From Anaerolineales bacterium (GTDB taxonomy: Bacteria > Chloroflexota > Anaerolineae > Anaerolineales > UBA11858): a stretch of 64,000 bases of DNA. Positions 1-64,000 of this stretch are shown in pieces. The first letter of the stretch is position 1, and the number at the start of each line of letters is the position of its first letter. The stretch covers positions 13,038 through 77,037 of the forward strand of contig JBGCVQ010000051.1 of NCBI GenBank assembly GCA_045888315.1. The letters are read 5' to 3'. The notes beneath the pieces were generated by a model. That model did not search any database. It saw nothing but the letters and a program-made list of their open reading frames with translations, and was not told where the DNA came from. Made by a program: the position numbers and the translations under genes.

Positions 1-1
1 T

Positions 2-877
2 GTGGAAGGCGCTGTGATCGATGCGGGTCTGGAAGTCATCCAAACCGGCGAACCCCGACGGCTGCATTTTGGAGTAGCGGACGAGAATGCCTGGCAAGTA
101 GGCCTGTCCTGCGGGGGTGAGATCGAGATCTACGTTGAGCCGTTCGGCGCGGAAGAATTAGCCGGTTGGCGGAATGCCCTCCAGCTGAAAGCCCCTTTTT
201 GTAAAATCCTGGTCCTGGAAGGAGATCTGGATGTGCCGCAGGCCGGCTGGTTCGTCTTCGAACCGGGATCTTCAGGGGTAAGCGAAACCGGGCATGATAT
301 CCCTGAAGAGCTTCATCGCGCAGCCCAGGAAGCCTGCCTGACTGGGAAGAGCGCCTTGCTGAGCTTCCCTGCAGTGGAATACCCGGAAGTATTCCTGCAC
401 GTCTACCAGCCGCCGCAGAGGTTGATCGTGGTTGGCGGGGTGCACATCTCCATTCCCCTGGTCTCTCTGGCGAATACCCTCGGGTATGAGGTGATCCTGA
501 TCGATCCCCGCAGGCTGTTTGGGACGCGGGAGCGTTTTCCAGGAGTTACCAGGCTGCTCCAGGAATGGCCTCAGGAAGCATTTCTGAAGGTCCCGCTGAC
601 CAGCTCGACTGCTGTGGTTACCTTGACCCATGATCCCAAGATCGACGATCCGGCGCTCCTGGCGGCTTTGGATTCACCGGCTTATTATATCGGCGCGTTG
701 GGCAGCCGCAGGACCCATCAGAACAGAGTGAAACGGCTGCTGGATCAGGGCCTGGATCCGGGCGATCTGGAACGGATCCATGCGCCTGTGGGGTTGGACC
801 TGGGTGGGACTGCCCCGGAAGAGATCGCTCTGGCCGTGATGGCAGAGATCGTACAATGCTGGCATTCCCAAGGATAA
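2..877 (+). CDS. XdhC/CoxI-family molybdoenzyme accessory protein (5' end cut by window edge)
   Basis: N-terminal XdhC_CoxI-like block (VADENAWQVGLSCGGEIEIYVEP). Rossmann-like C-terminal half (LIVVGGVHISIPL..THDPKIDDPAL..YIGALGSRRT). Confidence 0.8.
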   Translation: MEGAVIDAGLEVIQTGEPRRLHFGVADENAWQVGLSCGGEIEIYVEPFGAEELAGWRNALQLKAPFCKILVLEGDLDVPQAGWFVFEPGSSGVSETGHDIPEELHRAAQEACLTGKSALLSFPAVEYPEVFLHVYQPPQRLIVVGGVHISIPLVSLANTLGYEVILIDPRRLFGTRERFPGVTRLLQEWPQEAFLKVPLTSSTAVVTLTHDPKIDDPALLAALDSPAYYIGALGSRRTHQNRVKRLLDQGLDPGDLERIHAPVGLDLGGTAPEEIALAVMAEIVQCWHSQG

Positions 878-881
878 ATGG

Positions 882-1748
882 ATGACCGATATTGCGCTGG
901 CTCTGGGCGGGGGAGGCTCCAAGGGGTATGCCCACCTGGGAGTGATCCGGGCTTTGGTCGAGATGGGTTTTACCATCAAGGCCATCGCCGGGACCAGCGC
1001 GGGCGGTATGGCAGCAGCAGTATACGCGGCAGGTTTCTCGCCGGATGAGATCCTGGAGCGCATCTCCTCCGTGCGCCAGGAGGATCTTTTCGGATTTGGT
1101 CGAGGGTTGGCCTTGTTAAGCAACACGGGCATCCGGAGCGTGCTGGAGGAATTCCTGGGAGATCGAAAATTCTCAGATCTGAGATTTCCCATTGCCCTCA
1201 GTGCAGTGGATCTGAAAGACATGTCAGAGGTGGTCCTCAAGGAGGGGAGGGTGCTGGATGCTGTAATGGCGACCACTGCCATACCTGGCGTATTTCCTCC
1301 CCAAGAGCTGCGAGAGCAGGTGCTGGTTGACGGAATGGTGCTGGATCCTGTTCCTGTCAGAACAGCGAGGAAACTTTCACCTGGGATACCGGTGATCGCA
1401 GTCTCGCTGACTCCTGAACCGGAGAAATGGAAGATCATCTCTCCCTGGGATTCGAAACCTGCCAATCCGCTGCTGCGCCCGATATCCCGTTTGCGCATAG
1501 CCAAAGCGTTTGACATCTACCTTCGTTCAATGGACATCACCCTCCATATGCTGGGAGAATTGCGGTTAGAGCTTGATGAACCTGAGCTGCTGCTGCGTCC
1601 TGACGTGGGCCATATTGGATCCCTGGACCAGGTGGATGTCAAGGAAGTGGCGCTGTTAGGAGACCTGGCGGTCCAGGAGGCTCATCAAGCCTTGAAGAAA
1701 TTAAAACGGCGTTCCAGGAGAAAAAAGCCATTCCTGGATCGGTATTGA
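882..1748 (+). CDS. Patatin-like phospholipase
   Basis: Oxyanion GGGGSKG, nucleophile elbow GTSAG, and a later D-G (LVDGMV) of the Ser-Asp dyad. Confidence 0.85.
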   Translation: MTDIALALGGGGSKGYAHLGVIRALVEMGFTIKAIAGTSAGGMAAAVYAAGFSPDEILERISSVRQEDLFGFGRGLALLSNTGIRSVLEEFLGDRKFSDLRFPIALSAVDLKDMSEVVLKEGRVLDAVMATTAIPGVFPPQELREQVLVDGMVLDPVPVRTARKLSPGIPVIAVSLTPEPEKWKIISPWDSKPANPLLRPISRLRIAKAFDIYLRSMDITLHMLGELRLELDEPELLLRPDVGHIGSLDQVDVKEVALLGDLAVQEAHQALKKLKRRSRRKKPFLDRY

Positions 1749-1867
1749 TCCAGAAGCGGTCTGTTCCACACTCTATTCTAAATAAGCTCCTGAAAATCAA
1801 CCTTTATTCACGAGGATTGTTTTAAATAATCCTCTGGTAGCTGTAATTTTCTGGCAAATCCATCCTC

Positions 1868-1876
1868 TGGTATGAT
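1868..1876 (+). promoter_or_regulatory. Candidate extended -10 element (TGGTATGAT) upstream of the DUF58 operon
   Basis: TGnTAnnAT-type motif in the 220-nt AT-rich intergenic region. It overlaps the second copy of an 11-bp direct repeat. Confidence 0.3.
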
Positions 1877-1969
1877 TTAGCCCTCTTTCAAAAATTCGAC
1901 TATTCTAATTGGGGTAGAATTACTCTACCAGAATGGGAAAACCTCCAAACCAATAAACTTGGCAGGGAT

Positions 1970-3238
1970 ATGAAACTCACCCGGATGAAGTTCAGACTCA
2001 AGATAATTCCCTATATCCTGCCTATCCTGTTCTTGAATCAGCTGCTGTCACCCCGCAAAGGCTGGATGATCCTCCTGGTGGGGTTGACAACAGCGTTTGT
2101 GCTCAGTTATTCCTGGGCGGTAACCCTCAAGAACGGAATCACCCTTGTCCGCGAGATGCGCTTCGGATGGTCCCAGGTAGGTGACCATCTCCAGGAACGG
2201 ATCAACCTCGATAACAGCGGCTGGGCACCAGCAGCCTGGATTTACCTGGAGGACCATTCAGACCTGGCGGGATACTCCGCCAGCAGGCTGACCAGGATCG
2301 GGGGAAATGCTCACCGGCAGTGGTTCGAGAGGGGAGTATGTGAAAGGCGGGGACTGTTCACCATCGGCCCGACAACCATCTACACCAGCGATCCTCTGGG
2401 ATTATTCGAGATCACGATTGAATACCCTGCAACATCGAATATGATGGTCATGCCTCCCATCGTCCGGCTGCCAGAGATCCAGGTGGCGCCAGGCGGCAGG
2501 ATCGGTGAAGGGGTTAATACCAAAAGTTCCTGGGATTATACAGTCACAGCCTCTGGCGTCCGCGAGTACCTGCCGGGAGACAGCCTGCGATATATCCATT
2601 GGCCGACCTCTGCCCGCCGGGGAGAATTGTTCGTCCGCACCTTTGACAGCACGCCAACCAGTGATCAATGGATCTTCTTGGATATGAACGGAAAGGTCCA
2701 CGCCGGAGAGGGCGAAGACGCTTCAGAAGAGCATGCGATCATCCTGGCTGCCTCGATGATGAACCGCTCCCTGGAGAATGGCTTGGCAGTAGGCCTGGGA
2801 GCAAACGGCCGGGAGCTTTCCTGGTACCAGCCTCGCTTTGATGAGACCCAGAAGTGGACGATCCTGCGGGCTCTAGCCCTGCTTGAAAAAGGGGACCAGC
2901 CCCTGGCTCGTTTACTAGAAGTTGCCCGCCAATCCCTCCGCTTCCGGTCCAGCATCATTGTCATCACCGCTGACCTCAGCGGGACCTGGATCCAGCCGCT
3001 GCTGCTGCTCAGAAAGAAGGGGATCATCCCCACCGTTCTAGTGCTCAATGCGCCTGCCTTTGGGGGGAGAGGCAACCTGGGATTCATTCAAGATCGACTT
3101 CTTTCCCTGGGGATCAATCATTTCACGATTGACCCGGATTTTCTGGATGGTATGGAACTGCAGCTCACCCCTGCGACCCAAACTAAGCGCGAAGAATATA
3201 TTGAAGCGAGGAAAGTGCACTGGAGGCCGCTGGTATGA
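1970..3238 (+). CDS. DUF58 domain protein (MoxR-associated, vWA-like)
   Basis: Two N-terminal TM helices and the DUF58 signature REYLPGDSLRYIHWPTSARRGELFVRTF. Its stop overlaps the next gene (ATGA-type). Confidence 0.85.
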   Translation: MKLTRMKFRLKIIPYILPILFLNQLLSPRKGWMILLVGLTTAFVLSYSWAVTLKNGITLVREMRFGWSQVGDHLQERINLDNSGWAPAAWIYLEDHSDLAGYSASRLTRIGGNAHRQWFERGVCERRGLFTIGPTTIYTSDPLGLFEITIEYPATSNMMVMPPIVRLPEIQVAPGGRIGEGVNTKSSWDYTVTASGVREYLPGDSLRYIHWPTSARRGELFVRTFDSTPTSDQWIFLDMNGKVHAGEGEDASEEHAIILAASMMNRSLENGLAVGLGANGRELSWYQPRFDETQKWTILRALALLEKGDQPLARLLEVARQSLRFRSSIIVITADLSGTWIQPLLLLRKKGIIPTVLVLNAPAFGGRGNLGFIQDRLLSLGINHFTIDPDFLDGMELQLTPATQTKREEYIEARKVHWRPLV

Positions 3239-5631
3239 GCACTCTCCTCGGTTCTCTCCGCAAGAAGGTCCCGCTCACTCAAGTGCTGTATATGTTATTG
3301 ATCTTCCTAAGCATGCGCGCTGTGCTTTTGGGTGTGGAATTAGTTGTGCGGGGAACGTCCGTGGCTGTGCTGCAGGTCATCATCCTCTTTGGCATTCTCT
3401 TGGGCTGGCTGTTAGCCCGATCCAGGATCAAATTGAGGCTGGCCGCACCGATCGCCCTGCTGTGCGGGATCGTCCTAACCGTGCTCCGGGTCAGTGGAAT
3501 GGGTAATGTGCTCTGGGATCTGCTGGGCGCCGGCCTGGGGTATCTCTGGCGCTATGCCCTTGAGAGGTCAGCCAACCCTGACCAATTGATATTCCTGACC
3601 TCTGTCCTCCAAGCGCGGTTCCTGGAAAGCTTGAACAGCATCTCCTTGTGGGTGAATGACCTGGCGACCGGGTTTGCAGTGTACAACCAGATCAGCACCC
3701 TGCTGTCCTGGGGATTGATCCTCTGGGTCTTTTCCTGCTGGTTTGCCTGGACTACTTTTCGGATGGATCAACCGATCTGGGGGATCCTCCCCCCAGGCGT
3801 GCTGCTATCGATCATGATGACCTATACCCTGGAGAGAAGATACACTTTAGTGATCTTGCTGGGCGCTGGACTGATCTTGATTGGCATGGTCAACTTTGAC
3901 GCCAAACAGCGTTCCTGGGAGCAGAATGGAGTCAAAGGGGCTGAAATCATCCGGGAGCGGGTATATTTGGCGATCCTGGGCTTCTCACTGTACACCATGG
4001 CATTTGCGGGTTTGATGCCCTCCATTCGTATCAGTCCCATTGCCGATCGTTTTGAGAAATTGGTATATGGAACCGAGGATTCAGAGGGAGGTGAGGGAGC
4101 TGCCGCATCGATCGAGGTGGGCGGTCTTAACAGCGAGCTGTACTCCATTGAAAGGTTCGCTGGCCTTCCCCGGCAGAAGCTGATCGGCTCAGGTCCTGAG
4201 CTGGCAAAACGGGTGGTGATGATCGTCAGCTATCCCACAACGTCTTTTGTGGACAGCGAACTGCCCAACGCTGCCCGTTATTGGCGGTCTTATACCTATG
4301 ACCGCTATACCGGCAGCGGTTGGCAGTCCAGCCCGACTGTTGAGGTCAGCTATCAGCCCGGCCAGGAGATCTCCCAGGTGGTCTCGGATTCCGAGGAGAT
4401 CATCACCCAGGAATTCCGTCTGAGCAATACGGTGAGAGGTACCCTGTTCTCCGCCGGACCACCGGTGACGATCGACCACGAGGTACTGGTTTCTTGGCGG
4501 TCGGATGATGGTGATGGGGCGGCTGGTGTGGGGGCGGTTGACGGCGGAGAGGACATCTTCGCGGTTACCTTTGATGCCCTGGTCTACCAGGTTCGTTCCC
4601 TGGTACCTCTGGCGACCGATGACCAGCTGCGGGAGGATTTCAGCGTTTATCCAACCTGGGTATCTGACCGCTACCTGGATCTACCTGAAAGTCTGCCTGA
4701 AAGAGTGCTGGATCTTGCCCTGGAGATCACCAAGGATCAACCCAGCCGCTACGACCAGGCCAAGGCGATCGAGAGCTTCTTGCGCACTTATCCTTATACG
4801 CTGGATATCTCTGCACCGCCCCAAGATCGGGATATCGCCGATTATTTCCTGTTCGACCTTCAAACGGGTTATTGCGATTATTATGCGACGTCCATGGTAG
4901 TGCTTGCCAGGGCTTCTGGTCTGCCTGCCAGATTGGTCGTTGGGTACGTTGGGGGATTGTACGATCCTGACAACGACTATTACCTGGTCTCTGAAGCGGA
5001 TGCCCATACCTGGGTCGAGGTCTATTTCAACGGCTATGGCTGGATCCCCTTTGAACCCACAGCTGCCAGGAGCTTGATCTCGGAAGAAGCTCAAGCCCTT
5101 CCTCTGCCGCCGGAATTGGCCAATTTGCCTCAATCCATCGAAACCCAAACCGAGCGCCATTTTCCGTACTGGCAGCTGGTCCCCGCTTTACTGCTGGCTG
5201 CAGGCCTGGGGTGGGTTGTGTACAGCCAGGCAGACCTGGCTCGCCTGCGGGGCATGGAAACTGCCAGCCTGGCCCTGGTCCTTTACCAGCGGCTTTACCG
5301 CTACGGCCGCTGGATGGACCTGGGTCATCGAAAATCAGACACGCCCTTTGAATTCAAAGAAAAGCTGATCGCTTTCCTCAACGAGAGCGCTGCTGCCCCC
5401 AGGAGGATGAAAAGACTGGCTGGTTTCCAGGGTGAGATCGATCAGCTGACGGACCACGCAGTAACTGCCTTCTTCAGCTCCCAAGAGCTGAGCAGGAATT
5501 TGAATACAGAGTTACTACAAACCTGGCTCAGCTTGCGATCGAAACTGAGGCAGGTGGTGTGGCGGAGCTGGCTGCGGACGCTGGTGAGCTGGTTGTTCTT
5601 CTGGGAAAAAGACAGGAATGGATATAATTGA
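3235..5631 (+). CDS. Transglutaminase-domain membrane protein (TgpA-like)
   Basis: Polytopic N-terminus. Transglutaminase core GYCDYYATSMVVLARASGLPARLVVGY..DAHTWVEVYF..GWIPFEPT (Cys-His-Asp/Glu). Confidence 0.85.
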   Translation: MSTLLGSLRKKVPLTQVLYMLLIFLSMRAVLLGVELVVRGTSVAVLQVIILFGILLGWLLARSRIKLRLAAPIALLCGIVLTVLRVSGMGNVLWDLLGAGLGYLWRYALERSANPDQLIFLTSVLQARFLESLNSISLWVNDLATGFAVYNQISTLLSWGLILWVFSCWFAWTTFRMDQPIWGILPPGVLLSIMMTYTLERRYTLVILLGAGLILIGMVNFDAKQRSWEQNGVKGAEIIRERVYLAILGFSLYTMAFAGLMPSIRISPIADRFEKLVYGTEDSEGGEGAAASIEVGGLNSELYSIERFAGLPRQKLIGSGPELAKRVVMIVSYPTTSFVDSELPNAARYWRSYTYDRYTGSGWQSSPTVEVSYQPGQEISQVVSDSEEIITQEFRLSNTVRGTLFSAGPPVTIDHEVLVSWRSDDGDGAAGVGAVDGGEDIFAVTFDALVYQVRSLVPLATDDQLREDFSVYPTWVSDRYLDLPESLPERVLDLALEITKDQPSRYDQAKAIESFLRTYPYTLDISAPPQDRDIADYFLFDLQTGYCDYYATSMVVLARASGLPARLVVGYVGGLYDPDNDYYLVSEADAHTWVEVYFNGYGWIPFEPTAARSLISEEAQALPLPPELANLPQSIETQTERHFPYWQLVPALLLAAGLGWVVYSQADLARLRGMETASLALVLYQRLYRYGRWMDLGHRKSDTPFEFKEKLIAFLNESAAAPRRMKRLAGFQGEIDQLTDHAVTAFFSSQELSRNLNTELLQTWLSLRSKLRQVVWRSWLRTLVSWLFFWEKDRNGYN

Positions 5632-5637
5632 TAGAGG

Positions 5638-6603
5638 ATGGAGCTGCCCATGGAAGATGTTAAGGAATTAACCACCAAAGTCGTACAGAATATCGAGAAG
5701 GTCATCATCGGAAAGCGCCGGGCAGTTCAGCTGGCTGTCCTGGGGCTGATCTGTGAAGGGCACGTGTTGATCGAGGACGTCCCAGGTGTGGGGAAGACCA
5801 TGCTTGCAAGAAGCCTGGCTCGATCGCTTGACTGCTCCTTCAGCCGGATCCAGTGTACTCCGGATATGCTTCCCAGCGATATCACGGGCGTAGAGATCTA
5901 CGACCAATCGGCCAAGGAATTCAAATTCGTGCCGGGGCCGATCCACAGTCAGATCGTCCTGGCGGATGAGATCAACCGGGCGACGCCAAAGACGCAATCA
6001 GCTTTGCTGGAAGCTATGCAGGAACGCCAGGTAACGATCGGTACGGAAACGCACATCCTGCCAGAGCCTTTCATGGTGCTGGCGACGCAGAACCCGATCG
6101 AATACGAAGGCACTTTTCCGCTTCCTGAGGCTCAACTGGACAGATTTTTTGTGAAGGTCAGTATAGGTTATCCGACCACGCTGGAAGAGATGTCCGTGAT
6201 CGAAAACCAGCAGATCGTTCATCCGATTGATTCCATCGAACCGGTCACCACTGCTGAAAAGATCAAAGCTGTCCAGCAGAAGATCAGGCAGGTCTACATC
6301 GCTGAGGCAGTGAAGAGGTACATCGTGGAGATCACCCAGAACACCCGGGCCGCTGAGTCTGTCTACTTGGGAGCAAGTCCCCGAGGAAGCCTGGCATTGG
6401 CCCGGGCCAGCCAAGCTTGGGCGGCGATGTATGGTCGGAATTATGTGATTCCGGATGATGTCAAAATGCTGGCCGAAGCCACTTTGGGCCACCGGGTGAT
6501 CCTCAGCTCCTCCGCCAGGCTGCAGGAGATCCGCACCGGGGACCTGATCCGTGATATCCTGCGCGATGTCCCCGTCCCCGGGGGAGATTACAAGGGTGAG
6601 TAG
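5638..6603 (+). CDS. MoxR-family AAA+ ATPase
   Basis: Walker A GVPGVGKT, Walker B ILLADEINRA-type (VLADEINRATPKTQSALLEAMQE), and the typical 320-aa MoxR length. Confidence 0.9.
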   Translation: MELPMEDVKELTTKVVQNIEKVIIGKRRAVQLAVLGLICEGHVLIEDVPGVGKTMLARSLARSLDCSFSRIQCTPDMLPSDITGVEIYDQSAKEFKFVPGPIHSQIVLADEINRATPKTQSALLEAMQERQVTIGTETHILPEPFMVLATQNPIEYEGTFPLPEAQLDRFFVKVSIGYPTTLEEMSVIENQQIVHPIDSIEPVTTAEKIKAVQQKIRQVYIAEAVKRYIVEITQNTRAAESVYLGASPRGSLALARASQAWAAMYGRNYVIPDDVKMLAEATLGHRVILSSSARLQEIRTGDLIRDILRDVPVPGGDYKGE

Positions 6604-6817
6604 GGATCTGCGGGAATACACCAAGAGCACCCAGCTGCGCTTGGTGGTGGGTTTCCTGCTGGTCATCTTTCTGGTAGGGGATGGCCTGATCTTCTTTTTT
6701 TACGGGAGAGGGGCGGGACTGGCGGGTTTGATCTGTCTGCTGGGCACCCTGATCCCAGTCTCACTGGTGGTGCTGTTCCTGTGGGTCGCCGACCGGGCAG
6801 TAAAAAAGCAGCGCTAG
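6596..6817 (+). CDS. Small two-TM membrane protein (hypothetical)
   Basis: The ORF is open from 6551. The GTG at 6596 has a GGGGAG Shine-Dalgarno 9 nt upstream and overlaps the moxR stop by 8 nt. The protein is hydrophobic (LVVGFLLVIFLVGDGLIFFF.., LICLLGTLIPVSLVVLFLWV). Confidence 0.5.
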   Translation: MSRDLREYTKSTQLRLVVGFLLVIFLVGDGLIFFFYGRGAGLAGLICLLGTLIPVSLVVLFLWVADRAVKKQR

Positions 6818-6855
6818 ATTTACGATCCGCTAGCGTGTGATCTATCCTTAATAAT

Positions 6856-6890
6856 AAAAAACGGCTTTCCCATTCGGGAAAGCCGTTTTT
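6856..6890. terminator. Bidirectional rho-independent terminator
   Basis: AAAAACGGCTTTCCC-ATTC-GGGAAAGCCGTTTTT lies between convergent genes. Confidence 0.85.
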
Positions 6891-6893
6891 CAA

Positions 6894-8762
6894 TTAATCA
6901 AGGGCTTGATGGAGGATTTCGATCACATCCAGGACCTGGATCTCTTCCGCCAGGCCTTTGGACCGCAGCGCGTCGTCGAACATGATCAAACAATAAGGGC
7001 AGGCAGTAGCGATCGTCTTGGCCTCAAGGTCAAGGGCCTGCTCCAGCCTGTGGCGGTTGATACGCGTCTCCGCGGCGGTTTCCAGCCACATCGCGCCACC
7101 GCCTCCTCCGCAGCAGAAGCTGTTACCCTTGGCATCCACCATTTCCAGGGCGGGATGGCCTGCTTGATCCAGCAGGGCCCGTGGTTGAGCGTAGATATCG
7201 TTGTAGCGGCCCAGGTAGCAGGAGTCATGGAAGGTCAGTCTCCCGTAATCCTTACCGTTCCCGGCCTTGAATCTGAGCCGAGAGAGATGCTCCGCCAGGA
7301 ATTCCGACCCGTGCTGGACCTGATAATTGCCTCCAAAGCGGGGGTATTCATGTTTGAGAGTGTTCAAGCCGTGAGGGCAGAGGGTGACGATCCGCTGGAA
7401 CTTGTATTCCCCAAAGAGCTTGATGTTTTCTTCGGCAGCTACCTGGAAGAGATATTCATTCCCCATCCGCCTGGCAGTTTCCCCACAGCACATCTCTGCG
7501 TCGCCCAGTACTCCGTAATCGACTTCCAGCTTGTTGAGGATCTCGATGAAAGCCCGGGTCACTTTGCGGTTGCGATCATCGAAGGATCCTGCACAGCCTA
7601 CGAAATAAAGCACATCCACTTCATCTCCAGGCGAGAGGATTTTCAGGTCCAGCCCTTCTGCCCAGCCCATCCGGGTTTGAGAAGGCATTCCCCAAGGATT
7701 ACCCTGGCGCTCGAAGTTCCGCAGCGTCTCACCCACTGTGCCAGGAACTTCCCCGGTCATCAGCACCTGGGCTCGGCGAATGTCAATCACCTCCTCAGGA
7801 GGTCGGATGAAAGCTGGGCAAACATCCAGGCAGTGCCCGCAGGTGGTGCAGGACCACAGGAACTCTTCCTCCAGCAGCCCTGGATTGAGATCGCTTTCAG
7901 AGCTGTTCCCAGGATTCAGGAGGGATTCCGCCATCCCTTCCCGGAGCATTAGCAGCAGTGACCGGGGGGAATAGGCCAGACCGCTCCTCGTCGCAGGGCA
8001 GACCTCCTCGCAGCGCCCGCACTGCAGGCAGGCATCGAAAGCCAGCAGGCTCAAAGAGGAAAAATCCTTGATCTCCCCCGCACCTAATACTTCCGCATCC
8101 ATCAGATCAGGGATGCTCTCCAGCTCGCCTTTTGGGCGGCTGGTTTTCAAGAAGATCTGGATAGGCGTGAAGACCATGTGGCGGAGTTTTGTGAAAGGAA
8201 TGCTGGCTGCCAGCATCAATCCCAACCCGACATGGCTCCAGAACAGCCAGGGGTGGATCACGGCTGCCTGCCCGGGTGTCAACCCTGTGCTTTCCCACAA
8301 AGCCGCACTGAACTTACCGATTGGCGACCAGTTTCCCCAGGCTGGGTTGAAAATGTATATTCGGAGGCCTTCAGTTGCAAAGCCCACCAGGGGGATGAGC
8401 GCCAGCATGATCAGGGCGAACAGGTCGTCCCAGGAGGTTTCCATGAATTTCGGCCGGATGATCCAGCGCCTGATCAGCGCCATCAATACGCCGACCAGGA
8501 TCATCACACCTGCCAGATCCATGATCAGCTCGTAACCAAAATAGACCGGCTGGCTGAATAAGGGCCAGGTGAAAGGCACAAACAAGCCCATCTGCATGAT
8601 CTTGATGGCAGTTCCCACTACCTGGATGAGCACACCCCAGAAGATCAGCAAGTGCATGATGCCTGGATAGAGCTTTTTCACTGTCCTGACCTGTCCCAAG
8701 GCATAGACCAGGAGATCACCGATCCGGGCCCAGGGTTTTTCAAGGCGTTGTTGTGTGGTCAC
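6894..8762 (-). CDS. Membrane-bound Fe-S oxidoreductase: fusion of a NarI/DsrM-like polytopic domain and an HdrD/DsrK-like domain
   Basis: The N-terminal ~200 aa has multiple TM helices with His residues (MHLLIFWG, IHPWLFWSHVGLG, KLRHMVF). It is followed by 2x CxxCxxCxxxCP (CLQCGRCEEVCP, CTTCGHCLDVCP) and two CCG-type Cys-rich domains (EMCCGETA, SFCCGGGGG). The GTG start overlaps the Rieske stop (GTGA). Confidence 0.8.
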   Translation of the reverse strand: MTTQQRLEKPWARIGDLLVYALGQVRTVKKLYPGIMHLLIFWGVLIQVVGTAIKIMQMGLFVPFTWPLFSQPVYFGYELIMDLAGVMILVGVLMALIRRWIIRPKFMETSWDDLFALIMLALIPLVGFATEGLRIYIFNPAWGNWSPIGKFSAALWESTGLTPGQAAVIHPWLFWSHVGLGLMLAASIPFTKLRHMVFTPIQIFLKTSRPKGELESIPDLMDAEVLGAGEIKDFSSLSLLAFDACLQCGRCEEVCPATRSGLAYSPRSLLLMLREGMAESLLNPGNSSESDLNPGLLEEEFLWSCTTCGHCLDVCPAFIRPPEEVIDIRRAQVLMTGEVPGTVGETLRNFERQGNPWGMPSQTRMGWAEGLDLKILSPGDEVDVLYFVGCAGSFDDRNRKVTRAFIEILNKLEVDYGVLGDAEMCCGETARRMGNEYLFQVAAEENIKLFGEYKFQRIVTLCPHGLNTLKHEYPRFGGNYQVQHGSEFLAEHLSRLRFKAGNGKDYGRLTFHDSCYLGRYNDIYAQPRALLDQAGHPALEMVDAKGNSFCCGGGGGAMWLETAAETRINRHRLEQALDLEAKTIATACPYCLIMFDDALRSKGLAEEIQVLDVIEILHQALD

Positions 8763-9193
8763 GCGGGCCCTCCTATGTAGATCTCACCATTGGTGATCGA
8801 TAGCGGGAGCTTTTCCAGCGGTAGGGGAGGTGGACCGGAGATCACATTTCCCTCATAGGGTTCGAAATATCCCTCATGGCAGGGACAGTGGATGACTCCT
8901 TCCTCCTGGTCCCATTTACAGATGCAGGCGAAATGGGTGCAAACCGCGGAGTAGGCCCGGAAACCCTGGTCGGTGTGGATCACCAGTGCTGGGTAGCGGC
9001 CGAAGGGAACCGTCAGGCTCTGACCAAGGGGGATATCCTCTTCCAAGCCAACCCTGACCGGGTCCGATGGTGTTTCTTCCAGGGAAGGGGGATAAAAATA
9101 GGCTAAGAAGGGCGCCAGCAAGGCGGATAATCCTGTTGCTGCCAAACCTTTCTTGATCAGGTCTAAGAAGTCGCGCCTGGTGAAATTGCTCAT
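8759..9193 (-). CDS. Rieske [2Fe-2S] protein with Tat signal
   Basis: Tat signal RRDFLDLIKKG. Rieske boxes CTHFAC and CPCHEGYF. Its ATG directly abuts the upstream stop (TAG|ATG). Confidence 0.9.
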   Translation of the reverse strand: MSNFTRRDFLDLIKKGLAATGLSALLAPFLAYFYPPSLEETPSDPVRVGLEEDIPLGQSLTVPFGRYPALVIHTDQGFRAYSAVCTHFACICKWDQEEGVIHCPCHEGYFEPYEGNVISGPPPLPLEKLPLSITNGEIYIGGPA

Positions 9194-9589
9194 CTAGCTC
9201 ACCTCCCCCCAGATAGTCAGGGCAATGATGATGATCACGGCTGCCAGCGCAAACCAGAACCGGATGCGAGAAGGCTTTTTTGTCTGGTCCTTTTTCGGGT
9301 CCAGGAAAGGCCAGACCATCAGCAGTAGAACGGCAACAACCGGGGCAGTCGCCCCCAGCGTTTCGGGGATGAAGCGCAGCAGCTGGTAGAGCGACAGGAA
9401 ATACCATTCCGGCTTGATATGGGCTGGTGTTTCCATCGGGTCAGCCGGGGCGCCCAGGCCGACCGGTATGAACAAGCCGATCGCCCCGATGACCAGGATC
9501 AAGATCCCAACGCCCAGGGCGACCTTAGCTTCCAGGGCCAGGTGATCGGGGTAGAACGGAACGCTTTTATCTTGTTTATCTTCTGTCAT
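9194..9589 (-). CDS. Cytochrome b C-terminal part / subunit IV (PetD-like)
   Basis: PFYPDHL..KPEWYFLSLYQLLRF motif and three TM helices. Confidence 0.85.
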   Translation of the reverse strand: MTEDKQDKSVPFYPDHLALEAKVALGVGILILVIGAIGLFIPVGLGAPADPMETPAHIKPEWYFLSLYQLLRFIPETLGATAPVVAVLLLMVWPFLDPKKDQTKKPSRIRFWFALAAVIIIIALTIWGEVS

Positions 9590-9622
9590 CAGATTGCTCC
9601 TGTAGATCTTTTGCCTGAGACA

Positions 9623-10609
9623 TTAAAGCGGCTTCATGATCCCTTGTTTGCGGATCATGATGAAGTGCAGCAGCATCGAACCTACCGTCACCAGCGGCAG
9701 GATCAGGATATGCAGGGCAAAGAACCTGCTCAAAGTCAAGCTGGTGATGCTCCATCCTCCCCGTAGGAAGACCAAAGCCAGTTCCCCGATCACGGGGATG
9801 CTGCCAGCGATCTCCGTACCCACGGTCGTTGCCCAGTAAGCCCTCTGATCCCAGGGCAGCAAGTAGCCGGTAAATCCGAAAGCCAGGGTCATCACCAGCA
9901 GCAAGCTGCCAGAGACCCAGTTGAGCTCGCGGGGCGCCTTGTAGGCTCCCATGATGAACACTCGCAGCATGTGAGCGCAAGCCATGACGATCATGCCGTT
10001 GGCGGACCAATGGTGGATCATTCTCACAGCAGATCCCAGCAGGACCTCATTCTCTATGAATTGGATGCTGGCATAGGCTTCCGCTGGCGTCGGCTTATAG
10101 TAAAAAGCCAGCATGATCCCTGTAGTCCCTTGGACCAGGAACAGGAAGAAGGTCAGCCCGCCCAGGCAGTACCACCAGCGGCGCTGCCACTCAGGGACGG
10201 GTTTGCTGAGGATCGGTTTGAAAAAATCAGAGACCTGGTAACGCTCATCTACCCAGGCCGCGATCCGTTTCGGGATCGGCACCCAGGCCTGGCGGTCCTT
10301 CCAAACAGCGGCGCTGCGGGCGATTCCAAATAGCAGGGCTACTCCGGCCGCTCCAAATGCGATCCAGCGCAGCAAGGGCACCCAGATGTTAACGAAGGAC
10401 CCATCGACATGGCATTGGAAGCAGGTGTCCTGTTCTGGCTCCGGGGTGTTGATCTGCAGTCCCTGGTTGGCAGCCTGGGCAGGGGATCCCTGCGGGGGAG
10501 AGGCACTGTAGGCATGGACTGCTGCCGCCGTAAACAAGACCAGAATGAGACTGGTCAGGAGAATAATGGCCGTTCGGTAGACAGTTTTCATAACATACCT
10601 CGACTGCAA
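9623..10609 (-). CDS. Cytochrome b6-like protein with an N-terminal signal-anchor plus single CxxCH heme-c motif extension
   Basis: Cytochrome b N-terminal domain (GIMLAFYYKP..RMIHHWSANGMIV..FTGYLLPWDQRAYWA..FFALHILILP). It is preceded by a TM helix, CFQCH (nt 10409-10423) and a further TM helix. Confidence 0.85.
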   Translation of the reverse strand: MQSRYVMKTVYRTAIILLTSLILVLFTAAAVHAYSASPPQGSPAQAANQGLQINTPEPEQDTCFQCHVDGSFVNIWVPLLRWIAFGAAGVALLFGIARSAAVWKDRQAWVPIPKRIAAWVDERYQVSDFFKPILSKPVPEWQRRWWYCLGGLTFFLFLVQGTTGIMLAFYYKPTPAEAYASIQFIENEVLLGSAVRMIHHWSANGMIVMACAHMLRVFIMGAYKAPRELNWVSGSLLLVMTLAFGFTGYLLPWDQRAYWATTVGTEIAGSIPVIGELALVFLRGGWSITSLTLSRFFALHILILPLVTVGSMLLHFIMIRKQGIMKPL

Positions 10610-10841
10610 AGGAATGGTCGACTGGAACCGCAGCTATTGACTTGTTGTACTGAGGTGAACTTGATGTTTGCCATTCAACAGGTACCCTCGAACGAGCGTT
10701 GTCAGGAAGTTGATCAGGGGATTCGCGGCTGTGTTTGCTTCCCGGATCAAATGGTTACATCAAATAGGTGTTTTCAATATAGCATAAACTGACCTGCTAC
10801 GCAGGTGTCATTCTTCACAGGTCAAAGGAGTTTTCCCCCGG

Positions 10842-11336
10842 TCACTCAGATACGCCCAGATCATCCAGGACCAGTTCCGCCACCTGCGGAATCGCCTCTG
10901 CCACCCGGGGTGTGGGTTCCTCCCCGAACTCCAGGATGTTCTCCACTTCAACCGCATAGATGGAGAATTCCTCCGGGACAGAATAGCCCAGCTGGCGGGC
11001 TGCATCCAGGGCAGTCACCAGGGATGTGTCGTGAGCGGAGGTGCTGTGCTGGGTTGGAGCGCCGGTTCTGAGATCCTCTAAGGTCAGCTGATGGATCTTA
11101 CCGGGGGTCGTGGCAGTGGGATCCAGGTAATAGGCATCGATCAGCACCACCCGCTGGTAATCGAGGGTCCTTTCCATCAAGCGCATCCCACCGGCGCTGG
11201 CTTCGGTGATGGTCAGCCAGGGGTTGTTATCCAAATTAACGCGCTTTTCAACCAGGCGGGCGACCAGAACTCCCACTCCGTCATCCGTGAGTATGGGATT
11301 TCCCAATCCGATCACGATCGTTCTTTTTCTTTCCAT
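10842..11336 (-). CDS. [NiFe]-hydrogenase maturation endopeptidase (HybD/HoxW/FrhD family)
   Basis: IVIGLGNPILTDDGVGVLVARLV N-terminus, 164 aa, immediately downstream of the hydrogenase large subunit. Confidence 0.85.
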   Translation of the reverse strand: MERKRTIVIGLGNPILTDDGVGVLVARLVEKRVNLDNNPWLTITEASAGGMRLMERTLDYQRVVLIDAYYLDPTATTPGKIHQLTLEDLRTGAPTQHSTSAHDTSLVTALDAARQLGYSVPEEFSIYAVEVENILEFGEEPTPRVAEAIPQVAELVLDDLGVSE

Positions 11337-11342
11337 AAGAGA

Positions 11343-11384
11343 AGTAACCAGCTCCCAGAGTGGTGCCGCTGGTCGCTGGTTACT
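11343..11384 (-). other. Stem-loop between mvhA and the maturation protease gene
   Basis: 10-bp inverted repeat AGTAACCAGC...GCTGGTTACT with an inner CCAG/CTGG pairing. On the mRNA it ends about 7 nt before the protease ATG, which lacks an obvious Shine-Dalgarno. Confidence 0.4.
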
Positions 11385-11415
11385 GTGTGGTTGTAATAGA
11401 CAGCCGCCTGCTTTC

Positions 11416-12903
11416 TCAGCCCAGGTACTGGCTGAGGGTCTGGACTAGGCGTCCGTCCTTATCTTTGATGACGATCTCTAGCGGCATCTGCCCTGGCAGT
11501 GAATGGGTTGCGCAGGACATGCAGGGATCGTAGTTTCTGAAGGCCATTTCCACCTGGTTGAGGAGCCCTTCGCTGACCTTGCCGCCCTTGATCAGACCCT
11601 GAGCAGCTTTCTTGATCGACATAGCGATCGGGGCGTTGTTGTTGGTTGTGCCCACGATCAGGTTGACGTCAGTCAGGATGCCATTTTCGTCGGTCTTATA
11701 GTGATGGGTCAGCGTCCCGCGGGGGGCTTCTACGCTGCCGACGCCTTCGGTAGGCGTGGATGTGACCACCGGCCGGACGTTGGGATCCGTGATCTCGGGA
11801 TCCTGGGCCAGCTCCAGCATCCGTTCTGCTGCGTAGAGCAGTTCAACCAGGCGGGCCCAATGGGTAGCCAGGCGATGGTGGACCGGTGCATAAAGGCCGT
11901 TGGTCTTCTTGGAGCCCAGAGTCTCATAGAATCGTTCATAGTGCTCCTGGGCTTTTGGCGTTGCCATTCCGTCCGCGGCATTGAGCCTGGAGAGAGGAGT
12001 GGCGCAGTAGACGCCGCTGTCAGGTCCATCAACAAAACCCTTCCAGCCCACATCCTTGAGGTAGGGGAATTTCAAGTAGGACCAGGGTTCGACCCGCTCG
12101 GCGATGTGCTTGGCATAATCCTTCGCGGGATATTTCACCAGCTCGCTGCCATCTGGACCGGTGACCCGGATCAGACCATCATAGAAATTGATGCGATTTT
12201 GATCATCGACCGTTCCCATGTAATAGGTCTGGTGGGTAAAGGCATCCGAGACGATCAGATCGACATAGGCTTGATTGGCCAGGACCACGTCATCAAAGAG
12301 CTTGAGGCTGAAAAGCGCGAAGTCAACGTTCTTCTTGGCATATTCCAGGACCAATTCGTGCTCTTCCTTGGTGAGGGACTTGCTCCACCCACCCGGTAAA
12401 CCGGCCACTGGATGGACTCCACGGCCGCCGAGCATCTTGATCACTTCGTGGTTCCTTTTACGGCATTCGATGACCTGGATGCCGATGTCCACACCTACTT
12501 TGTGGATCACACCCAGGATGTTCCTCTCCGCCGGATTCGCGTCCGGACCAAGCACGAAATCCGGTCCGCCGAGGGCGTAAAAGTGAACGGTATGGTCGGT
12601 GACGTAAAAGGAGGAGTAGAACAGCTCCCGGAGCTTCTTGACCACCGATGAAGGTTCCACACCGAACAGCGCGTCAAGGGCTTTGGTGGCAGCCATGTGG
12701 TGGGCTTCTGGACAAACGCCGCAGATGCGGTTGGTGATCCTTGGCATCTCTTCCGCCGGCCTGCCAACGGAGAACTGCTCAAAACCGCGCAGTTCCGGTA
12801 TTTGCAGATACGCGTTCTCTACATTGCCCTGGTCGTTCAGGAAGATCTCGATCTTCCCATGGCCTTCCAGCCGGGTAATGGGATCAATGGTTATCCGTTC
12901 CAT
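11416..12903 (-). CDS. mvhA: [NiFe]-hydrogenase large subunit, Mvh/group-3c-like
   Basis: RLEGHGKI and RICGVCPEAHH N-terminal Ni-Fe ligands. C-terminal DPCMSCATH followed by a ~28-aa cleavable tail. It sits with mvhG, mvhD and hdrABC. Confidence 0.85.
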   Translation of the reverse strand: MERITIDPITRLEGHGKIEIFLNDQGNVENAYLQIPELRGFEQFSVGRPAEEMPRITNRICGVCPEAHHMAATKALDALFGVEPSSVVKKLRELFYSSFYVTDHTVHFYALGGPDFVLGPDANPAERNILGVIHKVGVDIGIQVIECRKRNHEVIKMLGGRGVHPVAGLPGGWSKSLTKEEHELVLEYAKKNVDFALFSLKLFDDVVLANQAYVDLIVSDAFTHQTYYMGTVDDQNRINFYDGLIRVTGPDGSELVKYPAKDYAKHIAERVEPWSYLKFPYLKDVGWKGFVDGPDSGVYCATPLSRLNAADGMATPKAQEHYERFYETLGSKKTNGLYAPVHHRLATHWARLVELLYAAERMLELAQDPEITDPNVRPVVTSTPTEGVGSVEAPRGTLTHHYKTDENGILTDVNLIVGTTNNNAPIAMSIKKAAQGLIKGGKVSEGLLNQVEMAFRNYDPCMSCATHSLPGQMPLEIVIKDKDGRLVQTLSQYLG

Positions 12904-13922
12904 TAAGCAGCTCCTTTGCCATTCTTGACACGTCTAAGGATCGAGTGGGCCATACTGAAGCGGTAAAATGTGCCGCTTGGATCGGGGATGGTCGCTACAG
13001 CCTCCTGGATGAGGTCTTCCAGGACGTCTTCATCCATGGATTCGTCTCCCACATCCAGGACAGAGGCGATGGCAGAGAGCATCTTCGCTCCCTGGTCAAA
13101 GACACCTTCTGGCGGTCCATAACAGCCCCGACAGCCGATCCCAACCGAGGGGCACAGCGCACCGCAGCCTGAACGGGTGGCGATGCCCATGCAGACGATT
13201 CCCTGTTCAAGCAGGCATTGGTCTGGATCGGGCTGGATCTGGTATGGACGGTAGAAGCGCTCGATGGTCTTTTCCCGCTTCTCGCGGGTGCACTCATCGC
13301 ACAGCGCGGTGGTGCCGGCGCCGATGACCGCCCCAGCGGGCGGCAAGGGCTGACCTTGGGTAAGAGCGCCCACGACCACCTGGAGGACCGCCCAGATCTG
13401 AGGGGGTTCAGGGGGGCAGCCCGGCAGATAATAATCGACATCCACAACCTGATCGAGGGACTTGACCGTGTGATAGAACTCCGGCAGGGTCAATTCGCCT
13501 TCAGGGACCTCGCTGGAGGTTTGAGGCAGGATCTTGTCCGGGTTGTCTATCGAGGGGTTGTTGAAGTAAACCCTTTCCAGGGTGGCTTGCTTAGTGGTCA
13601 GGTTGGACAGGGCGGGTATGCAGCCCTCATAGGCGCAGGACCCAAACGCGACCAGGACCTTGGATTTCTTCCTCAGTAAATGAGCCATTTCCTCATTTTC
13701 TGAATTGCGGATCGCTCCGTTGAATAAGCAGACATCGATATATCCGTCAGGATAAGCTTCCAGGTCTTTGATCTTGAAATCCGCGATGCAGGGGAAGAAG
13801 GCAATATCAAAGACCTCGTCGACTTTAAGGATGTTCTCGTGGATATTGAGAACCGAGATCTCGCACCCGCCGCAGGATGAGGCCCAATACATGGCCAGTT
13901 TTGGTTTTCCGTTTTCTGTCAT
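12903..13922 (-). CDS. mvhG: [NiFe]-hydrogenase small subunit, Mvh-like
   Basis: N-terminal YWASSCGGCEISVLN proximal-cluster motif plus further Cys clusters (CxxC, CGALCPSVGIGCRGC). No Tat signal, so it is cytoplasmic. Confidence 0.85.
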   Translation of the reverse strand: MTENGKPKLAMYWASSCGGCEISVLNIHENILKVDEVFDIAFFPCIADFKIKDLEAYPDGYIDVCLFNGAIRNSENEEMAHLLRKKSKVLVAFGSCAYEGCIPALSNLTTKQATLERVYFNNPSIDNPDKILPQTSSEVPEGELTLPEFYHTVKSLDQVVDVDYYLPGCPPEPPQIWAVLQVVVGALTQGQPLPPAGAVIGAGTTALCDECTREKREKTIERFYRPYQIQPDPDQCLLEQGIVCMGIATRSGCGALCPSVGIGCRGCYGPPEGVFDQGAKMLSAIASVLDVGDESMDEDVLEDLIQEAVATIPDPSGTFYRFSMAHSILRRVKNGKGAA

Positions 13923-13923
13923 G

Positions 13924-14388
13924 TTATACCTCCTCAGCGACCGGGTGGACAGCGCCGTTGCCGCCTAAGACCTTCTGACTCCAGCGTAAGGGCCCCAGTG
14001 CCTTGATCTGTTCTGTCATGCGGTCGACAGCAGCTGCCAGCACGGTGCCTTCCGAGGCAGAAGCCCACAGCAGTTGGACCCTTTCCTGCTCGATTCCCCA
14101 CTGTTCCAGAGTCTTCCGCAGCAAGGTAAAGCGCCGCAGCGCCTTGATATTTCCGTTGACATAGTGGCATTCACCGGGATGGCAGCCGGCGATCAGGACC
14201 CCATCAGCGCCGCTTCTCAGCGCCTGGAGCACGAATTGGGGATCGACCCTACCGGAGCACATGACCCGGATGACCCGCAGGTTGGGGGCATATTTGATCC
14301 TCGCGGTCCCCGCCAGATCGGCTGCCCTGTAGGAGCACCAATTGCATAAGAAGCCTACGATCACAGGTTCGAATTGATCACTCATCAT
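13924..14388 (-). CDS. mvhD: MvhD-type hydrogenase/heterodisulfide reductase [2Fe-2S] subunit
   Basis: FLCNWCSYRAADLAG..VMCSGRVDP..IAGCHPGECHY. Preferred start is ATGATG at 14388 (GGAGGAGG Shine-Dalgarno, ATGA overlap with the hdrA stop). The ORF is open to 14427. Confidence 0.85.
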   Translation of the reverse strand: MMSDQFEPVIVGFLCNWCSYRAADLAGTARIKYAPNLRVIRVMCSGRVDPQFVLQALRSGADGVLIAGCHPGECHYVNGNIKALRRFTLLRKTLEQWGIEQERVQLLWASASEGTVLAAAVDRMTEQIKALGPLRWSQKVLGGNGAVHPVAEEV

Positions 14389-16415
14389 ACCTCCTCCATG
14401 GCGGGCACATCCGCTTCCACATCCCACAGGATGCCTTTCAATTCCGCCAGAACTTGTGTGTTAGTGAAGTGGGCGCCATCGATCACGCCGGATGGGCAGG
14501 CAGCAACGCAGGTTCCACAACCCTGGCACAGGGCTGTGACCACGTGAGAGACTTTCTTCTCTTCATCAAATTCGATCGCGTTGTAGGGGCAGAGATTGTT
14601 GCAGATCCTGCACCCGGAGCATTCATCTTCACGGATGCTGGCCCGCACCGGCTCCATCATCACTGTACCCTGGCTGATCAGCTTGGCTACCTGGGAGGCT
14701 GCGGCGCCACCCTGGGCTACCGTGTCTGGGATGTCCTTGGGACCCTGGCAGGCGCCAGCGATGAAAATGCCGTCGGTCATGGTTGAGACGGGTGCCAGTT
14801 TGGGATGGCGTTCGTTGAAAAAGCCGTCGTAGTCGCAGCCCATCTTGAACAGCTTGGAAACCTCTTCGGCGTCATGACGGGCCTGGATTCCCGAGCTGAG
14901 AATAACCATGTCCACGGCATTCCGCTGCTGGATGCCCAGCAAGGTATTCTCTGCCTGGACAATGAGTTTACCCTCTTCGCCGGGCTTGCGGTCGGCGTCA
15001 GTGATTTCGGCCACTTTGCCGCGGATGAAGTGAGTGCCTTCCTTCAACAGGCGGTGATAAAACTCCTCGTATCCTTTGCCAGGTGTGCGCATGTCAATGT
15101 AGTAGTTGTAGACCTCTGCCTCGGGTAGGTGCTCATGCACCAGATGGGCGAATTTCAGAGAATACATGCAGCAGACCTTGGAGCAGTATTCGTTGTAATT
15201 CTGATCCCGGGAGCCAACGCAGTGGACAATGGCGATGCTCTCCGGCTCGGTGACGCCGTCTCTGAGGACAATATGTCCGCCGGTTGGGCCGGAAGCGTTG
15301 ACCATTCTCTCAAACTGGAGGCTTGTGAAGACATTTGCCAGCCGTCCATACCCATACTGTGGAATACGGCGGGCATCGAACAGGTCGTAGCCAGTTGCCA
15401 GGATGATATTGCCTACATTGAAATTGATCAGCTGGTCTTCCTGCTCGTAATCGATCGCGCTGGTGGGGCAGACCTTTTCACAGACCTTGCACTTCCCGGT
15501 TTGAAAGTACGTGCAGTTCTCCTTGTCCAGCACAGGATAGCCAGGAACAGCCTGGGGGAATGCCCGGTAGATGGCTTTGCGGTAGCTGATCCCAGCACCG
15601 TAGTTGTCATCCAGGACTTTCTGGGGACATTTCTCCTCACAGATCCCGCAGGAGGTGCATAATTCTTCGTCCACGCAGCGGGCTTTTTTGCGCACTGTGA
15701 TATTGAAATTGCCGATATACCCATCCACGCTTTCCACCTCGCTGTAGGTCAGCAGGGTGATGTTATCGTTCTGTCCGACGTCCACCATCTTGGGTGTCAG
15801 GATGCAGGCCGAGCAGTCCAGGGTTGGGAATGTCTTATCGATCTGGGCCATGTGACCGCCAATGGTGCCTTCCCGTTCAACCAGGTAGACATGGTGCCCG
15901 GCCTCGGCCAGTTCCAGGGCCGCGGTGATGCCCGCGATGCCGCCGCCGACGATCATGGTGTTGGGGTTGATGTCCACCGGGATCTTTTCGAGCGGTACAT
16001 GATGGACGACCCTTTCAACAGCGGCGTTGACCAGGGCTTTGGCCTTGGTGGTCGCCGCCTCCTTGTTGTTGGTTGCCCAGGAATCATGTTCTCGGATATT
16101 GGCCATCTCGAACAGGAAGGGATTGAGCCCGCCCCGCTGAGTAGCTTCCCGGAAGGTTTTTTCATGCATGTGGGGAGAACAGGATGCCACCACTACCCTG
16201 GTGAGTCCTTTTTCCTTGATATCTTTCTCGATCAGTTCCTGTCCGGTGCTGGAGCACATGAACTCGTAATGGCGGGACACGACAACATTGGGATTGGATT
16301 CGATCCATTTGGAGACCTCGTCAACGTTGATCGTCCCTGCGATGTTGGATCCGCAGTGGCAGACATAGACGCCAACGCGCTCCTGTCCTGCGGGGGATTC
16401 TTTTATATCACTCAT
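14385..16415 (-). CDS. hdrA: HdrA-like FAD/Fe-S subunit (electron-bifurcating heterodisulfide reductase family)
   Basis: VCHCGSNI N-terminus, FAD fold IVGGGIAGITAALELA, VHCVGSRD, and several CxxCxxCxxxCP ferredoxin motifs. 676 aa. Confidence 0.9.
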   Translation of the reverse strand: MSDIKESPAGQERVGVYVCHCGSNIAGTINVDEVSKWIESNPNVVVSRHYEFMCSSTGQELIEKDIKEKGLTRVVVASCSPHMHEKTFREATQRGGLNPFLFEMANIREHDSWATNNKEAATTKAKALVNAAVERVVHHVPLEKIPVDINPNTMIVGGGIAGITAALELAEAGHHVYLVEREGTIGGHMAQIDKTFPTLDCSACILTPKMVDVGQNDNITLLTYSEVESVDGYIGNFNITVRKKARCVDEELCTSCGICEEKCPQKVLDDNYGAGISYRKAIYRAFPQAVPGYPVLDKENCTYFQTGKCKVCEKVCPTSAIDYEQEDQLINFNVGNIILATGYDLFDARRIPQYGYGRLANVFTSLQFERMVNASGPTGGHIVLRDGVTEPESIAIVHCVGSRDQNYNEYCSKVCCMYSLKFAHLVHEHLPEAEVYNYYIDMRTPGKGYEEFYHRLLKEGTHFIRGKVAEITDADRKPGEEGKLIVQAENTLLGIQQRNAVDMVILSSGIQARHDAEEVSKLFKMGCDYDGFFNERHPKLAPVSTMTDGIFIAGACQGPKDIPDTVAQGGAAASQVAKLISQGTVMMEPVRASIREDECSGCRICNNLCPYNAIEFDEEKKVSHVVTALCQGCGTCVAACPSGVIDGAHFTNTQVLAELKGILWDVEADVPAMEEV

Positions 16416-16418
16416 CGA

Positions 16419-17384
16419 TTATTCCTCCTCCGCCTGGGTTGGCATGGGCAGTTCGGTGTGTTGTTTGCCGCGTTCTCTGGTCCGGACTGGTTTGGGCGCT
16501 TCCTCTGTGATCTTGTCAAGAGCTGGTTGGGCGGAAACGATCTCCTTTCCGAAGCCAAGCTCATTTGCTGGAATTCCAAATGCCAATCCCATCAACTGTG
16601 TGAAATACACGACAGGAATCTTGTAGTTGGTGCCGAAATGGGCGTTGACCGCGTCCTGATAAGCATCCAGGTTGAGCTGACACATCGGGCACAGGGTGGC
16701 GATCATATCGGCTTCGTAGTCTGCCGCGTTCTTGAGCAGCCTCCGGATCAGTTCCAAGGCGGTATTCTCGCTGATCTGGGTCATGTGACCGCCGCAGCAT
16801 TGGGCTTTGAGCGGGAAATCGATCACCGTCGCTCCCAGATTCTTGATGATCTTGTCCAGGGAAGTCGGGTGTTCTGGATCGTCAAATCTCTCCATGTTGG
16901 CAGGTCTGGGAACCAGGCAGCCGTAGTAAGGCGCTACCCGCAGGTTATAAAGCGGTTTGACGACCTTTTCCTTGATAGCCTCATAGCCAATATCGACCGC
17001 GATGGTCTCCAGCAGGTGCTGGACATTGATGGTTCCTGGCTGGTAGCTCAGTCCTCCAGCCTCCAGCGCTTGGTCCACTTTCTCCTTTAACTGTTTGTTC
17101 TCAGCAAGATAGTGGTCTACTTTTTTAAGATTCAAATAGCAGGCACTGCAGGGAGCCACCAGGTTGGTGCTGCCGTTCTGTTTAGCCGCCAGAGCTAGGT
17201 TCCTGGAGACCAGGGCATAGGCAGGGATCTTCTCGATGGCAATCATTTCGGTAGCCCCGCAGCAGTTCCAATCATCGACTTCCACGAATTCAATCCCCAG
17301 CGGTTTCGCTACAGCCATAGTTGAGACGTGGTAGGCGCGGGCATTCTTTTCCAGGGAGCATCCCGGATAATATCCGTATTTCAT
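16419..17384 (-). CDS. hdrB: HdrB-like subunit (two CCG domains)
   Basis: YYPGCSL..NCCG and YYGCLV..QCCGG motifs. Confidence 0.85.
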   Translation of the reverse strand: MKYGYYPGCSLEKNARAYHVSTMAVAKPLGIEFVEVDDWNCCGATEMIAIEKIPAYALVSRNLALAAKQNGSTNLVAPCSACYLNLKKVDHYLAENKQLKEKVDQALEAGGLSYQPGTINVQHLLETIAVDIGYEAIKEKVVKPLYNLRVAPYYGCLVPRPANMERFDDPEHPTSLDKIIKNLGATVIDFPLKAQCCGGHMTQISENTALELIRRLLKNAADYEADMIATLCPMCQLNLDAYQDAVNAHFGTNYKIPVVYFTQLMGLAFGIPANELGFGKEIVSAQPALDKITEEAPKPVRTRERGKQHTELPMPTQAEEE

Positions 17385-17965
17385 TCTTCACCTCCCAGCT
17401 CTTTGGCTTTCTTGAGGATCGATTTTAGCTGATCGATATTCTTGATTCTAGTGGGGGTGATATCCATTCGGCCCCTGGAGAGCATCTTCATTCCCATACC
17501 GGTGGCCATCTTCACTGCTCCCAGCGGATGGTGCCGCAAATGGTAGCGCATGGCGATACCTAGTTCAAAACTGCGACCGGAGTTCTCTACGAAATCACAG
17601 AACGTCTCAGAGAATTCAGCAGCGTTCTCCTGGCTGGGTTCGCGGTAATAGCCGGCAGCTATGGCGCGGCGCTTCAAAGTGTACATGATATCCGTGATGG
17701 GGATTTCCTGGGGGCAGCGCACCATGCAGTGATAACAGGACACACAGAACCATGGTGTATTGCTTTTCAATACCTGTTCGTCCATGCCAGCTTCCAGCAT
17801 GGCGAAAATTGCCCTCGGACTGTAATCCATGTCCGGCCCGGAAGGACAGGATCCCGCGCACGTACCGCACTGCAGGCAGGCTTTTAGGTTCATGGCCTTT
17901 CCTGGGGTGTCCGCGATGACCTGGTCCAGCAAGGTGGAGGGGCGAGATGTCAAAGTATGGGTCAT
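17381..17965 (-). CDS. hdrC: HdrC-like 2x[4Fe-4S] subunit
   Basis: CLQCGTCAGSCP and CVSCYHCMVRCP. The ATG at 17965 has a GAGGAGG Shine-Dalgarno 5 nt upstream. The ORF is open to 17998, but that extension would contain the Shine-Dalgarno. Confidence 0.85.
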   Translation of the reverse strand: MTHTLTSRPSTLLDQVIADTPGKAMNLKACLQCGTCAGSCPSGPDMDYSPRAIFAMLEAGMDEQVLKSNTPWFCVSCYHCMVRCPQEIPITDIMYTLKRRAIAAGYYREPSQENAAEFSETFCDFVENSGRSFELGIAMRYHLRHHPLGAVKMATGMGMKMLSRGRMDITPTRIKNIDQLKSILKKAKELGGEE

Positions 17966-18077
17966 ACCAGCCTCCTCAATACGTGATTGTGAATTCAACG
18001 ATCTGTATTCAATTAATCAATCAATAAAGGGAAACCGGTAAGAACGTACTAAGTATAGTTAAATGACCAGTTAAACA

Positions 18078-18097
18078 ATAGTGATTAATATCACAAT
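18078..18097. promoter_or_regulatory. Candidate Rex operator (ATAGTGATTAATATCACAAT)
   Basis: Near-perfect inverted repeat (GTGAT-TAAT-ATCAC core) resembling the Rex box TTGTGAA-N4-6-TTCACAA. It lies 113-132 nt upstream of the hdrC ATG (17965), inside a ~280-bp AT-rich divergent region. A rex gene is at 40020-40637. Confidence 0.4.
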
Positions 18098-18346
18098 ACC
18101 TTCCAACAGGGCTCTTGTTTCCTTGTTAATGAGTTAAAAATGCAATATATAGTTGTTGAGAGAACTGAAAGCGTAATAATTATGTGATGGTATAAAAAAT
18201 GATTTTTAAGATAATTATGAATGATGATGGATAAAGAGTCCCGGGAGAATAATAAAAGTATATGAAAGCATGTCCCGGAAAGCTTGATTTCTATGGTCTG
18301 CGGTAGAATGTTTAAAGATCAATTGGGTATCAAGGAGTTGCGGGCA

Positions 18347-20356
18347 ATGACAGATAACAGCACTTTGGATCGAACAGCAGTCAACACCATCCGTTTCCTG
18401 GCTGCGGATGCAATTCAGAAAGCGAATTCAGGGCATCCGGGTTTGCCCATGGGTACCGCGGCTCTGGCGTACACGCTGTGGACAAAACACCTCAATCACA
18501 ATCCGGCTAACCCACACTGGGCTAACAGAGACCGATTTGTCCTCTCGGGCGGTCATGGCTCAATGCTGTTGTATGCCTTGCTGCATCTGACGGGATATGA
18601 TCTCTCATTGGACCAGATCAAGAACTTCCGGCAGTGGGGCAGCTTGACTCCAGGACATCCGGAATACGGATTGACGCCTGGTGTTGAGACCACCACGGGT
18701 CCACTTGGGCAGGGATTTGGGAATGGGGTGGGTTTTGCGATCGCAGAGGCTCATCTTGCTGCTGAATTCAATCGAGCTGGTTTTCCTGTCATCGATCACT
18801 ATACCTACGGACTGGTCACAGATGGGGATCTGATGGAAGGGGTATCTTCCGAAGCGGCTTCCCTGGCTGGACATTTGGCGCTTGGAAAATTGATCTATTT
18901 ATACGATAACAACCACATCACCATCGACGGATCCACCGACCTGGCTTTTACGGAGGACAGGGGTGCCAGGTTCGAGGCTTATAACTGGCAGGTCCTGCGC
19001 TTGGAGGACGGCAATGACATCGCCGCCGTGGACCGGGCCATCCAGGAAGCCAAGCTCGACCCCCGGCCTTCACTGATCATCTGCCGGACCCATATTGGCT
19101 ACGGACTGCCCACCAAGCAGGACACGGCAGAAGCCCATGGTTCTCCTCCGGGGGACGCGGAGCTTGATGGAGCCAAGAAAGCCCTGGGATGGCCGACTGA
19201 ACCTCGCTTTTATATTCCGGAAGAAGCCCGAAGCCTGTTCCTGAAAGCTCTGGAAGAAGGACGTGAGAAAGAGAAGAACTGGCAGGACCTCCTGGAGGCT
19301 TACACAAAAGCCTATCCTGACCAGGCTGCAGAATTGAAGCGCAGATTGGCAGGAGACCTCCCTGAGGTGTGGGACGTGCCGGAATTCCCGGCGGATCCCA
19401 AAGGAATGGCCACCCGGGCGGCATCAGGGAAAGTGATCAATCACCTGGCTGGGCAAATCCCAGAACTGCTGGGCGGGTCAGCGGACCTGGCGCCGTCCAA
19501 TAAGACCTGGATCAATGGCCAGCCTGATTTCCAGCCAGGCCGCTACCAGGGACGGAATTTCCATTTTGGTGTCAGGGAACATGGTATGGGCGCGATCATC
19601 AACGGGATGGCACTGCATGGCGGCTTGATCCCCTACGGTGGCACATTCCTGGTATTCTCTGATTATTTGCGGCCTGCTTTGCGGTTGGCTGCTTTATCGC
19701 ACATTCCGGATATCTGGGTCTTCACCCATGACAGCATCGGTGTCGGAGAAGATGGACCGACGCACCAGCCCATAGAGCATTTAGCCGCGCTGCGGGCGAT
19801 CCCGCAGCTGGTAACGATTCGTCCTGCTGACGCTAATGAGACAGCCCAGGCCTGGCTCTACGCTATCAATCACCGCCATGGACCAACTGTTTTCGCTCTT
19901 ACCCGCCAGTCTCTGCCGGTGATCGACCGCAGCCGCTACCAGAGTGCAGCAGGTTTGCACAAAGGAGCCTATATCCTGGGAGACCTGGGAGAGGATGGAC
20001 CTGAATTGATCCTGATGGCGTCAGGATCCGAGGTCGACTTGATCATCAAAGCTGGAGAAAAGCTGCAAGCGGAAGGGATCAGCCTGCGGTTGGTATCCTT
20101 CCCGAGCTGGGAGCTGTTCCTTCAGCAGGACCAGTCCTACCGGGATGAAGTGCTGCCGCCCGCCATCAAGGCCAGGCTGGCTGTGGAGGCAGGGGTTTCC
20201 CAGGGCTGGAAGGAATGGGTGGGGGATGAGGGAATGATCATCGGCATTGACAAGTTTGGAGCCTCAGCTCCTGCAGACCGGATCTTCAAGGAGTATGGAT
20301 TTACCGTGGACAATGTGATCGCCACTGTCAACGAGTTGAGAAGGAGGCTGAAATAA
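18347..20356 (+). CDS. tkt: Transketolase
   Basis: [46 protein letters not shown]. The ATG at 18347 has an AAGGAG Shine-Dalgarno 9 nt upstream. The ORF is open from 18284. Confidence 0.95.
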
Positions 20357-20823
20357 TGCGTGTAGCCATTGGAATGGACCACGGAGGAATCCCCCTCAGG
20401 GAACCCCTGCTTGCATATCTCGAGGAATTGGGGTACGAGGTACTCGATTTTGGCACGGATTCTCCTAAAAGCGTCGATTATCCGGATTTCGCCGAAAAGG
20501 TCGGCCGGGCACTCCAGGAAGGCAGGGCTGACCGAGGTGTGTTGATCTGCGGATCTGGAGTAGGCGTGTGCATCTCAGCCAATAAGATACCTGGTGTGTA
20601 CGCTGCTACTTGCCATGACGCTTACAGCGCCAGGCAGGGAGTAGAGCATGATCATATGAATGTATTGTGCCTGGGAGGTCGCGTTATCGGGGATGAACTG
20701 GCTAAATTGCTGGTGAAGGAATTCCTGAGCGCAGAATATATCGGCGATAAACCTGGAGGAGAAAGGCATGCCCGCCGGGTGGGAAAGATTATCGATCTAG
20801 AGCAAAAAGGATTAGGTAAATGA
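20356..20823 (+). CDS. rpiB: Ribose-5-phosphate isomerase B
   Basis: [29 protein letters not shown], 155 aa. Its start overlaps the tkt stop. Confidence 0.9.
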   Translation: MRVAIGMDHGGIPLREPLLAYLEELGYEVLDFGTDSPKSVDYPDFAEKVGRALQEGRADRGVLICGSGVGVCISANKIPGVYAATCHDAYSARQGVEHDHMNVLCLGGRVIGDELAKLLVKEFLSAEYIGDKPGGERHARRVGKIIDLEQKGLGK

Positions 20824-21950
20824 ACGTCAGGATAGAGAAACTTAACCAGATCGGTCAATCGCTCTGGTATGACAATATAGAAAGGAAATTACTGGATGAT
20901 GGCACTTTGGAAAAGATGATCCAGCGTGGTGAGATCAGGGGGATGACCTCGAATCCGAGTATCTTCAACAAAGCCATCAGCAAATCCAATGATTATGATG
21001 ATCAGATCAAGAACCTGGTAGGGAAAGGGCTTTCCAGGGAAGAGATCTTTGAGAAACTCTCCGTGGCTGATATCCAGCAGGCAGCGGATCTTTTTGCGGA
21101 TCTGTATGATGAGACAGAAGGAAGGGATGGTTTCGTTAGTCTGGAAGTCAGTCCTTATCTGGCCGCTCAGACACAGGAAACGATCGCAGAAGCCAAGAAA
21201 CTCTGGCATCTCGTCAACCGTCCTAACTTGATGGTCAAGATCCCTGCTACCAAAGAAGGCTTACCGGCGATCACGGAATGCATCTCAGCTGGGTTGAACA
21301 TCAATGTCACCTTGATCTTCAGCCTCACCAGGTACCAGGAGGTGATCGACGCCTATCTGGCTGGCCTGGAAAACAGGTCTGCAGCGGGCCTGCCTCTGGA
21401 TCGTGCCGCCTCGGTAGCGTCCTTCTTCATTTCCAGGATTGACAGCAAGGTCGATGGTGAATTGGATGGCCTGCTGCAAGGTAAGGTTGGCGACCAGGGT
21501 GATAAATTCCGGTCCATGTTGGGAAAAGCTGGCCTGGCCAGTGGAAAGCTTGCCTACCAGATCTTCTTGGACAATTTTGAGCGCCAGGGGCAGAGGTTCC
21601 ATAAGCTGCAGGAGCTCGGTGCCCGTCCCCAACGAGCCCTGTGGGCTTCCACCAGCACTAAGAACCCTGCTTACCCGGATACCATGTACGTGGATAACCT
21701 GATAGCGCCCTGGACTGTCAATACCGTTCCCCCGCAGACCCTGGTAGCGTTCCTCGACCACGGAAAAGCGGATCTGTCCATTGAGACTGGTCTGGCGGAC
21801 TATCAGCAAGCTTTCCAGGATCTTGGCTCAGCAGGCATCGATATCGACCAGGTGACGGATGAATTGGAGCAAGAAGGCGTCAAAGCCTTCGCAGACGCAT
21901 TTACTTCCCTGCTGAACTCCCTCCAAAAGCGGATGGACGATTTCAGCTGA
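20820..21950 (+). CDS. tal: Transaldolase (long form)
   Basis: GQSLWYDNI..TSNPSIF..LMVKIPAT motifs. Confidence 0.9.
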   Translation: MNVRIEKLNQIGQSLWYDNIERKLLDDGTLEKMIQRGEIRGMTSNPSIFNKAISKSNDYDDQIKNLVGKGLSREEIFEKLSVADIQQAADLFADLYDETEGRDGFVSLEVSPYLAAQTQETIAEAKKLWHLVNRPNLMVKIPATKEGLPAITECISAGLNINVTLIFSLTRYQEVIDAYLAGLENRSAAGLPLDRAASVASFFISRIDSKVDGELDGLLQGKVGDQGDKFRSMLGKAGLASGKLAYQIFLDNFERQGQRFHKLQELGARPQRALWASTSTKNPAYPDTMYVDNLIAPWTVNTVPPQTLVAFLDHGKADLSIETGLADYQQAFQDLGSAGIDIDQVTDELEQEGVKAFADAFTSLLNSLQKRMDDFS

Positions 21951-21970
21951 CACCAGATTGTTTACAAGGA

Positions 21971-22612
21971 ATGATGAAAGGGCACGAACCTGAAACTATG
22001 GCAGGAATGACCCCGGATTTGAAGGAGGTCCTCGAGCGTTTGATTGCTCCAGATGCGCATCTGCGAAGTGGGGCTGTGGATGAATTGGCAGAAGTAGAAG
22101 GGGTTGAGGATGATCCCCTGTTCATCTACCTGCTGGCGACCCGGCTGTTGGACCCTGACCTGGAAATCCGCTTCCAGGTAGTGAAGGTGTTAGGACGGAT
22201 GCTTGAGTTCGAGCATAACCAGCACACCCTGCAGGGCAGGTCTTTGGAAATACTGGTCAGCTACCTGGCTGATTTTGAGAAGGACCAATATGTCAAGCTG
22301 CTGGAGGTCAGTGAAGCCTATTTAGCGGCAGAGGAATCGCTGACTGCGATCCTCAAAGTGTGTTCCTATGCGGGTAACTCTTTGGGTGGTATAGTGAATG
22401 ACCGCAAACTGCCAGTTCGGATCCGCCAGCAGGCGATCTTCTTCTGCGGCGAGATCGGTTTCATGGGTACAGCTGATGCTTTGAGAAATTTGATTTCGCG
22501 GGTGGAAAAAGATCGGATCCGGTCGGGGTTTGAGGCTGCTCGCAAGAATAAAAAGGATCAAGAGGCCCTTTATACGTATGCCTTATCTGCTCTGGGCAAG
22601 TTGGGGGTATAA
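21971..22612 (+). CDS. HEAT-repeat-like protein (hypothetical)
   Basis: Repeated helical LxxxDxxVRxxAxxxLG-like segments (LRSGAVDELAEV, LEIRFQVVKVLGRM, VRIRQQAIFFCGEIG). The assignment is weak. Confidence 0.45.
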   Translation: MMKGHEPETMAGMTPDLKEVLERLIAPDAHLRSGAVDELAEVEGVEDDPLFIYLLATRLLDPDLEIRFQVVKVLGRMLEFEHNQHTLQGRSLEILVSYLADFEKDQYVKLLEVSEAYLAAEESLTAILKVCSYAGNSLGGIVNDRKLPVRIRQQAIFFCGEIGFMGTADALRNLISRVEKDRIRSGFEAARKNKKDQEALYTYALSALGKLGV

Positions 22613-22633
22613 TTGCTCCCCAAAGGACAGAGA

Positions 22634-23257
22634 ATGGTCAAGAGAGTCCCGATCTTCATAGTCGTGCTGATAAGCCTAGTGGCTGTGGTCTTGTTCACAC
22701 TGGGAACAGAACAAGCCCTGGCATCTGGAACTGGCCAGCAGCCGACAGTATCCATCCCGACTGTCACTGGTTCACCGCAAGGTCCGATGGCTATCGTCTA
22801 CTCCGATCCCGAGGACCAGATCAATGTCCGCTCTGGGCCCGATGTTTTCTATCCCAAAGTGGGTGTGCTGATCAATCGTCAGCAGGTTCCCGCGCTGGCC
22901 CAAACGGAAGGCGGAGTGTGGGTGAAGATCGTATATCCTGGTGTTCCAGAGGGAGTTGCCTGGGTGTACGCTCCTTACGTCCGAGTGACTGGAGAGCTCC
23001 CCGTCGTCCCTAAACCGCCCACGCCTACCCCGGAAACCACGCCAACCATAGACCCCACCTTGGCTTCCCAATTCATCTCCGAGATCCCACCTACCAGGAA
23101 ACCCACTTATACTCCCGCGCCTCCTTTGGTCGTGCCGACCTATCAACCGGTCCAGATTTCCAGCGGTACTGGTGGTCTGCCCAGTGGTTTCATCATCCTC
23201 GGGTTGGCGTCAGTGGGCTTGTTTGGCCTGGTAGTGTCTTTCTTGAGGCGCTCCTGA
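22634..23257 (+). CDS. SH3b-domain protein with Pro/Thr-rich linker and C-terminal TM anchor
   Basis: N-terminal signal/TM, SH3b-like INVRSGPDVFYPKVGVL..GVWVKIVY, PTPTPETTPT linker and a C-terminal hydrophobic helix. The ATG at 22634 has an AAGGA Shine-Dalgarno. The ORF is open from 22613. Confidence 0.6.
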   Translation: MVKRVPIFIVVLISLVAVVLFTLGTEQALASGTGQQPTVSIPTVTGSPQGPMAIVYSDPEDQINVRSGPDVFYPKVGVLINRQQVPALAQTEGGVWVKIVYPGVPEGVAWVYAPYVRVTGELPVVPKPPTPTPETTPTIDPTLASQFISEIPPTRKPTYTPAPPLVVPTYQPVQISSGTGGLPSGFIILGLASVGLFGLVVSFLRRS

Positions 23258-23283
23258 TCAGCAGAACGAAGGATACTTAATAG

Positions 23284-23315
23284 AAAAAGACCAGGTGAGA
23301 TAACCTGGTCTTTTT
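23284..23315. terminator. Bidirectional rho-independent terminator
   Basis: AAAAAGACCAGG-TGAGATAA-CCTGGTCTTTTT between convergent genes. Confidence 0.85.
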
Positions 23316-23338
23316 ATTTTATGATCTTGCTCTTGTTC

Positions 23339-23695
23339 CTATCCGCAGCCGGTGGCGGGATCGCAGCCTGCGCATCCTCCCGAGTAAGCTGGGTTAGGGG
23401 CGTTCTGCTCGATCAGGAAACCACTGCGGTTGTTCTCTTCCACAAACTTGATGGTTGCGCTTTGCAGATACGCCAGGGTTTGGCCATCAACGATGACCTG
23501 TACGCCATGGCTGGTATAAACCTCGTCGCTGTCTCCGACCTGGTTATCCAGTGACATGCCGTACTGTGGGCCCCCTCAACCAACTCCTGCGATGAAAATT
23601 CGCAGGGAATGGCCCTCAAGATCCTGGTCCTTCAATAGCGTCTTTACGGCTATGGCTGCTTCTGGGGTCAGGGTGATGTTTTGTGTGTTTTCCAT
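23339..23695 (-). CDS. HesB/IscA-like Fe-S assembly protein with in-frame TGA (probable selenocysteine) at 23576-23578
   Basis: Hand translation from the ATG at 23695 gives MENTQNITLTPEAAIAVKTLLKDQDLEGHSLRIFIAGVG-[TGA]-GGPQYGMSLDNQ... This continues in frame into track ORF 23339-23557. The TGA aligns with the first ligand Cys of IscA (LRLGVRTSGCSGMAY). Confidence 0.7.
23549..23566 (-). other. Weak candidate SECIS-like hairpin downstream of the in-frame UGA
   Basis: mRNA CAGUAC-GGCAU-GU(C)ACUG starts 9 nt after the UGA. The stem is only 6 bp with a bulge, judged by eye. Confidence 0.2.
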
Positions 23696-23889
23696 GACTT
23701 TCCTGTGAGGTGAAATTAATAAATGTCACTATTTGAAGAATTTTAGCAGGATTGGCAGGTCTGTCAACGGCATTAGGGTGCCTGATTACAATCTTAGGGG
23801 GGAAATACGATGAAAATCACCTGAAAAAGGGCGTGATTGATTAGAAAAATGTAAAAAGAACTCTGGAAAAGCGTCGGGGGAGAGGCTGG

Positions 23890-23898
23890 TGTTATAAT
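23890..23898 (+). promoter_or_regulatory. Candidate extended -10 (TGTTATAAT) for the LmbE-like gene
   Basis: Perfect TGnTATAAT. It sits 5 nt before the first possible GTG, which argues for the downstream TTG start. Confidence 0.4.
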
Positions 23899-23942
23899 CC
23901 AGCGTGATTGGCAGTGGAATCCAATCAGAGGGAGATGGAAAG

Positions 23943-24800
23943 TTGGAAAAAAGGATCTTAGCGGTGCTGGCTCATCCAGATGATGAGTCATTTGGAATGG
24001 GTGGAACCCTGGCGAAATACGCCAGCGAGGGTGCCCGGGTCCAGCTGATCTGTGCCACCCGGGGTGAATCAGGAGAGGTTGAGCCTGCGTTCTTGGAAGG
24101 CCGCTCATCGATCGCGGATCTGCGCGTTGCTGAGCTTGACTGCGCTGCAAAAACCCTGGGGATAGAACAAGTACATCTGCTTCCATATCGGGATTCCGGT
24201 ATGACTGGCAGCCCCAACAATCAGCATCCCCAGGCGTTGATCAATGCTTCCCAGGATAAGGTGGCAGCCGAGATTGCGGATGTCATGAGAGAGTTCAAAC
24301 CGCAGGTGGTGTTGACCTTCGATCCTATTGGGGGCTACCGCCATCCCGACCACATTTTTATCCAACAAGCCGCTACCCGGGCCTTCCAATTGGCTGGGGA
24401 CCCGGGCTATCACAGCGCTCTAGAAGCTTTCCAGCCGTCCAGGCTCTATTATCACACCATCCCGCGCCGCTTTATCCGCTTCAACGTCCGCCTACTCAAG
24501 CTGCTGGGGAAGGACCCCAGCCGTTACGGGAAGAACAAGGATATCGACCTGACGAAAATGGCCGTCGACGATTTTCCTGTACACGTCAAGGTCCAATATG
24601 CCTCTGTCAAGGAAAAGAAACTGAACGCGTCCCGCTGCCATGCCAGCCAGGGAGGGCAGGGATTGACCAGAGGTCCCATGCGCTGGATCGCCTGGCTGTT
24701 AGGTGGAAAGCCGGCTGATCAGTTCATGCAGGCTTTTCCCGATCCTTCCTCTTTGAACGGGAAAGTCGCTGATGACCTATTTGCTGGGCTGCAGCAGTAG
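23943..24800 (+). CDS. PIG-L/LmbE-family N-acetylglucosaminyl deacetylase
   Basis: ILAVLAHPDDESFGMGGTLAKY and HPDH motifs. The TTG at 23943 has a GGGAG Shine-Dalgarno 8 nt upstream. The ORF is open from the GTG at 23904. Confidence 0.8.
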   Translation: MEKRILAVLAHPDDESFGMGGTLAKYASEGARVQLICATRGESGEVEPAFLEGRSSIADLRVAELDCAAKTLGIEQVHLLPYRDSGMTGSPNNQHPQALINASQDKVAAEIADVMREFKPQVVLTFDPIGGYRHPDHIFIQQAATRAFQLAGDPGYHSALEAFQPSRLYYHTIPRRFIRFNVRLLKLLGKDPSRYGKNKDIDLTKMAVDDFPVHVKVQYASVKEKKLNASRCHASQGGQGLTRGPMRWIAWLLGGKPADQFMQAFPDPSSLNGKVADDLFAGLQQ

Positions 24801-24812
24801 ACACGGAACATT

Positions 24813-24848
24813 AAAGAACCTGGCTCCAACTGCTGCCAGGTTCTTTTT
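24813..24848. terminator. Bidirectional rho-independent terminator
   Basis: AGAACCTGGC-(10 nt)-GCCAGGTTCT followed by TTTTT, with an A-run on the other side. It lies between convergent genes. Confidence 0.8.
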
Positions 24849-24881
24849 ACGTTTCATGGACTTCTCCGGCTCCAAATTGGA

Positions 24882-25532
24882 CTATGACCTTTCCTTTACC
24901 AGATAGATGCCGGGAATGCTGATGATCGTGGTCACTCCTTTGATGATCATGTTGCTGAAGAAGATCGAAGTGACGACACTCAAGGGCATCTTCCCATAGA
25001 ATGCCAGGAAACTGAACAGGAAGCTGTCGACCGGGATGCTGAGGGAATTACTGAACACAACCCGAGCCCATTCATAGCGCCGGGTCACTTTTTCGACCCA
25101 GATCCTGTACCCTTCGGTATCGATCAATTCCGCGATCACTTCTGCTATGATCGAGGCTAGAACGATCCGCCAGACCGGGGACAGCAAGGTCCCAAATGCG
25201 GTTTGGGGACCTACTGCCAGATCTGGGGGTAAGCTGGATACCAGCTTGAAGAACAGCGCCATAAGCACATTCACAACAGCTGCTGAGATGATCAGCATCC
25301 GGGCGATCTTGATGCCTGCTACTTTGTGCACCATGTCGCGGAGAGTGAAAGTCAGGGGATATATGAATGTGCCGGCATCTATGGAAAAACCAGCCACGAG
25401 TACGATCTGCAAACTGGCAATATCAGACAGCATCTGGGCAGCGACATAGAAGATCGACACCAGGACAGCCGAGGCCATCAGGTTAGTTTCCTCATTCCTT
25501 AGCTTCACAGTTGATGCTTCCATGGCTTTCAA
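24882..25532 (-). CDS. VUT-family queuosine-precursor transporter (YhhQ-like)
   Basis: Six-TM protein with a DAGTFIYPLTFTLRDMVHKV-type block typical of YhhQ/DUF165. The start is ambiguous (TTG 25532, ATG 25523 or a later ATG). Confidence 0.7.
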   Translation of the reverse strand: MKAMEASTVKLRNEETNLMASAVLVSIFYVAAQMLSDIASLQIVLVAGFSIDAGTFIYPLTFTLRDMVHKVAGIKIARMLIISAAVVNVLMALFFKLVSSLPPDLAVGPQTAFGTLLSPVWRIVLASIIAEVIAELIDTEGYRIWVEKVTRRYEWARVVFSNSLSIPVDSFLFSFLAFYGKMPLSVVTSIFFSNMIIKGVTTIISIPGIYLVKERS

Positions 25533-25972
25533 TCCTGGATCGTGAGGTCCTTGAGCGCCTGGCGAAGATGGTGGGCGTTTTTCTCCAGCTCTTCCTTGGT
25601 AGGAAGTTCAGCAGAGCGTGCTGATAGATTCAATTCAAAGCCATCGTTTTCAGCGCGGGGTATGATGTGCAGCTGCAGATGGGGGATGTTCTGGCCGGCA
25701 GCTCTGCCATCAGCCAGGTAGAGGTTGATCCCGTCGCACTCGAATCCGCTTCCGCGGATTGCTGATGCCAGATGCTGGCTAACGCGGATGAGATGGTGAG
25801 CGGTCTCGAGCGGCAGATCCTCTAAGGATCCGATGTGCTCGTTCGGTATCAACAATACATGGCCTGGATTGACAGGCTGCATGATCATCAGCGCTGAACA
25901 AAGGGAATTCTGATAGACGAAAGTTGCTGCCAGATCTCCTTTGATCATTCTACAGAAAGGACAATCTTCCAT
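25529..25972 (-). CDS. HIT-family nucleotide hydrolase/transferase
   Basis: Histidine triad HLQLHIIPR and an N-terminal CPFC zinc-like motif. 147 aa. Confidence 0.85.
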   Translation of the reverse strand: MEDCPFCRMIKGDLAATFVYQNSLCSALMIMQPVNPGHVLLIPNEHIGSLEDLPLETAHHLIRVSQHLASAIRGSGFECDGINLYLADGRAAGQNIPHLQLHIIPRAENDGFELNLSARSAELPTKEELEKNAHHLRQALKDLTIQD

Positions 25973-26016
25973 AATGGTTCCTTAGCTTGCCGCTGTAGAA
26001 GAGACCGGCTCATACG

Positions 26017-27567
26017 CTACTTGAAGCTGGCTTGGAATTCTGCCAGGAATCGGCCTTCCTCGAGCAGTTCTCTGACCGTATCGATTTCCGGACCCCAAAG
26101 AGTATCCCCAGCCTGGTAGGGGACATGCTGGCGGATGATGTGCTGGGCAGCCTGGGTTCCTTTGCCTGGTTGGAGGTCAGGATGCTCACGGAGGCGGAGA
26201 TCGATCGCCCTGGCTGCGGTGTAGAGTTCGATAGCCAACACCTGCCGGGTATTGGTGACGATCTCATAAGCATGCCGGGCAGCTGTCATCGCGTTTGCGT
26301 TGTGATCTTCTTGAGAGGCAGAAGTCGGCAAGGAATAGAGCGAATCCGGGCCTGCCAGCGCCCGATTCTCTAGCACCAGGGAGGCTGCCGTGTACTGAGG
26401 CATCATCATCCCTGAATTCAGCCCAGCTGACTGCCTGCTGTCAACCAGCATAGGAGGCAGACCATTATTGAGATTGCCGTCTGTCAGGCGGTAGATCCTG
26501 CGTTCGGATATACCGGCGATCTCTGCCAGGGCAATTCCCAGGAAATCCATCACCAGCCCGACAGGTTCACCGTGGAAGTTGCCGCCTGAAACCGCTTCTC
26601 TTTCAGGGAAGATCAGCGGGTTGTCAGTGGCAGCGTTGACTTCTCGGGCGATCACTGCCTCGGTGAAATCCAGCGTCTCGTAGACAGGACCGTGTACCTG
26701 GGGACTGCAGCGTAAGGAGTACGCATCCTGGACGTGGGGGGCTGAGCCGAGCAGTGTGCTGCCCTCCGTGAGGTTGCGGATCCTTTCAGCGAAGGCGATC
26801 TGACCGGGGTGTTGGCGGGATTCATGAATGCGGGCATCAAAAGCGCTGGAGATACCTGCCAATCCTTCTAGACTCAATGCCAGGGCGATCTCTGAAATGG
26901 ACAACAGCTGTCTGGCTTGCCAGCATACCAAGGCAGCAATGGCGGCGGAAAATGTTGCCCCGTTATTGAGAGCGATACCTTCCTTGGCTTCCAGGATCAC
27001 CCGGGCGATACCCGCCTTGTGCATCGCTTCTTGCCCTGTGAATACTTGACCTTGATACTCCGCAAATCCTGAGTGTTCAGCCAGGTCCTGTTCCCCTCTG
27101 GAAAGCACCAGCGCGAGATGGGACAGGGGAGCCAGATCTCCGGAGGAGCCCAAGGATCCCTGAGAAGGAATTCGCGGGTGGACACCTTTATTGAGCATCT
27201 CCAGAAGGGTTTCGATCAGGGAGAGGCGGACTCCCGAAAATCCCTTGGCGAGGGTATTGGCCCGGATCAGCATAGCAGCCCTGACAATATCCACCGGAAG
27301 TTCCGGTCCAGTACCCACGGCGTGGCTGAGGATCAGGTTCCGGTTCAAGATCCTGATTTCCTTGCTCGATATCTTGGAGTCCGCGAAAATCCCGAACCCG
27401 GTATTGATGCCGTAGACAGGCTTGCCTTGTTCAATGATCTCCTCTACCCAGAGGCGAGAACGCTCGATGTCCTTGATAGCAGTCGGCCGGATCACGACTT
27501 GCTCGCGATCGACCGCTGCTTGCTGGATTTCTGCAATTGTGAGGGAGTTCCCATCGATTTCGATCAT
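26017..27567 (-). CDS. hutH: Histidine ammonia-lyase family (HAL/PAL/TAL/aminomutase) enzyme
   Basis: YGINTGFG and GSLGSSGDLAPLSHL (MIO region, Ser-Ser-Gly here), NGATFS, QEDH. The hutH symbol is tentative because no hutU/hutI is nearby. Confidence 0.8.
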   Translation of the reverse strand: MIEIDGNSLTIAEIQQAAVDREQVVIRPTAIKDIERSRLWVEEIIEQGKPVYGINTGFGIFADSKISSKEIRILNRNLILSHAVGTGPELPVDIVRAAMLIRANTLAKGFSGVRLSLIETLLEMLNKGVHPRIPSQGSLGSSGDLAPLSHLALVLSRGEQDLAEHSGFAEYQGQVFTGQEAMHKAGIARVILEAKEGIALNNGATFSAAIAALVCWQARQLLSISEIALALSLEGLAGISSAFDARIHESRQHPGQIAFAERIRNLTEGSTLLGSAPHVQDAYSLRCSPQVHGPVYETLDFTEAVIAREVNAATDNPLIFPEREAVSGGNFHGEPVGLVMDFLGIALAEIAGISERRIYRLTDGNLNNGLPPMLVDSRQSAGLNSGMMMPQYTAASLVLENRALAGPDSLYSLPTSASQEDHNANAMTAARHAYEIVTNTRQVLAIELYTAARAIDLRLREHPDLQPGKGTQAAQHIIRQHVPYQAGDTLWGPEIDTVRELLEEGRFLAEFQASFK

Positions 27568-27617
27568 TCTTAGCCCTTCCGGAGATACTATTTCAATCTT
27601 TTCAGCGTTATCTGTAA

Positions 27618-28409
27618 TTACCAGGGCAGAGGATAATCCTGGCAGGGTTTTACGCCCTGGTCGATATATTTATACATGGTCACATTTGAAAAAGGCTCCC
27701 CAAGGATATTGTCATGGATTGCCCAGGAGCGCAGACGGATCTGTTTCTCTGCGCCTGGCTGGCGGAAAGTACTGCTGCCATCCAGAAGAGGCAGCAGATC
27801 GCCGTCCGTGGAAAAACCATCGTTGATCCGTTTCATCAGGCGCTTGCCGGATTGGTAGTGGAAATGGTAGCGCTCGAAAATGATCGCCACATGATAAAAA
27901 AGCGGCTCGACGAAGAATAGATCCTGTCCCATGCAAGCTACGAAACTTTCAAATTGCCGCAGGGTCTCTTTGAACAGGTGGGGTCCCCGGTAGATCTGTC
28001 CTGGCGCCAGGCCGGCCTTGAAGGCCAGTTCCTCGGCTTCCAGGTTGCGGTGGTCTGTCCCGAATCCCGTCTTGGTGCCATCTGGGAGGCGGTCCACGTT
28101 GAAGCGAGGCGATTCGACATCGTTCATCCCGTACAGAAGGATATGGAGCTGGCCGTTGATCGAATCTGCGATGTGCCCAAAAAGCACTGGATCAGATGCG
28201 CCGGCCTGGTGGTAAAGGGCGAGTTCGGCATCCGCTGCACCAGGCTGGCATTTCACCTTGAAAAGGTCACTGCCGTCCTGGTCCTTGAGATCGGGCTGGA
28301 TCTGGTACATATCCAGCAGTTCAGGCGGGATGATCTTGGCGTAGATCTCCCTTTTCTCTTGGGCAGGAAGTTGGTTTAGAGCACCGATAGTGGATGGAAA
28401 ACTCATCAT
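27618..28409 (-). CDS. Hypothetical protein (263 aa, no domain recognised)
   Basis: Long clean ORF with coding-like composition, 50 nt upstream of the HAL-family gene on the same strand. Confidence 0.6.
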   Translation of the reverse strand: MMSFPSTIGALNQLPAQEKREIYAKIIPPELLDMYQIQPDLKDQDGSDLFKVKCQPGAADAELALYHQAGASDPVLFGHIADSINGQLHILLYGMNDVESPRFNVDRLPDGTKTGFGTDHRNLEAEELAFKAGLAPGQIYRGPHLFKETLRQFESFVACMGQDLFFVEPLFYHVAIIFERYHFHYQSGKRLMKRINDGFSTDGDLLPLLDGSSTFRQPGAEKQIRLRSWAIHDNILGEPFSNVTMYKYIDQGVKPCQDYPLPW

Positions 28410-28437
28410 AAAGGACCTTCTGGTATGGTATCCCTTA

Positions 28438-28893
28438 TTAATAGCCTACGCCCTTGAGGTCTCTCTCTACCTGGCGCTGGGCATCCCGCTCGGCAATGTC
28501 CTTTCTCTTATCTCGGAGTTTCTTCCCTCGAGCGACTGCGATCTCGATCTTGGCTTTGCCCTGAGATAGATAAACTCGCAGAGGGATGATGGTATGACCT
28601 TTGATGCGGACTTTATCCCATAATTCGAGGATTTCCTTCTTGTGGAGCAGGAGTTTCCGGCGGCGCTTGGGATTGTGGTTGTAGAGGCTGGCCTGCTCGT
28701 AAGGGTGGATATAGGAATCGATCAGCCAGGCTTCTTCTCCATCGATGTGGACATAGGCTTGATCGATGCTGACCTGGTGATTGCGTATAGACTTAATCTC
28801 TGATCCCTGCAGAACAAGACCGGCTTCGTAGGTGTCCAGGATGTGGAAATTGAAATACGCCTTCTTGTTCTTGGCGATCGTTTTCCCGCTCAT
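28438..28893 (-). CDS. smpB: SsrA-binding protein
   Basis: IAKNKKAYFNFHILDTYEAGLVLQGSEIKSIR..KLLLHKKEI. The ORF is open to 28914. Confidence 0.9.
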   Translation of the reverse strand: MSGKTIAKNKKAYFNFHILDTYEAGLVLQGSEIKSIRNHQVSIDQAYVHIDGEEAWLIDSYIHPYEQASLYNHNPKRRRKLLLHKKEILELWDKVRIKGHTIIPLRVYLSQGKAKIEIAVARGKKLRDKRKDIAERDAQRQVERDLKGVGY

Positions 28894-28932
28894 GCGACCC
28901 ATTTTAGCACACATTGACTGGCAGGATGCCTG

Positions 28933-30000
28933 CTAGTCAATCACGATGCGGGTGCCGTAGCCGTTATTATGCCAATCGCAGTGATTGCGGTAAGGGGGGT
29001 CGTAGGGAGGATTTACCCAGCGGAAGAGCCACTTGGCGTCGCTGTTGCGCATGTTGACACAGCCGTGGCTCATCCGGTTGCCGAAATTATTGTGCCAGTA
29101 CGTGCCGTGGAAGGCTACTCCGGTCTCGTAGATGAAGAAAGAAGTCCAGGGAACACCGGGCAGCGTGTAGCTGCCGGGCGCTCCCGTGGCAACCACACCT
29201 CCCATATGTTTGGAAGGATATTTGGATGTGATGTAAAAAGTGCCCCGGGGAGTTGCTGTCGCGAACGGATCCCTGGGATCGACTTCCTTGTAACCCAGCC
29301 CAGAGGATACTTTTGTCTTGAAAACCAGTTTCTCGCCCTCGTAGGCGCTCAATTCCTGGTCGTTGAGAGATACCCGGATGTGTTTCTCTTCCGGGGGAAC
29401 TTGGATGCTGGTAGGTAGATATTCCACGTCCTGGACCAGCCGGAGGTGATCCCTCCTGACATGATAGGTCAAGGATCCGGAAAGCTGGGATGTCAGCTCG
29501 TACCAGTCGTTCCCATCAGGTCCTGGCTTGATACCAGTGATCCAGTGAGTGGTTTCATAATACAAGCGGTACTTCTTTGTCCAGCCCTCATATTCGCTGT
29601 AAGAATAGGCATCAGTGAATGGGACAGTGACCTCCGAGAGATTTCCGCATTCAAAGATCCTGTCGACCGGCTGATTCAAGCGGTAGCGGGTCAGCTGGAC
29701 ATAGACTCCTGGCAGGTAACCTCCCCAGACCCGGTACCAGGTTTGCGGGGGACCCTCCTCTCCCTCGACTTCCAACTTATAGTAAAGATTCAGAAGTTCA
29801 TCAAATGTCGTCTCCCGCACGATCTCGCTGTCTTCACTGGGCTCCTGGTGGATAGAGATCACCTTCTCGTCTGCAGCTATCCTGCCGATAACCCCAATGA
29901 TCCGATCGACCCCGTGCGCCGGGACCCAGGACCTGAATCCAGCACCCAGCAGGGAAAATAGGGATAACCTTAAGAAATCTCTCCGAGAAAACTTTGACAA
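28933..30000 (-). CDS. L,D-transpeptidase (YkuD domain) with Tat-type signal
   Basis: C-terminal HGTYWHNNFGNRMSHGCVNMR catalytic motif. The TTG at 30000 (GGGAGGG Shine-Dalgarno 6 nt upstream) gives MSKFSRRDFLRLSLFSLLGAG. The track ORF extends to 30303 but overlaps the divergent radical-SAM gene. Confidence 0.8.
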   Translation of the reverse strand: MSKFSRRDFLRLSLFSLLGAGFRSWVPAHGVDRIIGVIGRIAADEKVISIHQEPSEDSEIVRETTFDELLNLYYKLEVEGEEGPPQTWYRVWGGYLPGVYVQLTRYRLNQPVDRIFECGNLSEVTVPFTDAYSYSEYEGWTKKYRLYYETTHWITGIKPGPDGNDWYELTSQLSGSLTYHVRRDHLRLVQDVEYLPTSIQVPPEEKHIRVSLNDQELSAYEGEKLVFKTKVSSGLGYKEVDPRDPFATATPRGTFYITSKYPSKHMGGVVATGAPGSYTLPGVPWTSFFIYETGVAFHGTYWHNNFGNRMSHGCVNMRNSDAKWLFRWVNPPYDPPYRNHCDWHNNGYGTRIVID

Positions 30001-30108
30001 ACTCAACCCTCCCAAGCAAATTCTACTCAAGTCCAGTACTGATAGCAAGCAGACGGATGGCAGTAGTTTAGGACCTGTCCCGGTATAATACCATCGAAAG
30101 GGGAAGAG

Positions 30109-31023
30109 ATGATGAATACCCAACCATCCTATCTGGAATTGCTTCAGGGTGGAACCCTGGCTGAGAAAGCTGAAGAGATTGCTGGGCGTTTGGGGTGCTG
30201 CGATCTCTGCCCCCGGGAGTGCGGGGTCAACCGCTTGAATAACGAGGTCGGAAGCTGCGGGATCGGCAGCTCTGCTTGGGTCAGCAGTTACGGGCCGCAC
30301 CATGGCGAAGAGGATCCCCTGCGCGGGATTTATGGTTCAGGAACGATCTTTTTCAGCGGCTGCAATTTGAGCTGTCTATACTGCCAGAACGCGGATATCA
30401 GCCAGCAGCGCACTGGGTATCCCGTCAGCCCTACTCAGCTGGCTGGGATCATGCTTGAGATCCAGGCTATGGGCTGCCATAACATCAACCTGGTCTCCCC
30501 GACCCATGTAGCAGCCCAGATTGCCCTGGCTTTGGTGCTGGCCGCGGAAAAGGGCCTGACCCTGCCCCTGGTATATAACTCAGGGGGCTACGACTCTCTT
30601 TCCACTCTGTCCTCCCTGGAAGGGATGATCGATGTCTATATGCCGGATATGAAATACAGTACACCGGAAGTTGGAGCTCGTTATTCGGGGGTGGAGGATT
30701 ACCCCCAAAGAAACAGGGCAGCTGTCCTGGAAATGCACCGCCAGGTGGGGGATCTGATGCTTGATGAGAGCGGCATAGCTCTACGGGGATTATTGATCAG
30801 GCATTTGATCCTACCTGATGATTTGGCCGGCTCGCAGCGGACTCTGGCTTTCATCGCTCGGGAGATCTCCCCCGCAACTTATCTGAACATCATGGACCAA
30901 TACCGGCCGGCTCACCGGGCTGGCCGCTATCCGGAACTGGTCCGAGGGATCACGAAGGCTGAATATCTTGAGGTCATCGGTCAGGCAAAGGGTCTGGGAT
31001 TGACGAGGTTGGATCGAGGGTGA
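30109..31023 (+). CDS. Radical SAM protein, PflX-like (pyruvate formate-lyase activase homologue)
   Basis: CDLCPRECGVNR N-terminal motif and CNLSCLYCQN radical-SAM cluster motif. Confidence 0.75.
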   Translation: MMNTQPSYLELLQGGTLAEKAEEIAGRLGCCDLCPRECGVNRLNNEVGSCGIGSSAWVSSYGPHHGEEDPLRGIYGSGTIFFSGCNLSCLYCQNADISQQRTGYPVSPTQLAGIMLEIQAMGCHNINLVSPTHVAAQIALALVLAAEKGLTLPLVYNSGGYDSLSTLSSLEGMIDVYMPDMKYSTPEVGARYSGVEDYPQRNRAAVLEMHRQVGDLMLDESGIALRGLLIRHLILPDDLAGSQRTLAFIAREISPATYLNIMDQYRPAHRAGRYPELVRGITKAEYLEVIGQAKGLGLTRLDRG

Positions 31024-31092
31024 TCGGATATTTCAACCAGCTGTCTCACGGCCCGGCAAGCGACATTGACACAAAGACGAAGAAGCTGGCAG

Positions 31093-31101
31093 ATGATATA
31101 A
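31093..31101 (+). promoter_or_regulatory. Candidate extended -10 (TGATATAAT) upstream of yebC-ruvC
   Basis: TGnTATAAT lies 76 nt upstream of the yebC ATG. The TTGACA at 31066 is 24 nt away, so it is not a canonical -35 partner. Confidence 0.4.
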
Positions 31102-31176
31102 TAGCTTCAACTTGGACTGACTAAAAAAAACTCTATCTACTGCAGGGGACAAGTCTGCTCTTTTGGGAGGAGTTGT

Positions 31177-31926
31177 ATGTCCGGACATTCAAAATGGTCG
31201 ACCATTAAGCATAAGAAAGCCCAGGCGGACGCCCGCCGGGGAGCCGAATATACCAAACTGGCACGCGAGATCCAGATCGCTGCCAGGGAAGGCGGCGGGG
31301 ACCCAGAAACCAACTTTAACCTGAGGTTGGCGGTCGACCGTGCTAAAACCGCTAACATGCCCAACTCGAATATCGACCGGGCTATCAAGCGGGGAACAGG
31401 AGAGGACCGAGATGCTGCAGAAATGGAGAAAATCCTCTATGAGGGTTACGCTCCTCATGGAATTGCCCTGCTGTTGAACTGCATCACGGACAACCGCAAT
31501 CGCACAGTAGCAGCGATCAGGCACGTGCTGACAAAACATGGGGGCAGTATGGGCTCGGAGGGATCGGTCTCCTGGCAGTTCACCCGAAAATCCTTCTTCA
31601 CCATCCCGGCTGAGGATGCATCGTTTGATACCCTGTTCGAGATCGCAGCGGAGTCTGGCGCAGATGACGTCGTTGAAGACGATGAGTATTTTGAGATTGT
31701 TGGACCAGTCGCTGCCTTCAAGACCATTCATGACAAGCTGAAAGCTGCTTCTATCAATTCCGAGACTTCCGGGCTGCGGATGGACCCCAACCAGGAAGTC
31801 GAGTTGGATCTCGAGAAAACTCTCCAGGTGATGAGGGTCATTGATACCTTGGAAGAGCTGGATGATATCCAGGCTGTATACACCAATTTGCGAATCACGG
31901 ATGATGCCCTGGAAGGATTCGAGTAG
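31177..31926 (+). CDS. yebC: YebC/PmpR-family transcriptional regulator
   Basis: MSGHSKWSTIKHKKAQADARRG N-terminus. Confidence 0.9.
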   Translation: MSGHSKWSTIKHKKAQADARRGAEYTKLAREIQIAAREGGGDPETNFNLRLAVDRAKTANMPNSNIDRAIKRGTGEDRDAAEMEKILYEGYAPHGIALLLNCITDNRNRTVAAIRHVLTKHGGSMGSEGSVSWQFTRKSFFTIPAEDASFDTLFEIAAESGADDVVEDDEYFEIVGPVAAFKTIHDKLKAASINSETSGLRMDPNQEVELDLEKTLQVMRVIDTLEELDDIQAVYTNLRITDDALEGFE

Positions 31927-31930
31927 GTGC

Positions 31931-32440
31931 ATGTCTGAACCGCGCACGGTCATTGGCATTGATCCGGGTACGGCGATCACCGGTTACGGTGTCATACGAG
32001 AAGAAGGTTCAGGTGATCTGGCTTGGATTACTCACGGCGTGATCACCACTCCCAGCGATTGGGATGAGCCCCAGCGGCTGTTGTTCCTTTACCAATCCCT
32101 GCTGCAAGTGATCAAGGAATCCCAACCGGACTGCTGCGCGGTAGAAAAGCTCTTTTTCCAAAAGAATGTCAAAACTGCGTTGAAGGTGGGTCAGGGCAGG
32201 GGTGCAGCGTTGATCGCCGCCGCAGAAGCGGGCCTTGTGATCGGTGAGTATACTCCACTGGCAGTCAAGCAGGCAGTAGTCGGGTATGGTAAGGCAGACA
32301 AGAACCAGGTCCAGCAGATGGTCAAACTGCTGTTGAATTTGAACGATATTCCCCAACCGGATGACGCAGCAGATGCCCTGGCTGTTGCCATTTGCCACCT
32401 GCATTCAACCAGGCGTGACCGGCAAACTCAACATGATTAA
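31931..32440 (+). CDS. ruvC: Holliday junction resolvase RuvC
   Basis: VIGIDPGTAITGYGVI..AVEKLFF..DAADALAVAICH. The ATG at 31931 is 5 nt after the yebC stop. The ORF is open from 31841. Confidence 0.9.
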   Translation: MSEPRTVIGIDPGTAITGYGVIREEGSGDLAWITHGVITTPSDWDEPQRLLFLYQSLLQVIKESQPDCCAVEKLFFQKNVKTALKVGQGRGAALIAAAEAGLVIGEYTPLAVKQAVVGYGKADKNQVQQMVKLLLNLNDIPQPDDAADALAVAICHLHSTRRDRQTQHD

Positions 32441-33698
32441 CCCAGATCTATTCCTGAGATTCGGCGTGGCCTTGCTGATCGGAGTCTTGATCGGCTTGCA
32501 GCGCGAGCACGCTTATGGAGGGCAGAAGAAGGAAGGCCTCTTTGCTGGCGTGCGCACCTTTGCCCTGATGGCGCTATTTGGCTGCAGTGCTGCATTGGTA
32601 GGACAGCTGCTGGGAGCCCCTTGGGTCTTTCTGGGCTTGGTCTTCTTGCTGGGCATCATGGTGATCGTAGCCTATTTCATCACAGCTACGGAGCGGGAGG
32701 AGATCGGCCTGACCTCCGAGGTCGCAGCCTTGCTGACGATCCTGATCGGCGGGATCAGCTACTTGCACTCGGTCGAGTTTGCTGCCGCACTGGGAGTTGC
32801 CACCACCGTGGTGCTGGCTGTGAAATGGGAGATGAGGCGGCTGATCGACGTCATCACCCGCAAGGATCTGATCGCGACCCTGCAGTTCGCTGTGATCACT
32901 GCCATCGTGCTGCCGATCCTTCCAAACCAGACCTACGGTCCTCCTCCGATCAACGTCCTTAACCCCTACCAGATCTGGAAGATGGTGATATTTATCTCAG
33001 GGATCAATTTCCTGGGATTCATCCTCATCAAAATTGTTGGACCCCGACGCGGCTTGGGGATCAGCGGCGTCTTGGGCGGGTTGGCTTCCAGCACTGCAAC
33101 CACGATGAGCTTTTCGCAGCGGAGTAAAACCCAGGAGGATTTTGCCAAACCCTTTGCGGTTGCCATTATCATCGGCTGGGTGATCATGTTCTTACGGATC
33201 ATCGTCGAGGTTGCTGTTGTCAATGGCAGCTTACTTCCCAGTGTCTGGCCGGCGATGGCGGCCATGGGCCTGGCTGGCTTGATCTATGCGGTTTACCTCT
33301 ACCTTTCCCAATCAGCAACCGATGATGGGGAACTGCAGTTATCCAATCCCTTTGACCTTGGACCTGCCATTAAATTCGGGTTGATCTATGCCCTGGTGTT
33401 GCTGGTGACCAAAGCTGCCGAGATGTATATTGGGGAAAGCGGCATTTACTTGACCAGTTTTTTCGCGGGACTGGCTGATGTCGACGCCATTACCCTGTCG
33501 ATCTCGGACCTGACCCGTGAGGGTGGTACCATTGGACTGTCCACTGGCAGGATTGCTGTCATCCTGGCAGCCGTTTCAAACACGATCACCAAAGGATTGC
33601 TGGTGTTTTTCCTGGGATCAAGGAATATCAGGAAGCACATTCTTCCTGTGTTATTGGTCATGCTAGCAATAGGTATCGCCTTTATATTATTCTTTTAA
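32433..33698 (+). CDS. MgtC/SapB-family plus DUF4010-like polytopic membrane protein
   Basis: LLIGVLIGLQRE MgtC-type N-terminus and about 12 TM helices. Its ATG overlaps the ruvC stop (ATGATTAA). Confidence 0.65.
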   Translation: MINPDLFLRFGVALLIGVLIGLQREHAYGGQKKEGLFAGVRTFALMALFGCSAALVGQLLGAPWVFLGLVFLLGIMVIVAYFITATEREEIGLTSEVAALLTILIGGISYLHSVEFAAALGVATTVVLAVKWEMRRLIDVITRKDLIATLQFAVITAIVLPILPNQTYGPPPINVLNPYQIWKMVIFISGINFLGFILIKIVGPRRGLGISGVLGGLASSTATTMSFSQRSKTQEDFAKPFAVAIIIGWVIMFLRIIVEVAVVNGSLLPSVWPAMAAMGLAGLIYAVYLYLSQSATDDGELQLSNPFDLGPAIKFGLIYALVLLVTKAAEMYIGESGIYLTSFFAGLADVDAITLSISDLTREGGTIGLSTGRIAVILAAVSNTITKGLLVFFLGSRNIRKHILPVLLVMLAIGIAFILFF

Positions 33699-33708
33699 GA
33701 GCTGAACT

Positions 33709-34284
33709 ATGATCGCTAGTATTGAAGGTCACGTCACTTATCTGGGGGATTCCTACCTGGTAATCCAGGTGGGAGGGATCGGCTACCAGGTCCATGTGCC
33801 TGCCTTTCTAGTCAGTTCGCTGAGACCGGGTGAAAAGATCTCATTGTTCACTCAGCTGATCGTCCGTGAGGACTCGCTGACTCTGTATGGATTTCGGGAC
33901 CAGGAAGAGGTCGAACTCTTCCAGGAACTGATCCGGGTCAATGGCGTGGGCCCGCGATTAGCGTTGGAGACCTTGTCTACGCATTCAGTGGATGTGCTCA
34001 AGCGGGCTGTTCTGAATAAACAGGAAGAGGTATTCGCCCAGGTTTCCGGAGTAGGTAAAAAGACGGCTCAAAAGATCATCCTGTCCTTGGAGGACCGGAT
34101 CACCTTTGGCGAGGAACACCGTATCTCTCCCGAAAGTGCTGGTATCAACGATGAGGTCCAGGAAGCACTGGTCAGCCTGGGGTATTCGATCCTGGAAGCC
34201 CAGGCAGCGTTGCAAACCATACCGGAGGAGGCCCCTCTGGACCTGGAAGCCCGGTTGACGATTGCTCTCAGGTTCTTCAGCTGA
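33709..34284 (+). CDS. ruvA: Holliday junction DNA helicase subunit RuvA
   Basis: MIASIEGHV..VGGIGYQVHVP..LYGF..LIRVNGVGPRLAL..VSGVGKKTAQKI. Confidence 0.9.
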   Translation: MIASIEGHVTYLGDSYLVIQVGGIGYQVHVPAFLVSSLRPGEKISLFTQLIVREDSLTLYGFRDQEEVELFQELIRVNGVGPRLALETLSTHSVDVLKRAVLNKQEEVFAQVSGVGKKTAQKIILSLEDRITFGEEHRISPESAGINDEVQEALVSLGYSILEAQAALQTIPEEAPLDLEARLTIALRFFS

Positions 34285-34438
34285 ACGTGTTTTGCTGGAC
34301 AATCTGGACAGTATCAGTTATCATCTTTTTCGATTGTAAACGGTCGCTGGAAATGATCAGCCCTGCGAGTTTGGCGAGTATCCAACCTGCCTGGGACCAG
34401 CGCTTTTTAATGTTGTTCTCAATCACAGCGGAGGTATC

Positions 34439-36085
34439 GTGACTGAATCCATTAATCAAATTACAGCAGAATTCAAGAAATTCATCGAGGATTTTCAGCC
34501 CACTGCAGGCATCCAAACCGTTGGGATTGTCCAGGAGTCAGGCGACGGCATCGCTCGTGTCAGCGGCTTGTCTGATGTCCGAGCCCAGGAGCTGGTGCAG
34601 TTTGAGAACGGCGTGCTGGGAACCGCATTCAACCTTGAAAAGGACCTTGTCGGTGTCATCATCATGGGTGAATTCGACAAGATCAGCGAAGGCATGCAGG
34701 TCCGCTCCACTAACCGGATTACATCCGTGCCGGTCGGTGAGGGATTGATCGGCCGTGTGGTCAATGCCATTGGTCAGCCGATTGACGGAAAAGGACCGAT
34801 TCGCAGCACTGGTTATCGTCCGATTGAGGTGATTGCCCCGGGTGTGATCCAGAGGAAAGACGTGGATCAACCCCTCCAAACCGGTATCAAAGCTATCGAC
34901 TCCATGATCCCTATCGGTCGGGGGCAGAGGGAATTGATCATTGGCGATCGCCAGACCGGGAAAACCGCCATTGCCCTGGACACGATCATCAACCAGAATG
35001 GGGAGGACGTGATCTGCATCTATGTTGCCATTGGACAGAAGAAAGCCGGAATTGCCCGGACTGTCGCTATTCTGGAAGAACACGGCGCTATGGACCATAC
35101 CATCGTTGTTTCTGCTTCTGCTGATGACCCCAGCGCGCTGCAGTACATCGCTCCCTATGCGGGTTGTGCGATGGGAGAAGAGTTCATGAATCAGGGAAAA
35201 GATGCCCTGATCGTTTACGATGATCTTTCAAAACACGCCTGGTCCTACCGGGAGATCTCCTTGCTTCTCCGCAGGCCGCCAGGCCGCGAAGCATATCCAG
35301 GCGACCTGTTCTATCTGCACTCGCGCTTACTGGAAAGGGCGGCCAGGCTGGCCGATTATTATGTGATCGCCTCAGCTGATTTCAAGGAGCCACTGGCAGG
35401 AGAAAAGGACGCCGTCAACGGTAAGGTCTATCAAGGACCGCTTGCTTACGATCATGCCAAAGAGGACCTGGATGGCGGTGTAAAGGGCAAGATCGTCAAG
35501 GTCAAAGGGTCAGGAGGCTCGCTGACTGCACTTCCGATCATTGAGACCCTGCTGGGTGATGTGTCTGCCTATGTTCCCACGAACGTGATATCCATCACTG
35601 ACGGCCAGATCTACTTGGAGAACGACCTGTTCTATTCCGGGATCCGGCCCGCCATCAACGCTGGTATCTCGGTCTCCCGTGTGGGTGGTGACGCCCAGAT
35701 CAAGGCAATGAAGCAGGTTGCTGGACAGCTCCGGCTGGACATGGCTGCCTTCCGGGAACTGGCTGCTTTTGCCCAATTCGGCTCGGACCTCGATAAAGCC
35801 ACCCAGTCCAGGCTGGATCGGGGACGGCGGTTGAGAGAGGTCCTCAAGCAGCCCCAGTTCTCACCCATGCCAATTGCCAATCAGGTCATTGTCATCTATG
35901 CTGCGACCAGAGGGTATGCTGACAGTGTCCAGGTTGCCGATATCATCCAGTGGGAAGCCGAACTGGTCACCTATTTCGAAAACAGCCAACCGGATATCAT
36001 AAAGGACATCATCAAGGAAAAAGCGCTCACGAATGAGATCGAAGAGAGGTTGAAGACCGCTCTGGAAAGCTTCTCTTTTTCGTGA
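34439..36085 (+). CDS. atpA: F-type ATP synthase alpha subunit (with ~50-aa insertion)
   Basis: [11 protein letters not shown] Walker [37 protein letters not shown] start with a GGAGGT Shine-Dalgarno. 548 aa. Confidence 0.9.
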
Positions 36086-36121
36086 TCGTAAGCGGTTGGC
36101 ATATTTGCAGGGTGAGAGCTC

Positions 36122-38453
<2,332 letters not shown>

Positions 38454-38476
38454 GGTCAAGCTCAGGAGCAGGTATT

Positions 38477-38929
38477 ATGCCCATCCGATGTGAAATAGTT
38501 TCCCAGGACCGCATGGTATTTCAGGGAGATGCCGATATCGTCATCCTCCCTGGTGCTATGGGTGAAATGGGGATCCTTCCTGGCCACGCCCCGCTGCTGT
38601 CCTCGTTGAAGTTGGGTGTCATCCGGGTCAAACACGGTTCTAAAGAGGATGTTTTCACGGTTACAGGCGGCTTTGTAGAAGTTCAGCCGGATATCGTTAC
38701 CGTGATGGCGGATGCGGCTGAGAACGTGGAAGAGATCGATGTCGAGCGGGCTAAGAAAGCCATGCAGCGGGCTGAGAAGTTACTCGAGGAATACAAGGAT
38801 ACGGATGCCGAAAATTACCTGCGCATCCAGGCAGCGCTCAGACGGTCCGACCTGCGTTTGAAAACAGTAGACCAGTACCGAAGGCGCGGCCAGCGCTCCC
38901 GCCCTCCAGGCATGGGAAGTTCAGAATAG
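38477..38929 (+). CDS. atpC: F-type ATP synthase epsilon subunit
   Basis: ILPGHAPLLSSLKLGVIRV..GGFVEV, 150 aa, directly after atpD. Confidence 0.85.
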   Translation: MPIRCEIVSQDRMVFQGDADIVILPGAMGEMGILPGHAPLLSSLKLGVIRVKHGSKEDVFTVTGGFVEVQPDIVTVMADAAENVEEIDVERAKKAMQRAEKLLEEYKDTDAENYLRIQAALRRSDLRLKTVDQYRRRGQRSRPPGMGSSE

Positions 38930-38936
38930 GAAGATT

Positions 38937-39947
38937 ATGGCATTATTCTCACAGGATTTTGGGATCGATCTCGGCACCTATTACACCATGATCGCGGAAG
39001 AGGGAGTGCTCCTCGAACGCGCTCCCACTGTAGCGGCAATCGCCATTGATGAGCAGAAGATCGTTGAGTTTGGCCAGGCGGCCAAGGATATGTACGGCCG
39101 CGTACCGGACTCGCTGGAGATCGCCCAGCCCCTCAAACACGGTGTGATCGCAGATTTCGAAGTGACCATGAAATTGCTGGAGCGCATGATCAAGAAAGTG
39201 GCCGGCCCGATCCGCCTCTTCCATCCCCGGATCATGGTGTCTGTTCCCTACGGGGTCACCAGCGTGGAAAGCCGGGCGGTCGAGGAAGCAGTTCTGGAAG
39301 CCGGCGCCCGAGAGGTGTTCTTGATTCCAACTCCTCTAGCGGCTGCCATCGGTATCGACCTGCCCATCAATACACCTACCGGAAATATGATCCTCAACCT
39401 GGGCGGTGGAGCGACCCAGGCTGCGGTGCTGGCTATGTATGGGATTGTTTCCGCCGCTACCTTGCGGAAAGGCGGCGCGGACCTGGATGAAGCCATCGCC
39501 ACCTATGTGCGCCGCAAATATGGACTGATCATAGCCCAACCAACTGCCGAGCGCATCAAGCTGGAGATCGGTGCAGCCGTATCCCTGGATGGCAAATCAG
39601 GGATCGAGGTCCAGGGCCAAGACCAGGTAACCGGTTTGCCTCAACCGCTGACCATCTCTAGCGATGAGGTGGTAGAGGCTTTACAGCCCCCGCTGAAGGA
39701 GTTTGTAGAGACCGCCCGTAAAGTCCTTGAAAAGACCCCACCTGAACTGATTTCCGATATAATCGATCGGGGCATCGCGCTCAGCGGCGGCTCAGCCCTC
39801 CTTCCAGGTATGGAAAAACTGCTCACAAAAGAATTGGGTGTGCCAACCTACCTGGTAGATAATCCGACCACCTGTGTGGTGGAAGGTGCCTCAAGAGCGT
39901 TCTCGCCGGGTATCTTCCCCAAGATCCGCAGAAATCTCATCAATTGA
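38937..39947 (+). CDS. mreB: MreB-like actin homologue
   Basis: DFGIDLGT..PLKHGVIADF..GVTSVESRAVEEA..NLGGGATQ..GGSALLPGMEKLL. The phosphate-1 loop is divergent (DLGTYYT). Confidence 0.8.
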   Translation: MALFSQDFGIDLGTYYTMIAEEGVLLERAPTVAAIAIDEQKIVEFGQAAKDMYGRVPDSLEIAQPLKHGVIADFEVTMKLLERMIKKVAGPIRLFHPRIMVSVPYGVTSVESRAVEEAVLEAGAREVFLIPTPLAAAIGIDLPINTPTGNMILNLGGGATQAAVLAMYGIVSAATLRKGGADLDEAIATYVRRKYGLIIAQPTAERIKLEIGAAVSLDGKSGIEVQGQDQVTGLPQPLTISSDEVVEALQPPLKEFVETARKVLEKTPPELISDIIDRGIALSGGSALLPGMEKLLTKELGVPTYLVDNPTTCVVEGASRAFSPGIFPKIRRNLIN

Positions 39948-39967
39948 GAACTGTATCCAGCCAAATC

Positions 39968-40000
39968 AAAAACCGTAATCAACTTGATTACGGTTTTTTT
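39968..40000. terminator. Bidirectional rho-independent terminator
   Basis: AAAAA-CCGTAATCA-ACT-TGATTACGG-TTTTTTT between convergent mreB and rex. Confidence 0.85.
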
Positions 40001-40019
40001 ATGGTCCAGAGAAGTGAAG

Positions 40020-40637
40020 CTATTTCAAATAATAGCTCAGTTTTTGGAGGTGGACAGAAGGATCGATATGCTCGATCTGCACACCATCGGGGGTCTTGAT
40101 ATAGATCGGAGCATAATTCAAGATGGCGGTGATCCCCACCTCGACCAGGTCGTCGATCACATGCTGGGCGGTTTCTGCCGGTACAGCCAGAACGGCGATC
40201 TGGATCTTGTTTTCCGCGACATAATCGCACATCGCTGCCAGGTCTTTGACAATCAGGTTGCCGATCTGCTTACCGATTTTAGCAGGGTCGATATCAAATA
40301 CAGCAGCCACTCGGAAACCTCGGTCTGCAAAGCCCTTGTAGCGGGCCAGACCGCTACCGAGGTCCCCAGCGCCGATCACGATCATATCCCAGATGTCCTC
40401 AATATTCAGGATGTGATTGAGCTCGCTGATCAGGAAATCGATCTCGTAACCTTTCCCGCGCTTTCCCAACTCTCCAAAATGGGAAAGGTCCTTGCGAATC
40501 TGAGCAGCTGAGATATCCAGCAGCTTACCCAATTCACGGGATGAGGCAAAACTATAACCCTCTTTCTTCAGCCGGGTGAGAGCTCTGAGGTAAAGAGGTA
40601 TTCTACCGATAATGATGCGGGGAATTTTCCGGTTCAT
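40020..40637 (-). CDS. rex: Redox-sensing transcriptional repressor Rex
   Basis: IPRIIIGRIPLYLRAL..SSRELGKLLDISAAQIRKDLSHFGELGKRGKGY followed by a Rossmann fold VIGAGDLG. Confidence 0.9.
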   Translation of the reverse strand: MNRKIPRIIIGRIPLYLRALTRLKKEGYSFASSRELGKLLDISAAQIRKDLSHFGELGKRGKGYEIDFLISELNHILNIEDIWDMIVIGAGDLGSGLARYKGFADRGFRVAAVFDIDPAKIGKQIGNLIVKDLAAMCDYVAENKIQIAVLAVPAETAQHVIDDLVEVGITAILNYAPIYIKTPDGVQIEHIDPSVHLQKLSYYLK

Positions 40638-40730
40638 TTTTTATCCAAAATATTCCAAATAGTTGGCAATTTCTATCAGATTTGTGATAATTTTTCAAAT
40701 TTTACCATAATAATTCGAGATTTTCCTAGA

Positions 40731-40739
40731 TGGTATAAT
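40731..40739 (+). promoter_or_regulatory. Candidate extended -10 (TGGTATAAT) upstream of obg
   Basis: Perfect TGnTATAAT 71 nt upstream of the obg ATG. Confidence 0.45.
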
Positions 40740-40809
40740 AGCCTGCAGTCAGCCCGCCCAGGGGGATGGTAGATCGGAGTTCCCGCAATTCACGAGGACG
40801 AACCAGTAT

Positions 40810-42087
40810 ATGTATTTTGATGAAGTGGAAATCGAGGTGATCGGCGGAAAGGGAGGCGATGGCGTGATCCATTTCCGCCGGGAAAAGTACGTTCCCCGGG
40901 GAGGCCCAGACGGAGGAGACGGAGGACGGGGCGGTGATATCGTCCTGGTTGTTGACCCTCATCAAAACACCCTGGGCCATTTTCGGCATCAGAAATACTT
41001 CAAGGCGAAGGACGGCGCGAAGGGAGGCGGCAAAAATCAAACAGGCGCTTCCGGTGAGGATCTGATCATCAAGGTGCCGCCAGGCACAATGGTCTTTGAC
41101 AAGGACAGCGGCCGCTTATTGGGAGACCTGGTTGAAATCGGTCAGAGGCTGGTGGCCTGCCAGGGTGGTCGGGGCGGCAGAGGCAATACGCGTTTCAAGA
41201 CCTCTACAAACAAAGCTCCCCGCTTGGCCGAGAAAGGAGAGCCGCCGGAGGAGAAAAGGCTCCGCTTGGAGCTGAAGCTGATCGCCGATGTTGGCATCAT
41301 CGGCGTACCCAATGCTGGGAAATCCACCTTGCTTTCTGTTGTCAGCAATGCCAAGCCCAAGATCGCACCCTATCCCTTTACCACCCTCCAGCCTAATCTG
41401 GGTGTGGCTGAGGTCGATCAGGAGATCCAGCTTATATTAGCGGATATCCCCGGATTGATCGAGGGAGCCCACAAGGGAGAAGGGCTGGGCCATGATTTTC
41501 TGCGCCACATCCAGCGCACCCGGGTCCTGATTCACCTCCTGGATGGGACTGCGGAAGAGCCCCTCCTTGATTTTGCCCAGATCAATTCTGAACTTGCCTT
41601 GTTCGATCCTGCCTTGGGGGAAAAACCGCAGATCGTGGTTCTCAACAAAATGGATTTGCCGGAAGTAGAGGAGAAATGGCCCTCCTTGCGAGAAGAACTC
41701 AAGCGCAAAGGCTACCAGGAGATCTTCGCCATCTCTGCGCTGACCAGGGATGGTGTAAAACCCGTGCTCTACCGGGCTGCTCAGCTGCTGGAAGAAACGC
41801 CAGAATATGTATATACAACCCCGGCTGATTCAACGGAAATGCCGGTCTACCGGCTGGACAAGGACTCCCAGGATTACCTGATCTTGAAGACTGACCGGGG
41901 CTGGAGGATATCAGGAGAGGCTCTGGAGCGGGCAGCGGCTATGACTTACTGGGAGCATTATCAATCGATCAGGCGGTTTCAGAGGATCCTGGAAGCCATG
42001 GGGATCGATGAAGCCCTTCGCGACGCCGGAGTACAACCCGGGGACTCGGTGTTCATCGGTGATCATGAATTGGAATGGCAGGACTGA
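40810..42087 (+). CDS. obg: GTPase Obg/CgtA
   Basis: Gly-rich Obg fold (GGKGGDGVIHFRREKYVPRGGPDGGDGGRGGDI) and G-domain GVPNAGKST, DIPGLIEGA, NKMD. Confidence 0.95.
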   Translation: MYFDEVEIEVIGGKGGDGVIHFRREKYVPRGGPDGGDGGRGGDIVLVVDPHQNTLGHFRHQKYFKAKDGAKGGGKNQTGASGEDLIIKVPPGTMVFDKDSGRLLGDLVEIGQRLVACQGGRGGRGNTRFKTSTNKAPRLAEKGEPPEEKRLRLELKLIADVGIIGVPNAGKSTLLSVVSNAKPKIAPYPFTTLQPNLGVAEVDQEIQLILADIPGLIEGAHKGEGLGHDFLRHIQRTRVLIHLLDGTAEEPLLDFAQINSELALFDPALGEKPQIVVLNKMDLPEVEEKWPSLREELKRKGYQEIFAISALTRDGVKPVLYRAAQLLEETPEYVYTTPADSTEMPVYRLDKDSQDYLILKTDRGWRISGEALERAAAMTYWEHYQSIRRFQRILEAMGIDEALRDAGVQPGDSVFIGDHELEWQD

Positions 42088-42692
42088 TGAGAAAAAAACG
42101 GGTCGCCTTCTTTGGAGGTACTTTCAACCCACCTCATCTGGGTCACGAGATCCTGGCCCAAGAAGCCTGCTATCAATTGGGGCTGGATTCGCTCCAGTGG
42201 CTGGTCACCCCGGATCCGCCACATAAAAAGGAAGCGGCGATCGCCCCGATCCAGCACCGGCTGGAGATGCTGGATCGGATTGTCAAGTCCGTCCCGTATT
42301 TTGATATTTCCCGGCTGGATCTGGATCGGCCGCCACCCCATTACGCAGCCGACAGCGTTGAAATTGCCCGGGGGCAGTTCCCTGACTGTGAGATCATCTA
42401 TCTGCTAGGGGAGGATTCGCTGCAAGACTTACCCGGCTGGCATCAGCCAACCCGCTTCCTGGAGGCGCTGGACCAGCTGGCAGTTGCTCCCCGACCTGGC
42501 GTCCAGGCAGATCTGGCAGGCCTGGAAGGACGCCTTCCCGGGATCAGCCAGAAAACCGTTTTCCTTCAGGGCGTCGTCCTGGAGATCTCGTCCAGTTTGA
42601 TCAGGGAGCGGATCCGGCAGAGAGCTCCTTTCCGGCATTTCCTGGATGCCGAGGTAGCCGATTATCTGGATGATAATAAGCTTTACTATTGA
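42075..42692 (+). CDS. nadD: Nicotinate-nucleotide adenylyltransferase
   Basis: FGGTFNPPHLGH and ISSSLIRERI motifs. It overlaps the obg 3' end. Confidence 0.9.
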   Translation: MAGLMRKKRVAFFGGTFNPPHLGHEILAQEACYQLGLDSLQWLVTPDPPHKKEAAIAPIQHRLEMLDRIVKSVPYFDISRLDLDRPPPHYAADSVEIARGQFPDCEIIYLLGEDSLQDLPGWHQPTRFLEALDQLAVAPRPGVQADLAGLEGRLPGISQKTVFLQGVVLEISSSLIRERIRQRAPFRHFLDAEVADYLDDNKLYY

Positions 42693-42731
42693 CACTCGAA
42701 ATACTCGGTTGGGACCCGACAGGGATCGACT

Positions 42732-43577
42732 ATGGACTATCAGACCATCATTTCTACCAAGGAATTAGCAGCAAGGCTGGGGGATCCGGGACTAGCGGTC
42801 ATGGACTGCAGATATTATCTGGCAGAGCCGGAACGGGGCTATGAAGAGTATTTGGAAGCCCATATTCCCGGCGCGATCTACATTCACATGGATCGGGACC
42901 TCTCCGGAGAGATCATACCCGGGAAGACCGGTCGCCATCCGCTCCCTGATGTCACTACTTTCACAGAGCGGTTATCATGCTGGGGGATCGATGAGACTGT
43001 CCAGGTGGTAGCTTACGATAACACAGGAGGGGGTATGGCAGCCCGATTATGGTGGATGCTGCGCTGGTTGGGACACGATCGGGTGGCGGTCCTCGATGGT
43101 GATTGGCGGGCCTGGGAGAGGGAAAATCTGCCGGTGGAAGGAGGAAAGAACTCTCGCGACAGGAAGGAGTTCCATCCCCGGCAGCACCCCGAGTACCTGG
43201 TTGATAGTGATTTTGTGGACCAGATCCGGGAAGATGATGATTTCCTTCTCCTGGATGCTCGCTCGGCAGAGAGATACTGGGGTTTGAAGGAACCAATTGA
43301 TAGGAAATCCGGCCATATCCCCGGAGCAGTGACTGCGCCTTTCGCCCTCAATCTGGACGAAGAAGGCTATTTCTTGGGGCGCGAGGAGCTAAAAGCCAGG
43401 TATGAGGATTTGCTGAACGGTTTACCCACAGAGCAGGTGGTCGTCTACTGCGGCTCGGGAGTGACATCCAATCATAATCTGATCGCGATGGTTGAAGCCG
43501 GATTAGGAATGGCTCGCCTGTATGCTGGTTCGTGGAGTGAATGGATCACCGACCCCGATCGGGCTGTCGCGCCTTGA
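42732..43577 (+). CDS. Tandem-rhodanese sulfurtransferase (thiosulfate/3-mercaptopyruvate type)
   Basis: Two rhodanese domains and active-site loop VVYCGSGVTSNH. Confidence 0.85.
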   Translation: MDYQTIISTKELAARLGDPGLAVMDCRYYLAEPERGYEEYLEAHIPGAIYIHMDRDLSGEIIPGKTGRHPLPDVTTFTERLSCWGIDETVQVVAYDNTGGGMAARLWWMLRWLGHDRVAVLDGDWRAWERENLPVEGGKNSRDRKEFHPRQHPEYLVDSDFVDQIREDDDFLLLDARSAERYWGLKEPIDRKSGHIPGAVTAPFALNLDEEGYFLGREELKARYEDLLNGLPTEQVVVYCGSGVTSNHNLIAMVEAGLGMARLYAGSWSEWITDPDRAVAP

Positions 43578-43601
43578 AATGACCTTAAAAAGGGGATCCC
43601 A

Positions 43602-44387
43602 ATGACCTATAATATCGCCCTGGCACAGTTGAGTTTGCCGCAAGGAAAGCCAGAGGATAACTATCAGGCAGCCGCAGAAGCTGCTCGGGAAGCCGCTGAG
43701 CGGGGAGCAGAAGTCCTGCTCCTACCGGAATTATGGGCCAGCGGTTATGACCTCGAGAACTGTGCTAAGTATGCCAGCCCTCTGGATAAGGGCTGGTTCG
43801 ATCGTATGGCCACCCTCGCAAAGGAAAATCAGATCGCTGTGGGAGGATCATTGATCGAGAAAGACCAGGGCAGTTATTACAACACATTCGTGCTGCTGGA
43901 CCGCACTGGTCAACGACTGGGCGCGTACCGTAAGATCCACCTCTTTCGGTTCCTGGAGGAAGAGAAATATTTGAAGGGCGGCGATCAACTGGTGCTGTTG
44001 GATTCTCCCTGGGGGAAAGTGGCTTTGGCTACCTGCTATGACCTGCGGTTCCCCGAGATCTTCAGGGCCTACGCAGTAAAAGGGGCAGAGATCATATTCC
44101 TGGTATCGGAATGGCCCCGGAAGCGGATCGCTCATTGGGATATACTGCTCCAGGCGCGAGCTGTGGAAAACCAATGCTTCATCGCTGCCGTCAATAAGGT
44201 GGGGACCAGTAAAGGAGCTCCGCTGGGTGGAAGGAGCGCGGTGATCGATCCTATGGGTAACTATCTCGTCAAGGGTGATGAAAGCCCAGCTGTACTAGTG
44301 GCAGAGATCGACCTGGGATTGACTCAGAAGACCCGCGAATGGATGCCGGTCCTGCAGGACAGGAATCCCGGAGTTTACGATTCCTGA
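43602..44387 (+). CDS. Carbon-nitrogen hydrolase family protein (omega-amidase-like)
   Basis: Glu-Lys-Cys triad context LLLPELW, YRKIHLF, LATCYDLRFPE. Confidence 0.85.
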   Translation: MTYNIALAQLSLPQGKPEDNYQAAAEAAREAAERGAEVLLLPELWASGYDLENCAKYASPLDKGWFDRMATLAKENQIAVGGSLIEKDQGSYYNTFVLLDRTGQRLGAYRKIHLFRFLEEEKYLKGGDQLVLLDSPWGKVALATCYDLRFPEIFRAYAVKGAEIIFLVSEWPRKRIAHWDILLQARAVENQCFIAAVNKVGTSKGAPLGGRSAVIDPMGNYLVKGDESPAVLVAEIDLGLTQKTREWMPVLQDRNPGVYDS

Positions 44388-44478
44388 CCGCTTCCCTGGA
44401 AGTGCCAGAACCGGATTTGGATGAGAGCAGATGGGTATTCCTTCAGGGGTTTGCGTGCCATTTGTAACCTGGTGATCA

Positions 44479-44507
44479 ACGACAGATAAAACCTTTTAGA
44501 GTATAAT
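44479..44507 (+). promoter_or_regulatory. Candidate sigma-70-type promoter (ACGACA-17 nt-TATAAT) for the acetyl-CoA synthetase (ADP-forming) gene
   Basis: Perfect -10 and a 4/6 match -35 at 17-nt spacing. This implies a leader of about 110 nt. Confidence 0.35.
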
Positions 44508-44626
44508 GGCTCGCGGTGTTTGGCTGAGTAGTCTTTATCTCGATCGGGACCATTGATCGCGCAAGAAATGGAAGCTTGACCGCTAAAAACACCTTGGCCT
44601 TAAAATTGAATTAGTGGGAAGTGCAT

Positions 44627-46744
44627 ATGTTGGAAGAATTCTTTGATCCAAAATCAGTTGCGGTGATCGGAGCGTCCACTTCACCGGACAAACTTGGTTA
44701 CGCAGTCCTTGACAACCTGGTGGAAGGGGGATATGTCAATGTCGGCAAGATCTATCCAATCAACCCGAAAGCCGATGAGATCCTGGGTCAAAAAGTATAT
44801 CCGTCTGTATCAGAAGTCCCAGGAGAGATCGATCTGGCTGTCGTAGTGATCCCCTACGCCTATGTCCCAGCAGTTCTCGATGAATGTGGTAGAAAGGGCA
44901 TCCCCGCCGTGGTAGTGATCAGCGCGGGCTTCCGAGAGGCTGGAATGGAAGGCCTGGAACGCGAGCTGGAGCTAGTAGAGATCGCCAAGAAGTACAACAT
45001 TCGCTTGATCGGCCCGAACTGTCTGGGGATCATCGATACCTTTACTCCTGTCAATGCCTCTTTTTCTGCGGGTACACCGCCTCAGGGTCCGATGGCTTTC
45101 ATGTCCCAATCCGGCGCCCTGGGAACCGCGATCCTGGATTGGGCTCAAGCAGGCCGCTTGGGACTGTCAAAGTTCGTCAGCTTGGGTAATAAAGCCGATG
45201 TGAGCGAGATCGACCTGCTGGAAGCCTGGGCGGATGACCCGGATAGCAAAGTGATCCTGATGTACAGCGAAGGGCTTCCCAACGGAGAGGAATTCATAAA
45301 AGTAGCCCGGCAGGTCACAAAGAAGAAACCAGTTGTGGCTATCAAGTCCGGTGTCACCAAATCAGGCTCCCGGGCAGTCTCCTCCCACACAGGATCACTG
45401 GCGGGCTCCGAACAAGCCTATCAGGCAGCCTTTCATCAAGCGGGCGTGCTGCGAGCCAGCGACATGGCGGGCATGTTTGATATGGCCCTGGCACTGGGTT
45501 ATCAGCCGCTGCTGAAGGATGATCGGATTGCCATCATCACCAATGCAGGAGGCCCCGGCATTCTGGCTACAGACGCTCTGGAGAGAAGTGGAATGAGCCT
45601 GGCCAGGCTGGAGGTAGAAACCATCCAGGAATTGGAGCAGTATCTTCCTGATGCGGCCAGCGCAGCGAACCCGGTCGATGTCCTGGGGGATGCTAAAGGC
45701 GATCGCTATCAGTTTGCCCTGGATGTGGTTTCCCGGGATCCAAATGTCGATGGCATCATGGTGGTATTGACTCCCCAGGCGATGACCGAGATCGAAGAGA
45801 CCGCCAAAGCAGTAGGGGAGACATCAAAGAGAATTGACAAACCAGTCCTGGCTTGCTTCATGGGTGAAGCCAAGGTTCAGCAGGGAATCCGCGTGCTGCG
45901 CGAGTATGATGTGCCTAATTATTCATTCCCGGAAAGAGCATCCCTTGCTTTCCAGTCCATGTCCCAATATCGAGAGGTCACGCAGCGTAAAGACCCGGTA
46001 TTTGAGCGCTATGACGCGGATAATGCCGCTGTTCAACGAGTGATCGATGGGGCAAAGAAGGATGGACGGTATGCGATCGGCGATGCAGAAGCCTGGGACA
46101 TCCTCAAGGCCTACGATCTGGCCATTCCCAGATCGAAGCTTGCCAAGACCTCCGATGAGGCGGTTGAGATCGCCTCGGAGATCGGTTTCCCTGTGGTCCT
46201 CAAGATCGCATCCCCCGATATCCTGCATAAGACCGATGTCGGCGGCGTCAAGGTGGGGTTGGAATCCGCGGACCAGGTCCGGGACGCCTTCGATCTGATG
46301 ATTTTCCGAACTGAACGCTACCTGCCAGATGCTGAGATTTGGGGCTGCCAGGTACAGGAAATGGCCCCTCCGGGCGGCATGGAGATCCTGATCGGTATGA
46401 ACCGAGATCCCCAGTTTGGACCCCTGGTCACATTTGGCTTGGGTGGTATCTATGTGGAAGCCCTGAAGGATGTGACCTTCCGTGTAGCCCCCTTTACACG
46501 CAAGGACGCGGAGGACATGCTGCGAGAGATCCGGTCGCGGACCCTCTTGGAAGGCGTGAGGGGCAATCCCCCGATCGACAAAGGAGCAGTTGTGGACACG
46601 CTGCTGCGTATCGGGCAGCTGGTCCAGGATTTCCCGGAAATTGCAGAATTAGATATTAACCCGCTCATCGTATATCCCGAAGGCCAAGGAGCAATAGCGA
46701 TTGATATGCGATTGGTGTTAGCAAGTGAGAAACATAAGGAGTAG
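44627..46744 (+). CDS. ADP-forming acetyl-CoA synthetase (fused alpha-beta; CoA-binding + SCS-like + ATP-grasp)
   Basis: KSVAVIGAS CoA-binding N-terminus, NCLGII, SQSGALG, SHTGSLAG, and C-terminal ATP-grasp (VLKIASPDILHKTDVGGVKVGL). The ORF is open from the GTG at 44621. Confidence 0.85.
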   Translation: MLEEFFDPKSVAVIGASTSPDKLGYAVLDNLVEGGYVNVGKIYPINPKADEILGQKVYPSVSEVPGEIDLAVVVIPYAYVPAVLDECGRKGIPAVVVISAGFREAGMEGLERELELVEIAKKYNIRLIGPNCLGIIDTFTPVNASFSAGTPPQGPMAFMSQSGALGTAILDWAQAGRLGLSKFVSLGNKADVSEIDLLEAWADDPDSKVILMYSEGLPNGEEFIKVARQVTKKKPVVAIKSGVTKSGSRAVSSHTGSLAGSEQAYQAAFHQAGVLRASDMAGMFDMALALGYQPLLKDDRIAIITNAGGPGILATDALERSGMSLARLEVETIQELEQYLPDAASAANPVDVLGDAKGDRYQFALDVVSRDPNVDGIMVVLTPQAMTEIEETAKAVGETSKRIDKPVLACFMGEAKVQQGIRVLREYDVPNYSFPERASLAFQSMSQYREVTQRKDPVFERYDADNAAVQRVIDGAKKDGRYAIGDAEAWDILKAYDLAIPRSKLAKTSDEAVEIASEIGFPVVLKIASPDILHKTDVGGVKVGLESADQVRDAFDLMIFRTERYLPDAEIWGCQVQEMAPPGGMEILIGMNRDPQFGPLVTFGLGGIYVEALKDVTFRVAPFTRKDAEDMLREIRSRTLLEGVRGNPPIDKGAVVDTLLRIGQLVQDFPEIAELDINPLIVYPEGQGAIAIDMRLVLASEKHKE

Positions 46745-46747
46745 AAA

Positions 46748-47815
46748 ATGAAGTCTTTATATATCACCTCTGTCGAAAAGTATTCCGGCAAAACTGCTCT
46801 TTGCTTGGCCCTCGGAAAGATCTACCAGGAACGCGGTCTCAAAGTTGGGTATTTGAAACCCTTCAGCCTCCATCCCTGGCGGATCGGGGACAAGATCGCT
46901 GACGAGGACGCTGCCTTCGTGATCGACATCCTCGGGATCAATGCCAAGCCCTGGGAGATGGCTCCAGTGGTGCTCACTTCCGAAATGCTCCGGGATTATC
47001 TGACCGCCAAGGAAGCCGTGGATTATATGCCCCAGGTGATCGAAGCTGCCAAATCACTGGAAGACAGGAAGGATTTCCTGCTGCTGGAAGGCGGGGGGAG
47101 CTTGCGGGAAGGTTATGTGATCGATCTGCCCACCCCCGATGTGGCCCGTGAATTGGGCAGCGCTATCATCGTGGTGGTCAAGTACACTGACGATATCACC
47201 CTGCTGGACGATGTGCTGGTTGCCAAGCTCAGGCTTCCCAATTCCCTGACCGGTGTTGTGATCAACCGGGTTCCTAAACATGCCCTGAGCTTTGTCAATA
47301 ATCTGGCAGTGCCATTCCTGGAGAAGAAAGGTGTCCCCGTGCTCGGCGTCCTGCCTGATGATGATGCCCTGGCTGCTCTGTCAGTCGGTGAGATCGTTGA
47401 TGTTCTCGATGCGGAAGTTCTGACGTCATGCTATGATCCGGAAGCGCTTGTGGAAGCGTTGATGGTTGGCGCTATGACGGAGGACTCGGCGCTGCGGCGG
47501 TTCAGGAAGCAGCCCAACAAGGCGGTCATCACCGGGGGCGACCGGACAGATATCCAGCTGGCGGCCATGGAGACGTCCACGACCTGTTTGATCCTGACCG
47601 GGAATCTCCACCCCAGCAACCTGATCATCAAACAAGCCGAAAATATGTGTGTGCCGATCCTGCTCGTTCCCAGCAATACCATGGAGACTATCGAGGCCCT
47701 GGATCGGGTCTTTGGCAAAACCCGATTGGGGCAAAAAGAAAAGCTCGATAAATTCATGAGCTTTGTGAAAGATAACTTGGACCTGAATCGCTTGGATAAA
47801 GCGCTGCAAGGATGA
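46748..47815 (+). CDS. Pta-N-terminal-like protein (BioD/CobQ-like P-loop domain + DRTGG domain, no PTA catalytic domain)
   Basis: LYITSVEKYSGKTALCLALG P-loop-like N-terminus. C-terminal AVITGGDRTDIQLAA (DRTGG signature). The ORF starts 4 nt after the ACD stop. Confidence 0.7.
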   Translation: MKSLYITSVEKYSGKTALCLALGKIYQERGLKVGYLKPFSLHPWRIGDKIADEDAAFVIDILGINAKPWEMAPVVLTSEMLRDYLTAKEAVDYMPQVIEAAKSLEDRKDFLLLEGGGSLREGYVIDLPTPDVARELGSAIIVVVKYTDDITLLDDVLVAKLRLPNSLTGVVINRVPKHALSFVNNLAVPFLEKKGVPVLGVLPDDDALAALSVGEIVDVLDAEVLTSCYDPEALVEALMVGAMTEDSALRRFRKQPNKAVITGGDRTDIQLAAMETSTTCLILTGNLHPSNLIIKQAENMCVPILLVPSNTMETIEALDRVFGKTRLGQKEKLDKFMSFVKDNLDLNRLDKALQG

Positions 47816-47819
47816 AACC

Positions 47820-47853
47820 AAAAAAACCTGGCTGAAACAGCCAGGTTTTTTTT
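47820..47853. terminator. Bidirectional rho-independent terminator
   Basis: AAAAAAA-CCTGGCTG-AAA-CAGCCAGG-TTTTTTTT between convergent genes. Confidence 0.9.
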
Positions 47854-47870
47854 ATTGAGGGGGAAAATAT

Positions 47871-49298
47871 TTATTGGGTGCTGAATACCACGTCAGCGGG
47901 CATTCCTGGTTTAAGGATGCTGTTAGCTTTGATAGATAGTTTCACCGCGTAGACCGTGTTCTGGCGCTCTTCCTGGGTTTGTACGTTGCGTGGTGTGTAC
48001 TCAGCCTGGTCTGAAATCCAGATGACTTCTGCGTCAAAGACCTTGTCTGGATAGGAATCGATGGTCAGGTCCGCCGGGTCGCCCAGGGCAACTTTCCCAT
48101 ATTTATCTTCCGGGATGTAGACGGTAACTGTGAGATTCTCCAGATCACCGACCGTTAGCATGGTGTATCCCGCTCCGACAACTTCTCCGATTTCGACAGT
48201 GCGGCTCAGGATCACGCCTGAGATCGGCGAAGTCAAGTTTTGCTTCTCAAGTTGGAGGGACACCAGGTCCAGGGCAGCTTGCGCCTGCTGGAGGGACGTT
48301 TCTGCGCTCGTGCGGAAGCTTGCAGCTTGGTCGACCTGGGCTTGTGCTTGGGTCAGACCGGCTTGGGCTTGTTCGACCACCGTGTTGGCTGCCTGAACTG
48401 CCAGCGAATTATCACCAACGTACTGCCCCAGCAGGTAATCTCTGGTCAAATCGTACTGCTCCCGGGCAACTGAGACCCGCGCCCGGCTTTCCAGGATCTC
48501 ATCATAATCCGGGTTGGTCAGGAGCAGATCATAGGCTTTCTGGGCTGCCTTCAATTCCGCGTCAGCCTCATCGTAGATGGTATCGACCTGGTCCTGGATT
48601 TCCTGTCGTCCTGTAGACCCCAGTGGGCGATCCCTGAGATTATCGGCGATCTCGAAAGCTGCCTTGGCTTCCGCCAGGCGCGTTTCGGCTTGCAGAAAGT
48701 CGTCCCCCCCGACATCTGCTGCAGTGTCCTGGTAATTTTCCAGCTCAGCTTGATAGGCGTCCCAGGCTTGATCTACCAACCTCTGGGCGGTATCGATGTT
48801 CTCTGGTTGCTGGAAGTACCAGGCGGGCAGATCGAATTGACTGGGGGTGATTTCGTTCCAATCAGCAACCCTGTCGTCGCCTTCCAGCTGGCTTACTTGG
48901 AGGAGGGTAGACTGGTAAGCGATGCGGGCAGCTTCAAGCTCCAGTTCAGCTGATCGCAGGGCTGCTTGTGCGGCAACCTGGGCAGCCTTGGCGCTGTCAA
49001 CCTGGGCAGCAGCGGCATCATGCGCCGCCTGCGCTTGGGTTTGTTGGGCGAGGAGCATGTCATCGTCCAGGCTGAGCACCACATCCCCGGCGTTGACCCG
49101 GTCTCCTTCTTTCACATAGATCCGGGATACTTTGCCTGACAGCTCGGGCGCGATATTCACCTCCTCCGCCTCGATCACACCGGAGGCTTCGATGGCGTCA
49201 GTCTTGTTTGAGCTGCTGCCGATCGAAGTACTGCAGCCTGCGAGAGCGCCAAGGATGAGGATGCCGAGGACAGCAGTAATGGCGTATCTATTTTTCAT
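47871..49298 (-). CDS. HlyD-family periplasmic adaptor (lipoprotein-like signal)
   Basis: MKNRYAITAVLGILILGALAGC signal, a long Ala/Gln coiled coil and a C-terminal beta-barrel region. The ATG at 49298 has a GGAGGA Shine-Dalgarno. The ORF is open to 49367. Confidence 0.8.
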   Translation of the reverse strand: MKNRYAITAVLGILILGALAGCSTSIGSSSNKTDAIEASGVIEAEEVNIAPELSGKVSRIYVKEGDRVNAGDVVLSLDDDMLLAQQTQAQAAHDAAAAQVDSAKAAQVAAQAALRSAELELEAARIAYQSTLLQVSQLEGDDRVADWNEITPSQFDLPAWYFQQPENIDTAQRLVDQAWDAYQAELENYQDTAADVGGDDFLQAETRLAEAKAAFEIADNLRDRPLGSTGRQEIQDQVDTIYDEADAELKAAQKAYDLLLTNPDYDEILESRARVSVAREQYDLTRDYLLGQYVGDNSLAVQAANTVVEQAQAGLTQAQAQVDQAASFRTSAETSLQQAQAALDLVSLQLEKQNLTSPISGVILSRTVEIGEVVGAGYTMLTVGDLENLTVTVYIPEDKYGKVALGDPADLTIDSYPDKVFDAEVIWISDQAEYTPRNVQTQEERQNTVYAVKLSIKANSILKPGMPADVVFSTQ

Positions 49299-50256
49299 GG
49301 TTTCCTCCAATTTTGCGGCCTTGCATGCACGCAATGAATACATCTTCCAAAGATGGTTCGATTTCAACTACTCTGTTCAATTTGATGTTTAATTTCTTGG
49401 CGCCAGCACGCAGCTTTTTATCAAACTGCTTGGGCTCTCTAGTGACTACATGGATCAATGACCCATATAATTCAGCCTCCAGGACAGGCAGGGAACCTTC
49501 GTCCCTCAAGCTGTAGATGCCTTTGACCAATTCCTCGGGGTTAGGGGATTCGATTTCCAGGACTGTCCCCGGCATATCATTCTCCTTAATGCTCTCGGGT
49601 GTGCCCTGGGCGATGATCTTGCCGTGTTGGATGAACGCCAGGCGGTGGCAGTGCTCCGCTTCGTCCATGTAATGGGTGGTGATGAAGACTGTGATTCCCT
49701 GGCCGACAAGTTCGTATAACAGATCCCAGAATGCACGTCTCGAGACGGGGTCTACGCCGGCTGTAGGCTCGTCCAGGAAGAGGACTTCAGGTCGATGGAG
49801 GATGGCAGCGCTGAGTGCCAGCCGCTGGCGCCAGCCGCCTGAGAGGTCGCTGGTGGTGGTCTTTTCATATCCATCCAGTCCTGACATATGGATGGCATCT
49901 GTGATAGCCTTCTCCATGCCGTTGGCTGCCAGGCCGTATGCCTGGCCGTAAAATTCCAGGTTTTGATGTACTGTGAGATCGTTGTAAAGCGAGAATTGCT
50001 GTGACATGTACCCGATCCGCGGTAGGATTTCCTGAATCTGCTTTGGTATAGCAGCTCCCAATACCTCCACAGATCCCTGGCTGGGAGGGAGCAGGCCAAG
50101 CATCATGCGGATCGTGGTTGTCTTACCCGATCCATTCGGACCTAAGAAACCGAAGATTTCGCCCTGCTTCACGGAAAAACTGACACCGTCGACCGCGGTA
50201 AAATCCCCGAAATTTTTCTCCAGATTCTTAGTGACAATAGTATTTTCTGCGTTCAT
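49288..50256 (-). CDS. ABC transporter ATP-binding protein
   Basis: Walker A GPNGSGKTT, signature LSGGWRQRL, Walker B VLFLDEP. Confidence 0.9.
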   Translation of the reverse strand: MNAENTIVTKNLEKNFGDFTAVDGVSFSVKQGEIFGFLGPNGSGKTTTIRMMLGLLPPSQGSVEVLGAAIPKQIQEILPRIGYMSQQFSLYNDLTVHQNLEFYGQAYGLAANGMEKAITDAIHMSGLDGYEKTTTSDLSGGWRQRLALSAAILHRPEVLFLDEPTAGVDPVSRRAFWDLLYELVGQGITVFITTHYMDEAEHCHRLAFIQHGKIIAQGTPESIKENDMPGTVLEIESPNPEELVKGIYSLRDEGSLPVLEAELYGSLIHVVTREPKQFDKKLRAGAKKLNIKLNRVVEIEPSLEDVFIACMQGRKIGGNHEK

Positions 50257-50262
50257 GGTCGA

Positions 50263-51387
50263 TCAGTCCAGGTTCCTGCGAATATACATGAGAGAGAAGG
50301 CGCCGATCACGCTTCCCAGTGCCAGCAGCCACAGGATATTGGGAAGCATATCCATAATGCCGGTCCCTTTCAGCAGCAAGCCCCGTAAGATGTCCAGCCA
50401 GTGGTGGGCGGGAATCAGCTTGGCCAGGATCTGCATGATCCGGGGCATGGATTCCACAGGTGCGGCATACCCTGTGAACATGAAATCGATCATCCCGATC
50501 GTGAACACGAGCAGGAAGGCTTGATGTTGGCTCTTTGAAAAAACGGAGATGGCCATTCCTTTTGCCAGTTCAACCAGCGTATAAATGAATGCCAGCAAAT
50601 ACAACAGGATCAGCGATCCCCGGATTGGGACATGGAATCCAAAATGGACCACACTCAGCATCAATGTAAAGTCACTTAACCCTACCAAGATAACCGGGAT
50701 GGATTTCCCGATGATGATCTCCGCTGATGAAAAAGGCATCACCAGCAATTGTTCCAGGGTCCCAAATTCCCTTTCCCTCGAGAATGTCAGGGCGGCAAAT
50801 AACAGGATAGTGAATTCCAGCATCAATCCCAGTTCAGCCGGAGTGGTGAAAAAAGCCTCGTTCAGGGCTTCGTTGAACCAGACCCGGAGGCTGAAATCGA
50901 ATCCTGCCAGCTGGTCTGGCTGTAAGCCGATCCGCTCCAGGGTGATCTTCTCTCCCAGTCCCCGGATGACCCCCTCAATAGCACGCTGGGCTTCTCTGGC
51001 TGGGATGCTTTCAGCCCCATTCAGGATCACCTGAAGTACTGGAGAGCCGGTTGGTGAGTTCAGCTGATCCGAATAGCCCCGGGGTATGACAACCGCCGCA
51101 TTGATATTTCCCCGGTCCATTTGCTCCTCGATCTCCTGCATCGACCCCGCCGGATTGTCCAGCGCAAATACATCTGTGTTCTCCAGGGCGACTACCAGGT
51201 TCCTGCTGGCAGCTGTCTTGTCCATATCCCATACCATCAAAGGGAGATTGCTGATCGGTCGCGAGGTAGCCCAGCCGATCAGCAAAAGTTCCAGTGCGCC
51301 ACCAAAGAGCATGAATGCCGGCATCCACCAGTCATTCTTGAGGTGGAGGAATTCTTTTTTCACGAGAGCAAGGATTCTTCTGATCAT
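50263..51387 (-). CDS. ABC-2 type transporter permease
   Basis: N-terminal TM, a large extracytoplasmic loop, then 5 TM helices (YbhS/YbhR-like architecture). Confidence 0.8.
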   Translation of the reverse strand: MIRRILALVKKEFLHLKNDWWMPAFMLFGGALELLLIGWATSRPISNLPLMVWDMDKTAASRNLVVALENTDVFALDNPAGSMQEIEEQMDRGNINAAVVIPRGYSDQLNSPTGSPVLQVILNGAESIPAREAQRAIEGVIRGLGEKITLERIGLQPDQLAGFDFSLRVWFNEALNEAFFTTPAELGLMLEFTILLFAALTFSREREFGTLEQLLVMPFSSAEIIIGKSIPVILVGLSDFTLMLSVVHFGFHVPIRGSLILLYLLAFIYTLVELAKGMAISVFSKSQHQAFLLVFTIGMIDFMFTGYAAPVESMPRIMQILAKLIPAHHWLDILRGLLLKGTGIMDMLPNILWLLALGSVIGAFSLMYIRRNLD

Positions 51388-51399
51388 TTAAGTGGGGCC

Positions 51400-52533
51400 T
51401 CAAGCCAATCTCTTCTTGAAGAACAAGGACGCAATACCGGTGAAGATCACACCCAAAAACGCCAGCATGACCGCGTATGGCCAAAGGATATCCAGACCTA
51501 TGCCTGTTAAGAACACTCCCCTGGTGATGACGGCGTAATGGGTTCCCGGCAGGAAAAGGGATTCCATGCGCATCATGTCTGGTAAAGAGGCAATCGGGAA
51601 GAAGATCCCCGTCAAGAAGAAACCTGGGAACATCACCACCAGGAAGGACAGGGCCAGGGCTGCCGACTGGGAACGCATGAAGACACCGATCACCATCCCC
51701 ATGCTCAGTTCAGCGAACAGGAAGATGACTGATAGGAACAGGAATACCAGGTAGTTGCCGTGGAACGGTACCTTGAACCAGGCCAGGGCTAAGAGAGGAA
51801 TGAAGATGACGTTCAAAAGGCCAGCCAGAATATAAGGGATCATCTTTCCCAGCAGCAGTTCGATGCGTTTGATAGGTGTTGCTAAGAGCTGTTCCATTGT
51901 GCGGTGTTCGTGTTCTCTTGCCAGTGTCAGAGCTACAGAGAACGCGGGAAACCCAAGCACGATGGACAGCAGGCCCGGCAGGAGGTCGACCTGGGGTTTT
52001 AAGCTGGGGTTGTACCAGGCCCTGATGCGCAGATCGATGGGCTGGAGGGATTCCAGGGGGATCCCGGCTGCCTGAAGCTGTCCGGCCAAGACGTCGTTCG
52101 CAAAGGATTCCGCTCTCCAGCCAATGTGATCCACAGCGAATCCGCCGGTCTCGGGTTCAGTGCCGTCGATGATCACCTGCAGGTTGAATCCCTGGAGGGA
52201 GAGCAGGTCCTCGCTGAACTCGGGATCGATGATCACTGCAGCCTTGATCTGTCCCCTGGTCAGCAGCTCCTCAACCTCATCCATAGAACTGACGGATGCA
52301 TACAGGTCCAGGTCATTTCCCGCTGTGATCTGTTGGACGAACTTACGCGATAACGCACTCTGGTCGTAGTCCAACAGCGCTATCGGTACATGCTCGATAT
52401 CCACTGCCAGGGCGTAGGTCATCAGCAGCAAGACAAGGGTGGGGGTGATGAGAACCAGGATGAATGTGCCCCGGTCCCGGAGGATGTGCTGGATCTCTTT
52501 TCGAACAACCGCCCACAAGCGACGTGTTGACAT
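51400..52533 (-). CDS. ABC-2 type transporter permease
   Basis: Same architecture as the neighbouring permease, of which it is a paralogue. Confidence 0.8.
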   Translation of the reverse strand: MSTRRLWAVVRKEIQHILRDRGTFILVLITPTLVLLLMTYALAVDIEHVPIALLDYDQSALSRKFVQQITAGNDLDLYASVSSMDEVEELLTRGQIKAAVIIDPEFSEDLLSLQGFNLQVIIDGTEPETGGFAVDHIGWRAESFANDVLAGQLQAAGIPLESLQPIDLRIRAWYNPSLKPQVDLLPGLLSIVLGFPAFSVALTLAREHEHRTMEQLLATPIKRIELLLGKMIPYILAGLLNVIFIPLLALAWFKVPFHGNYLVFLFLSVIFLFAELSMGMVIGVFMRSQSAALALSFLVVMFPGFFLTGIFFPIASLPDMMRMESLFLPGTHYAVITRGVFLTGIGLDILWPYAVMLAFLGVIFTGIASLFFKKRLA

Positions 52534-52534
52534 A

Positions 52535-53473
52535 TTAATCTTCCCCCTCCATCTTGCGGATCAATGAGATGAAGGCTTCCTCCATCCTGGGTGTGATCTC
52601 CCTGATCTCCTTGATCTCTATCTGGTTTTTGGCAAGAGCCTTCTTGATGCTGGGAGCTCTCTTTTCGGCGGAGTCGACCAGCACATGCAGCGCTTCGCCA
52701 TAGCTCTGGACCTCATGGACCCCGGGAAGCTCCTGTAGGATCCGGCGAGCCTCCTGCCATTGGTTTGTGATGACTTTCAGCACTTCCGACCCCAGTTTGT
52801 TCCTGATCTGGGCAGGAGGAGCACATTCGACGATCGATCCCTGGTAGATCAGCGCTACCCGTGAGCAGCGGTCAGCCTCGTCCATGTAGGGGGTGCTGAC
52901 TATGATGGTCGTGCCCTGGATGTGGAGATCATTGAGGATGTTCCAGAATTCACGCCTTGACACTGGATCGACACCGGTGGTGGGCTCATCCAGCAGCAGG
53001 ATAGGGGGTTGGTGGAGCAGGGTACAAGCCAGGGCCAGTTTCTTCTTCATCCCGCCAGATAACTTGGCTGCCCGACGGTCCTGGAAGTCTGTCAGCTGGG
53101 CAAATGACAGCAAGCTGGGAATGCGCTGTTTCTGGATCTCGTTGGGAACGCTATAAAGGTCACCAAAAAAGCGCATATTTTCCAGGACGGACAATTTCCC
53201 ATAAAGGCTGAATTCCTGGGCCATATAGCCGATATAAGGCTTGATGGATTCAGGGTTCTTATCAAGTTGGAATCCAGCCGCGATCACCTGGCCGGAAGTG
53301 ATCCCCAGCAAGCCAGCCAACGTACGCAGCAGCGTCGTTTTTCCAGCGCCATCCGGGCCGACCAGACCAAATAGCTCTCCCTGCTGGATGCTGAGATCAA
53401 TCTCGTCCAGAGCGATCTTATCTTTGAACTTTCGGGTCAACCCATCGATCTTGATGTATGCTTGCTCTGTCAT
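52535..53473 (-). CDS. ABC transporter ATP-binding protein
   Basis: Walker A GPDGAGKTT, signature LSGGMKKKL, Walker B ILLLDEP. Confidence 0.9.
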   Translation of the reverse strand: MTEQAYIKIDGLTRKFKDKIALDEIDLSIQQGELFGLVGPDGAGKTTLLRTLAGLLGITSGQVIAAGFQLDKNPESIKPYIGYMAQEFSLYGKLSVLENMRFFGDLYSVPNEIQKQRIPSLLSFAQLTDFQDRRAAKLSGGMKKKLALACTLLHQPPILLLDEPTTGVDPVSRREFWNILNDLHIQGTTIIVSTPYMDEADRCSRVALIYQGSIVECAPPAQIRNKLGSEVLKVITNQWQEARRILQELPGVHEVQSYGEALHVLVDSAEKRAPSIKKALAKNQIEIKEIREITPRMEEAFISLIRKMEGED

Positions 53474-53580
53474 CTTGCCTTAAGGGTGTATATGATCAAT
53501 GAATCAGCTGAGAGCTGATCAGAAGTCATCGAAAAATGCGTCTCTCCAATGAGGACCATCTCAAGTGCTCAGCCCCTGGA

Positions 53581-53850
53581 TTATTCTTTGGCTTTGCGGA
53601 TGATCCAGAGCACGATCAGCGCAGATGCAGCCGGTTCAAGAGCCACACCCAGCCATTTGATCGAGTCGCCGAATCCCATGGCCGGGATCACAAACCAGTC
53701 CAGTAAGCCGACCGCGACGGTAGAGATCACGGCTGCGATATAATCCCCACTGACCCCGATGGGACGGTTGTCCTTCCAGATCATGCCCGCTAGAAAACCC
53801 ATCAACAAACCGACCAGGACCATGACAACGACAAGTATTACTATCTGCAT
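53581..53850 (-). CDS. GlsB/YeaQ/YmgE-family small membrane protein
   Basis: 89 aa, three hydrophobic helices, Gly-rich, with the typical family size and pattern. Confidence 0.55.
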   Translation of the reverse strand: MQIVILVVVMVLVGLLMGFLAGMIWKDNRPIGVSGDYIAAVISTVAVGLLDWFVIPAMGFGDSIKWLGVALEPAASALIVLWIIRKAKE

Positions 53851-53911
53851 ATTTGCCTCCTCTGAACAATAGCTTGGAAATCACCTGGCTTCTGGTATTT
53901 ACCCATTTGTG

Positions 53912-54403
53912 TTAACTCAAGTCCTCCGACATTGGAGAATCAACGGAGAACTGGATCACCGGGATCTCTCTTCCGAAATCCTGGATGCCTTGAGGGGTCA
54001 ATTCGATCTCATATCCTAATAACGAACTCAAGGCTTTGAGATTGCCTGGATGCTCCTCGGAGTAGGTCAGCATCAGTTTGGCTGCCTGCTCGGGGGGCAG
54101 CTGCTGGGCTGTTGCCCGGAAGCGTTTCCTGCCCACTTGAATGGTCACCTGGGGATTATGCAGGACATTCTGGTACCAGTGGGATCCGGGACCGAATCCG
54201 GAGACAACGTAATAGCGTCCGCTCTCTGGCGAGGATGAGACTACCTCCAGGACTGCCCGGCGGAGTTTTCCTGATTTTCGTCCGATATGTTCCAGCAGCA
54301 GAAAGCCCTTGCCCATCATCCATCCCAGACCAAGGCGGTAGATCAAGATGGGCAGCCTCCAGGGCAGGGCTTTGATTCCACGGGGCGGTTGGGGAAAATT
54401 CAT
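53912..54403 (-). CDS. Deazaflavin-dependent nitroreductase-family (DUF385/DDN-like) oxidoreductase
   Basis: LLLEHIGRKSGKLRRAVLEVV..YYVVSGFGPGSHWYQN pattern typical of the split beta-barrel DDN family. Confidence 0.6.
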   Translation of the reverse strand: MNFPQPPRGIKALPWRLPILIYRLGLGWMMGKGFLLLEHIGRKSGKLRRAVLEVVSSSPESGRYYVVSGFGPGSHWYQNVLHNPQVTIQVGRKRFRATAQQLPPEQAAKLMLTYSEEHPGNLKALSSLLGYEIELTPQGIQDFGREIPVIQFSVDSPMSEDLS

Positions 54404-54420
54404 ATCTATCCTTTTCTGAA

Positions 54421-55017
54421 TCAGGCTCGCAACCCATCCAGCAGCAAGCGGGTGTTGCTTTTGATATGCTGGATGATGTCAATGCTTTCAGGGTCGTACA
54501 GCCAGAGCATGACCGTGCCTTCAATGATCGATCCGATGGTGATGGCAGCGTCCAGAGGGCTGTCTGTTTTAAATTCGCTGGACTCAATTCCCTGGCGGAT
54601 CAGGGTTTCCAGGAGGGAGAGATTTCTCCGGTAGTAGCGAGTGATAGATTCCTTGATGGCTGGCTGGCGGAACGCCAGGGCGAAGAAATCATAGATCAGG
54701 GGCATCCATTTCAACATGTCGATGATATCCTGGCCGCCCCGTTCTGCGTAGAGCATCAATCTCTCCTCCGCCGAACGGGGATCATCGAGCAAGGCTTCCA
54801 ATTCTTGGATCTCCGGTTCAAACACCTTATCGAGCAGAGAGAGAATGATGGCGTCTTTGCTGTCAAAATACCAGTAGAGAGCCCCTTTACTCAACCCGGA
54901 GGATTCCGCAATATCTGACATGCGGGTCTTATGAATGCCGTGTTTGGAAAACACCAGTTTGGCTGCTTCCAGGATCTGGTGCCTTCGCTCTTCGGACACA
55001 TCGGACTTGGGTGCCAT
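54421..55017 (-). CDS. TetR/AcrR-family transcriptional regulator
   Basis: N-terminal HTH ILEAAKLVFSKHGIHKTRMSDIAESSGLSKGALYWYF. Confidence 0.9.
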   Translation of the reverse strand: MAPKSDVSEERRHQILEAAKLVFSKHGIHKTRMSDIAESSGLSKGALYWYFDSKDAIILSLLDKVFEPEIQELEALLDDPRSAEERLMLYAERGGQDIIDMLKWMPLIYDFFALAFRQPAIKESITRYYRRNLSLLETLIRQGIESSEFKTDSPLDAAITIGSIIEGTVMLWLYDPESIDIIQHIKSNTRLLLDGLRA

Positions 55018-55037
55018 CTTACCTCGGAAAATAACAT

Positions 55038-55051
55038 ACTGACCAGTCAGT
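55038..55051. promoter_or_regulatory. Candidate TetR operator (ACTGAC-CA-GTCAGT)
   Basis: Perfect 6-bp-arm palindrome 21 nt upstream of the tetR ATG. It is nested in a larger ATAAC...GTTAT inverted repeat (55031-55058) and flanked by a TATACT-like -10 on the minus strand. Confidence 0.55.
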
Positions 55052-55109
55052 CAGTTATAGTATACAAAGGTTCGCCCTGCCTGTCAAGCAGGCTGGGCGG
55101 CAAGAATAC

Positions 55110-58013
55110 TCAGCTGGTGGGATAAGCGGTTTGGTTGCGGCCGGCTTGTTTCGCCCGATACATATGCTGATCTGCTGCGTTGACAAGCTCAGACAGGGAT
55201 TCTATTTCACCGCTCAGTTCAACAACCCCCAGGCTGATGGTGATGTTCACAACGTGAGAATTGGTTTGGAACTCCTGCCCAGCGACCTTTTTACGGATGC
55301 GTTCGGCGACGTGGAAAGCGATGGGTAGGGGGGTTTCGGGAAGAATGATAAAGAATTCCTCTCCACCCACGCGAGAGAAGATGTCGATCTTGCGGATCAC
55401 AGCCTGGCAGCAGCTGACCACCTGCTGCAGGATGACGTCACCCGCCTCGTGACCGTAGGTATCGTTGATCTCCTTGAAATGGTCCAGATCGAAAAAGATC
55501 GCGGCCAGGGAGCTGTTGAACCGTTTCGCGCGGTCGATCTCGTACTGCCCCCAGCGCTCCAGACCCCGCCGGTTGAGGATCTTGGTCAGCGGGTCTGTGA
55601 TCGCTAATTCCTGGATCTCCTTGTGGAGACTGGCATGCCGCAAGGCAATGGCAGCCTGGTCTGCGAAGGCGGCCAGGATCTCCGCCTGGTCCTCGCTGTA
55701 AAAATCCCGGATGCGGCTGTTGAGAGACAGGAAGCCGATCACCTGGCTGCCATCCAGAATAGGAGCGCCAGCCCAGGAAAGCACATCCTTGGTGGTGAGC
55801 GTGACGATCCAATCTGCGCTTCGGGTGGTATCAGGTACGATCAATGGTTTGTTGGATTCTGTCATCCTCTGCAGGGTAGCAAATCGGGAGATATCGATTT
55901 TCCTGGGTTGTTCAGGCTTGATCTCGGCTGTGCCGCTTCCGCTGTAACCGATCTGGCGCACCAAGCGAGCTGTTCCGTTCTCGATCAGGATCAGATTTGC
56001 AGAATCAAAATTGATCACCGATGCCATTTGAGCCAGGATCTGGTCGAGAACGATCTCCAATTCAAGCGAGGATTGGATAGTGTGGCCGGTCTGTTGTAAC
56101 GCCTGGGCAAGCTTGCGCTGCTTCCGTTCTGCCTCGAAGGTCCTGGCGTTATTAATGGCGATTGCAGCCTGGTTGCTGAGCAGATCCAAGACCTGCAGTA
56201 ACCCTTCCTCCAACTCACCTGGTTTGATAAAGCTGACATTCATGATCCCGATCACCTGGTGGTGGAAAATCAAGGGCAGGCTGACCAGGGCACCACTTTT
56301 CCAATTCTCGGGCAGGTTCTTCTCGGATCGGATATCCGGTATCTGGATGCGCCGGCCTTCCAGGGCGGTCTTGTAAAAGACGCTCTCTTTCCTGGGAGGA
56401 AATACCGGGTCCGGTTCGATCCCTTTCCCGTAGATGACTGCCCCGAATTCTAGAGTCTCTCCATCGTAGAGGAAGATCTGAGCGTCGCGGGCTGACACCA
56501 GGGTCAGAACCTGGTTGAGAATGCTTTCCAGCACATCCTTAAGCTCCAGGTTATCCGAGAGCTGGAGATTGGCTTTTCTCAGTGAGTCCGCCAGGATGCG
56601 CTGTTCTCTTTCTGCCTGGAGGAACTGCATGCTGACGATGGCTGTTGCTGCCTGGTCTGCCAGCAGCCGCAGGATGGTCTTCTCTTCCCGAGTGAACTTG
56701 CGCGCCTTTGGATACCAGATGTTCAAGACTCCGATCACTTCCGAGGCGGCTTTGAGGGAAAGTGAGATCAGCGCCTCTTCCTGGTCTACCGAAAAGCCTT
56801 GAATGTCATCGAAAGCTGTTAGATTGCTGATGAAGTAATCCTGGTTCGACTGTGCGACCAGAAGGGAGATCTTCTCCTCTCCGGGATGGGAGTAGGGTAA
56901 GGTCTGCTGGCCATTCCTGCCCAGCGAAAGGTAGAAGACCAGCTGGTTGGTCCTGTAAAGATAGATGTTCGTATCATAAGCTGGGGTCAGTTCGTAGATC
57001 TGGGACAGGACACTGTGCAAACCTGATTCCAGATGATCACTGGAAGCCAGATTCAGGCTTGTTTTCTGGAGCGAATCCAGCTCCCTTGCCCGTAGATCCA
57101 GGTCATCCTCAACGTGCTTGATATAGATCAGCGCTCCCAGTGTCTGGGCGATACCCTGAAAGGTAGTGAGTTCTGTGGAATCCCACTGGTGCTTGTCCGC
57201 CAGCGATTCAAATCCCACGAAGCCCCACAGCGCTCGATCCGCAAAGACCGGGAAGAAAGCGAACAACCCTCTTTCTTGGAGGTAGAAGTATTCTCTGACT
57301 TGATCGTCCAGTTCTTCCAAGGTTTTTGTGACAGGGATGTCCTTCCGGGCAGAATCGATCCATACAGTCAGGACAGAAGGTATCTGGGTGACGTCATCCT
57401 CTGGATAGCTGGTCTGGAACTCCGTCCAATAGTGGTAGCTCCTGCTGGAGCAGTGATTGACTCCTTCGGCTGTCAGCTGGAGCAGGAACAAGTGATCGAT
57501 ATCTGCTCCAGCGGCCACTTTCTTGAGCAGGTCGGGGATCCGATCCATCCATTCCCGGGTGGTGGCCATATCTGTTGTCAGTCGGTTGGTGGTTTCCAGG
57601 GCTTTCGAGAGGCGGTCCAGTTTGCGGTTATTTTCCTTGAGCGCAGACAATTCAGCCTGGGATTGACGCTGCAGCTCGCGCAAATGGCCAGCGAACATCC
57701 CCGTGATCGCCAGCAAGGTGAAGCCGATCAAATGCTGGAAAAGTCTGGTCCCGATATCGGATAGCTGGTCTGCGGCCAGGATATGATTCAAGAGGTGGAG
57801 GCTTGTGCTCAGCAGGGCTGAACCGATTCCAAAGGCCATGCCCAGTGACCAGGCAGTGACCAGCACCGGAAGGGCTCCCAGAGCCAGGATAGCCCAGTCG
57901 TTCCCCTCTCCTGCGAAAAAGACCATGCCCCCCAGGTAGATCATCCAGCTCAGGAAGACCATCACCCATTCAGCGGGGTCCAGGATATGTGATAATTTCC
58001 GGTACCAATTCAT
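55110..58013 (-). CDS. Membrane-anchored multi-GAF diguanylate cyclase (GGDEF)
   Basis: N-terminal TM helices, a coiled coil and several GAF-like repeats. C-terminal GGDEF domain with an intact GGEEF active site (RVGGEEFFIIL). Confidence 0.85.
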   Translation of the reverse strand: MNWYRKLSHILDPAEWVMVFLSWMIYLGGMVFFAGEGNDWAILALGALPVLVTAWSLGMAFGIGSALLSTSLHLLNHILAADQLSDIGTRLFQHLIGFTLLAITGMFAGHLRELQRQSQAELSALKENNRKLDRLSKALETTNRLTTDMATTREWMDRIPDLLKKVAAGADIDHLFLLQLTAEGVNHCSSRSYHYWTEFQTSYPEDDVTQIPSVLTVWIDSARKDIPVTKTLEELDDQVREYFYLQERGLFAFFPVFADRALWGFVGFESLADKHQWDSTELTTFQGIAQTLGALIYIKHVEDDLDLRARELDSLQKTSLNLASSDHLESGLHSVLSQIYELTPAYDTNIYLYRTNQLVFYLSLGRNGQQTLPYSHPGEEKISLLVAQSNQDYFISNLTAFDDIQGFSVDQEEALISLSLKAASEVIGVLNIWYPKARKFTREEKTILRLLADQAATAIVSMQFLQAEREQRILADSLRKANLQLSDNLELKDVLESILNQVLTLVSARDAQIFLYDGETLEFGAVIYGKGIEPDPVFPPRKESVFYKTALEGRRIQIPDIRSEKNLPENWKSGALVSLPLIFHHQVIGIMNVSFIKPGELEEGLLQVLDLLSNQAAIAINNARTFEAERKQRKLAQALQQTGHTIQSSLELEIVLDQILAQMASVINFDSANLILIENGTARLVRQIGYSGSGTAEIKPEQPRKIDISRFATLQRMTESNKPLIVPDTTRSADWIVTLTTKDVLSWAGAPILDGSQVIGFLSLNSRIRDFYSEDQAEILAAFADQAAIALRHASLHKEIQELAITDPLTKILNRRGLERWGQYEIDRAKRFNSSLAAIFFDLDHFKEINDTYGHEAGDVILQQVVSCCQAVIRKIDIFSRVGGEEFFIILPETPLPIAFHVAERIRKKVAGQEFQTNSHVVNITISLGVVELSGEIESLSELVNAADQHMYRAKQAGRNQTAYPTS

Positions 58014-58050
58014 GGTCAGTAGTGCCCGAGCTTCAGCAGCAGCTGGTGGA

Positions 58051-59748
58051 TCAGAAACGGATAAAGAGCCAGATGAGGGAAATCGTCACCGTGATGACTA
58101 GGGCCGGTACTCCTTTTTTCAAAAAATATTTATAGGTGATCTTATAGCCAGCTCGATCTGCGATGCCGGCAGTGATCATATTTGCAGATGCCCCGATCAA
58201 GGAGCCGTTGCCGCCTAAGGCAGCTCCGATGGAGAGGCAGTAAAACAGCACCTTTGAATCCGCACCAGGGACGATGAGGGTCAGGTAGCCAATCACAGGC
58301 AGCATAGCTGCTGTGAAGGGGATATTGGCCACGATCATGGACAGCGCTGCGCTGAACCAGGTGACAACGATCATAGCCAGAACCAGGTTCTCGCCGATCA
58401 GCCGCCCGATCACGGTAGCGATCATGCTGATCAAACCTACCTCTTGGATGGCGCCGACAACGATAAACAGGGACATAAAGAACACCAGGGTGGTCCAATC
58501 AACAGCGCCGATCATCTCTTCCACATCCGGACGGATCCAGATCAGCAGAGCCGAGGCGCCGATCAGCGCTGTCACCGCGGGCAGGAGATGGACCCTTTCC
58601 CCAAAGATGAACAGCAGCAGCATCCCAGCCCCTATCCAGCCTGCCTTTCTCAAGTTGTCCGGGTTGGTTATCTTGCCCCTCTCTTCCAGTTTTTTCAGAA
58701 GTATGGGAGAGCCGGACTTCTCACCTTCTAGTTCGTCGCGGTAGGCGAACCAGCTGTAGAGGATCAAGCCAACGAAGGCTGCCAGTATCCCAGGGGTCAG
58801 ATTAACCAGGAAATCGTTAAAAGTGATCTTACCATAGGAACCGATCAGGATGTTGGTCGGGGTGCCGATAAGTGTGCTGACCCCGATCACGTTAGATGCG
58901 AATACTTCCGGGACCAACAGCACCAGCGGGGAGATGTTCAGGGTGAGTGCAATCTGGACGGTGATAGGCGTCATCAGAAGCATGGTGGTGACGTTATCTA
59001 GAAAGGCCGAGGAGACCCCGGTGATGAGCATTAAAACCGGCAGGAGGATCCACATCCTTCCCCCTGAGATTCGGTAGGCATGATATGCAAGCCAGTGAAA
59101 GATGCCGGTGTTCTCGACAACAGCGATCACCATCATCATCCCCATGATCAAGAAGATCACATTCCAGTCAATATAGGAAGTTGCCTGGGAAAAGCTGAAG
59201 ATATGCAGGTTGGGAGAGAACGGGGTTCCCAGGTAGCTGACCATCAAGAGTGCGCTGGCGCCTGTAAATGCCGCCAAGGTGTTGTGCAGGAATCCGGTTG
59301 CGATCAGGATCAGGACGGCTATGAACACGAATCCAGCGATCCAGAACGCAGCAGTAATCTCCCTTTCCAGCTTGACAAGGGGCAGGGTGATCGAGCCTCC
59401 GTTGCGGAGGATCTCGATCACACCAGAGTCGATTGCCAGGATTGTATTGGTAAAGTGGGGTCGCTTGAAATCGATCTCAAGTTCTTCGGGCAAGGGTTCA
59501 GGGAGCTCCAGGGCGTATCGTCCATCCGATAATGTCAGGCTTGTTGAAAGGACTTCCTGATCAGCTGGATCGATCAGGGATACCTGGACATCCCGGACCG
59601 GTTGGAACTGTCCATCCTCCACTTTGCCGTAGATAAAGATGGCGGCTTCATCACCCTCTGCAGCAGCTGGTGTGCTCCCTGTCATCAACAGGATCGCCCC
59701 AGAGAGGCAGAGGAGAATAATCCCGAGGATGGATTTTTGGATCTTCAC
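58051..59748 (-). CDS. ArsB/NhaD-superfamily (citrate-transporter-like) permease with an N-terminal extracytoplasmic beta-sandwich-like domain
   Basis: Signal peptide plus ~110 aa resembling a carboxypeptidase-regulatory-like fold (IYGKVEDGQFQPVRDVQVSLID..SDGRYALELP), then ~11 TM helices of the ArsB/NhaD type. Confidence 0.65.
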   Translation of the reverse strand: MKIQKSILGIILLCLSGAILLMTGSTPAAAEGDEAAIFIYGKVEDGQFQPVRDVQVSLIDPADQEVLSTSLTLSDGRYALELPEPLPEELEIDFKRPHFTNTILAIDSGVIEILRNGGSITLPLVKLEREITAAFWIAGFVFIAVLILIATGFLHNTLAAFTGASALLMVSYLGTPFSPNLHIFSFSQATSYIDWNVIFLIMGMMMVIAVVENTGIFHWLAYHAYRISGGRMWILLPVLMLITGVSSAFLDNVTTMLLMTPITVQIALTLNISPLVLLVPEVFASNVIGVSTLIGTPTNILIGSYGKITFNDFLVNLTPGILAAFVGLILYSWFAYRDELEGEKSGSPILLKKLEERGKITNPDNLRKAGWIGAGMLLLFIFGERVHLLPAVTALIGASALLIWIRPDVEEMIGAVDWTTLVFFMSLFIVVGAIQEVGLISMIATVIGRLIGENLVLAMIVVTWFSAALSMIVANIPFTAAMLPVIGYLTLIVPGADSKVLFYCLSIGAALGGNGSLIGASANMITAGIADRAGYKITYKYFLKKGVPALVITVTISLIWLFIRF

Positions 59749-59821
59749 TTATACAGGTCCTTCAAACTAAGGCAAACAGTCGGTTGCGGCTAAGTCTGTG
59801 GATCTTCTCAGCCGGTCGCGT

Positions 59822-60274
59822 TCAGTCTTCGGCAGGTGGCCCTTGGGGGGTGAAAAGCACTTCCGCACTGCAGACCTCTTGGATCCGGTCCGCAAATGCC
59901 TGCAGTCTTTCAATCGTGAGGAGATTGTTCTCGTGGTCTTCCTGGGGACGGCCCAGGATGACATAGTCAGGCTGATTTTCTTCACAATAGGCAACGATCT
60001 CATCGATCACCTTGCCGTCCCTGATGACTCCTTCCGCTTTAACACCTTCTTGCTGGGCTTGTTCCTGGGCGGTCAGGAGGATGAATTCTCCCATCTCCTC
60101 GATCTCTTTGGAGATGTGGTCGGTCTTACTGCTGCTGGTGTGAGCAAGGAAGTCCAGATTGACCACATAAAGGAAATAGATCGTCTTCTTCGAGTCTTTG
60201 GCAAGCTGGATCGATTTCAGTATGGTGGGTTGGCTGGAAGGTCCCCCCCGGATTGCACAAAGAATCCCCGGCAT
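59822..60274 (-). CDS. Universal stress protein family
   Basis: 150 aa with the pattern ILCAIRGGPSS..YFLYVV..DYVILGRP. The glycine ATP motif is not obvious. Confidence 0.55.
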   Translation of the reverse strand: MPGILCAIRGGPSSQPTILKSIQLAKDSKKTIYFLYVVNLDFLAHTSSSKTDHISKEIEEMGEFILLTAQEQAQQEGVKAEGVIRDGKVIDEIVAYCEENQPDYVILGRPQEDHENNLLTIERLQAFADRIQEVCSAEVLFTPQGPPAED

Positions 60275-60371
60275 GGCATTCTCCTCATGAAAGGAATGAT
60301 CAATAATAATGGCAGCAAAACCCGTGAGTTAATTGTACAGGATTGCGGCGTGTATCCTGGTCAACTTACGG

Positions 60372-61229
60372 TCAATTGGGTGTTGGCGTTGCTGTCAGCA
60401 ATGCGTCAGGAGCAGTGGTCGGTGTGGATGTGCCAGCTGCCGGTTCATCCAACCCTACCAGGACCAGCTGCCAGGCAAGGTCCAGCTTGCCGGCGGCAAT
60501 CTCGGGCTGGTTCGGGAGATCGCCGCTGGCTCCATTGATCAGCCCCAGCAATTCATCGACCAGCGGGTCCTGGCCAGTCGATCCCCCACTGATCTTCAGC
60601 AAGTAATCGTTGGCAGCCTTTAAAACATCCTCGGCTGATCCGTAATTATTGTGCAGCAGGAATTGATTGGCCCGCGAAAGCAGGGCCAAGACCTTCAGCA
60701 GCTCTGCTTCCCGACTGTCCAGGGAATGGTCCATCTGGGCTGTTGCCAGGGCCGAGAGGTTGAGGTTTGTAGATTCCTGCTGAGCCGAGACTGTGCTCAA
60801 TAGAGAAGGAAGCAAAGTGGAACTGTAATAGGCGTTCTGGTCAGCTGTGTCCTTGAGGGTTTCCAGGCTGTCCTGGAGAACAGTGACACTGCCCTCGATG
60901 GAAAATTGGGTGGACTGCAAATCCTGGTAGCTTTCCGATCGCACACCATCCAGAGCAGCTGACAGGTCCGCTACCTGGGTTTCCAGTATTCCCTGGGTGG
61001 CCAGCAAACCCTGGATTTCCTGCTGGTGGGCGTCGATAGGTTGGAAAACGCGCTGATCGAGGTAGGGGATCCAGCCTACGGCGGAAAAGTAGATGGCTCC
61101 TCCTATCACCGATCCGATGATCACTACCAGCAAGATCCTGAGGATCACGCCAGGCACTGTTTTTGAGGTGGGTTTCCTGGTAGTGGTGTGGGTTTCCGTG
61201 GAATTGTTATCAGCTTCCATCTTCTTCAC
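60372..61229 (-). CDS. Hypothetical membrane-anchored coiled-coil protein
   Basis: A single N-terminal TM (ILRILLVVIIGSVIGGAIYF), then Gln/Leu-rich heptad-like sequence and a Thr/Pro-rich tail. Confidence 0.55.
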   Translation of the reverse strand: MKKMEADNNSTETHTTTRKPTSKTVPGVILRILLVVIIGSVIGGAIYFSAVGWIPYLDQRVFQPIDAHQQEIQGLLATQGILETQVADLSAALDGVRSESYQDLQSTQFSIEGSVTVLQDSLETLKDTADQNAYYSSTLLPSLLSTVSAQQESTNLNLSALATAQMDHSLDSREAELLKVLALLSRANQFLLHNNYGSAEDVLKAANDYLLKISGGSTGQDPLVDELLGLINGASGDLPNQPEIAAGKLDLAWQLVLVGLDEPAAGTSTPTTAPDALLTATPTPN

Positions 61230-61263
61230 CCTTTAATCCCCTGGGCATCCCGGGATTTGCTAT

Positions 61264-61300
61264 AAAAAAAGCCGTTCCACAAGGTGAAACGGCTGTTTTT
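61264..61300 (-). terminator. Rho-independent terminator after rpmI
   Basis: Minus-strand AAAAACAGCCGTTTCACCTTGTGGAACGGCTTTTTTT. Confidence 0.8.
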
Positions 61301-61312
61301 CATAGCGATAAT

Positions 61313-61525
61313 TTATCGACCAAGATTAGGCGCTAACCGTTTGATGCGTTTCTTCAATCCGCTGGCCTCAACCTCATGCATCTTTTCCATATCATTCAAG
61401 GACCGGCTGGACTTCCGCCGTCGGAGATGTCCGTGGTAGCCTTTTGTGCGCATGATCTTCCCGCTGCCGGTTTTTCGGAAGCGCTTTGCAGTAGCCTGAT
61501 GGGTTTTGATTTTATTCTTCGCCAT
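61313..61525 (-). CDS. rpmI: 50S ribosomal protein L35
   Basis: KIKTHQATAKRFRKTGSGKIMR..HL signature. 70 aa. Confidence 0.85.
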   Translation of the reverse strand: MAKNKIKTHQATAKRFRKTGSGKIMRTKGYHGHLRRRKSSRSLNDMEKMHEVEASGLKKRIKRLAPNLGR

Positions 61526-61563
61526 AGTATCCTTTCCTTCCTCTCAGCAGGTAGTGCCCGCCA

Positions 61564-62097
61564 TTATTTCTTTGCTTTCTTCTTTGTCCCCTCTTGCGGG
61601 GCTTCAATGTTGCGGAGCAGCTTGTTGAGCTCTTTATTGGCATCCTGAAGGGATATTTCCCTGGTAGCAGACCATTCTGCGGCAATTTTCTTCTTGATCG
61701 TGGAATGAGCCCGCTGCTCGGTTGTATTCAGTTTATCCGCGACCCGCTTCCCATGCAGATCCCTCAGCAAGGTGCAGAACCCTTCCAGATCGCCGTCCGC
61801 GATCACCTGGTTGATGCGGCTCTTACGCACCGTGTGCTTGCTGTCCATTGCCTGCGCTGGAGACTCCAGGATGGCCAGGGATTTCTGCAGGTCTTTCTCG
61901 CTTACTACCCGGCGGATCCGGTCAGGATCCAGATCGTCCGTGGGAATCCAATAAGTCCCGTTGCGCGTTGTGACCTTGTAGTATTCTCTGCTCTCACCGC
62001 CCAGGGACTTCTTCTCTTTCCCTTCCACCTGGCCAACGCCATGGTGGAGATGGGATATCCAATCTCCTTTCCTGAACGATTTTATTTCCTCTGACAT
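61564..62097 (-). CDS. carD: CarD/CdnL-family RNA polymerase-binding regulator
   Basis: FRKGDWISHLHHGVGQVEG...YYKV (CarD_TRCF Tudor-like N-terminal domain). Confidence 0.8.
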   Translation of the reverse strand: MSEEIKSFRKGDWISHLHHGVGQVEGKEKKSLGGESREYYKVTTRNGTYWIPTDDLDPDRIRRVVSEKDLQKSLAILESPAQAMDSKHTVRKSRINQVIADGDLEGFCTLLRDLHGKRVADKLNTTEQRAHSTIKKKIAAEWSATREISLQDANKELNKLLRNIEAPQEGTKKKAKK

Positions 62098-62162
62098 GAT
62101 CTACTCCAATTGATCCACATCTGCTGGAGCAATCATTCAGCCAGCTATTGTATCACAGCTGG

Positions 62163-63398
62163 TCATGAATTCTTGGTTTTTTCAAGATAGTCTCTTAATA
62201 TCCGTTGAATGCGAGGCTGCCTGAGCCTGCGCAGCGCCTGGGCTTCGATCTGGCGCACTCGTTCTCTGGATACGCCGACTTTCTCTCCAACTTCCTGGAG
62301 GGTGTGAGATTTGCCGTCCGGCACTCCGTATCGCAAGCGCAAGATGCGAACCTCGCGGGAAGGCAGGGCCTCCATGACTTCCTCCAGATGCTCTTTGAGC
62401 AGATGTTTGGTCGCGGTTTCGTCCGGCAGAGGGGTTTCCAGGTCCTCAACAAAGTCGCCCAGCACAGCGTCTCCTTCCTTGGTGGTAGGCATTTCCAGGG
62501 AAAGGGGCCGGCGGGCAACCTTCATCATATACTGGACTTTCTCGGGAGCCTCATCGAGGGCCTCTGCCAGTTCCTCGATGGTTGGGTCGCGCTCCAGGGA
62601 TTGTTTGAGGTCGTTCTGCATCCGGAACATTTTCGAGATCTTATCGCCCATATGGACCGGCACGCGGATGGTCCGCCCTTGGTCGGCGATCGCCCGGGTG
62701 ACAGCCTGGCGGATCCACCAGGTCGCATAAGTGGAAAATTTATAGCCCCGCAGGTAATCGAACTTCTTGGCAGCTCGCATCAAGCCGATATTGCCTTCCT
62801 GGATCAAGTCCAGGAAGGGGACACCGCGGCCCATATATTTCTTGGCAACGCTGATCACCAACCGGGAGTTGGCGGTGATCAAATGGTCCAGGGCGGTCCA
62901 TTCATCCTCGATCATCTGGTGCAGCTCTTCGCGGCGTTCCTCGGGAACATTCCCCCGCGCTAATTCCTTGCGGGCCAATCGTCCACGCTCGATACGCTTG
63001 GATAGTTCCTTCTCCTCATCTTTAGAGAGCAGGGGTATGCTGGCTGCCTCTTTGAAATAGAGCTCGATCAAGTCGTTGGTGTCGATACTGGTGAGCTGAT
63101 TTTCAAGGTCATCCTCCAGCTCATCCTCATCTTCCATCTTCCCGTTGCCGCTATCTTCGCTGTAGATCGCCTCCATCTCCTCTTCCTCGTCCTCCTCCAG
63201 GTAGGGGATATCCTCCTCTAAGAGGGACGCGAAAGCTTTTTCAAGGCTTGAAACGTCTTTCTTGGCATCCGGGAAGTAATTCAGGATGTTTGAGAAGGTA
63301 ACATAACCTTGGGAGTGTCCCAGTTCTATCAGTTCGTTGATCGGATTTAACAGGCTTTTCTTGTCAGTTTTAGATGAGTTTGGTGTGGTTTTGCCCAT
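62163..63398 (-). CDS. rpoD: Primary-type RNA polymerase sigma-70 factor
   Basis: Acidic region 1, region 2 (DLIQEGNIGLMRAAKKFD, YATWWIRQAVTRAI) and region 4.2 (TLQEVGEKVGVSRERVRQIE). Confidence 0.9.
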   Translation of the reverse strand: MGKTTPNSSKTDKKSLLNPINELIELGHSQGYVTFSNILNYFPDAKKDVSSLEKAFASLLEEDIPYLEEDEEEEMEAIYSEDSGNGKMEDEDELEDDLENQLTSIDTNDLIELYFKEAASIPLLSKDEEKELSKRIERGRLARKELARGNVPEERREELHQMIEDEWTALDHLITANSRLVISVAKKYMGRGVPFLDLIQEGNIGLMRAAKKFDYLRGYKFSTYATWWIRQAVTRAIADQGRTIRVPVHMGDKISKMFRMQNDLKQSLERDPTIEELAEALDEAPEKVQYMMKVARRPLSLEMPTTKEGDAVLGDFVEDLETPLPDETATKHLLKEHLEEVMEALPSREVRILRLRYGVPDGKSHTLQEVGEKVGVSRERVRQIEAQALRRLRQPRIQRILRDYLEKTKNS

Positions 63399-63530
63399 AG
63401 ATTTTATTTGAAACGGTTCATAGTTGATAAATGTTTAGAGGGCAGTTCGCGGTAATGCAGCCACAATGCCAGGAGTGGATGGGTACCGTATCAACCACTC
63501 CCAGAGTTACATACCTGGTTTCACCCAGGT

Positions 63531-63794
63531 TCAATCACTTTTGTCTTCCTCAGGTGAGCTTTCAGGCTGTCCTTTTTTATGACGGTAAACGATCCGGCCC
63601 CGGGTCAGGTCATAAGTTGACATCTCAACAGTGACTCGATCCCCAAGCAGGACACGGATATAGTATTTGCGCATTTTTCCTGCAAGATAGGCGAGAATCT
63701 CGTGTCCATTATCCAGTTCCACCATGAACTGTGTCCCTGGAAGCGCTTTGACGATCGTCCCTTCCATTCTCAATTTGTCATCGTTTTTTGCCAT
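63531..63794 (-). CDS. infA: Translation initiation factor IF-1 (with ~15-aa acidic C-terminal tail)
   Basis: [71 protein letters not shown]. The upstream part of track ORF 63531-63998 has no IF-1 counterpart. Confidence 0.9.
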
Positions 63795-63880
63795 GCAACC
63801 TCTTGTTTTGCCTGTGACAGATGAGGGCTGGAGGGATGTCCTGCTGGATCTCCCTCCGGAGCCCGGATCGTTTTCTGTCT

Positions 63881-64000
63881 CTAGTACGCCTGAATGCCTT
63901 GTTTCTTCTGACGTCTCTTGTTTGCCATGCGCCTCTTGCGCCGGCGAATCGCTTTCTTGCGTTGAATGCGACTGAGCTCGCTCTTGGAAACGAACCATCT
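63881..64000 (-). CDS. 3' fragment of a Lys/Arg-rich protein, possibly ribosomal protein S21 (cut by window edge)
   Basis: Hand translation gives [39 protein letters not shown]. It resembles the REFYEKPS..RKKK.. C-terminus of S21. Only 39 aa are visible. Confidence 0.3.

Follow-up and report, generated by a model that had tools for sequence, protein, structure and literature searches.

A Rieske/cytochrome b6 operon of an Anaerolineae clade encoding an EtfD/EMO-like protein and a cytochrome b with a putative c-type haem site

Background

The mycobacterial EtfD/MsEMO (9OJN; EMBO J 2026, PMC13083937), an ETF:menaquinone oxidoreductase, carries in a single polypeptide a NarI-like haem-b domain, two cubane motifs and two CCG domains, the same architecture as a 622-residue protein encoded in the window (the whole 64-kb stretch of DNA that was analysed). 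The haem ligands (H78 and H241 of the Mycobacterium smegmatis protein, H37 and H195 here), the haem-propionate arginine (R306 = R250) and the histidine of the proximal non-cubane cluster are all kept in the window protein. Unlike MsEMO, it has neither transmembrane helix I nor the long disordered tail at the C-terminus, shows CC and CPHG at the distal cluster where MsEMO has CT and CPHC, and is encoded not beside etfAB but by a gene translationally coupled to a Rieske gene. The EMO of Syntrophus aciditrophicus (bioRxiv 10.64898/2026.08.18.745454), likened here by its published description, belongs to the same family; its His-Gly pair (H534/G535), giving a [4Fe:5S] distal cluster, matches the CPHG of the window protein and three membrane-domain histidines are common to both, whereas the Syntrophus enzyme has five helices and also a distal twin haem, an ETF partner and a reverse redox loop. 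HdrDE of Methanosarcinales and DsrMK(JOP) of sulfate reducers and sulfur oxidisers likewise combine a NarI-like cytochrome b, a [4Fe-4S] dicluster and two CCG domains, and all are quinone- or phenazine-linked. These systems consist of two subunits and have an open CCG site at which thiols and disulfides are converted, whereas the window protein is fused, minus helix I, and has His464 at that site.

The other genes of the locus resemble cytochrome b6f and the Firmicute-type b6c complexes (e.g. 1Q90), with which they share a split cytochrome b (b6 and subunit IV), four haem-b histidines, the haem ci cysteine, PEWY and a Tat-exported Rieske protein with disulfide cysteines. They differ in the gene order cytb-subIV-Rieske, in having no gene for cytochrome f, c1 or a dihaem c, in a monohaem CxxCH and two extra helices fused to the cytochrome b N-terminus, and in the presence of a cytoplasmic iron-sulfur protein as fourth subunit. 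Among b6 relatives that have no such extension, the nearest show either the Bacillus QcrABC layout or the order Rieske-cytb-subIV with a cytochrome c gene next in line, whose product carries 9 to 19 haem motifs. A Rieske/cytochrome b core is genetically joined to a cytoplasmic electron-handling module in anammox bacteria as well, where the complexes reportedly have additional multihaem and NAD(P)-linked subunits (abstract of PMC12954380), and in the rnf-Rieske-cytb cluster of Acetothermum (PMC3267732). The accessory proteins of both are unrelated to EMO, their functions are only proposed, and no EMO-like subunit is reported among them.

Results

Four genes on the minus strand make up the operon (Table 1), and reading of the sequence together with Pfam searches bore out the genes, junctions and motifs described in an earlier note on this DNA, with Cytochrome_B, Cytochrom_B_C, Rieske, Nitrate_red_gam and CCG all matched. 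The cytochrome b and subunit IV genes are separated by a 33-nt gap (9590-9622), subunit IV runs into the Rieske gene as TAG followed immediately by ATG at 9194/9193, and the Rieske stop and the start of gene 4 overlap as GTGA (8759-8762). The translational coupling of gene 4 to the Rieske gene is conserved, 60 of 65 loci retaining these 4 shared nucleotides. The likelier start of cytochrome b is ATG 10591, which has a GAGG ribosome-binding site and gives a gene of 9623..10591. At the other end, a terminator hairpin sits directly 3′ of gene 4. A consensus scan found no two-hexamer promoter in the gap 5′ of cytochrome b; an extended -10-like sequence, TGCTATATT, was noted by eye in this gap at 10776-10784, as a lead only.

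Table 1 Features of the operon and its surroundings (positions in the window)
Feature	Position	Strand	Evidence or remark
hdrC-hdrB-hdrA-mvhD-mvhG-mvhA-hycI, directly upstream	10842..17998	minus	Pfam and NCBIfam
Gap of ~250 nt 5′ of cytochrome b	10592..10841	minus	
Cytochrome b6-type gene	ORF 9623-10609 (TTG 10609 opens)	minus	Pfam Cytochrome_B 3e-52
N-terminal extension of cytochrome b, 108 residues	10268..10591	minus	
CFQCH, putative c-type haem attachment motif, Cys57-His61, outer (P) side	10409..10423	minus	
Extra transmembrane helix and basic motif of cytochrome b (W70-R100)	10292..10384	minus	hhalign match to helix I
Cys142 in WWYCLGG = Cys35 of cytochrome b6, haem ci site	10166..10168	minus	aligns with YCIGG of 1Q90_B
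Subunit IV (PetD-like)	9194-9589	minus	Pfam Cytochrom_B_C 7e-18; NCBIfam cytb6_f_IV 2.7e-11
PEWY Qo motif of subunit IV	9401-9412	minus	
Tat-signal Rieske [2Fe-2S] protein	8759-9193	minus	TRRDFL, CTHFAC, CPCHEGYF; Pfam Rieske 4e-11
EMO/EtfD-like protein, 622 aa (gene 4)	6894-8762	minus	Nitrate_red_gam 2e-10; CCG 1.4e-30
Four-helix NarI-like haem-b domain of EMO-like protein	about 8148-8672	minus	
Two cubane [4Fe-4S] motifs (CxxCxxCxxxCP) of EMO-like protein	7815-8030	minus	
Two CCG (non-cubane cluster) domains of EMO-like protein	6975-7610	minus	
CPHG of EMO-like protein, Cys462-Gly465	7368..7379	minus	pattern as in Syntrophus EMO (H534/G535, [4Fe:5S])
Intrinsic-terminator hairpin and U-rich tract, ends operon	6855..6892	minus	17-bp stem, -26.3 kcal/mol, z -7.2

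The fourth protein had been proposed to join a NarI-like membrane domain to an HdrD-like iron-sulfur part, and this composition was recovered by the Nitrate_red_gam match, the match to 9OJN and Foldseek. The alignment with 9OJN_A (E 3e-91) covers the membrane and soluble parts of M. smegmatis EtfD, and the AlphaFold2 model of the protein reached a TM-score of 0.81 against 9OJN, compared with just 0.3 for HdrB and 0.2 for NarI. The NCBIfam models for DsrK and HdrB gave 30.6 bits (cut-off 400) and 31 bits (cut-off 345), and the top NCBIfam match, thiol:fumarate reductase TfrB, scored 153 bits, under its cut-off of 385. Membership of the DsrK family was ruled out by the DsrK score and the far closer match to EtfD. 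Among EMO-like homologues H37, H170, H177, H195, H464 and all cluster cysteines are invariant. His464 occupies the position at which EMO structures place a histidine in the CoM-binding site of heterodisulfide reductase, and in both solved EMOs the equivalent residue coordinates the proximal cluster and thereby shuts off the substrate site (PMC13083937; bioRxiv 10.64898/2026.08.18.745454), whereas the window's own HdrB has CSAC and CPMC at the corresponding site, without histidine. Gly465 stands in for the fifth cysteine of the distal cluster, one of ten cysteine ligands; CPHG is found in 16 loci of the window's clade, and CPHC or CAHC in 54 relatives. From these comparisons the 622-residue protein is assigned to the EtfD/EMO family, and the DsrMK-type thiol/disulfide reading of the earlier note is not supported, given the EtfD match, the structural score, the low DsrK score, the invariant His464 and CPHG. 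The EMO-like domain may hold one b haem, or more on the outer side through H170/H177.

Residues 109-322 of cytochrome b aligned end to end with Chlamydomonas cytochrome b6 (1Q90_B, E 7.6e-63) and all four haem-b histidines were kept in the alignment, while the best PDB match of the Rieske protein was the b6f-type Rieske domain 8HN2_A (E 2.6e-17). Cys142 is kept in full-length homologues of cytochrome b and absent from the two-gene variant described below. Ahead of this core, the extension comprises a signal or anchor helix, an outer (P)-side linker, CxxCH and an extra transmembrane helix; it has no homologue in the PDB, and it is common to all complete cytochrome b homologues that precede an EMO-like gene. 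CFQCH is the sole CxxCH across 59 window ORFs, with a chance expectation of ~0.0007 per protein of this size, and the motif is kept in 73/73 complete homologues inside PxPxxDxC(L/F/I)xCH(I/V)xG. The extension is assigned a putative c-type haem site on this pattern of conservation; no sixth ligand of the predicted haem was identified. The claim that no c1/f-type cytochrome is encoded is right in that the four-gene operon encodes no separate cytochrome c, but it misses the conserved CxxCH on cytochrome b itself.

The operon is carried by ~108 species-level Chloroflexota genomes. The four-gene order was intact in ~70 of the first 80 related loci, and in all of these 80 but a few cut upstream the cytochrome b gene was directly 5′ of the EMO-like gene. 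In the reverse test, a CxxCH-extended cytochrome b was followed by an EMO-like gene in 49/49 evaluable loci, compared with 0/17 for the nearest b6 genes without the extension, so that the linkage, which a neighbourhood survey had been suggested to check, is conserved. Five further loci constitute a two-gene variant, containing only the c-haem cytochrome b and the EMO-like gene, with no Rieske gene; in their cytochrome b only the ligands of the c-haem and of the outer-side b haem are left; the pair of cytochrome b and EMO is therefore suggested to be the core of the system. An outgroup of 80 EMOs at ~40% identity, from many phyla, included none (0/80) that adjoined cytochrome b or Rieske genes, and 23/80 had etfBA immediately 5′. 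One outgroup EMO, P0244, bears its own signal peptide and CTLCH before helix I. Judged from the loci compared, the conserved gene order and overlap are not due to chance.

In the outgroup EMOs the N-terminus forms a fifth helix, corresponding to helix I of the NarI fold; the EMO-like proteins of the window's clade do not have it. Helix I of canonical EMO/NarI-like domains matched the helix of the cytochrome b extension with hhalign probabilities of 84-86% (P 5e-6 to 1e-5), compared with at most 9.6% for control windows placed on every other helix in the four proteins; the match, though specific, is a short one of 33 columns, and the HMM search in the opposite direction gave a weak result, with a best score of 13 bits. 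The loss of helix I from one protein and the presence of a resembling helix on the other make it likely, from genetics and the profile match, that the membrane domains of the EMO-like protein and cytochrome b form one interlocked complex.

Hdr/Mvh genes lie upstream in 13/13 evaluable CPHG-type loci, a single clade-level event, and an FrhB-like fifth gene is found in 0/13 of them. Such a fifth gene is directly downstream in 37 of 80 loci, and its profile matches F420-dependent FdhB (9T1S_M, 5.6e-21; 7BKB_E, 3e-18). Within the 64-kb window there is no FrhB-like or ETF gene, nor are there dsrC, dsrJOP or thiol-cofactor genes.

Discussion

Taken together, we put at about even the chance that the products of the locus form a single integrated membrane complex, one that is specific to an Anaerolineae clade. 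Such a complex would consist of a b6-type Rieske/cytochrome b menaquinol oxidase, with haems bL, bH and ci, a subunit IV bearing PEWY and a Rieske protein exported by the Tat route, and of an EtfD/EMO-type module facing the cytoplasm (N side), with haem b and both non-cubane and two cubane [4Fe-4S] clusters, in which the CCG domains would act as an electron wire and not as a thiol/disulfide catalyst. A cytoplasmic carrier would supply the electrons, in most relatives an FrhB/FdhB-like iron-sulfur flavoprotein; an FrhB-like protein is probably the donor there, and the adjacent Mvh hydrogenase/Hdr module is possibly the donor in the window's clade. As the partner, a flavoprotein or hydrogenase module is more likely than a disulfide carrier. 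The electrons would pass along the iron-sulfur wire to haem b and on to menaquinone, which could belong to the pool or be located at or close to the Qi/haem ci site, and the quinol would be oxidised at Qo via a Q cycle, with exit from the Rieske cluster through the c-haem to an outer-side acceptor and conservation of proton-motive force. The single c-haem on the cytochrome b extension would be the outer (P)-side exit carrier in place of a c1, f or multihaem subunit.

The operon could alternatively hold two separate enzymes, an EMO-type donor:menaquinone and a Rieske/b6 menaquinol:cytochrome c oxidoreductase, acting in series by way of the free menaquinone pool and not touching each other. This is consistent with the EMO-like protein alone retaining its haem-b ligands and all iron-sulfur motifs and the b6 core alone retaining PEWY, the Rieske motifs and every haem ligand, as well as with mycobacterial EtfD, which delivers electrons to the pool from which a separate bcc complex draws, and with Methanoperedens, for which a serial arrangement of HdrDE and a Rieske/cytochrome b complex has been proposed. 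We nevertheless regard it as unlikely, given the strict co-inheritance of c-haem extension and EMO-like gene (49/49 versus 0/17), the conserved overlap of start and stop, the helix gone from one protein with its like on the other, and the two-gene variant, in which a degenerate cytochrome b accompanies the EMO-like gene without a Rieske gene. Hardly to be expected is the view of the earlier note, a quinone-linked thiol/disulfide oxidoreductase of the DsrMK/HdrDE type, by which a disulfide carrier, perhaps one used by the adjacent HdrABC, would be coupled to either the quinone pool or the Rieske branch. The domain architecture does equal HdrE plus HdrD or DsrM plus DsrK, hdrCBA-mvhDGA is directly upstream in the window's clade, most relatives retain all ten cysteines (CPHC), and TfrB, though below cut-off, is the best NCBIfam match; but the DsrK and HdrB scores are far under threshold, the protein is far closer to EtfD, an electron-transfer enzyme without disulfide cleavage, His464 is invariant where the substrate site closes in both EMO structures and has no counterpart in the window HdrB, glycine replaces a cluster cysteine in this clade, and the window has none of the sulfur or thiol-cofactor genes sought.

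Reverse or bifurcating operation, in which menaquinol oxidation at Qo would send one electron via Rieske and c-haem to a high-potential acceptor and drive a second along the b haems and the EMO-like wire to a low-potential acceptor in the cytoplasm, for instance F420 or NAD(P) via the FrhB-like subunit, appears decidedly improbable. The flavoprotein-type fifth subunit of 37 of 80 loci and the cytoplasmic-side position of the EMO-like haem b, like that of bH and ci, would suit it; such operation is hypothesised for the anammox Rieske/cytochrome b complexes (abstract of PMC12954380), and the Syntrophus EMO runs against the potential gradient using proton-motive force (bioRxiv 10.64898/2026.08.18.745454). 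Menaquinol-type low-potential chains, however, are not known to reach the potentials of F420 or NAD(P), outer-to-cytoplasmic electron movement opposes the membrane potential, and the FrhB-like gene is absent from the window's clade. A quinone-independent wire from the cytoplasmic clusters through the EMO-like haem(s) b to the c-haem and periplasmic or extracellular acceptors, with the Rieske/b6 part as a second feeder of the same c-haem, is to our mind very improbable. The two-gene variant, with outer-side b-haem ligands, c-haem and an EMO-like protein with a cytoplasmic-side haem, has the parts for such a wire, the signal peptide and CTLCH of P0244 also fit, and H170 and H177, both invariant, could serve as ligands of a haem on the outer side; but full-length operons retain the whole Q-cycle machinery (PEWY, Rieske, bH, ci), no energy is conserved when electrons run outward with no quinone loop, and mycobacterial EtfD has the equivalent histidine yet no outer-side haem, which here is putative.

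The earlier suggestion of a second quinone-reactive or electron-handling arm on the Rieske/cytochrome b core is probably close to the truth. Literature searches found no paper describing a Rieske/cytochrome b6 operon with an EMO-like gene and a c-haem extension of cytochrome b, in agreement with the claim that the architecture is uncharacterised. The layout of this Anaerolineae operon pairs known types of part, a Rieske/b6 core, an EMO and a c-haem, in an arrangement for which no published description was found.

Operon layout and surrounding genes

The earlier note had described four co-directional genes as one operon, and all four were located on the minus strand, where profile-HMM searches of each ORF matched the cytochrome b N- and C-terminal, Rieske, nitrate reductase gamma, 4Fe-4S and CCG families. 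The junctions were also as described, with a 33-nt gap between cytb and subIV, a subIV TAG that abuts the Rieske ATG, and a GTGA overlap of the Rieske TGA with the GTG of gene 4. Gene 4 is the end of the unit, since a 17-bp hairpin followed by a U tract lies directly 3′ of it (-26.3 kcal/mol, z -7.2); this hairpin was established by folding and was not reported by the consensus promoter/terminator scan, from which no promoter was obtained. Rfam matches were absent within 6-19 kb. An extended -10-like element was noticed by eye in the gap between hycI and cytb and is absent from the output of the consensus scan. An 88-aa plus-strand ORF (6551-6817) was considered as a part of the operon and rejected, being a member of the divergent MoxR/DUF58/transglutaminase cluster; it is conserved, with a two-helix membrane product. 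The arrangement of that cluster is kept in several relatives. Further along the window, the Pfam matches of ATP synthase alpha suggest an insertion in its nucleotide-binding domain, and the gamma, beta and epsilon genes come after it.

Features of the operon and of its surroundings in the window
Feature	Position	Strand	Evidence or remark
DUF58, transglutaminase-like (TgpA), MoxR AAA+ ATPase cluster	1970-6817	plus	converges on operon terminator
gene 4 (EMO/EtfD-like, 622 aa)	6894-8762	minus	Nitrate_red_gam 2e-10; 4Fe-4S dicluster families; CCG 1.4e-30, two copies
Rieske	8759-9193	minus	Pfam Rieske 4e-11
subIV	9194-9589	minus	Cytochrom_B_C 7e-18; PEWY Qo motif at 9401-9412
cytb	9623-10609	minus	Pfam Cytochrome_B 3e-52; likelier start ATG 10591 after GAGG
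extended -10-like element, TGCTATATT	10776-10784	minus	
hdrC-hdrB-hdrA-mvhD-mvhG-mvhA-hycI	10842-17998	minus	complete bifurcating-type hydrogenase/heterodisulfide-reductase module
F-type ATP synthase alpha	34439-36085	plus	548 aa; nucleotide-binding domain in two Pfam stretches
F420H2-dependent quinone reductase (Ddn-like) family gene	53912-54403	minus	beside TetR regulator

Gene 4 resembles EtfD rather than HdrD or DsrK

Gene 4 had been read in the earlier note as a DsrMK-type protein, and this reading was replaced by that of an EtfD/EMO homologue. In a PDB search, the match of gene 4 to Mycobacterium smegmatis EtfD (9OJN_A, E 3e-91) spanned the membrane and soluble parts alike, while HdrB and HdrC reached just 1e-5 to 1e-3, and EtfD alone matched the N-terminal half of the CCG region. 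The AlphaFold2 model (pLDDT 74.5) superposed on 9OJN with a TM-score of 0.81, compared to 0.3 for HdrB and LutA and 0.2 for NarI. NCBIfam scores fell far short of their cut-offs for DsrK (30.6 bits vs 400) and HdrB (31.4 vs 345), as well as for TmcB and HmcF (at most 36 bits vs more than 700), and BLASTP against the HdrB encoded in the window aligned the second CCG domain alone. Two homologue searches listed close Anaerolineae relatives only, and one NCBI homologue record carries the name 'EtfAB:quinone oxidoreductase'.

The haem-b ligands H78 and H241 of M. smegmatis EtfD, together with R306, the cluster cysteines and H583, the histidine on the proximal non-cubane cluster, have been described (PMC13083937), and the equivalents of the four numbered residues in gene 4 are H37, H195, R250 and H464, respectively. 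H37 and H195, the proximal haem b pair of the NarI-like domain, are invariant among aligned homologues, and H464 is so in all 37 that were aligned. Cysteines for two cubane [4Fe-4S] clusters are present (C245/248/251/255 and C305/308/311/315), followed by the CCG-domain ligands C390/425/426/462, H464 and C515/550/551/588/591. In the EMO of Syntrophus, the histidine equivalent to H464 sits where heterodisulfide reductase binds CoM, and the His-Gly pair H534/G535 is associated with a [4Fe:5S] distal cluster (bioRxiv 10.64898/2026.08.18.745454), a pair that is matched by the CPHG of gene 4. The window's own clade, in which Gly replaces the last Cys of CPHC, has nine non-cubane cluster cysteines vs ten for the HdrDE/DsrMK type. 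The HdrB of the window has canonical CCG motifs, with CSAC and CPMC at the positions matching the CPHG region, and the blocking position of His464 was judged from these motifs and from the EMO structures. A Pfam search of the window detected no DsrJOP, DsrC or methanogenic thiol-cofactor genes.

On these comparisons, gene 4 falls outside the HdrDE/DsrMK proteins in model score, in the ten cysteines with an open site, and in gene association. Because of the likeness to EtfD, the H464/CPHG site and the family scores far below cut-off, the CCG domains are best read as a putative electron wire and are unlikely to act as a thiol/disulfide catalyst.

A b6-type core with a c-haem motif on cytochrome b

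Residues 109-322 of cytb aligned end to end with Chlamydomonas cytochrome b6 (1Q90_B, E 7.6e-63), with the four histidine ligands of haems bL and bH on helices B and D retained (IHH/CAH and ALH/LLH) and with Cys142 in YCLGG aligned to YCIGG, the haem ci cysteine (Cys35 of b6). The Rieske protein, for which the best PDB match was 8HN2_A (2.6e-17), has a Tat signal (TRRDFL) and the CTHFAC and CPCH boxes, including the disulfide cysteines. Despite having no dedicated gene for a c-type subunit, the core is thus assigned by its sequence motifs to the b6-type Rieske/cytochrome b family.

The claim that the operon is without a c-type cytochrome stood for separate genes, since no c1, f, dihaem or multihaem c gene was found in the operon, yet a conserved CxxCH is carried by an extension of cytb itself. 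The first 108 residues, for which a PDB search gave no solved homologue, comprise in order a signal/anchor helix, a linker, CFQCH (with Cys57 and Cys60), an extra transmembrane helix (W70-A91) and basic residues, an arrangement in which the CxxCH faces outward (P side). CFQCH is the sole CxxCH among 59 ORFs of the window, and the motif is kept in all 73 complete cytb homologues in the context PxPxxDxC(L/F/I)xCH(I/V)xG, immediately preceding the extra helix. A chance motif was ruled out by this complete conservation and by an expectation of ~0.0007 for a protein of such size.

Linkage of the b6 core and the EMO-like gene across Chloroflexota

The neighbourhood survey that the earlier note had proposed, with gene 4 as the query, retrieved 80 species-level genomes (51-84% identity), all from Chloroflexota and mostly Anaerolineales, and established that the linkage of Rieske, cytb and gene 4 is conserved in this phylum. 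The order cytb-subIV-Rieske-gene 4 is kept in ~70 of the 80 loci and the 4-nt overlap of Rieske and gene 4 in 60 of 65. With cytb as the query, the extended cytb was followed by the EMO-like gene at all 49 evaluable loci, and at the 17 next-nearest b6 genes, all of which are without the extension, the EMO-like gene was absent (0/17). These next-nearest genes (47-55% identity), found in other Chloroflexota and in Zixibacteria, Coatesbacteria and Bacillota, stand in operons ordered Rieske-cytb-subIV, where the next gene is for a cytochrome c bearing 9 to 19 haem motifs, or in operons arranged like QcrABC of Bacillus. Since 28 genomes of the cytb set were new beyond the first 80, the operon is carried by ~108 species. 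What each part is, and that the parts are inherited together, can be taken as shown. A histidine kinase and a LuxR-type response regulator lie directly upstream of cytb in 16-20 loci (L018-L078) and are absent from the window.

Five of the 80 loci (L026, L028, L030, L043 and L054) have cytb and gene 4 alone, with the Rieske and subIV genes absent. In these, cytb is shortened and keeps the c-haem and extra helix, with only the first histidine of helices B and D remaining (outer-side haem) and the ci cysteine and bH ligands lost. As the two-gene loci keep just this pair, the cytb/EMO pair is the conserved core of the operon.

Canonical EMOs and a possible relocation of helix I

Among 1.84 billion representative proteins searched, 1839 fell in the EMO family at E<1e-30, and the window clade accounts for a single one of these (54% identity), with the next relatives dropping to 40%. 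None of 80 loci of these 40%-identity EMOs, drawn from many phyla, was near cytochrome b or Rieske genes, and Pfam-confirmed etfB-etfA lay immediately upstream in 23 of the 80. No ETF genes were found in the 64-kb window, and only one of the 80 clade loci (L014) has them, where they precede a second, canonical, split EMO. That stretch (L014:1409-6467), upstream of the cytb operon, consists of a soluble HdrD-like gene, etfB, etfA and the canonical EMO, whose NarI+Fer4 and CCG parts are separate genes, so that canonical and cytb-linked paralogues coexist in this locus. Because the ETF genes of L014 belong to the canonical paralogue, ETF is an unlikely partner of the cytb-linked EMO and was rejected as the donor to gene 4.

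The outgroup EMOs have ~43 additional N-terminal residues, which form helix I of the five-helix NarI fold and are missing from the EMO-like proteins of the Anaerolineae clade. The AlphaFold2 model of gene 4 has four long helices, and the protein is predicted not to have the full five-helix fold of EMO/EtfD. A profile of helix I and its basic tail was built from 136 canonical EMOs, and among the 1186 ORFs that the clade loci contain it matched the canonical EMO paralogues and the extra cytb helix right after the CxxCH, and nothing else; 15 of 16 cytb domain matches were on this helix (best 17.9 bits, i-E 1e-4), and the reciprocal profile matched EMO N-termini weakly. Profile-profile comparison of the two helices gave 84-86% probability (P 5e-6 to 1e-5, 33 columns), compared to at most 9.6% (P at least 0.003) for 25 control windows without that helix, which spanned every other helix of cytb, subIV, Rieske and the EMO-like protein and thereby ruled out generic transmembrane similarity. 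Helix I of NarI runs from the outer to the cytoplasmic side, and the extra cytb helix has the same orientation. This short match is suggestive of EMO helix I now residing on cytb, and it predicts that the membrane domains of cytb and the EMO-like protein interlock.

A 728-aa protein from the representative search (P0244) is a canonical five-helix EMO homologue with its own signal peptide and a CTLCH before helix I, and so appears to have a c-haem fused directly to an EMO.

Candidate electron donors

A fifth gene lies directly 3′ of the EMO-like gene in 37 of the 80 loci (L019-L080; e.g., L023:11251-12279 and L052:11897-12886); CP070785.1 is one such five-gene relative. Its ~340-aa product is FdhB/FrhB-like with two [4Fe-4S] motifs, and while Pfam detects the ferredoxin part only, a profile of the family matched the beta subunit of F420-dependent formate dehydrogenase (FdhB) in the PDB, namely 9T1S_M (5.6e-21) and, over nearly the full length, 7BKB_E (3e-18). 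By this homology it is plausible that the FrhB-like protein is a cytoplasmic input module. The gene is present in 34 of 48 CPHC-type loci and in none of the 13 CPHG loci, all 13 of which have hdrCBA-mvhDGA-hycI upstream. Mvh/Hdr may thus be the donor in the CPHG clade, as a single clade-level change, which we offer only as a lead. CoM and CoB are not known from the window bacterium. The Ddn-like gene of the window hints that the organism may use F420.

Discussion

The linkage noticed in the earlier note is real and conserved, and it is structurally more interesting than was seen there: the operon is a new variant assembled from known kinds of parts. The best-supported reading, to which we give about an even chance, is one complex joining the b6 core and the EMO-like protein. 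Electrons from a cytoplasmic donor would enter the non-cubane and cubane clusters of gene 4, pass to haem b and from there to menaquinone, either in the pool or close to Qi/haem ci, while a Q cycle would oxidise quinol at Qo and send electrons out through Rieske cluster and c-haem towards an outer-side acceptor. What we infer here is that the modules touch, which donor feeds them and which way the electrons run.

The helix-I match raises a bolder version of the single complex, which we regard as rather unlikely, in which a NarI-like fold would be split over two polypeptides, with helix I and the outer c-haem now the N-terminus of cytb, to give one interlocked machine that possibly links a low-potential carrier in the cytoplasm straight to the Q cycle. 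That carrier could be, for instance, F420H2 via the FrhB-like subunit, or H2 via Mvh/Hdr. Such a machine could be an electron injector at Qi/haem ci, an analogue of the ferredoxin:quinone reductase activity that has long been sought in b6f, or a quinol-driven device for bifurcation or reverse electron transport.

A pair of separate enzymes linked in series by the quinone pool, an arrangement with a conceptual neighbour in the HdrDE and Rieske/cytochrome b complex of Methanoperedens, is an unlikely account of genes that stay together even in the two-gene loci. Reverse or bifurcating operation, taken as an explanation in its own right, is quite improbable. A quinone-independent transmembrane wire, favoured by the haem ligands that the two-gene loci keep but opposed by the complete Q-cycle machinery of the four-gene operon, is more doubtful still. 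The thiol/disulfide chemistry proposed in the earlier note is probably wrong and is considered the least likely of these explanations, given the EtfD-like CCG domains, even with a complete Mvh/Hdr module upstream in the window.

No energy converters of respiration and photosynthesis are more conserved than Rieske/cytochrome b complexes, and it has long been asked how electrons can enter these from the cytoplasm, a question that bears on b6f cyclic flow and on the NAD(P)-linked complexes proposed for anammox. Other conceptual neighbours are the rnf-Rieske-cytb cluster of Acetothermum (PMC3267732) and the anammox Rieske/cytochrome b complexes (PMC12954380). Rieske or bc linkage is not mentioned in the two EMO papers, and no description of the operon was found in bc-complex evolution or Chloroflexi genome surveys; the search was of open-access text, and an earlier description elsewhere is possible.

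The operon is a naturally occurring example, carried by more than 100 species of the widespread Anaerolineae of sediments, sludge and the subsurface, of a b6 core joined genetically, and probably also physically, to a cytoplasmic iron-sulfur/haem wire of the newly solved EtfD/EMO family, with a c-haem supplied by fusion to cytb as a new trait and a membrane fold split across two subunits as a possible one. The usual picture of Anaerolineae is one of simple fermenters, or of organisms that use an ordinary bc complex. If confirmed, this finding would change metabolic models of Anaerolineae and would extend the roles of EMO/HdrD-type proteins beyond ETF and heterodisulfide chemistry.

Follow-up and report, generated by a model that had tools for sequence, protein, structure and literature searches.

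The window analysed here, a 64-kb stretch of Anaerolineales DNA, carries on its minus strand a reading frame (23339-23695) that resembles the HesB/IscA family and is interrupted by an in-frame TGA. This raises the question of whether the TGA ends a short peptide or lies within one gene and, in the latter case, which amino acid is placed there. A sequence-only reading of the window had proposed a HesB/IscA-like selenoprotein missed by ORF calling. The analysis supports that proposal, with selenocysteine (Sec) still the inferred residue; the frame very probably represents a recoded A-type carrier gene in which a predicted Sec has replaced the first ligand cysteine.

The reading frame across the TGA

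From the ATG at 23695 on the minus strand the frame reads MENTQNITLTPEAAIAVKTLLKDQDLEGHSLRIFIAGVG, meets the TGA at 23576-23578, resumes with GGPQYGMSLDNQ and ends with GGCAGCDPATGCG, followed by a TAG stop (23339-23341). Translation of the minus strand gives 39 sense codons before the TGA and 78 after it with no change of frame, a complete coding sequence of 118 codons including the recoded UGA; the single 118-aa gene that had been proposed, running unshifted through the TGA, is thereby confirmed. For profile searches of the 118-aa product a cysteine was substituted at the TGA position. The fused protein matches PF01521 (Fe-S_biosyn) with 47.5 bits (cutoff 26.3, E 2.4e-12) and TIGR00049 (“iron-sulfur cluster assembly accessory protein”) with 77 bits against a cutoff of 58.8, and both alignments cross the UGA junction, extending from residues 6/7 to residues 96/109. 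It is clear from the sequence, the profile HMMs, the alignments and the dN/dS values given below that 23339-23695 is one continuous gene for an A-type Fe-S carrier of the HesB/IscA/ErpA superfamily.

The in-frame UGA is codon 40, and its conservation and alignment make it the proposed Sec codon, with the predicted residue set in the motif U40-G-G-P43. In phmmer alignments to proteins of solved structure, codon 40 falls on Cys35 of E. coli IscA/YfhF (1R94, 1S98; SGCSGMAY), which is the first cluster ligand, and on the ligand cysteine of HI1723 (2APN, GGGCSGFQYG) and of Aq_1857 (1NWB); the earlier placing of the TGA on the first ligand cysteine of IscA is borne out by these alignments. The match to IscA, SufA and ErpA (1R94, 1S98, 2D2A, 2APN) runs from end to end, the Pfam and TIGR00049 cutoffs are passed, and the elements LR(I/V)xV...G-[C/U]-x-G...QYG...GV.V.VD...GF.I.NPN are common to all. 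The window protein differs from them in having a predicted Sec in place of the ligand-1 cysteine, followed by G-G-P rather than S-G, and in its tail, which is C-x2-C-x5-C where theirs is C-G-C-G-x-S-F.

This C-terminal cysteine motif, G-C108-A-G-C111-D-P-x-T-G-C117-G (23342-23377, minus strand), had been remarked on as an oddity from the sequence, and it is real: G107, C108, A109, G110, C111, D112, P113, T115, G116 and C117 are invariant across 13 orthologues. The canonical C-x-C ligand pair of the CGCGxSF type is absent and the C-x2-C-x5-C spacing is invariant in the clade; C108 aligns by phmmer with the first cysteine of the C-terminal ligand pair of IscA and HI1723.

The signals that precede codon 1 are also conserved. 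A sigma-70-type promoter (23740-23767, minus strand; an 11/12 match) consists of TTGACA (23762-23767), a 16-nt spacer and the extended -10 element TGcTAAAAT (23740-23748), and almost every orthologous locus retains it as GTTGACA-N15-16-TGCTAmAAT. Between promoter and start, the 5' leader on the same strand (23698-23723) carries the motif TTTATTAATTTCA (23711-23723) and the Shine-Dalgarno sequence AGGAAAG (23698-23704). Both are kept across orthologues, and the leader motif, an AGGA Shine-Dalgarno sequence and the ATG at codon 1 are found in essentially all of them.

Conservation of codon 40 and constraint on the RNA

Scans of a genome collection and of metagenomes gave 80 loci. Neither of the metagenome patterns (LD[DN][KQ]V[SG]D[SN]D and LQ[KSR]AT[IV]K[FY][VI]) includes the Sec site, and one genome-scan pattern, CGGPQYGM, demanded a cysteine codon there. 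Codon 40 is TGA in 56 of 56 loci, made up of all 53 of the main clade, whose members come from Anaerolineales/Chloroflexota MAGs and metagenomes and are 72-98% identical, and all three of a sister subclade that is 43% identical (L006, L081, L082). TGY or TGG occurs at this codon in none of the 56. Such conservation is far beyond chance. Archaeal relatives which share the GGPQYG motif have TGT or TGC at the site. When 1.84 billion representatives were searched exhaustively, the clade came out as one cluster at 50% identity; the nearest full-length relatives outside it reach at most 47% identity, and cysteine is present in all 36 of the nearest full-length relatives that retain the site. The relatives returned by protein searches are of three types: proteins of 117-118 aa with W at position 40, all on contigs shorter than 1.3 kb; proteins of 71-72 aa which start at Met47 (P0015-P0026); and N-terminal stubs which end ...IAGVG (P0036, P0044).

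Synonymous variation is depressed around and after the UGA. The normalised heterozygosity at synonymous sites is 0.34 over codons 38-72, whereas upstream of these it is 0.71 and downstream 0.66 (Mann-Whitney p = 3e-6), and dS falls to 0.52 in the region from codon 38 to about codon 72, compared with 1.24 and 1.34 outside it, a suppression of about 2.4-fold. There is thus constraint at the level of the RNA downstream of the UGA, and a conserved SECIS-like stem-loop lies there.

The candidate SECIS is an extended stem-loop of about 41 nt at 23511-23551 (minus strand), +28 to +68 after the U of the UGA, proposed on the basis of its folding, the recoding control and covariation. In the window its basal stem pairs CUGGAUAACC with GG.UUAU.CCAG and is followed by an internal loop; above this an upper stem GUCG/CGAC (23536-23539 with 23525-23528) closes a 7-nt apical loop, GAGACAG (23529-23535), with G in first place. 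When segments from +25 to +72 were folded one by one, the stem-loop was the minimum free energy fold in all 38 unique main-clade sequences, at -10.6 to -18.8 kcal/mol. The architecture of the main clade is a basal CUGGA.../...UCCAG, an internal loop, an upper GGUC/GACC and a small apical loop that begins with G; the loop itself is GACA, on a 6-bp upper stem with a bulged A. At +39 to +52 the sister subclade forms a hairpin of 5 bp, its loop being GGGA or GAGA, in which two pairs show compensatory changes (A-U to G-C and G-C to C-G). Further members of the subclade of L006 were sought and only two were found, so the covariation across clades rests on three sequences.

As a control, 300 synonymous recodings of each gene were generated from the codon usage of the window. 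The candidate segment alone is consistently more stable than its recodings, with a mean z of -2.1 and individual values down to -3.4, whereas the upstream and downstream control segments have lower stability than theirs (z +1.3 and +0.6). Its covariation exceeds that of 500 of 500 shuffles in paired cells, double-change cells (9 against 2.7±1.4) and covariation score, though the shuffles take no account of phylogeny and related sequences can beat them without any structure. One basal pair, CG:31/UA:5/UG:3, couples a change of Leu CUG to UUG with a change of Ser AGU to Asn AAU. The high conservation of the region keeps the covariation modest.

Other folds of the same region were considered. RNAalifold, run on 45 sequences, proposed three hairpins, a structure whose covariation is not above that of shuffles. 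One of its helices, H2a (+24 to +54), would place the loop at a canonical 33 nt after the UGA, but in the ensembles of all 38 sequences its mean pair probability is 0.001, compared with 0.86 for the candidate SECIS; H2a also lacks covariation above shuffles, neither of its first two loop positions is a G, and it was rejected. The sequence-only reading had noted no more than a weak hairpin, at 23549-23566, in the place expected for a SECIS. That hairpin exists (CAGU...ACUG, +13 to +30), but as a SECIS it fails: its stem is only the 4 bp of CAGU/ACUG and neither the consensus folds nor the ensembles contain it, and the conserved stem-loop that had been looked for downstream of the UGA across homologues is instead the one at 23511-23551.

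The immediate surroundings of the UGA (23558-23584, minus strand) are conserved in sequence and could form a helix, H1 (GUUG.UUG.../...CAG..CGGC); the two codons preceding the UGA are fixed, as GTT in 44 of 44 sequences and GGT in 43 of 45. H1 was set aside as a structural element, being conserved but showing no covariation and only the stability of its recodings (z +0.3), and it may be conserved because the context of the UGA affects termination or recoding, not because of a structure. A further conserved hairpin, H3 (GGUCAUC-GUU-GAUGGCC), lies at 23482-23498 on the minus strand, +81 to +97, and is made by the fixed codons of the VIVD motif. It has one compensatory change from AU to GC, in L043, and a loop nucleotide which varies freely. 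The stability of H3 relative to recodings (mean z -1.3) is weaker than that of the candidate SECIS. Cys-type relatives use varied codons for the VIVD peptide, unlike the fixed codons of H3, and in L017, a gammaproteobacterial Cys-type locus, the VIVDD codons make an H3-like hairpin by chance.

Searches of Rfam at gathering and at permissive thresholds matched neither SECIS nor any other family. The candidate was also compared with the consensus bSECIS model, the bSECISearch model of Zhang and Gladyshev. As set out in PMC13188914, this model has an apical loop of 3-9 nt, an upper stem of 4-16 bp, a G in the first two loop positions, a minimum free energy of -7.5 kcal/mol or lower and a spacing of 16-37 nt from the UGA to the apical loop. 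The candidate is located 3' of the UGA inside the coding sequence, with a loop of 4-7 nt that begins with G and an upper stem of 4-6 bp, and it agrees with the model in loop size, stem length, position of the G and energy; its spacing, 40 nt in the window and the subclade of L006 and 42 nt in the main clade, is outside the range. Some bSECIS elements do lie outside the consensus model (PMC13188914), and the layout, with a loop on an upper stem, then an internal loop and below it a lower stem, is shared with SECIS elements from Chloroflexota (PMC13582414).

Alternative readings of the UGA

A conserved UGA with a SECIS-like element would fit equally well with recoding of the UGA as cysteine, in which a SelB-dependent, tRNASec-like tRNACys (tRNAReC, or selC*) would act together with the same stem-loop. 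Such tRNAs decode UGA as cysteine with the help of a SECIS and are found in 13-17% of surveyed genomes, where, however, they accompany the canonical tRNASec and do not replace it (PMC13582414). Furthermore, if cysteine were inserted, interchange between UGA and UGY would be expected within the clade, and yet the 56 loci contain no cysteine codon at this position, which argues against this reading. ARAGORN detected no tRNA gene in the window or in 34 related loci, hence no positive evidence for a tRNAReC, and a motif scan for SelA, SelB and SelD over 533 kb, the window together with about 470 kb of related loci, was likewise empty; since these sequences make up a small part of the genomes, the absence of sel genes and of tRNA-Sec from them is uninformative and says nothing either way. 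Overall we consider cysteine recoding to be very improbable.

The two halves of the gene evolve under the same selection. By the Nei-Gojobori method dN/dS is 0.12 for codons 5-37, upstream of the UGA, and 0.13 for codons 73-109, downstream of it, and in 45 unique DNA sequences the amino acids of codons 9-37 are kept while synonymous sites are free to vary. Equal constraint of this kind speaks against the UGA being a true stop in a split or decaying gene, which would make a 39-aa peptide and possibly a 72-aa protein restarted at Met47. The public annotations do take the form of C-terminal ORFs of 71-72 aa or N-terminal stubs, codon 47 is ATG in 93% of orthologues, and the metagenomic copy L034 has a further stop, a TAA at codon 48. 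Set against this, codon 47 is a leucine codon (TTG) in several orthologues and has no suitably spaced Shine-Dalgarno-like sequence before it, whereas the conserved promoter and Shine-Dalgarno sequence serve codon 1; a carrier that lacked β1-α1-β2 and the ligand loop would not be expected to fold like IscA. The TGA, moreover, is kept at the exact ligand-cysteine codon in every locus over a protein divergence of about 57% and with no frameshifts. The sequence-only reading had itself raised the possibility of a pseudogene, and no decay is found: the TGA persists throughout and purifying selection acts on both halves. A true stop is, in our judgement, extremely unlikely.

Equally hard to credit is readthrough of the UGA without Sec machinery, whether by a near-cognate Trp, Cys or Arg tRNA or by a lineage-wide reassignment (code 4/25): the 14 database proteins with W at this position would seem to favour it, but they come from contigs below 1.3 kb whose fetched DNA has TGA, the W being a product of gene calling with code 4/25 on such short pieces; TGA ends 23 of the 42 long ORFs in the window, where it is the commonest ordinary stop and so indicates the standard code; unprogrammed readthrough would leave the downstream RNA structure and the fixed flanking codons without explanation; and tryptophan as a cluster ligand makes no functional sense. 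Taken together, the conserved UGA, the equal dN/dS, the conserved promoter, Shine-Dalgarno sequence and ATG, and the use of TGA as a stop make the pseudogene, split-gene and code-reassignment readings very unlikely. A scan of the 64-kb window for other genes with an in-frame TGA gave no convincing candidate.

Relation to known selenoproteins and setting of the gene

HesB-like selenoproteins have been known since 2004-2006. They were first predicted in surveys of prokaryotic selenoproteomes, and they occur in Deltaproteobacteria, Clostridia, Symbiobacterium and methanogens. The sequence-only reading had pointed to such a family, correctly: it is represented by the models TIGR01911 and NF038090 and has the motif UxGP (PMC13188914, PMC1794560), and a count from 2006 gave 11 members in bacteria (PMC1794560). 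According to PMC11097638, the HesB-like selenoprotein of Methanococcus maripaludis was verified by 75Se labelling, its function being given there as still not known.

The window protein shares with the TIGR01911 family (HesB_rel_seleno) a small HesB/IscA fold of about 100-120 aa, a UGA at the first ligand cysteine, the U-x-G-P motif (U-G-G-P in the window protein) and an origin in lineages of anaerobic type. It differs in its distinctive invariant C-terminus, GCAGCDPxTGC, and in coming from Chloroflexota/Anaerolineales and lying closer to generic carriers of the ErpA/IscA type (TIGR00049). With 42.1 bits, and 42-45 for other members of the clade, it does not reach the TIGR01911 cutoff of 66.35, and of the 40 relatives nearest to it not one reaches this model. 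The second model, NF038090 (IscA_HesB_Se), is an NCBIfam subfamily of IscA/HesB which, from its name, presumably has selenoprotein members. The fold is again the same, residues 8-109 aligning to model positions 3-100 of 101, but the score of 54.9 bits (54.9-59.6 among the clade and subclade proteins tested) is below the cutoff of 85; two of the 40 nearest relatives match this model, both under the cutoff. The 40 are generic Cys-type TIGR00049 carriers. Since the clade falls below the cutoffs of both HesB selenoprotein models and is placed among Cys-type carriers, it belongs by HMM criteria to neither TIGR01911 nor NF038090, and the description that suits it best is an Anaerolineales branch, not catalogued before, of the HesB-like selenoprotein type, with the Sec predicted. 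It possibly represents an independent conversion of Cys to Sec. None of the papers examined explicitly reports a HesB-like selenoprotein for Chloroflexota/Anaerolineales.

Other selenoproteins have been described in these lineages. Single-cell genomes of Anaerolineales encode formate dehydrogenases of the Sec type together with an elongation factor specific for Sec, and SelB is encoded by Anaerolinea thermophila (PMC4959059); Sec-type group 4 hydrogenases are encoded in MAGs of Chloroflexota (PMC13582414), and Chloroflexi were credited with three selenoproteins already in 2006 (PMC1794560). These reports from the literature lend support, at the level of the lineage (Anaerolineales, Chloroflexota), to the use of Sec in the source genome.

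We infer Sec as residue 40, the reading of the stem-loop by SelB and the biochemical function of the product. Transcription would begin at the conserved strong promoter and translation at the Shine-Dalgarno sequence and ATG of 23695. At UGA codon 40 the stem-loop at 23511-23551 would recruit a SelB-type factor carrying Sec-tRNASec; with Sec inserted, translation would run on to the TAG at 23339-23341. The product would presumably bind an Fe-S cluster, or some related species of Fe/S/Se, or would transfer it, and Sec40 and the C-terminal Cys108/Cys111/Cys117 motif would provide its ligands.

On this Sec-decoding reading, all of the public gene calls recovered for the clade are wrong, being a 71-72-aa fragment, an N-terminal stub or a wrong-code “W”, and TIGR01911 and NF038090 would both miss the protein. 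A dedicated HMM built from the assembled sequences would mend dozens of MAG annotations and improve counts of the Chloroflexota selenoproteome. The clade would also be a clean case in which Sec is strictly retained at the position of an Fe-S ligand, which could help to test the role of Sec in A-type carriers, whose selenoprotein forms have no known function, and its well-sampled natural SECIS with out-of-range spacing should be useful for refining bacterial SECIS predictors. Current understanding is not overturned by a recoded HesB/IscA gene. A bolder interpretation, which we think doubtful, is that the clade has an independent third origin of Sec in A-type carriers, apart from those of TIGR01911 and NF038090, with obligate Sec (no Cys form occurs in the 56 loci) and a distinct class of SECIS characterised by the 40-42 nt spacing, the fixed codons and the hairpin at +81 to +97. 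If that were true, the geometry of SelB and ribosome in Chloroflexota would differ from the E. coli paradigm, and selenium, not sulphur, would be essential as a cluster ligand (e.g. in Fe-Se or persulfide/perselenide chemistry).

The gene is predicted to be monocistronic, having its own promoter and a terminator-like hairpin of 13 bp with flanking A/T runs (23284-23315, not assigned to a strand), which occupies the gap where the HesB-like gene and the SH3-protein gene converge. On one side its neighbours are genes for a transaldolase, a HEAT-repeat protein and an SH3_3 protein, and on the other for a PIG-L deacetylase, Vut_1, HIT, an aromatic amino acid lyase, SmpB and YkuD. No isc, suf or nif operon surrounds the gene and the adjoining housekeeping genes point to no pathway. 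The gene order is identical at locus L029. At two further loci, L069 and L083, the C-terminus of the protein is altered.

Nucleotide conservation around the UGA codon

The two codons directly 5′ of the proposed selenocysteine (Sec) codon of the HesB-like gene (codons 38-39; window 23579-23584, minus strand) are frozen among the orthologues. Codon 38 is GTT in every locus compared (44/44) and codon 39 is GGT in 43 of 45, unlike the valine and glycine codons at other sites of the same gene, which vary freely. It may be that this conservation reflects a context effect on the choice between termination and Sec insertion at the UGA.

Further 3′, at 81-97 nt past the UGA, lies a 7-bp hairpin, GGUCAUC-GUN-GAUGACC (23482-23498, minus strand), which is formed by the VIVD(D/G) motif, where the codons are fixed. 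Its loop nucleotide is free to vary among the orthologues, and a single compensatory change, from AU to GC, was found in the related locus L043. In the Cys-type relatives the codons for the VIVD(D/G) peptide vary; one of these relatives, L017, nonetheless forms the same hairpin by chance.

Upstream of the gene, the AT-rich leader motif TTTATTnnTTTCA (23711-23723, minus strand) is conserved: in nearly all of the orthologous loci it occupies the same position, 3′ of the conserved promoter and 5′ of the SD. A regulator, possibly one responsive to iron, Fe-S or selenium, could use this motif as its operator; alternatively, the motif could be a 5′-UTR element.

Gene order and a Cys-type carrier

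Gene order around the HesB-like gene (window 18284-30303) is conserved in L029, a 32-kb Logan contig (SRR19843167), over its positions 1-20216; the shared order is tkt-rpiB-tal-HEAT-SH3, the HesB-like gene, then PIG-L-Vut_1-HIT-HAL-...-SmpB-YkuD. Beyond this shared order L029 carries CCG/Fer4 (HdrD/GlpC-like) genes and ETF genes, families that include known selenoproteins.

An Anaerolineaceae MAG (L005; CAZVRZ010000014.1) encodes a Cys-type paralogue or orthologue from a related family, 50% identical, with GGGCSGYQCG at the ligand site. It scores 110.9 against the ErpA model, just under the cutoff of 117, and its extended, Cys-rich tail reads ...ACACGQTSEASEKGCAGCH. Cys-type carriers with a CAGC tail therefore exist in the same class as the HesB-like clade.

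Public gene calls and apparently damaged copies

All of the public calls recovered for the HesB-like family (P0001-P0014, P0015-P0026, P0036 and P0044) are wrong. On short contigs code 4/25 was used, which places tryptophan at the Sec site; on longer contigs the call is either a 39-aa stub or a fragment of 71-72 aa starting at Met47, the latter named ‘HesB/IscA family protein’ by NCBI.

A few metagenomic copies of the gene appear damaged. Codon 48 is TAA in L034, the C-terminal frames of L069 and L083 are altered such that the last cysteine is lost, and the database protein P0027 is a 91-aa form without residues ~25-65, and hence without the Sec codon and the candidate SECIS stem-loop. This apparent damage could stem from errors of sequencing or assembly, or from occasional decay of the gene.
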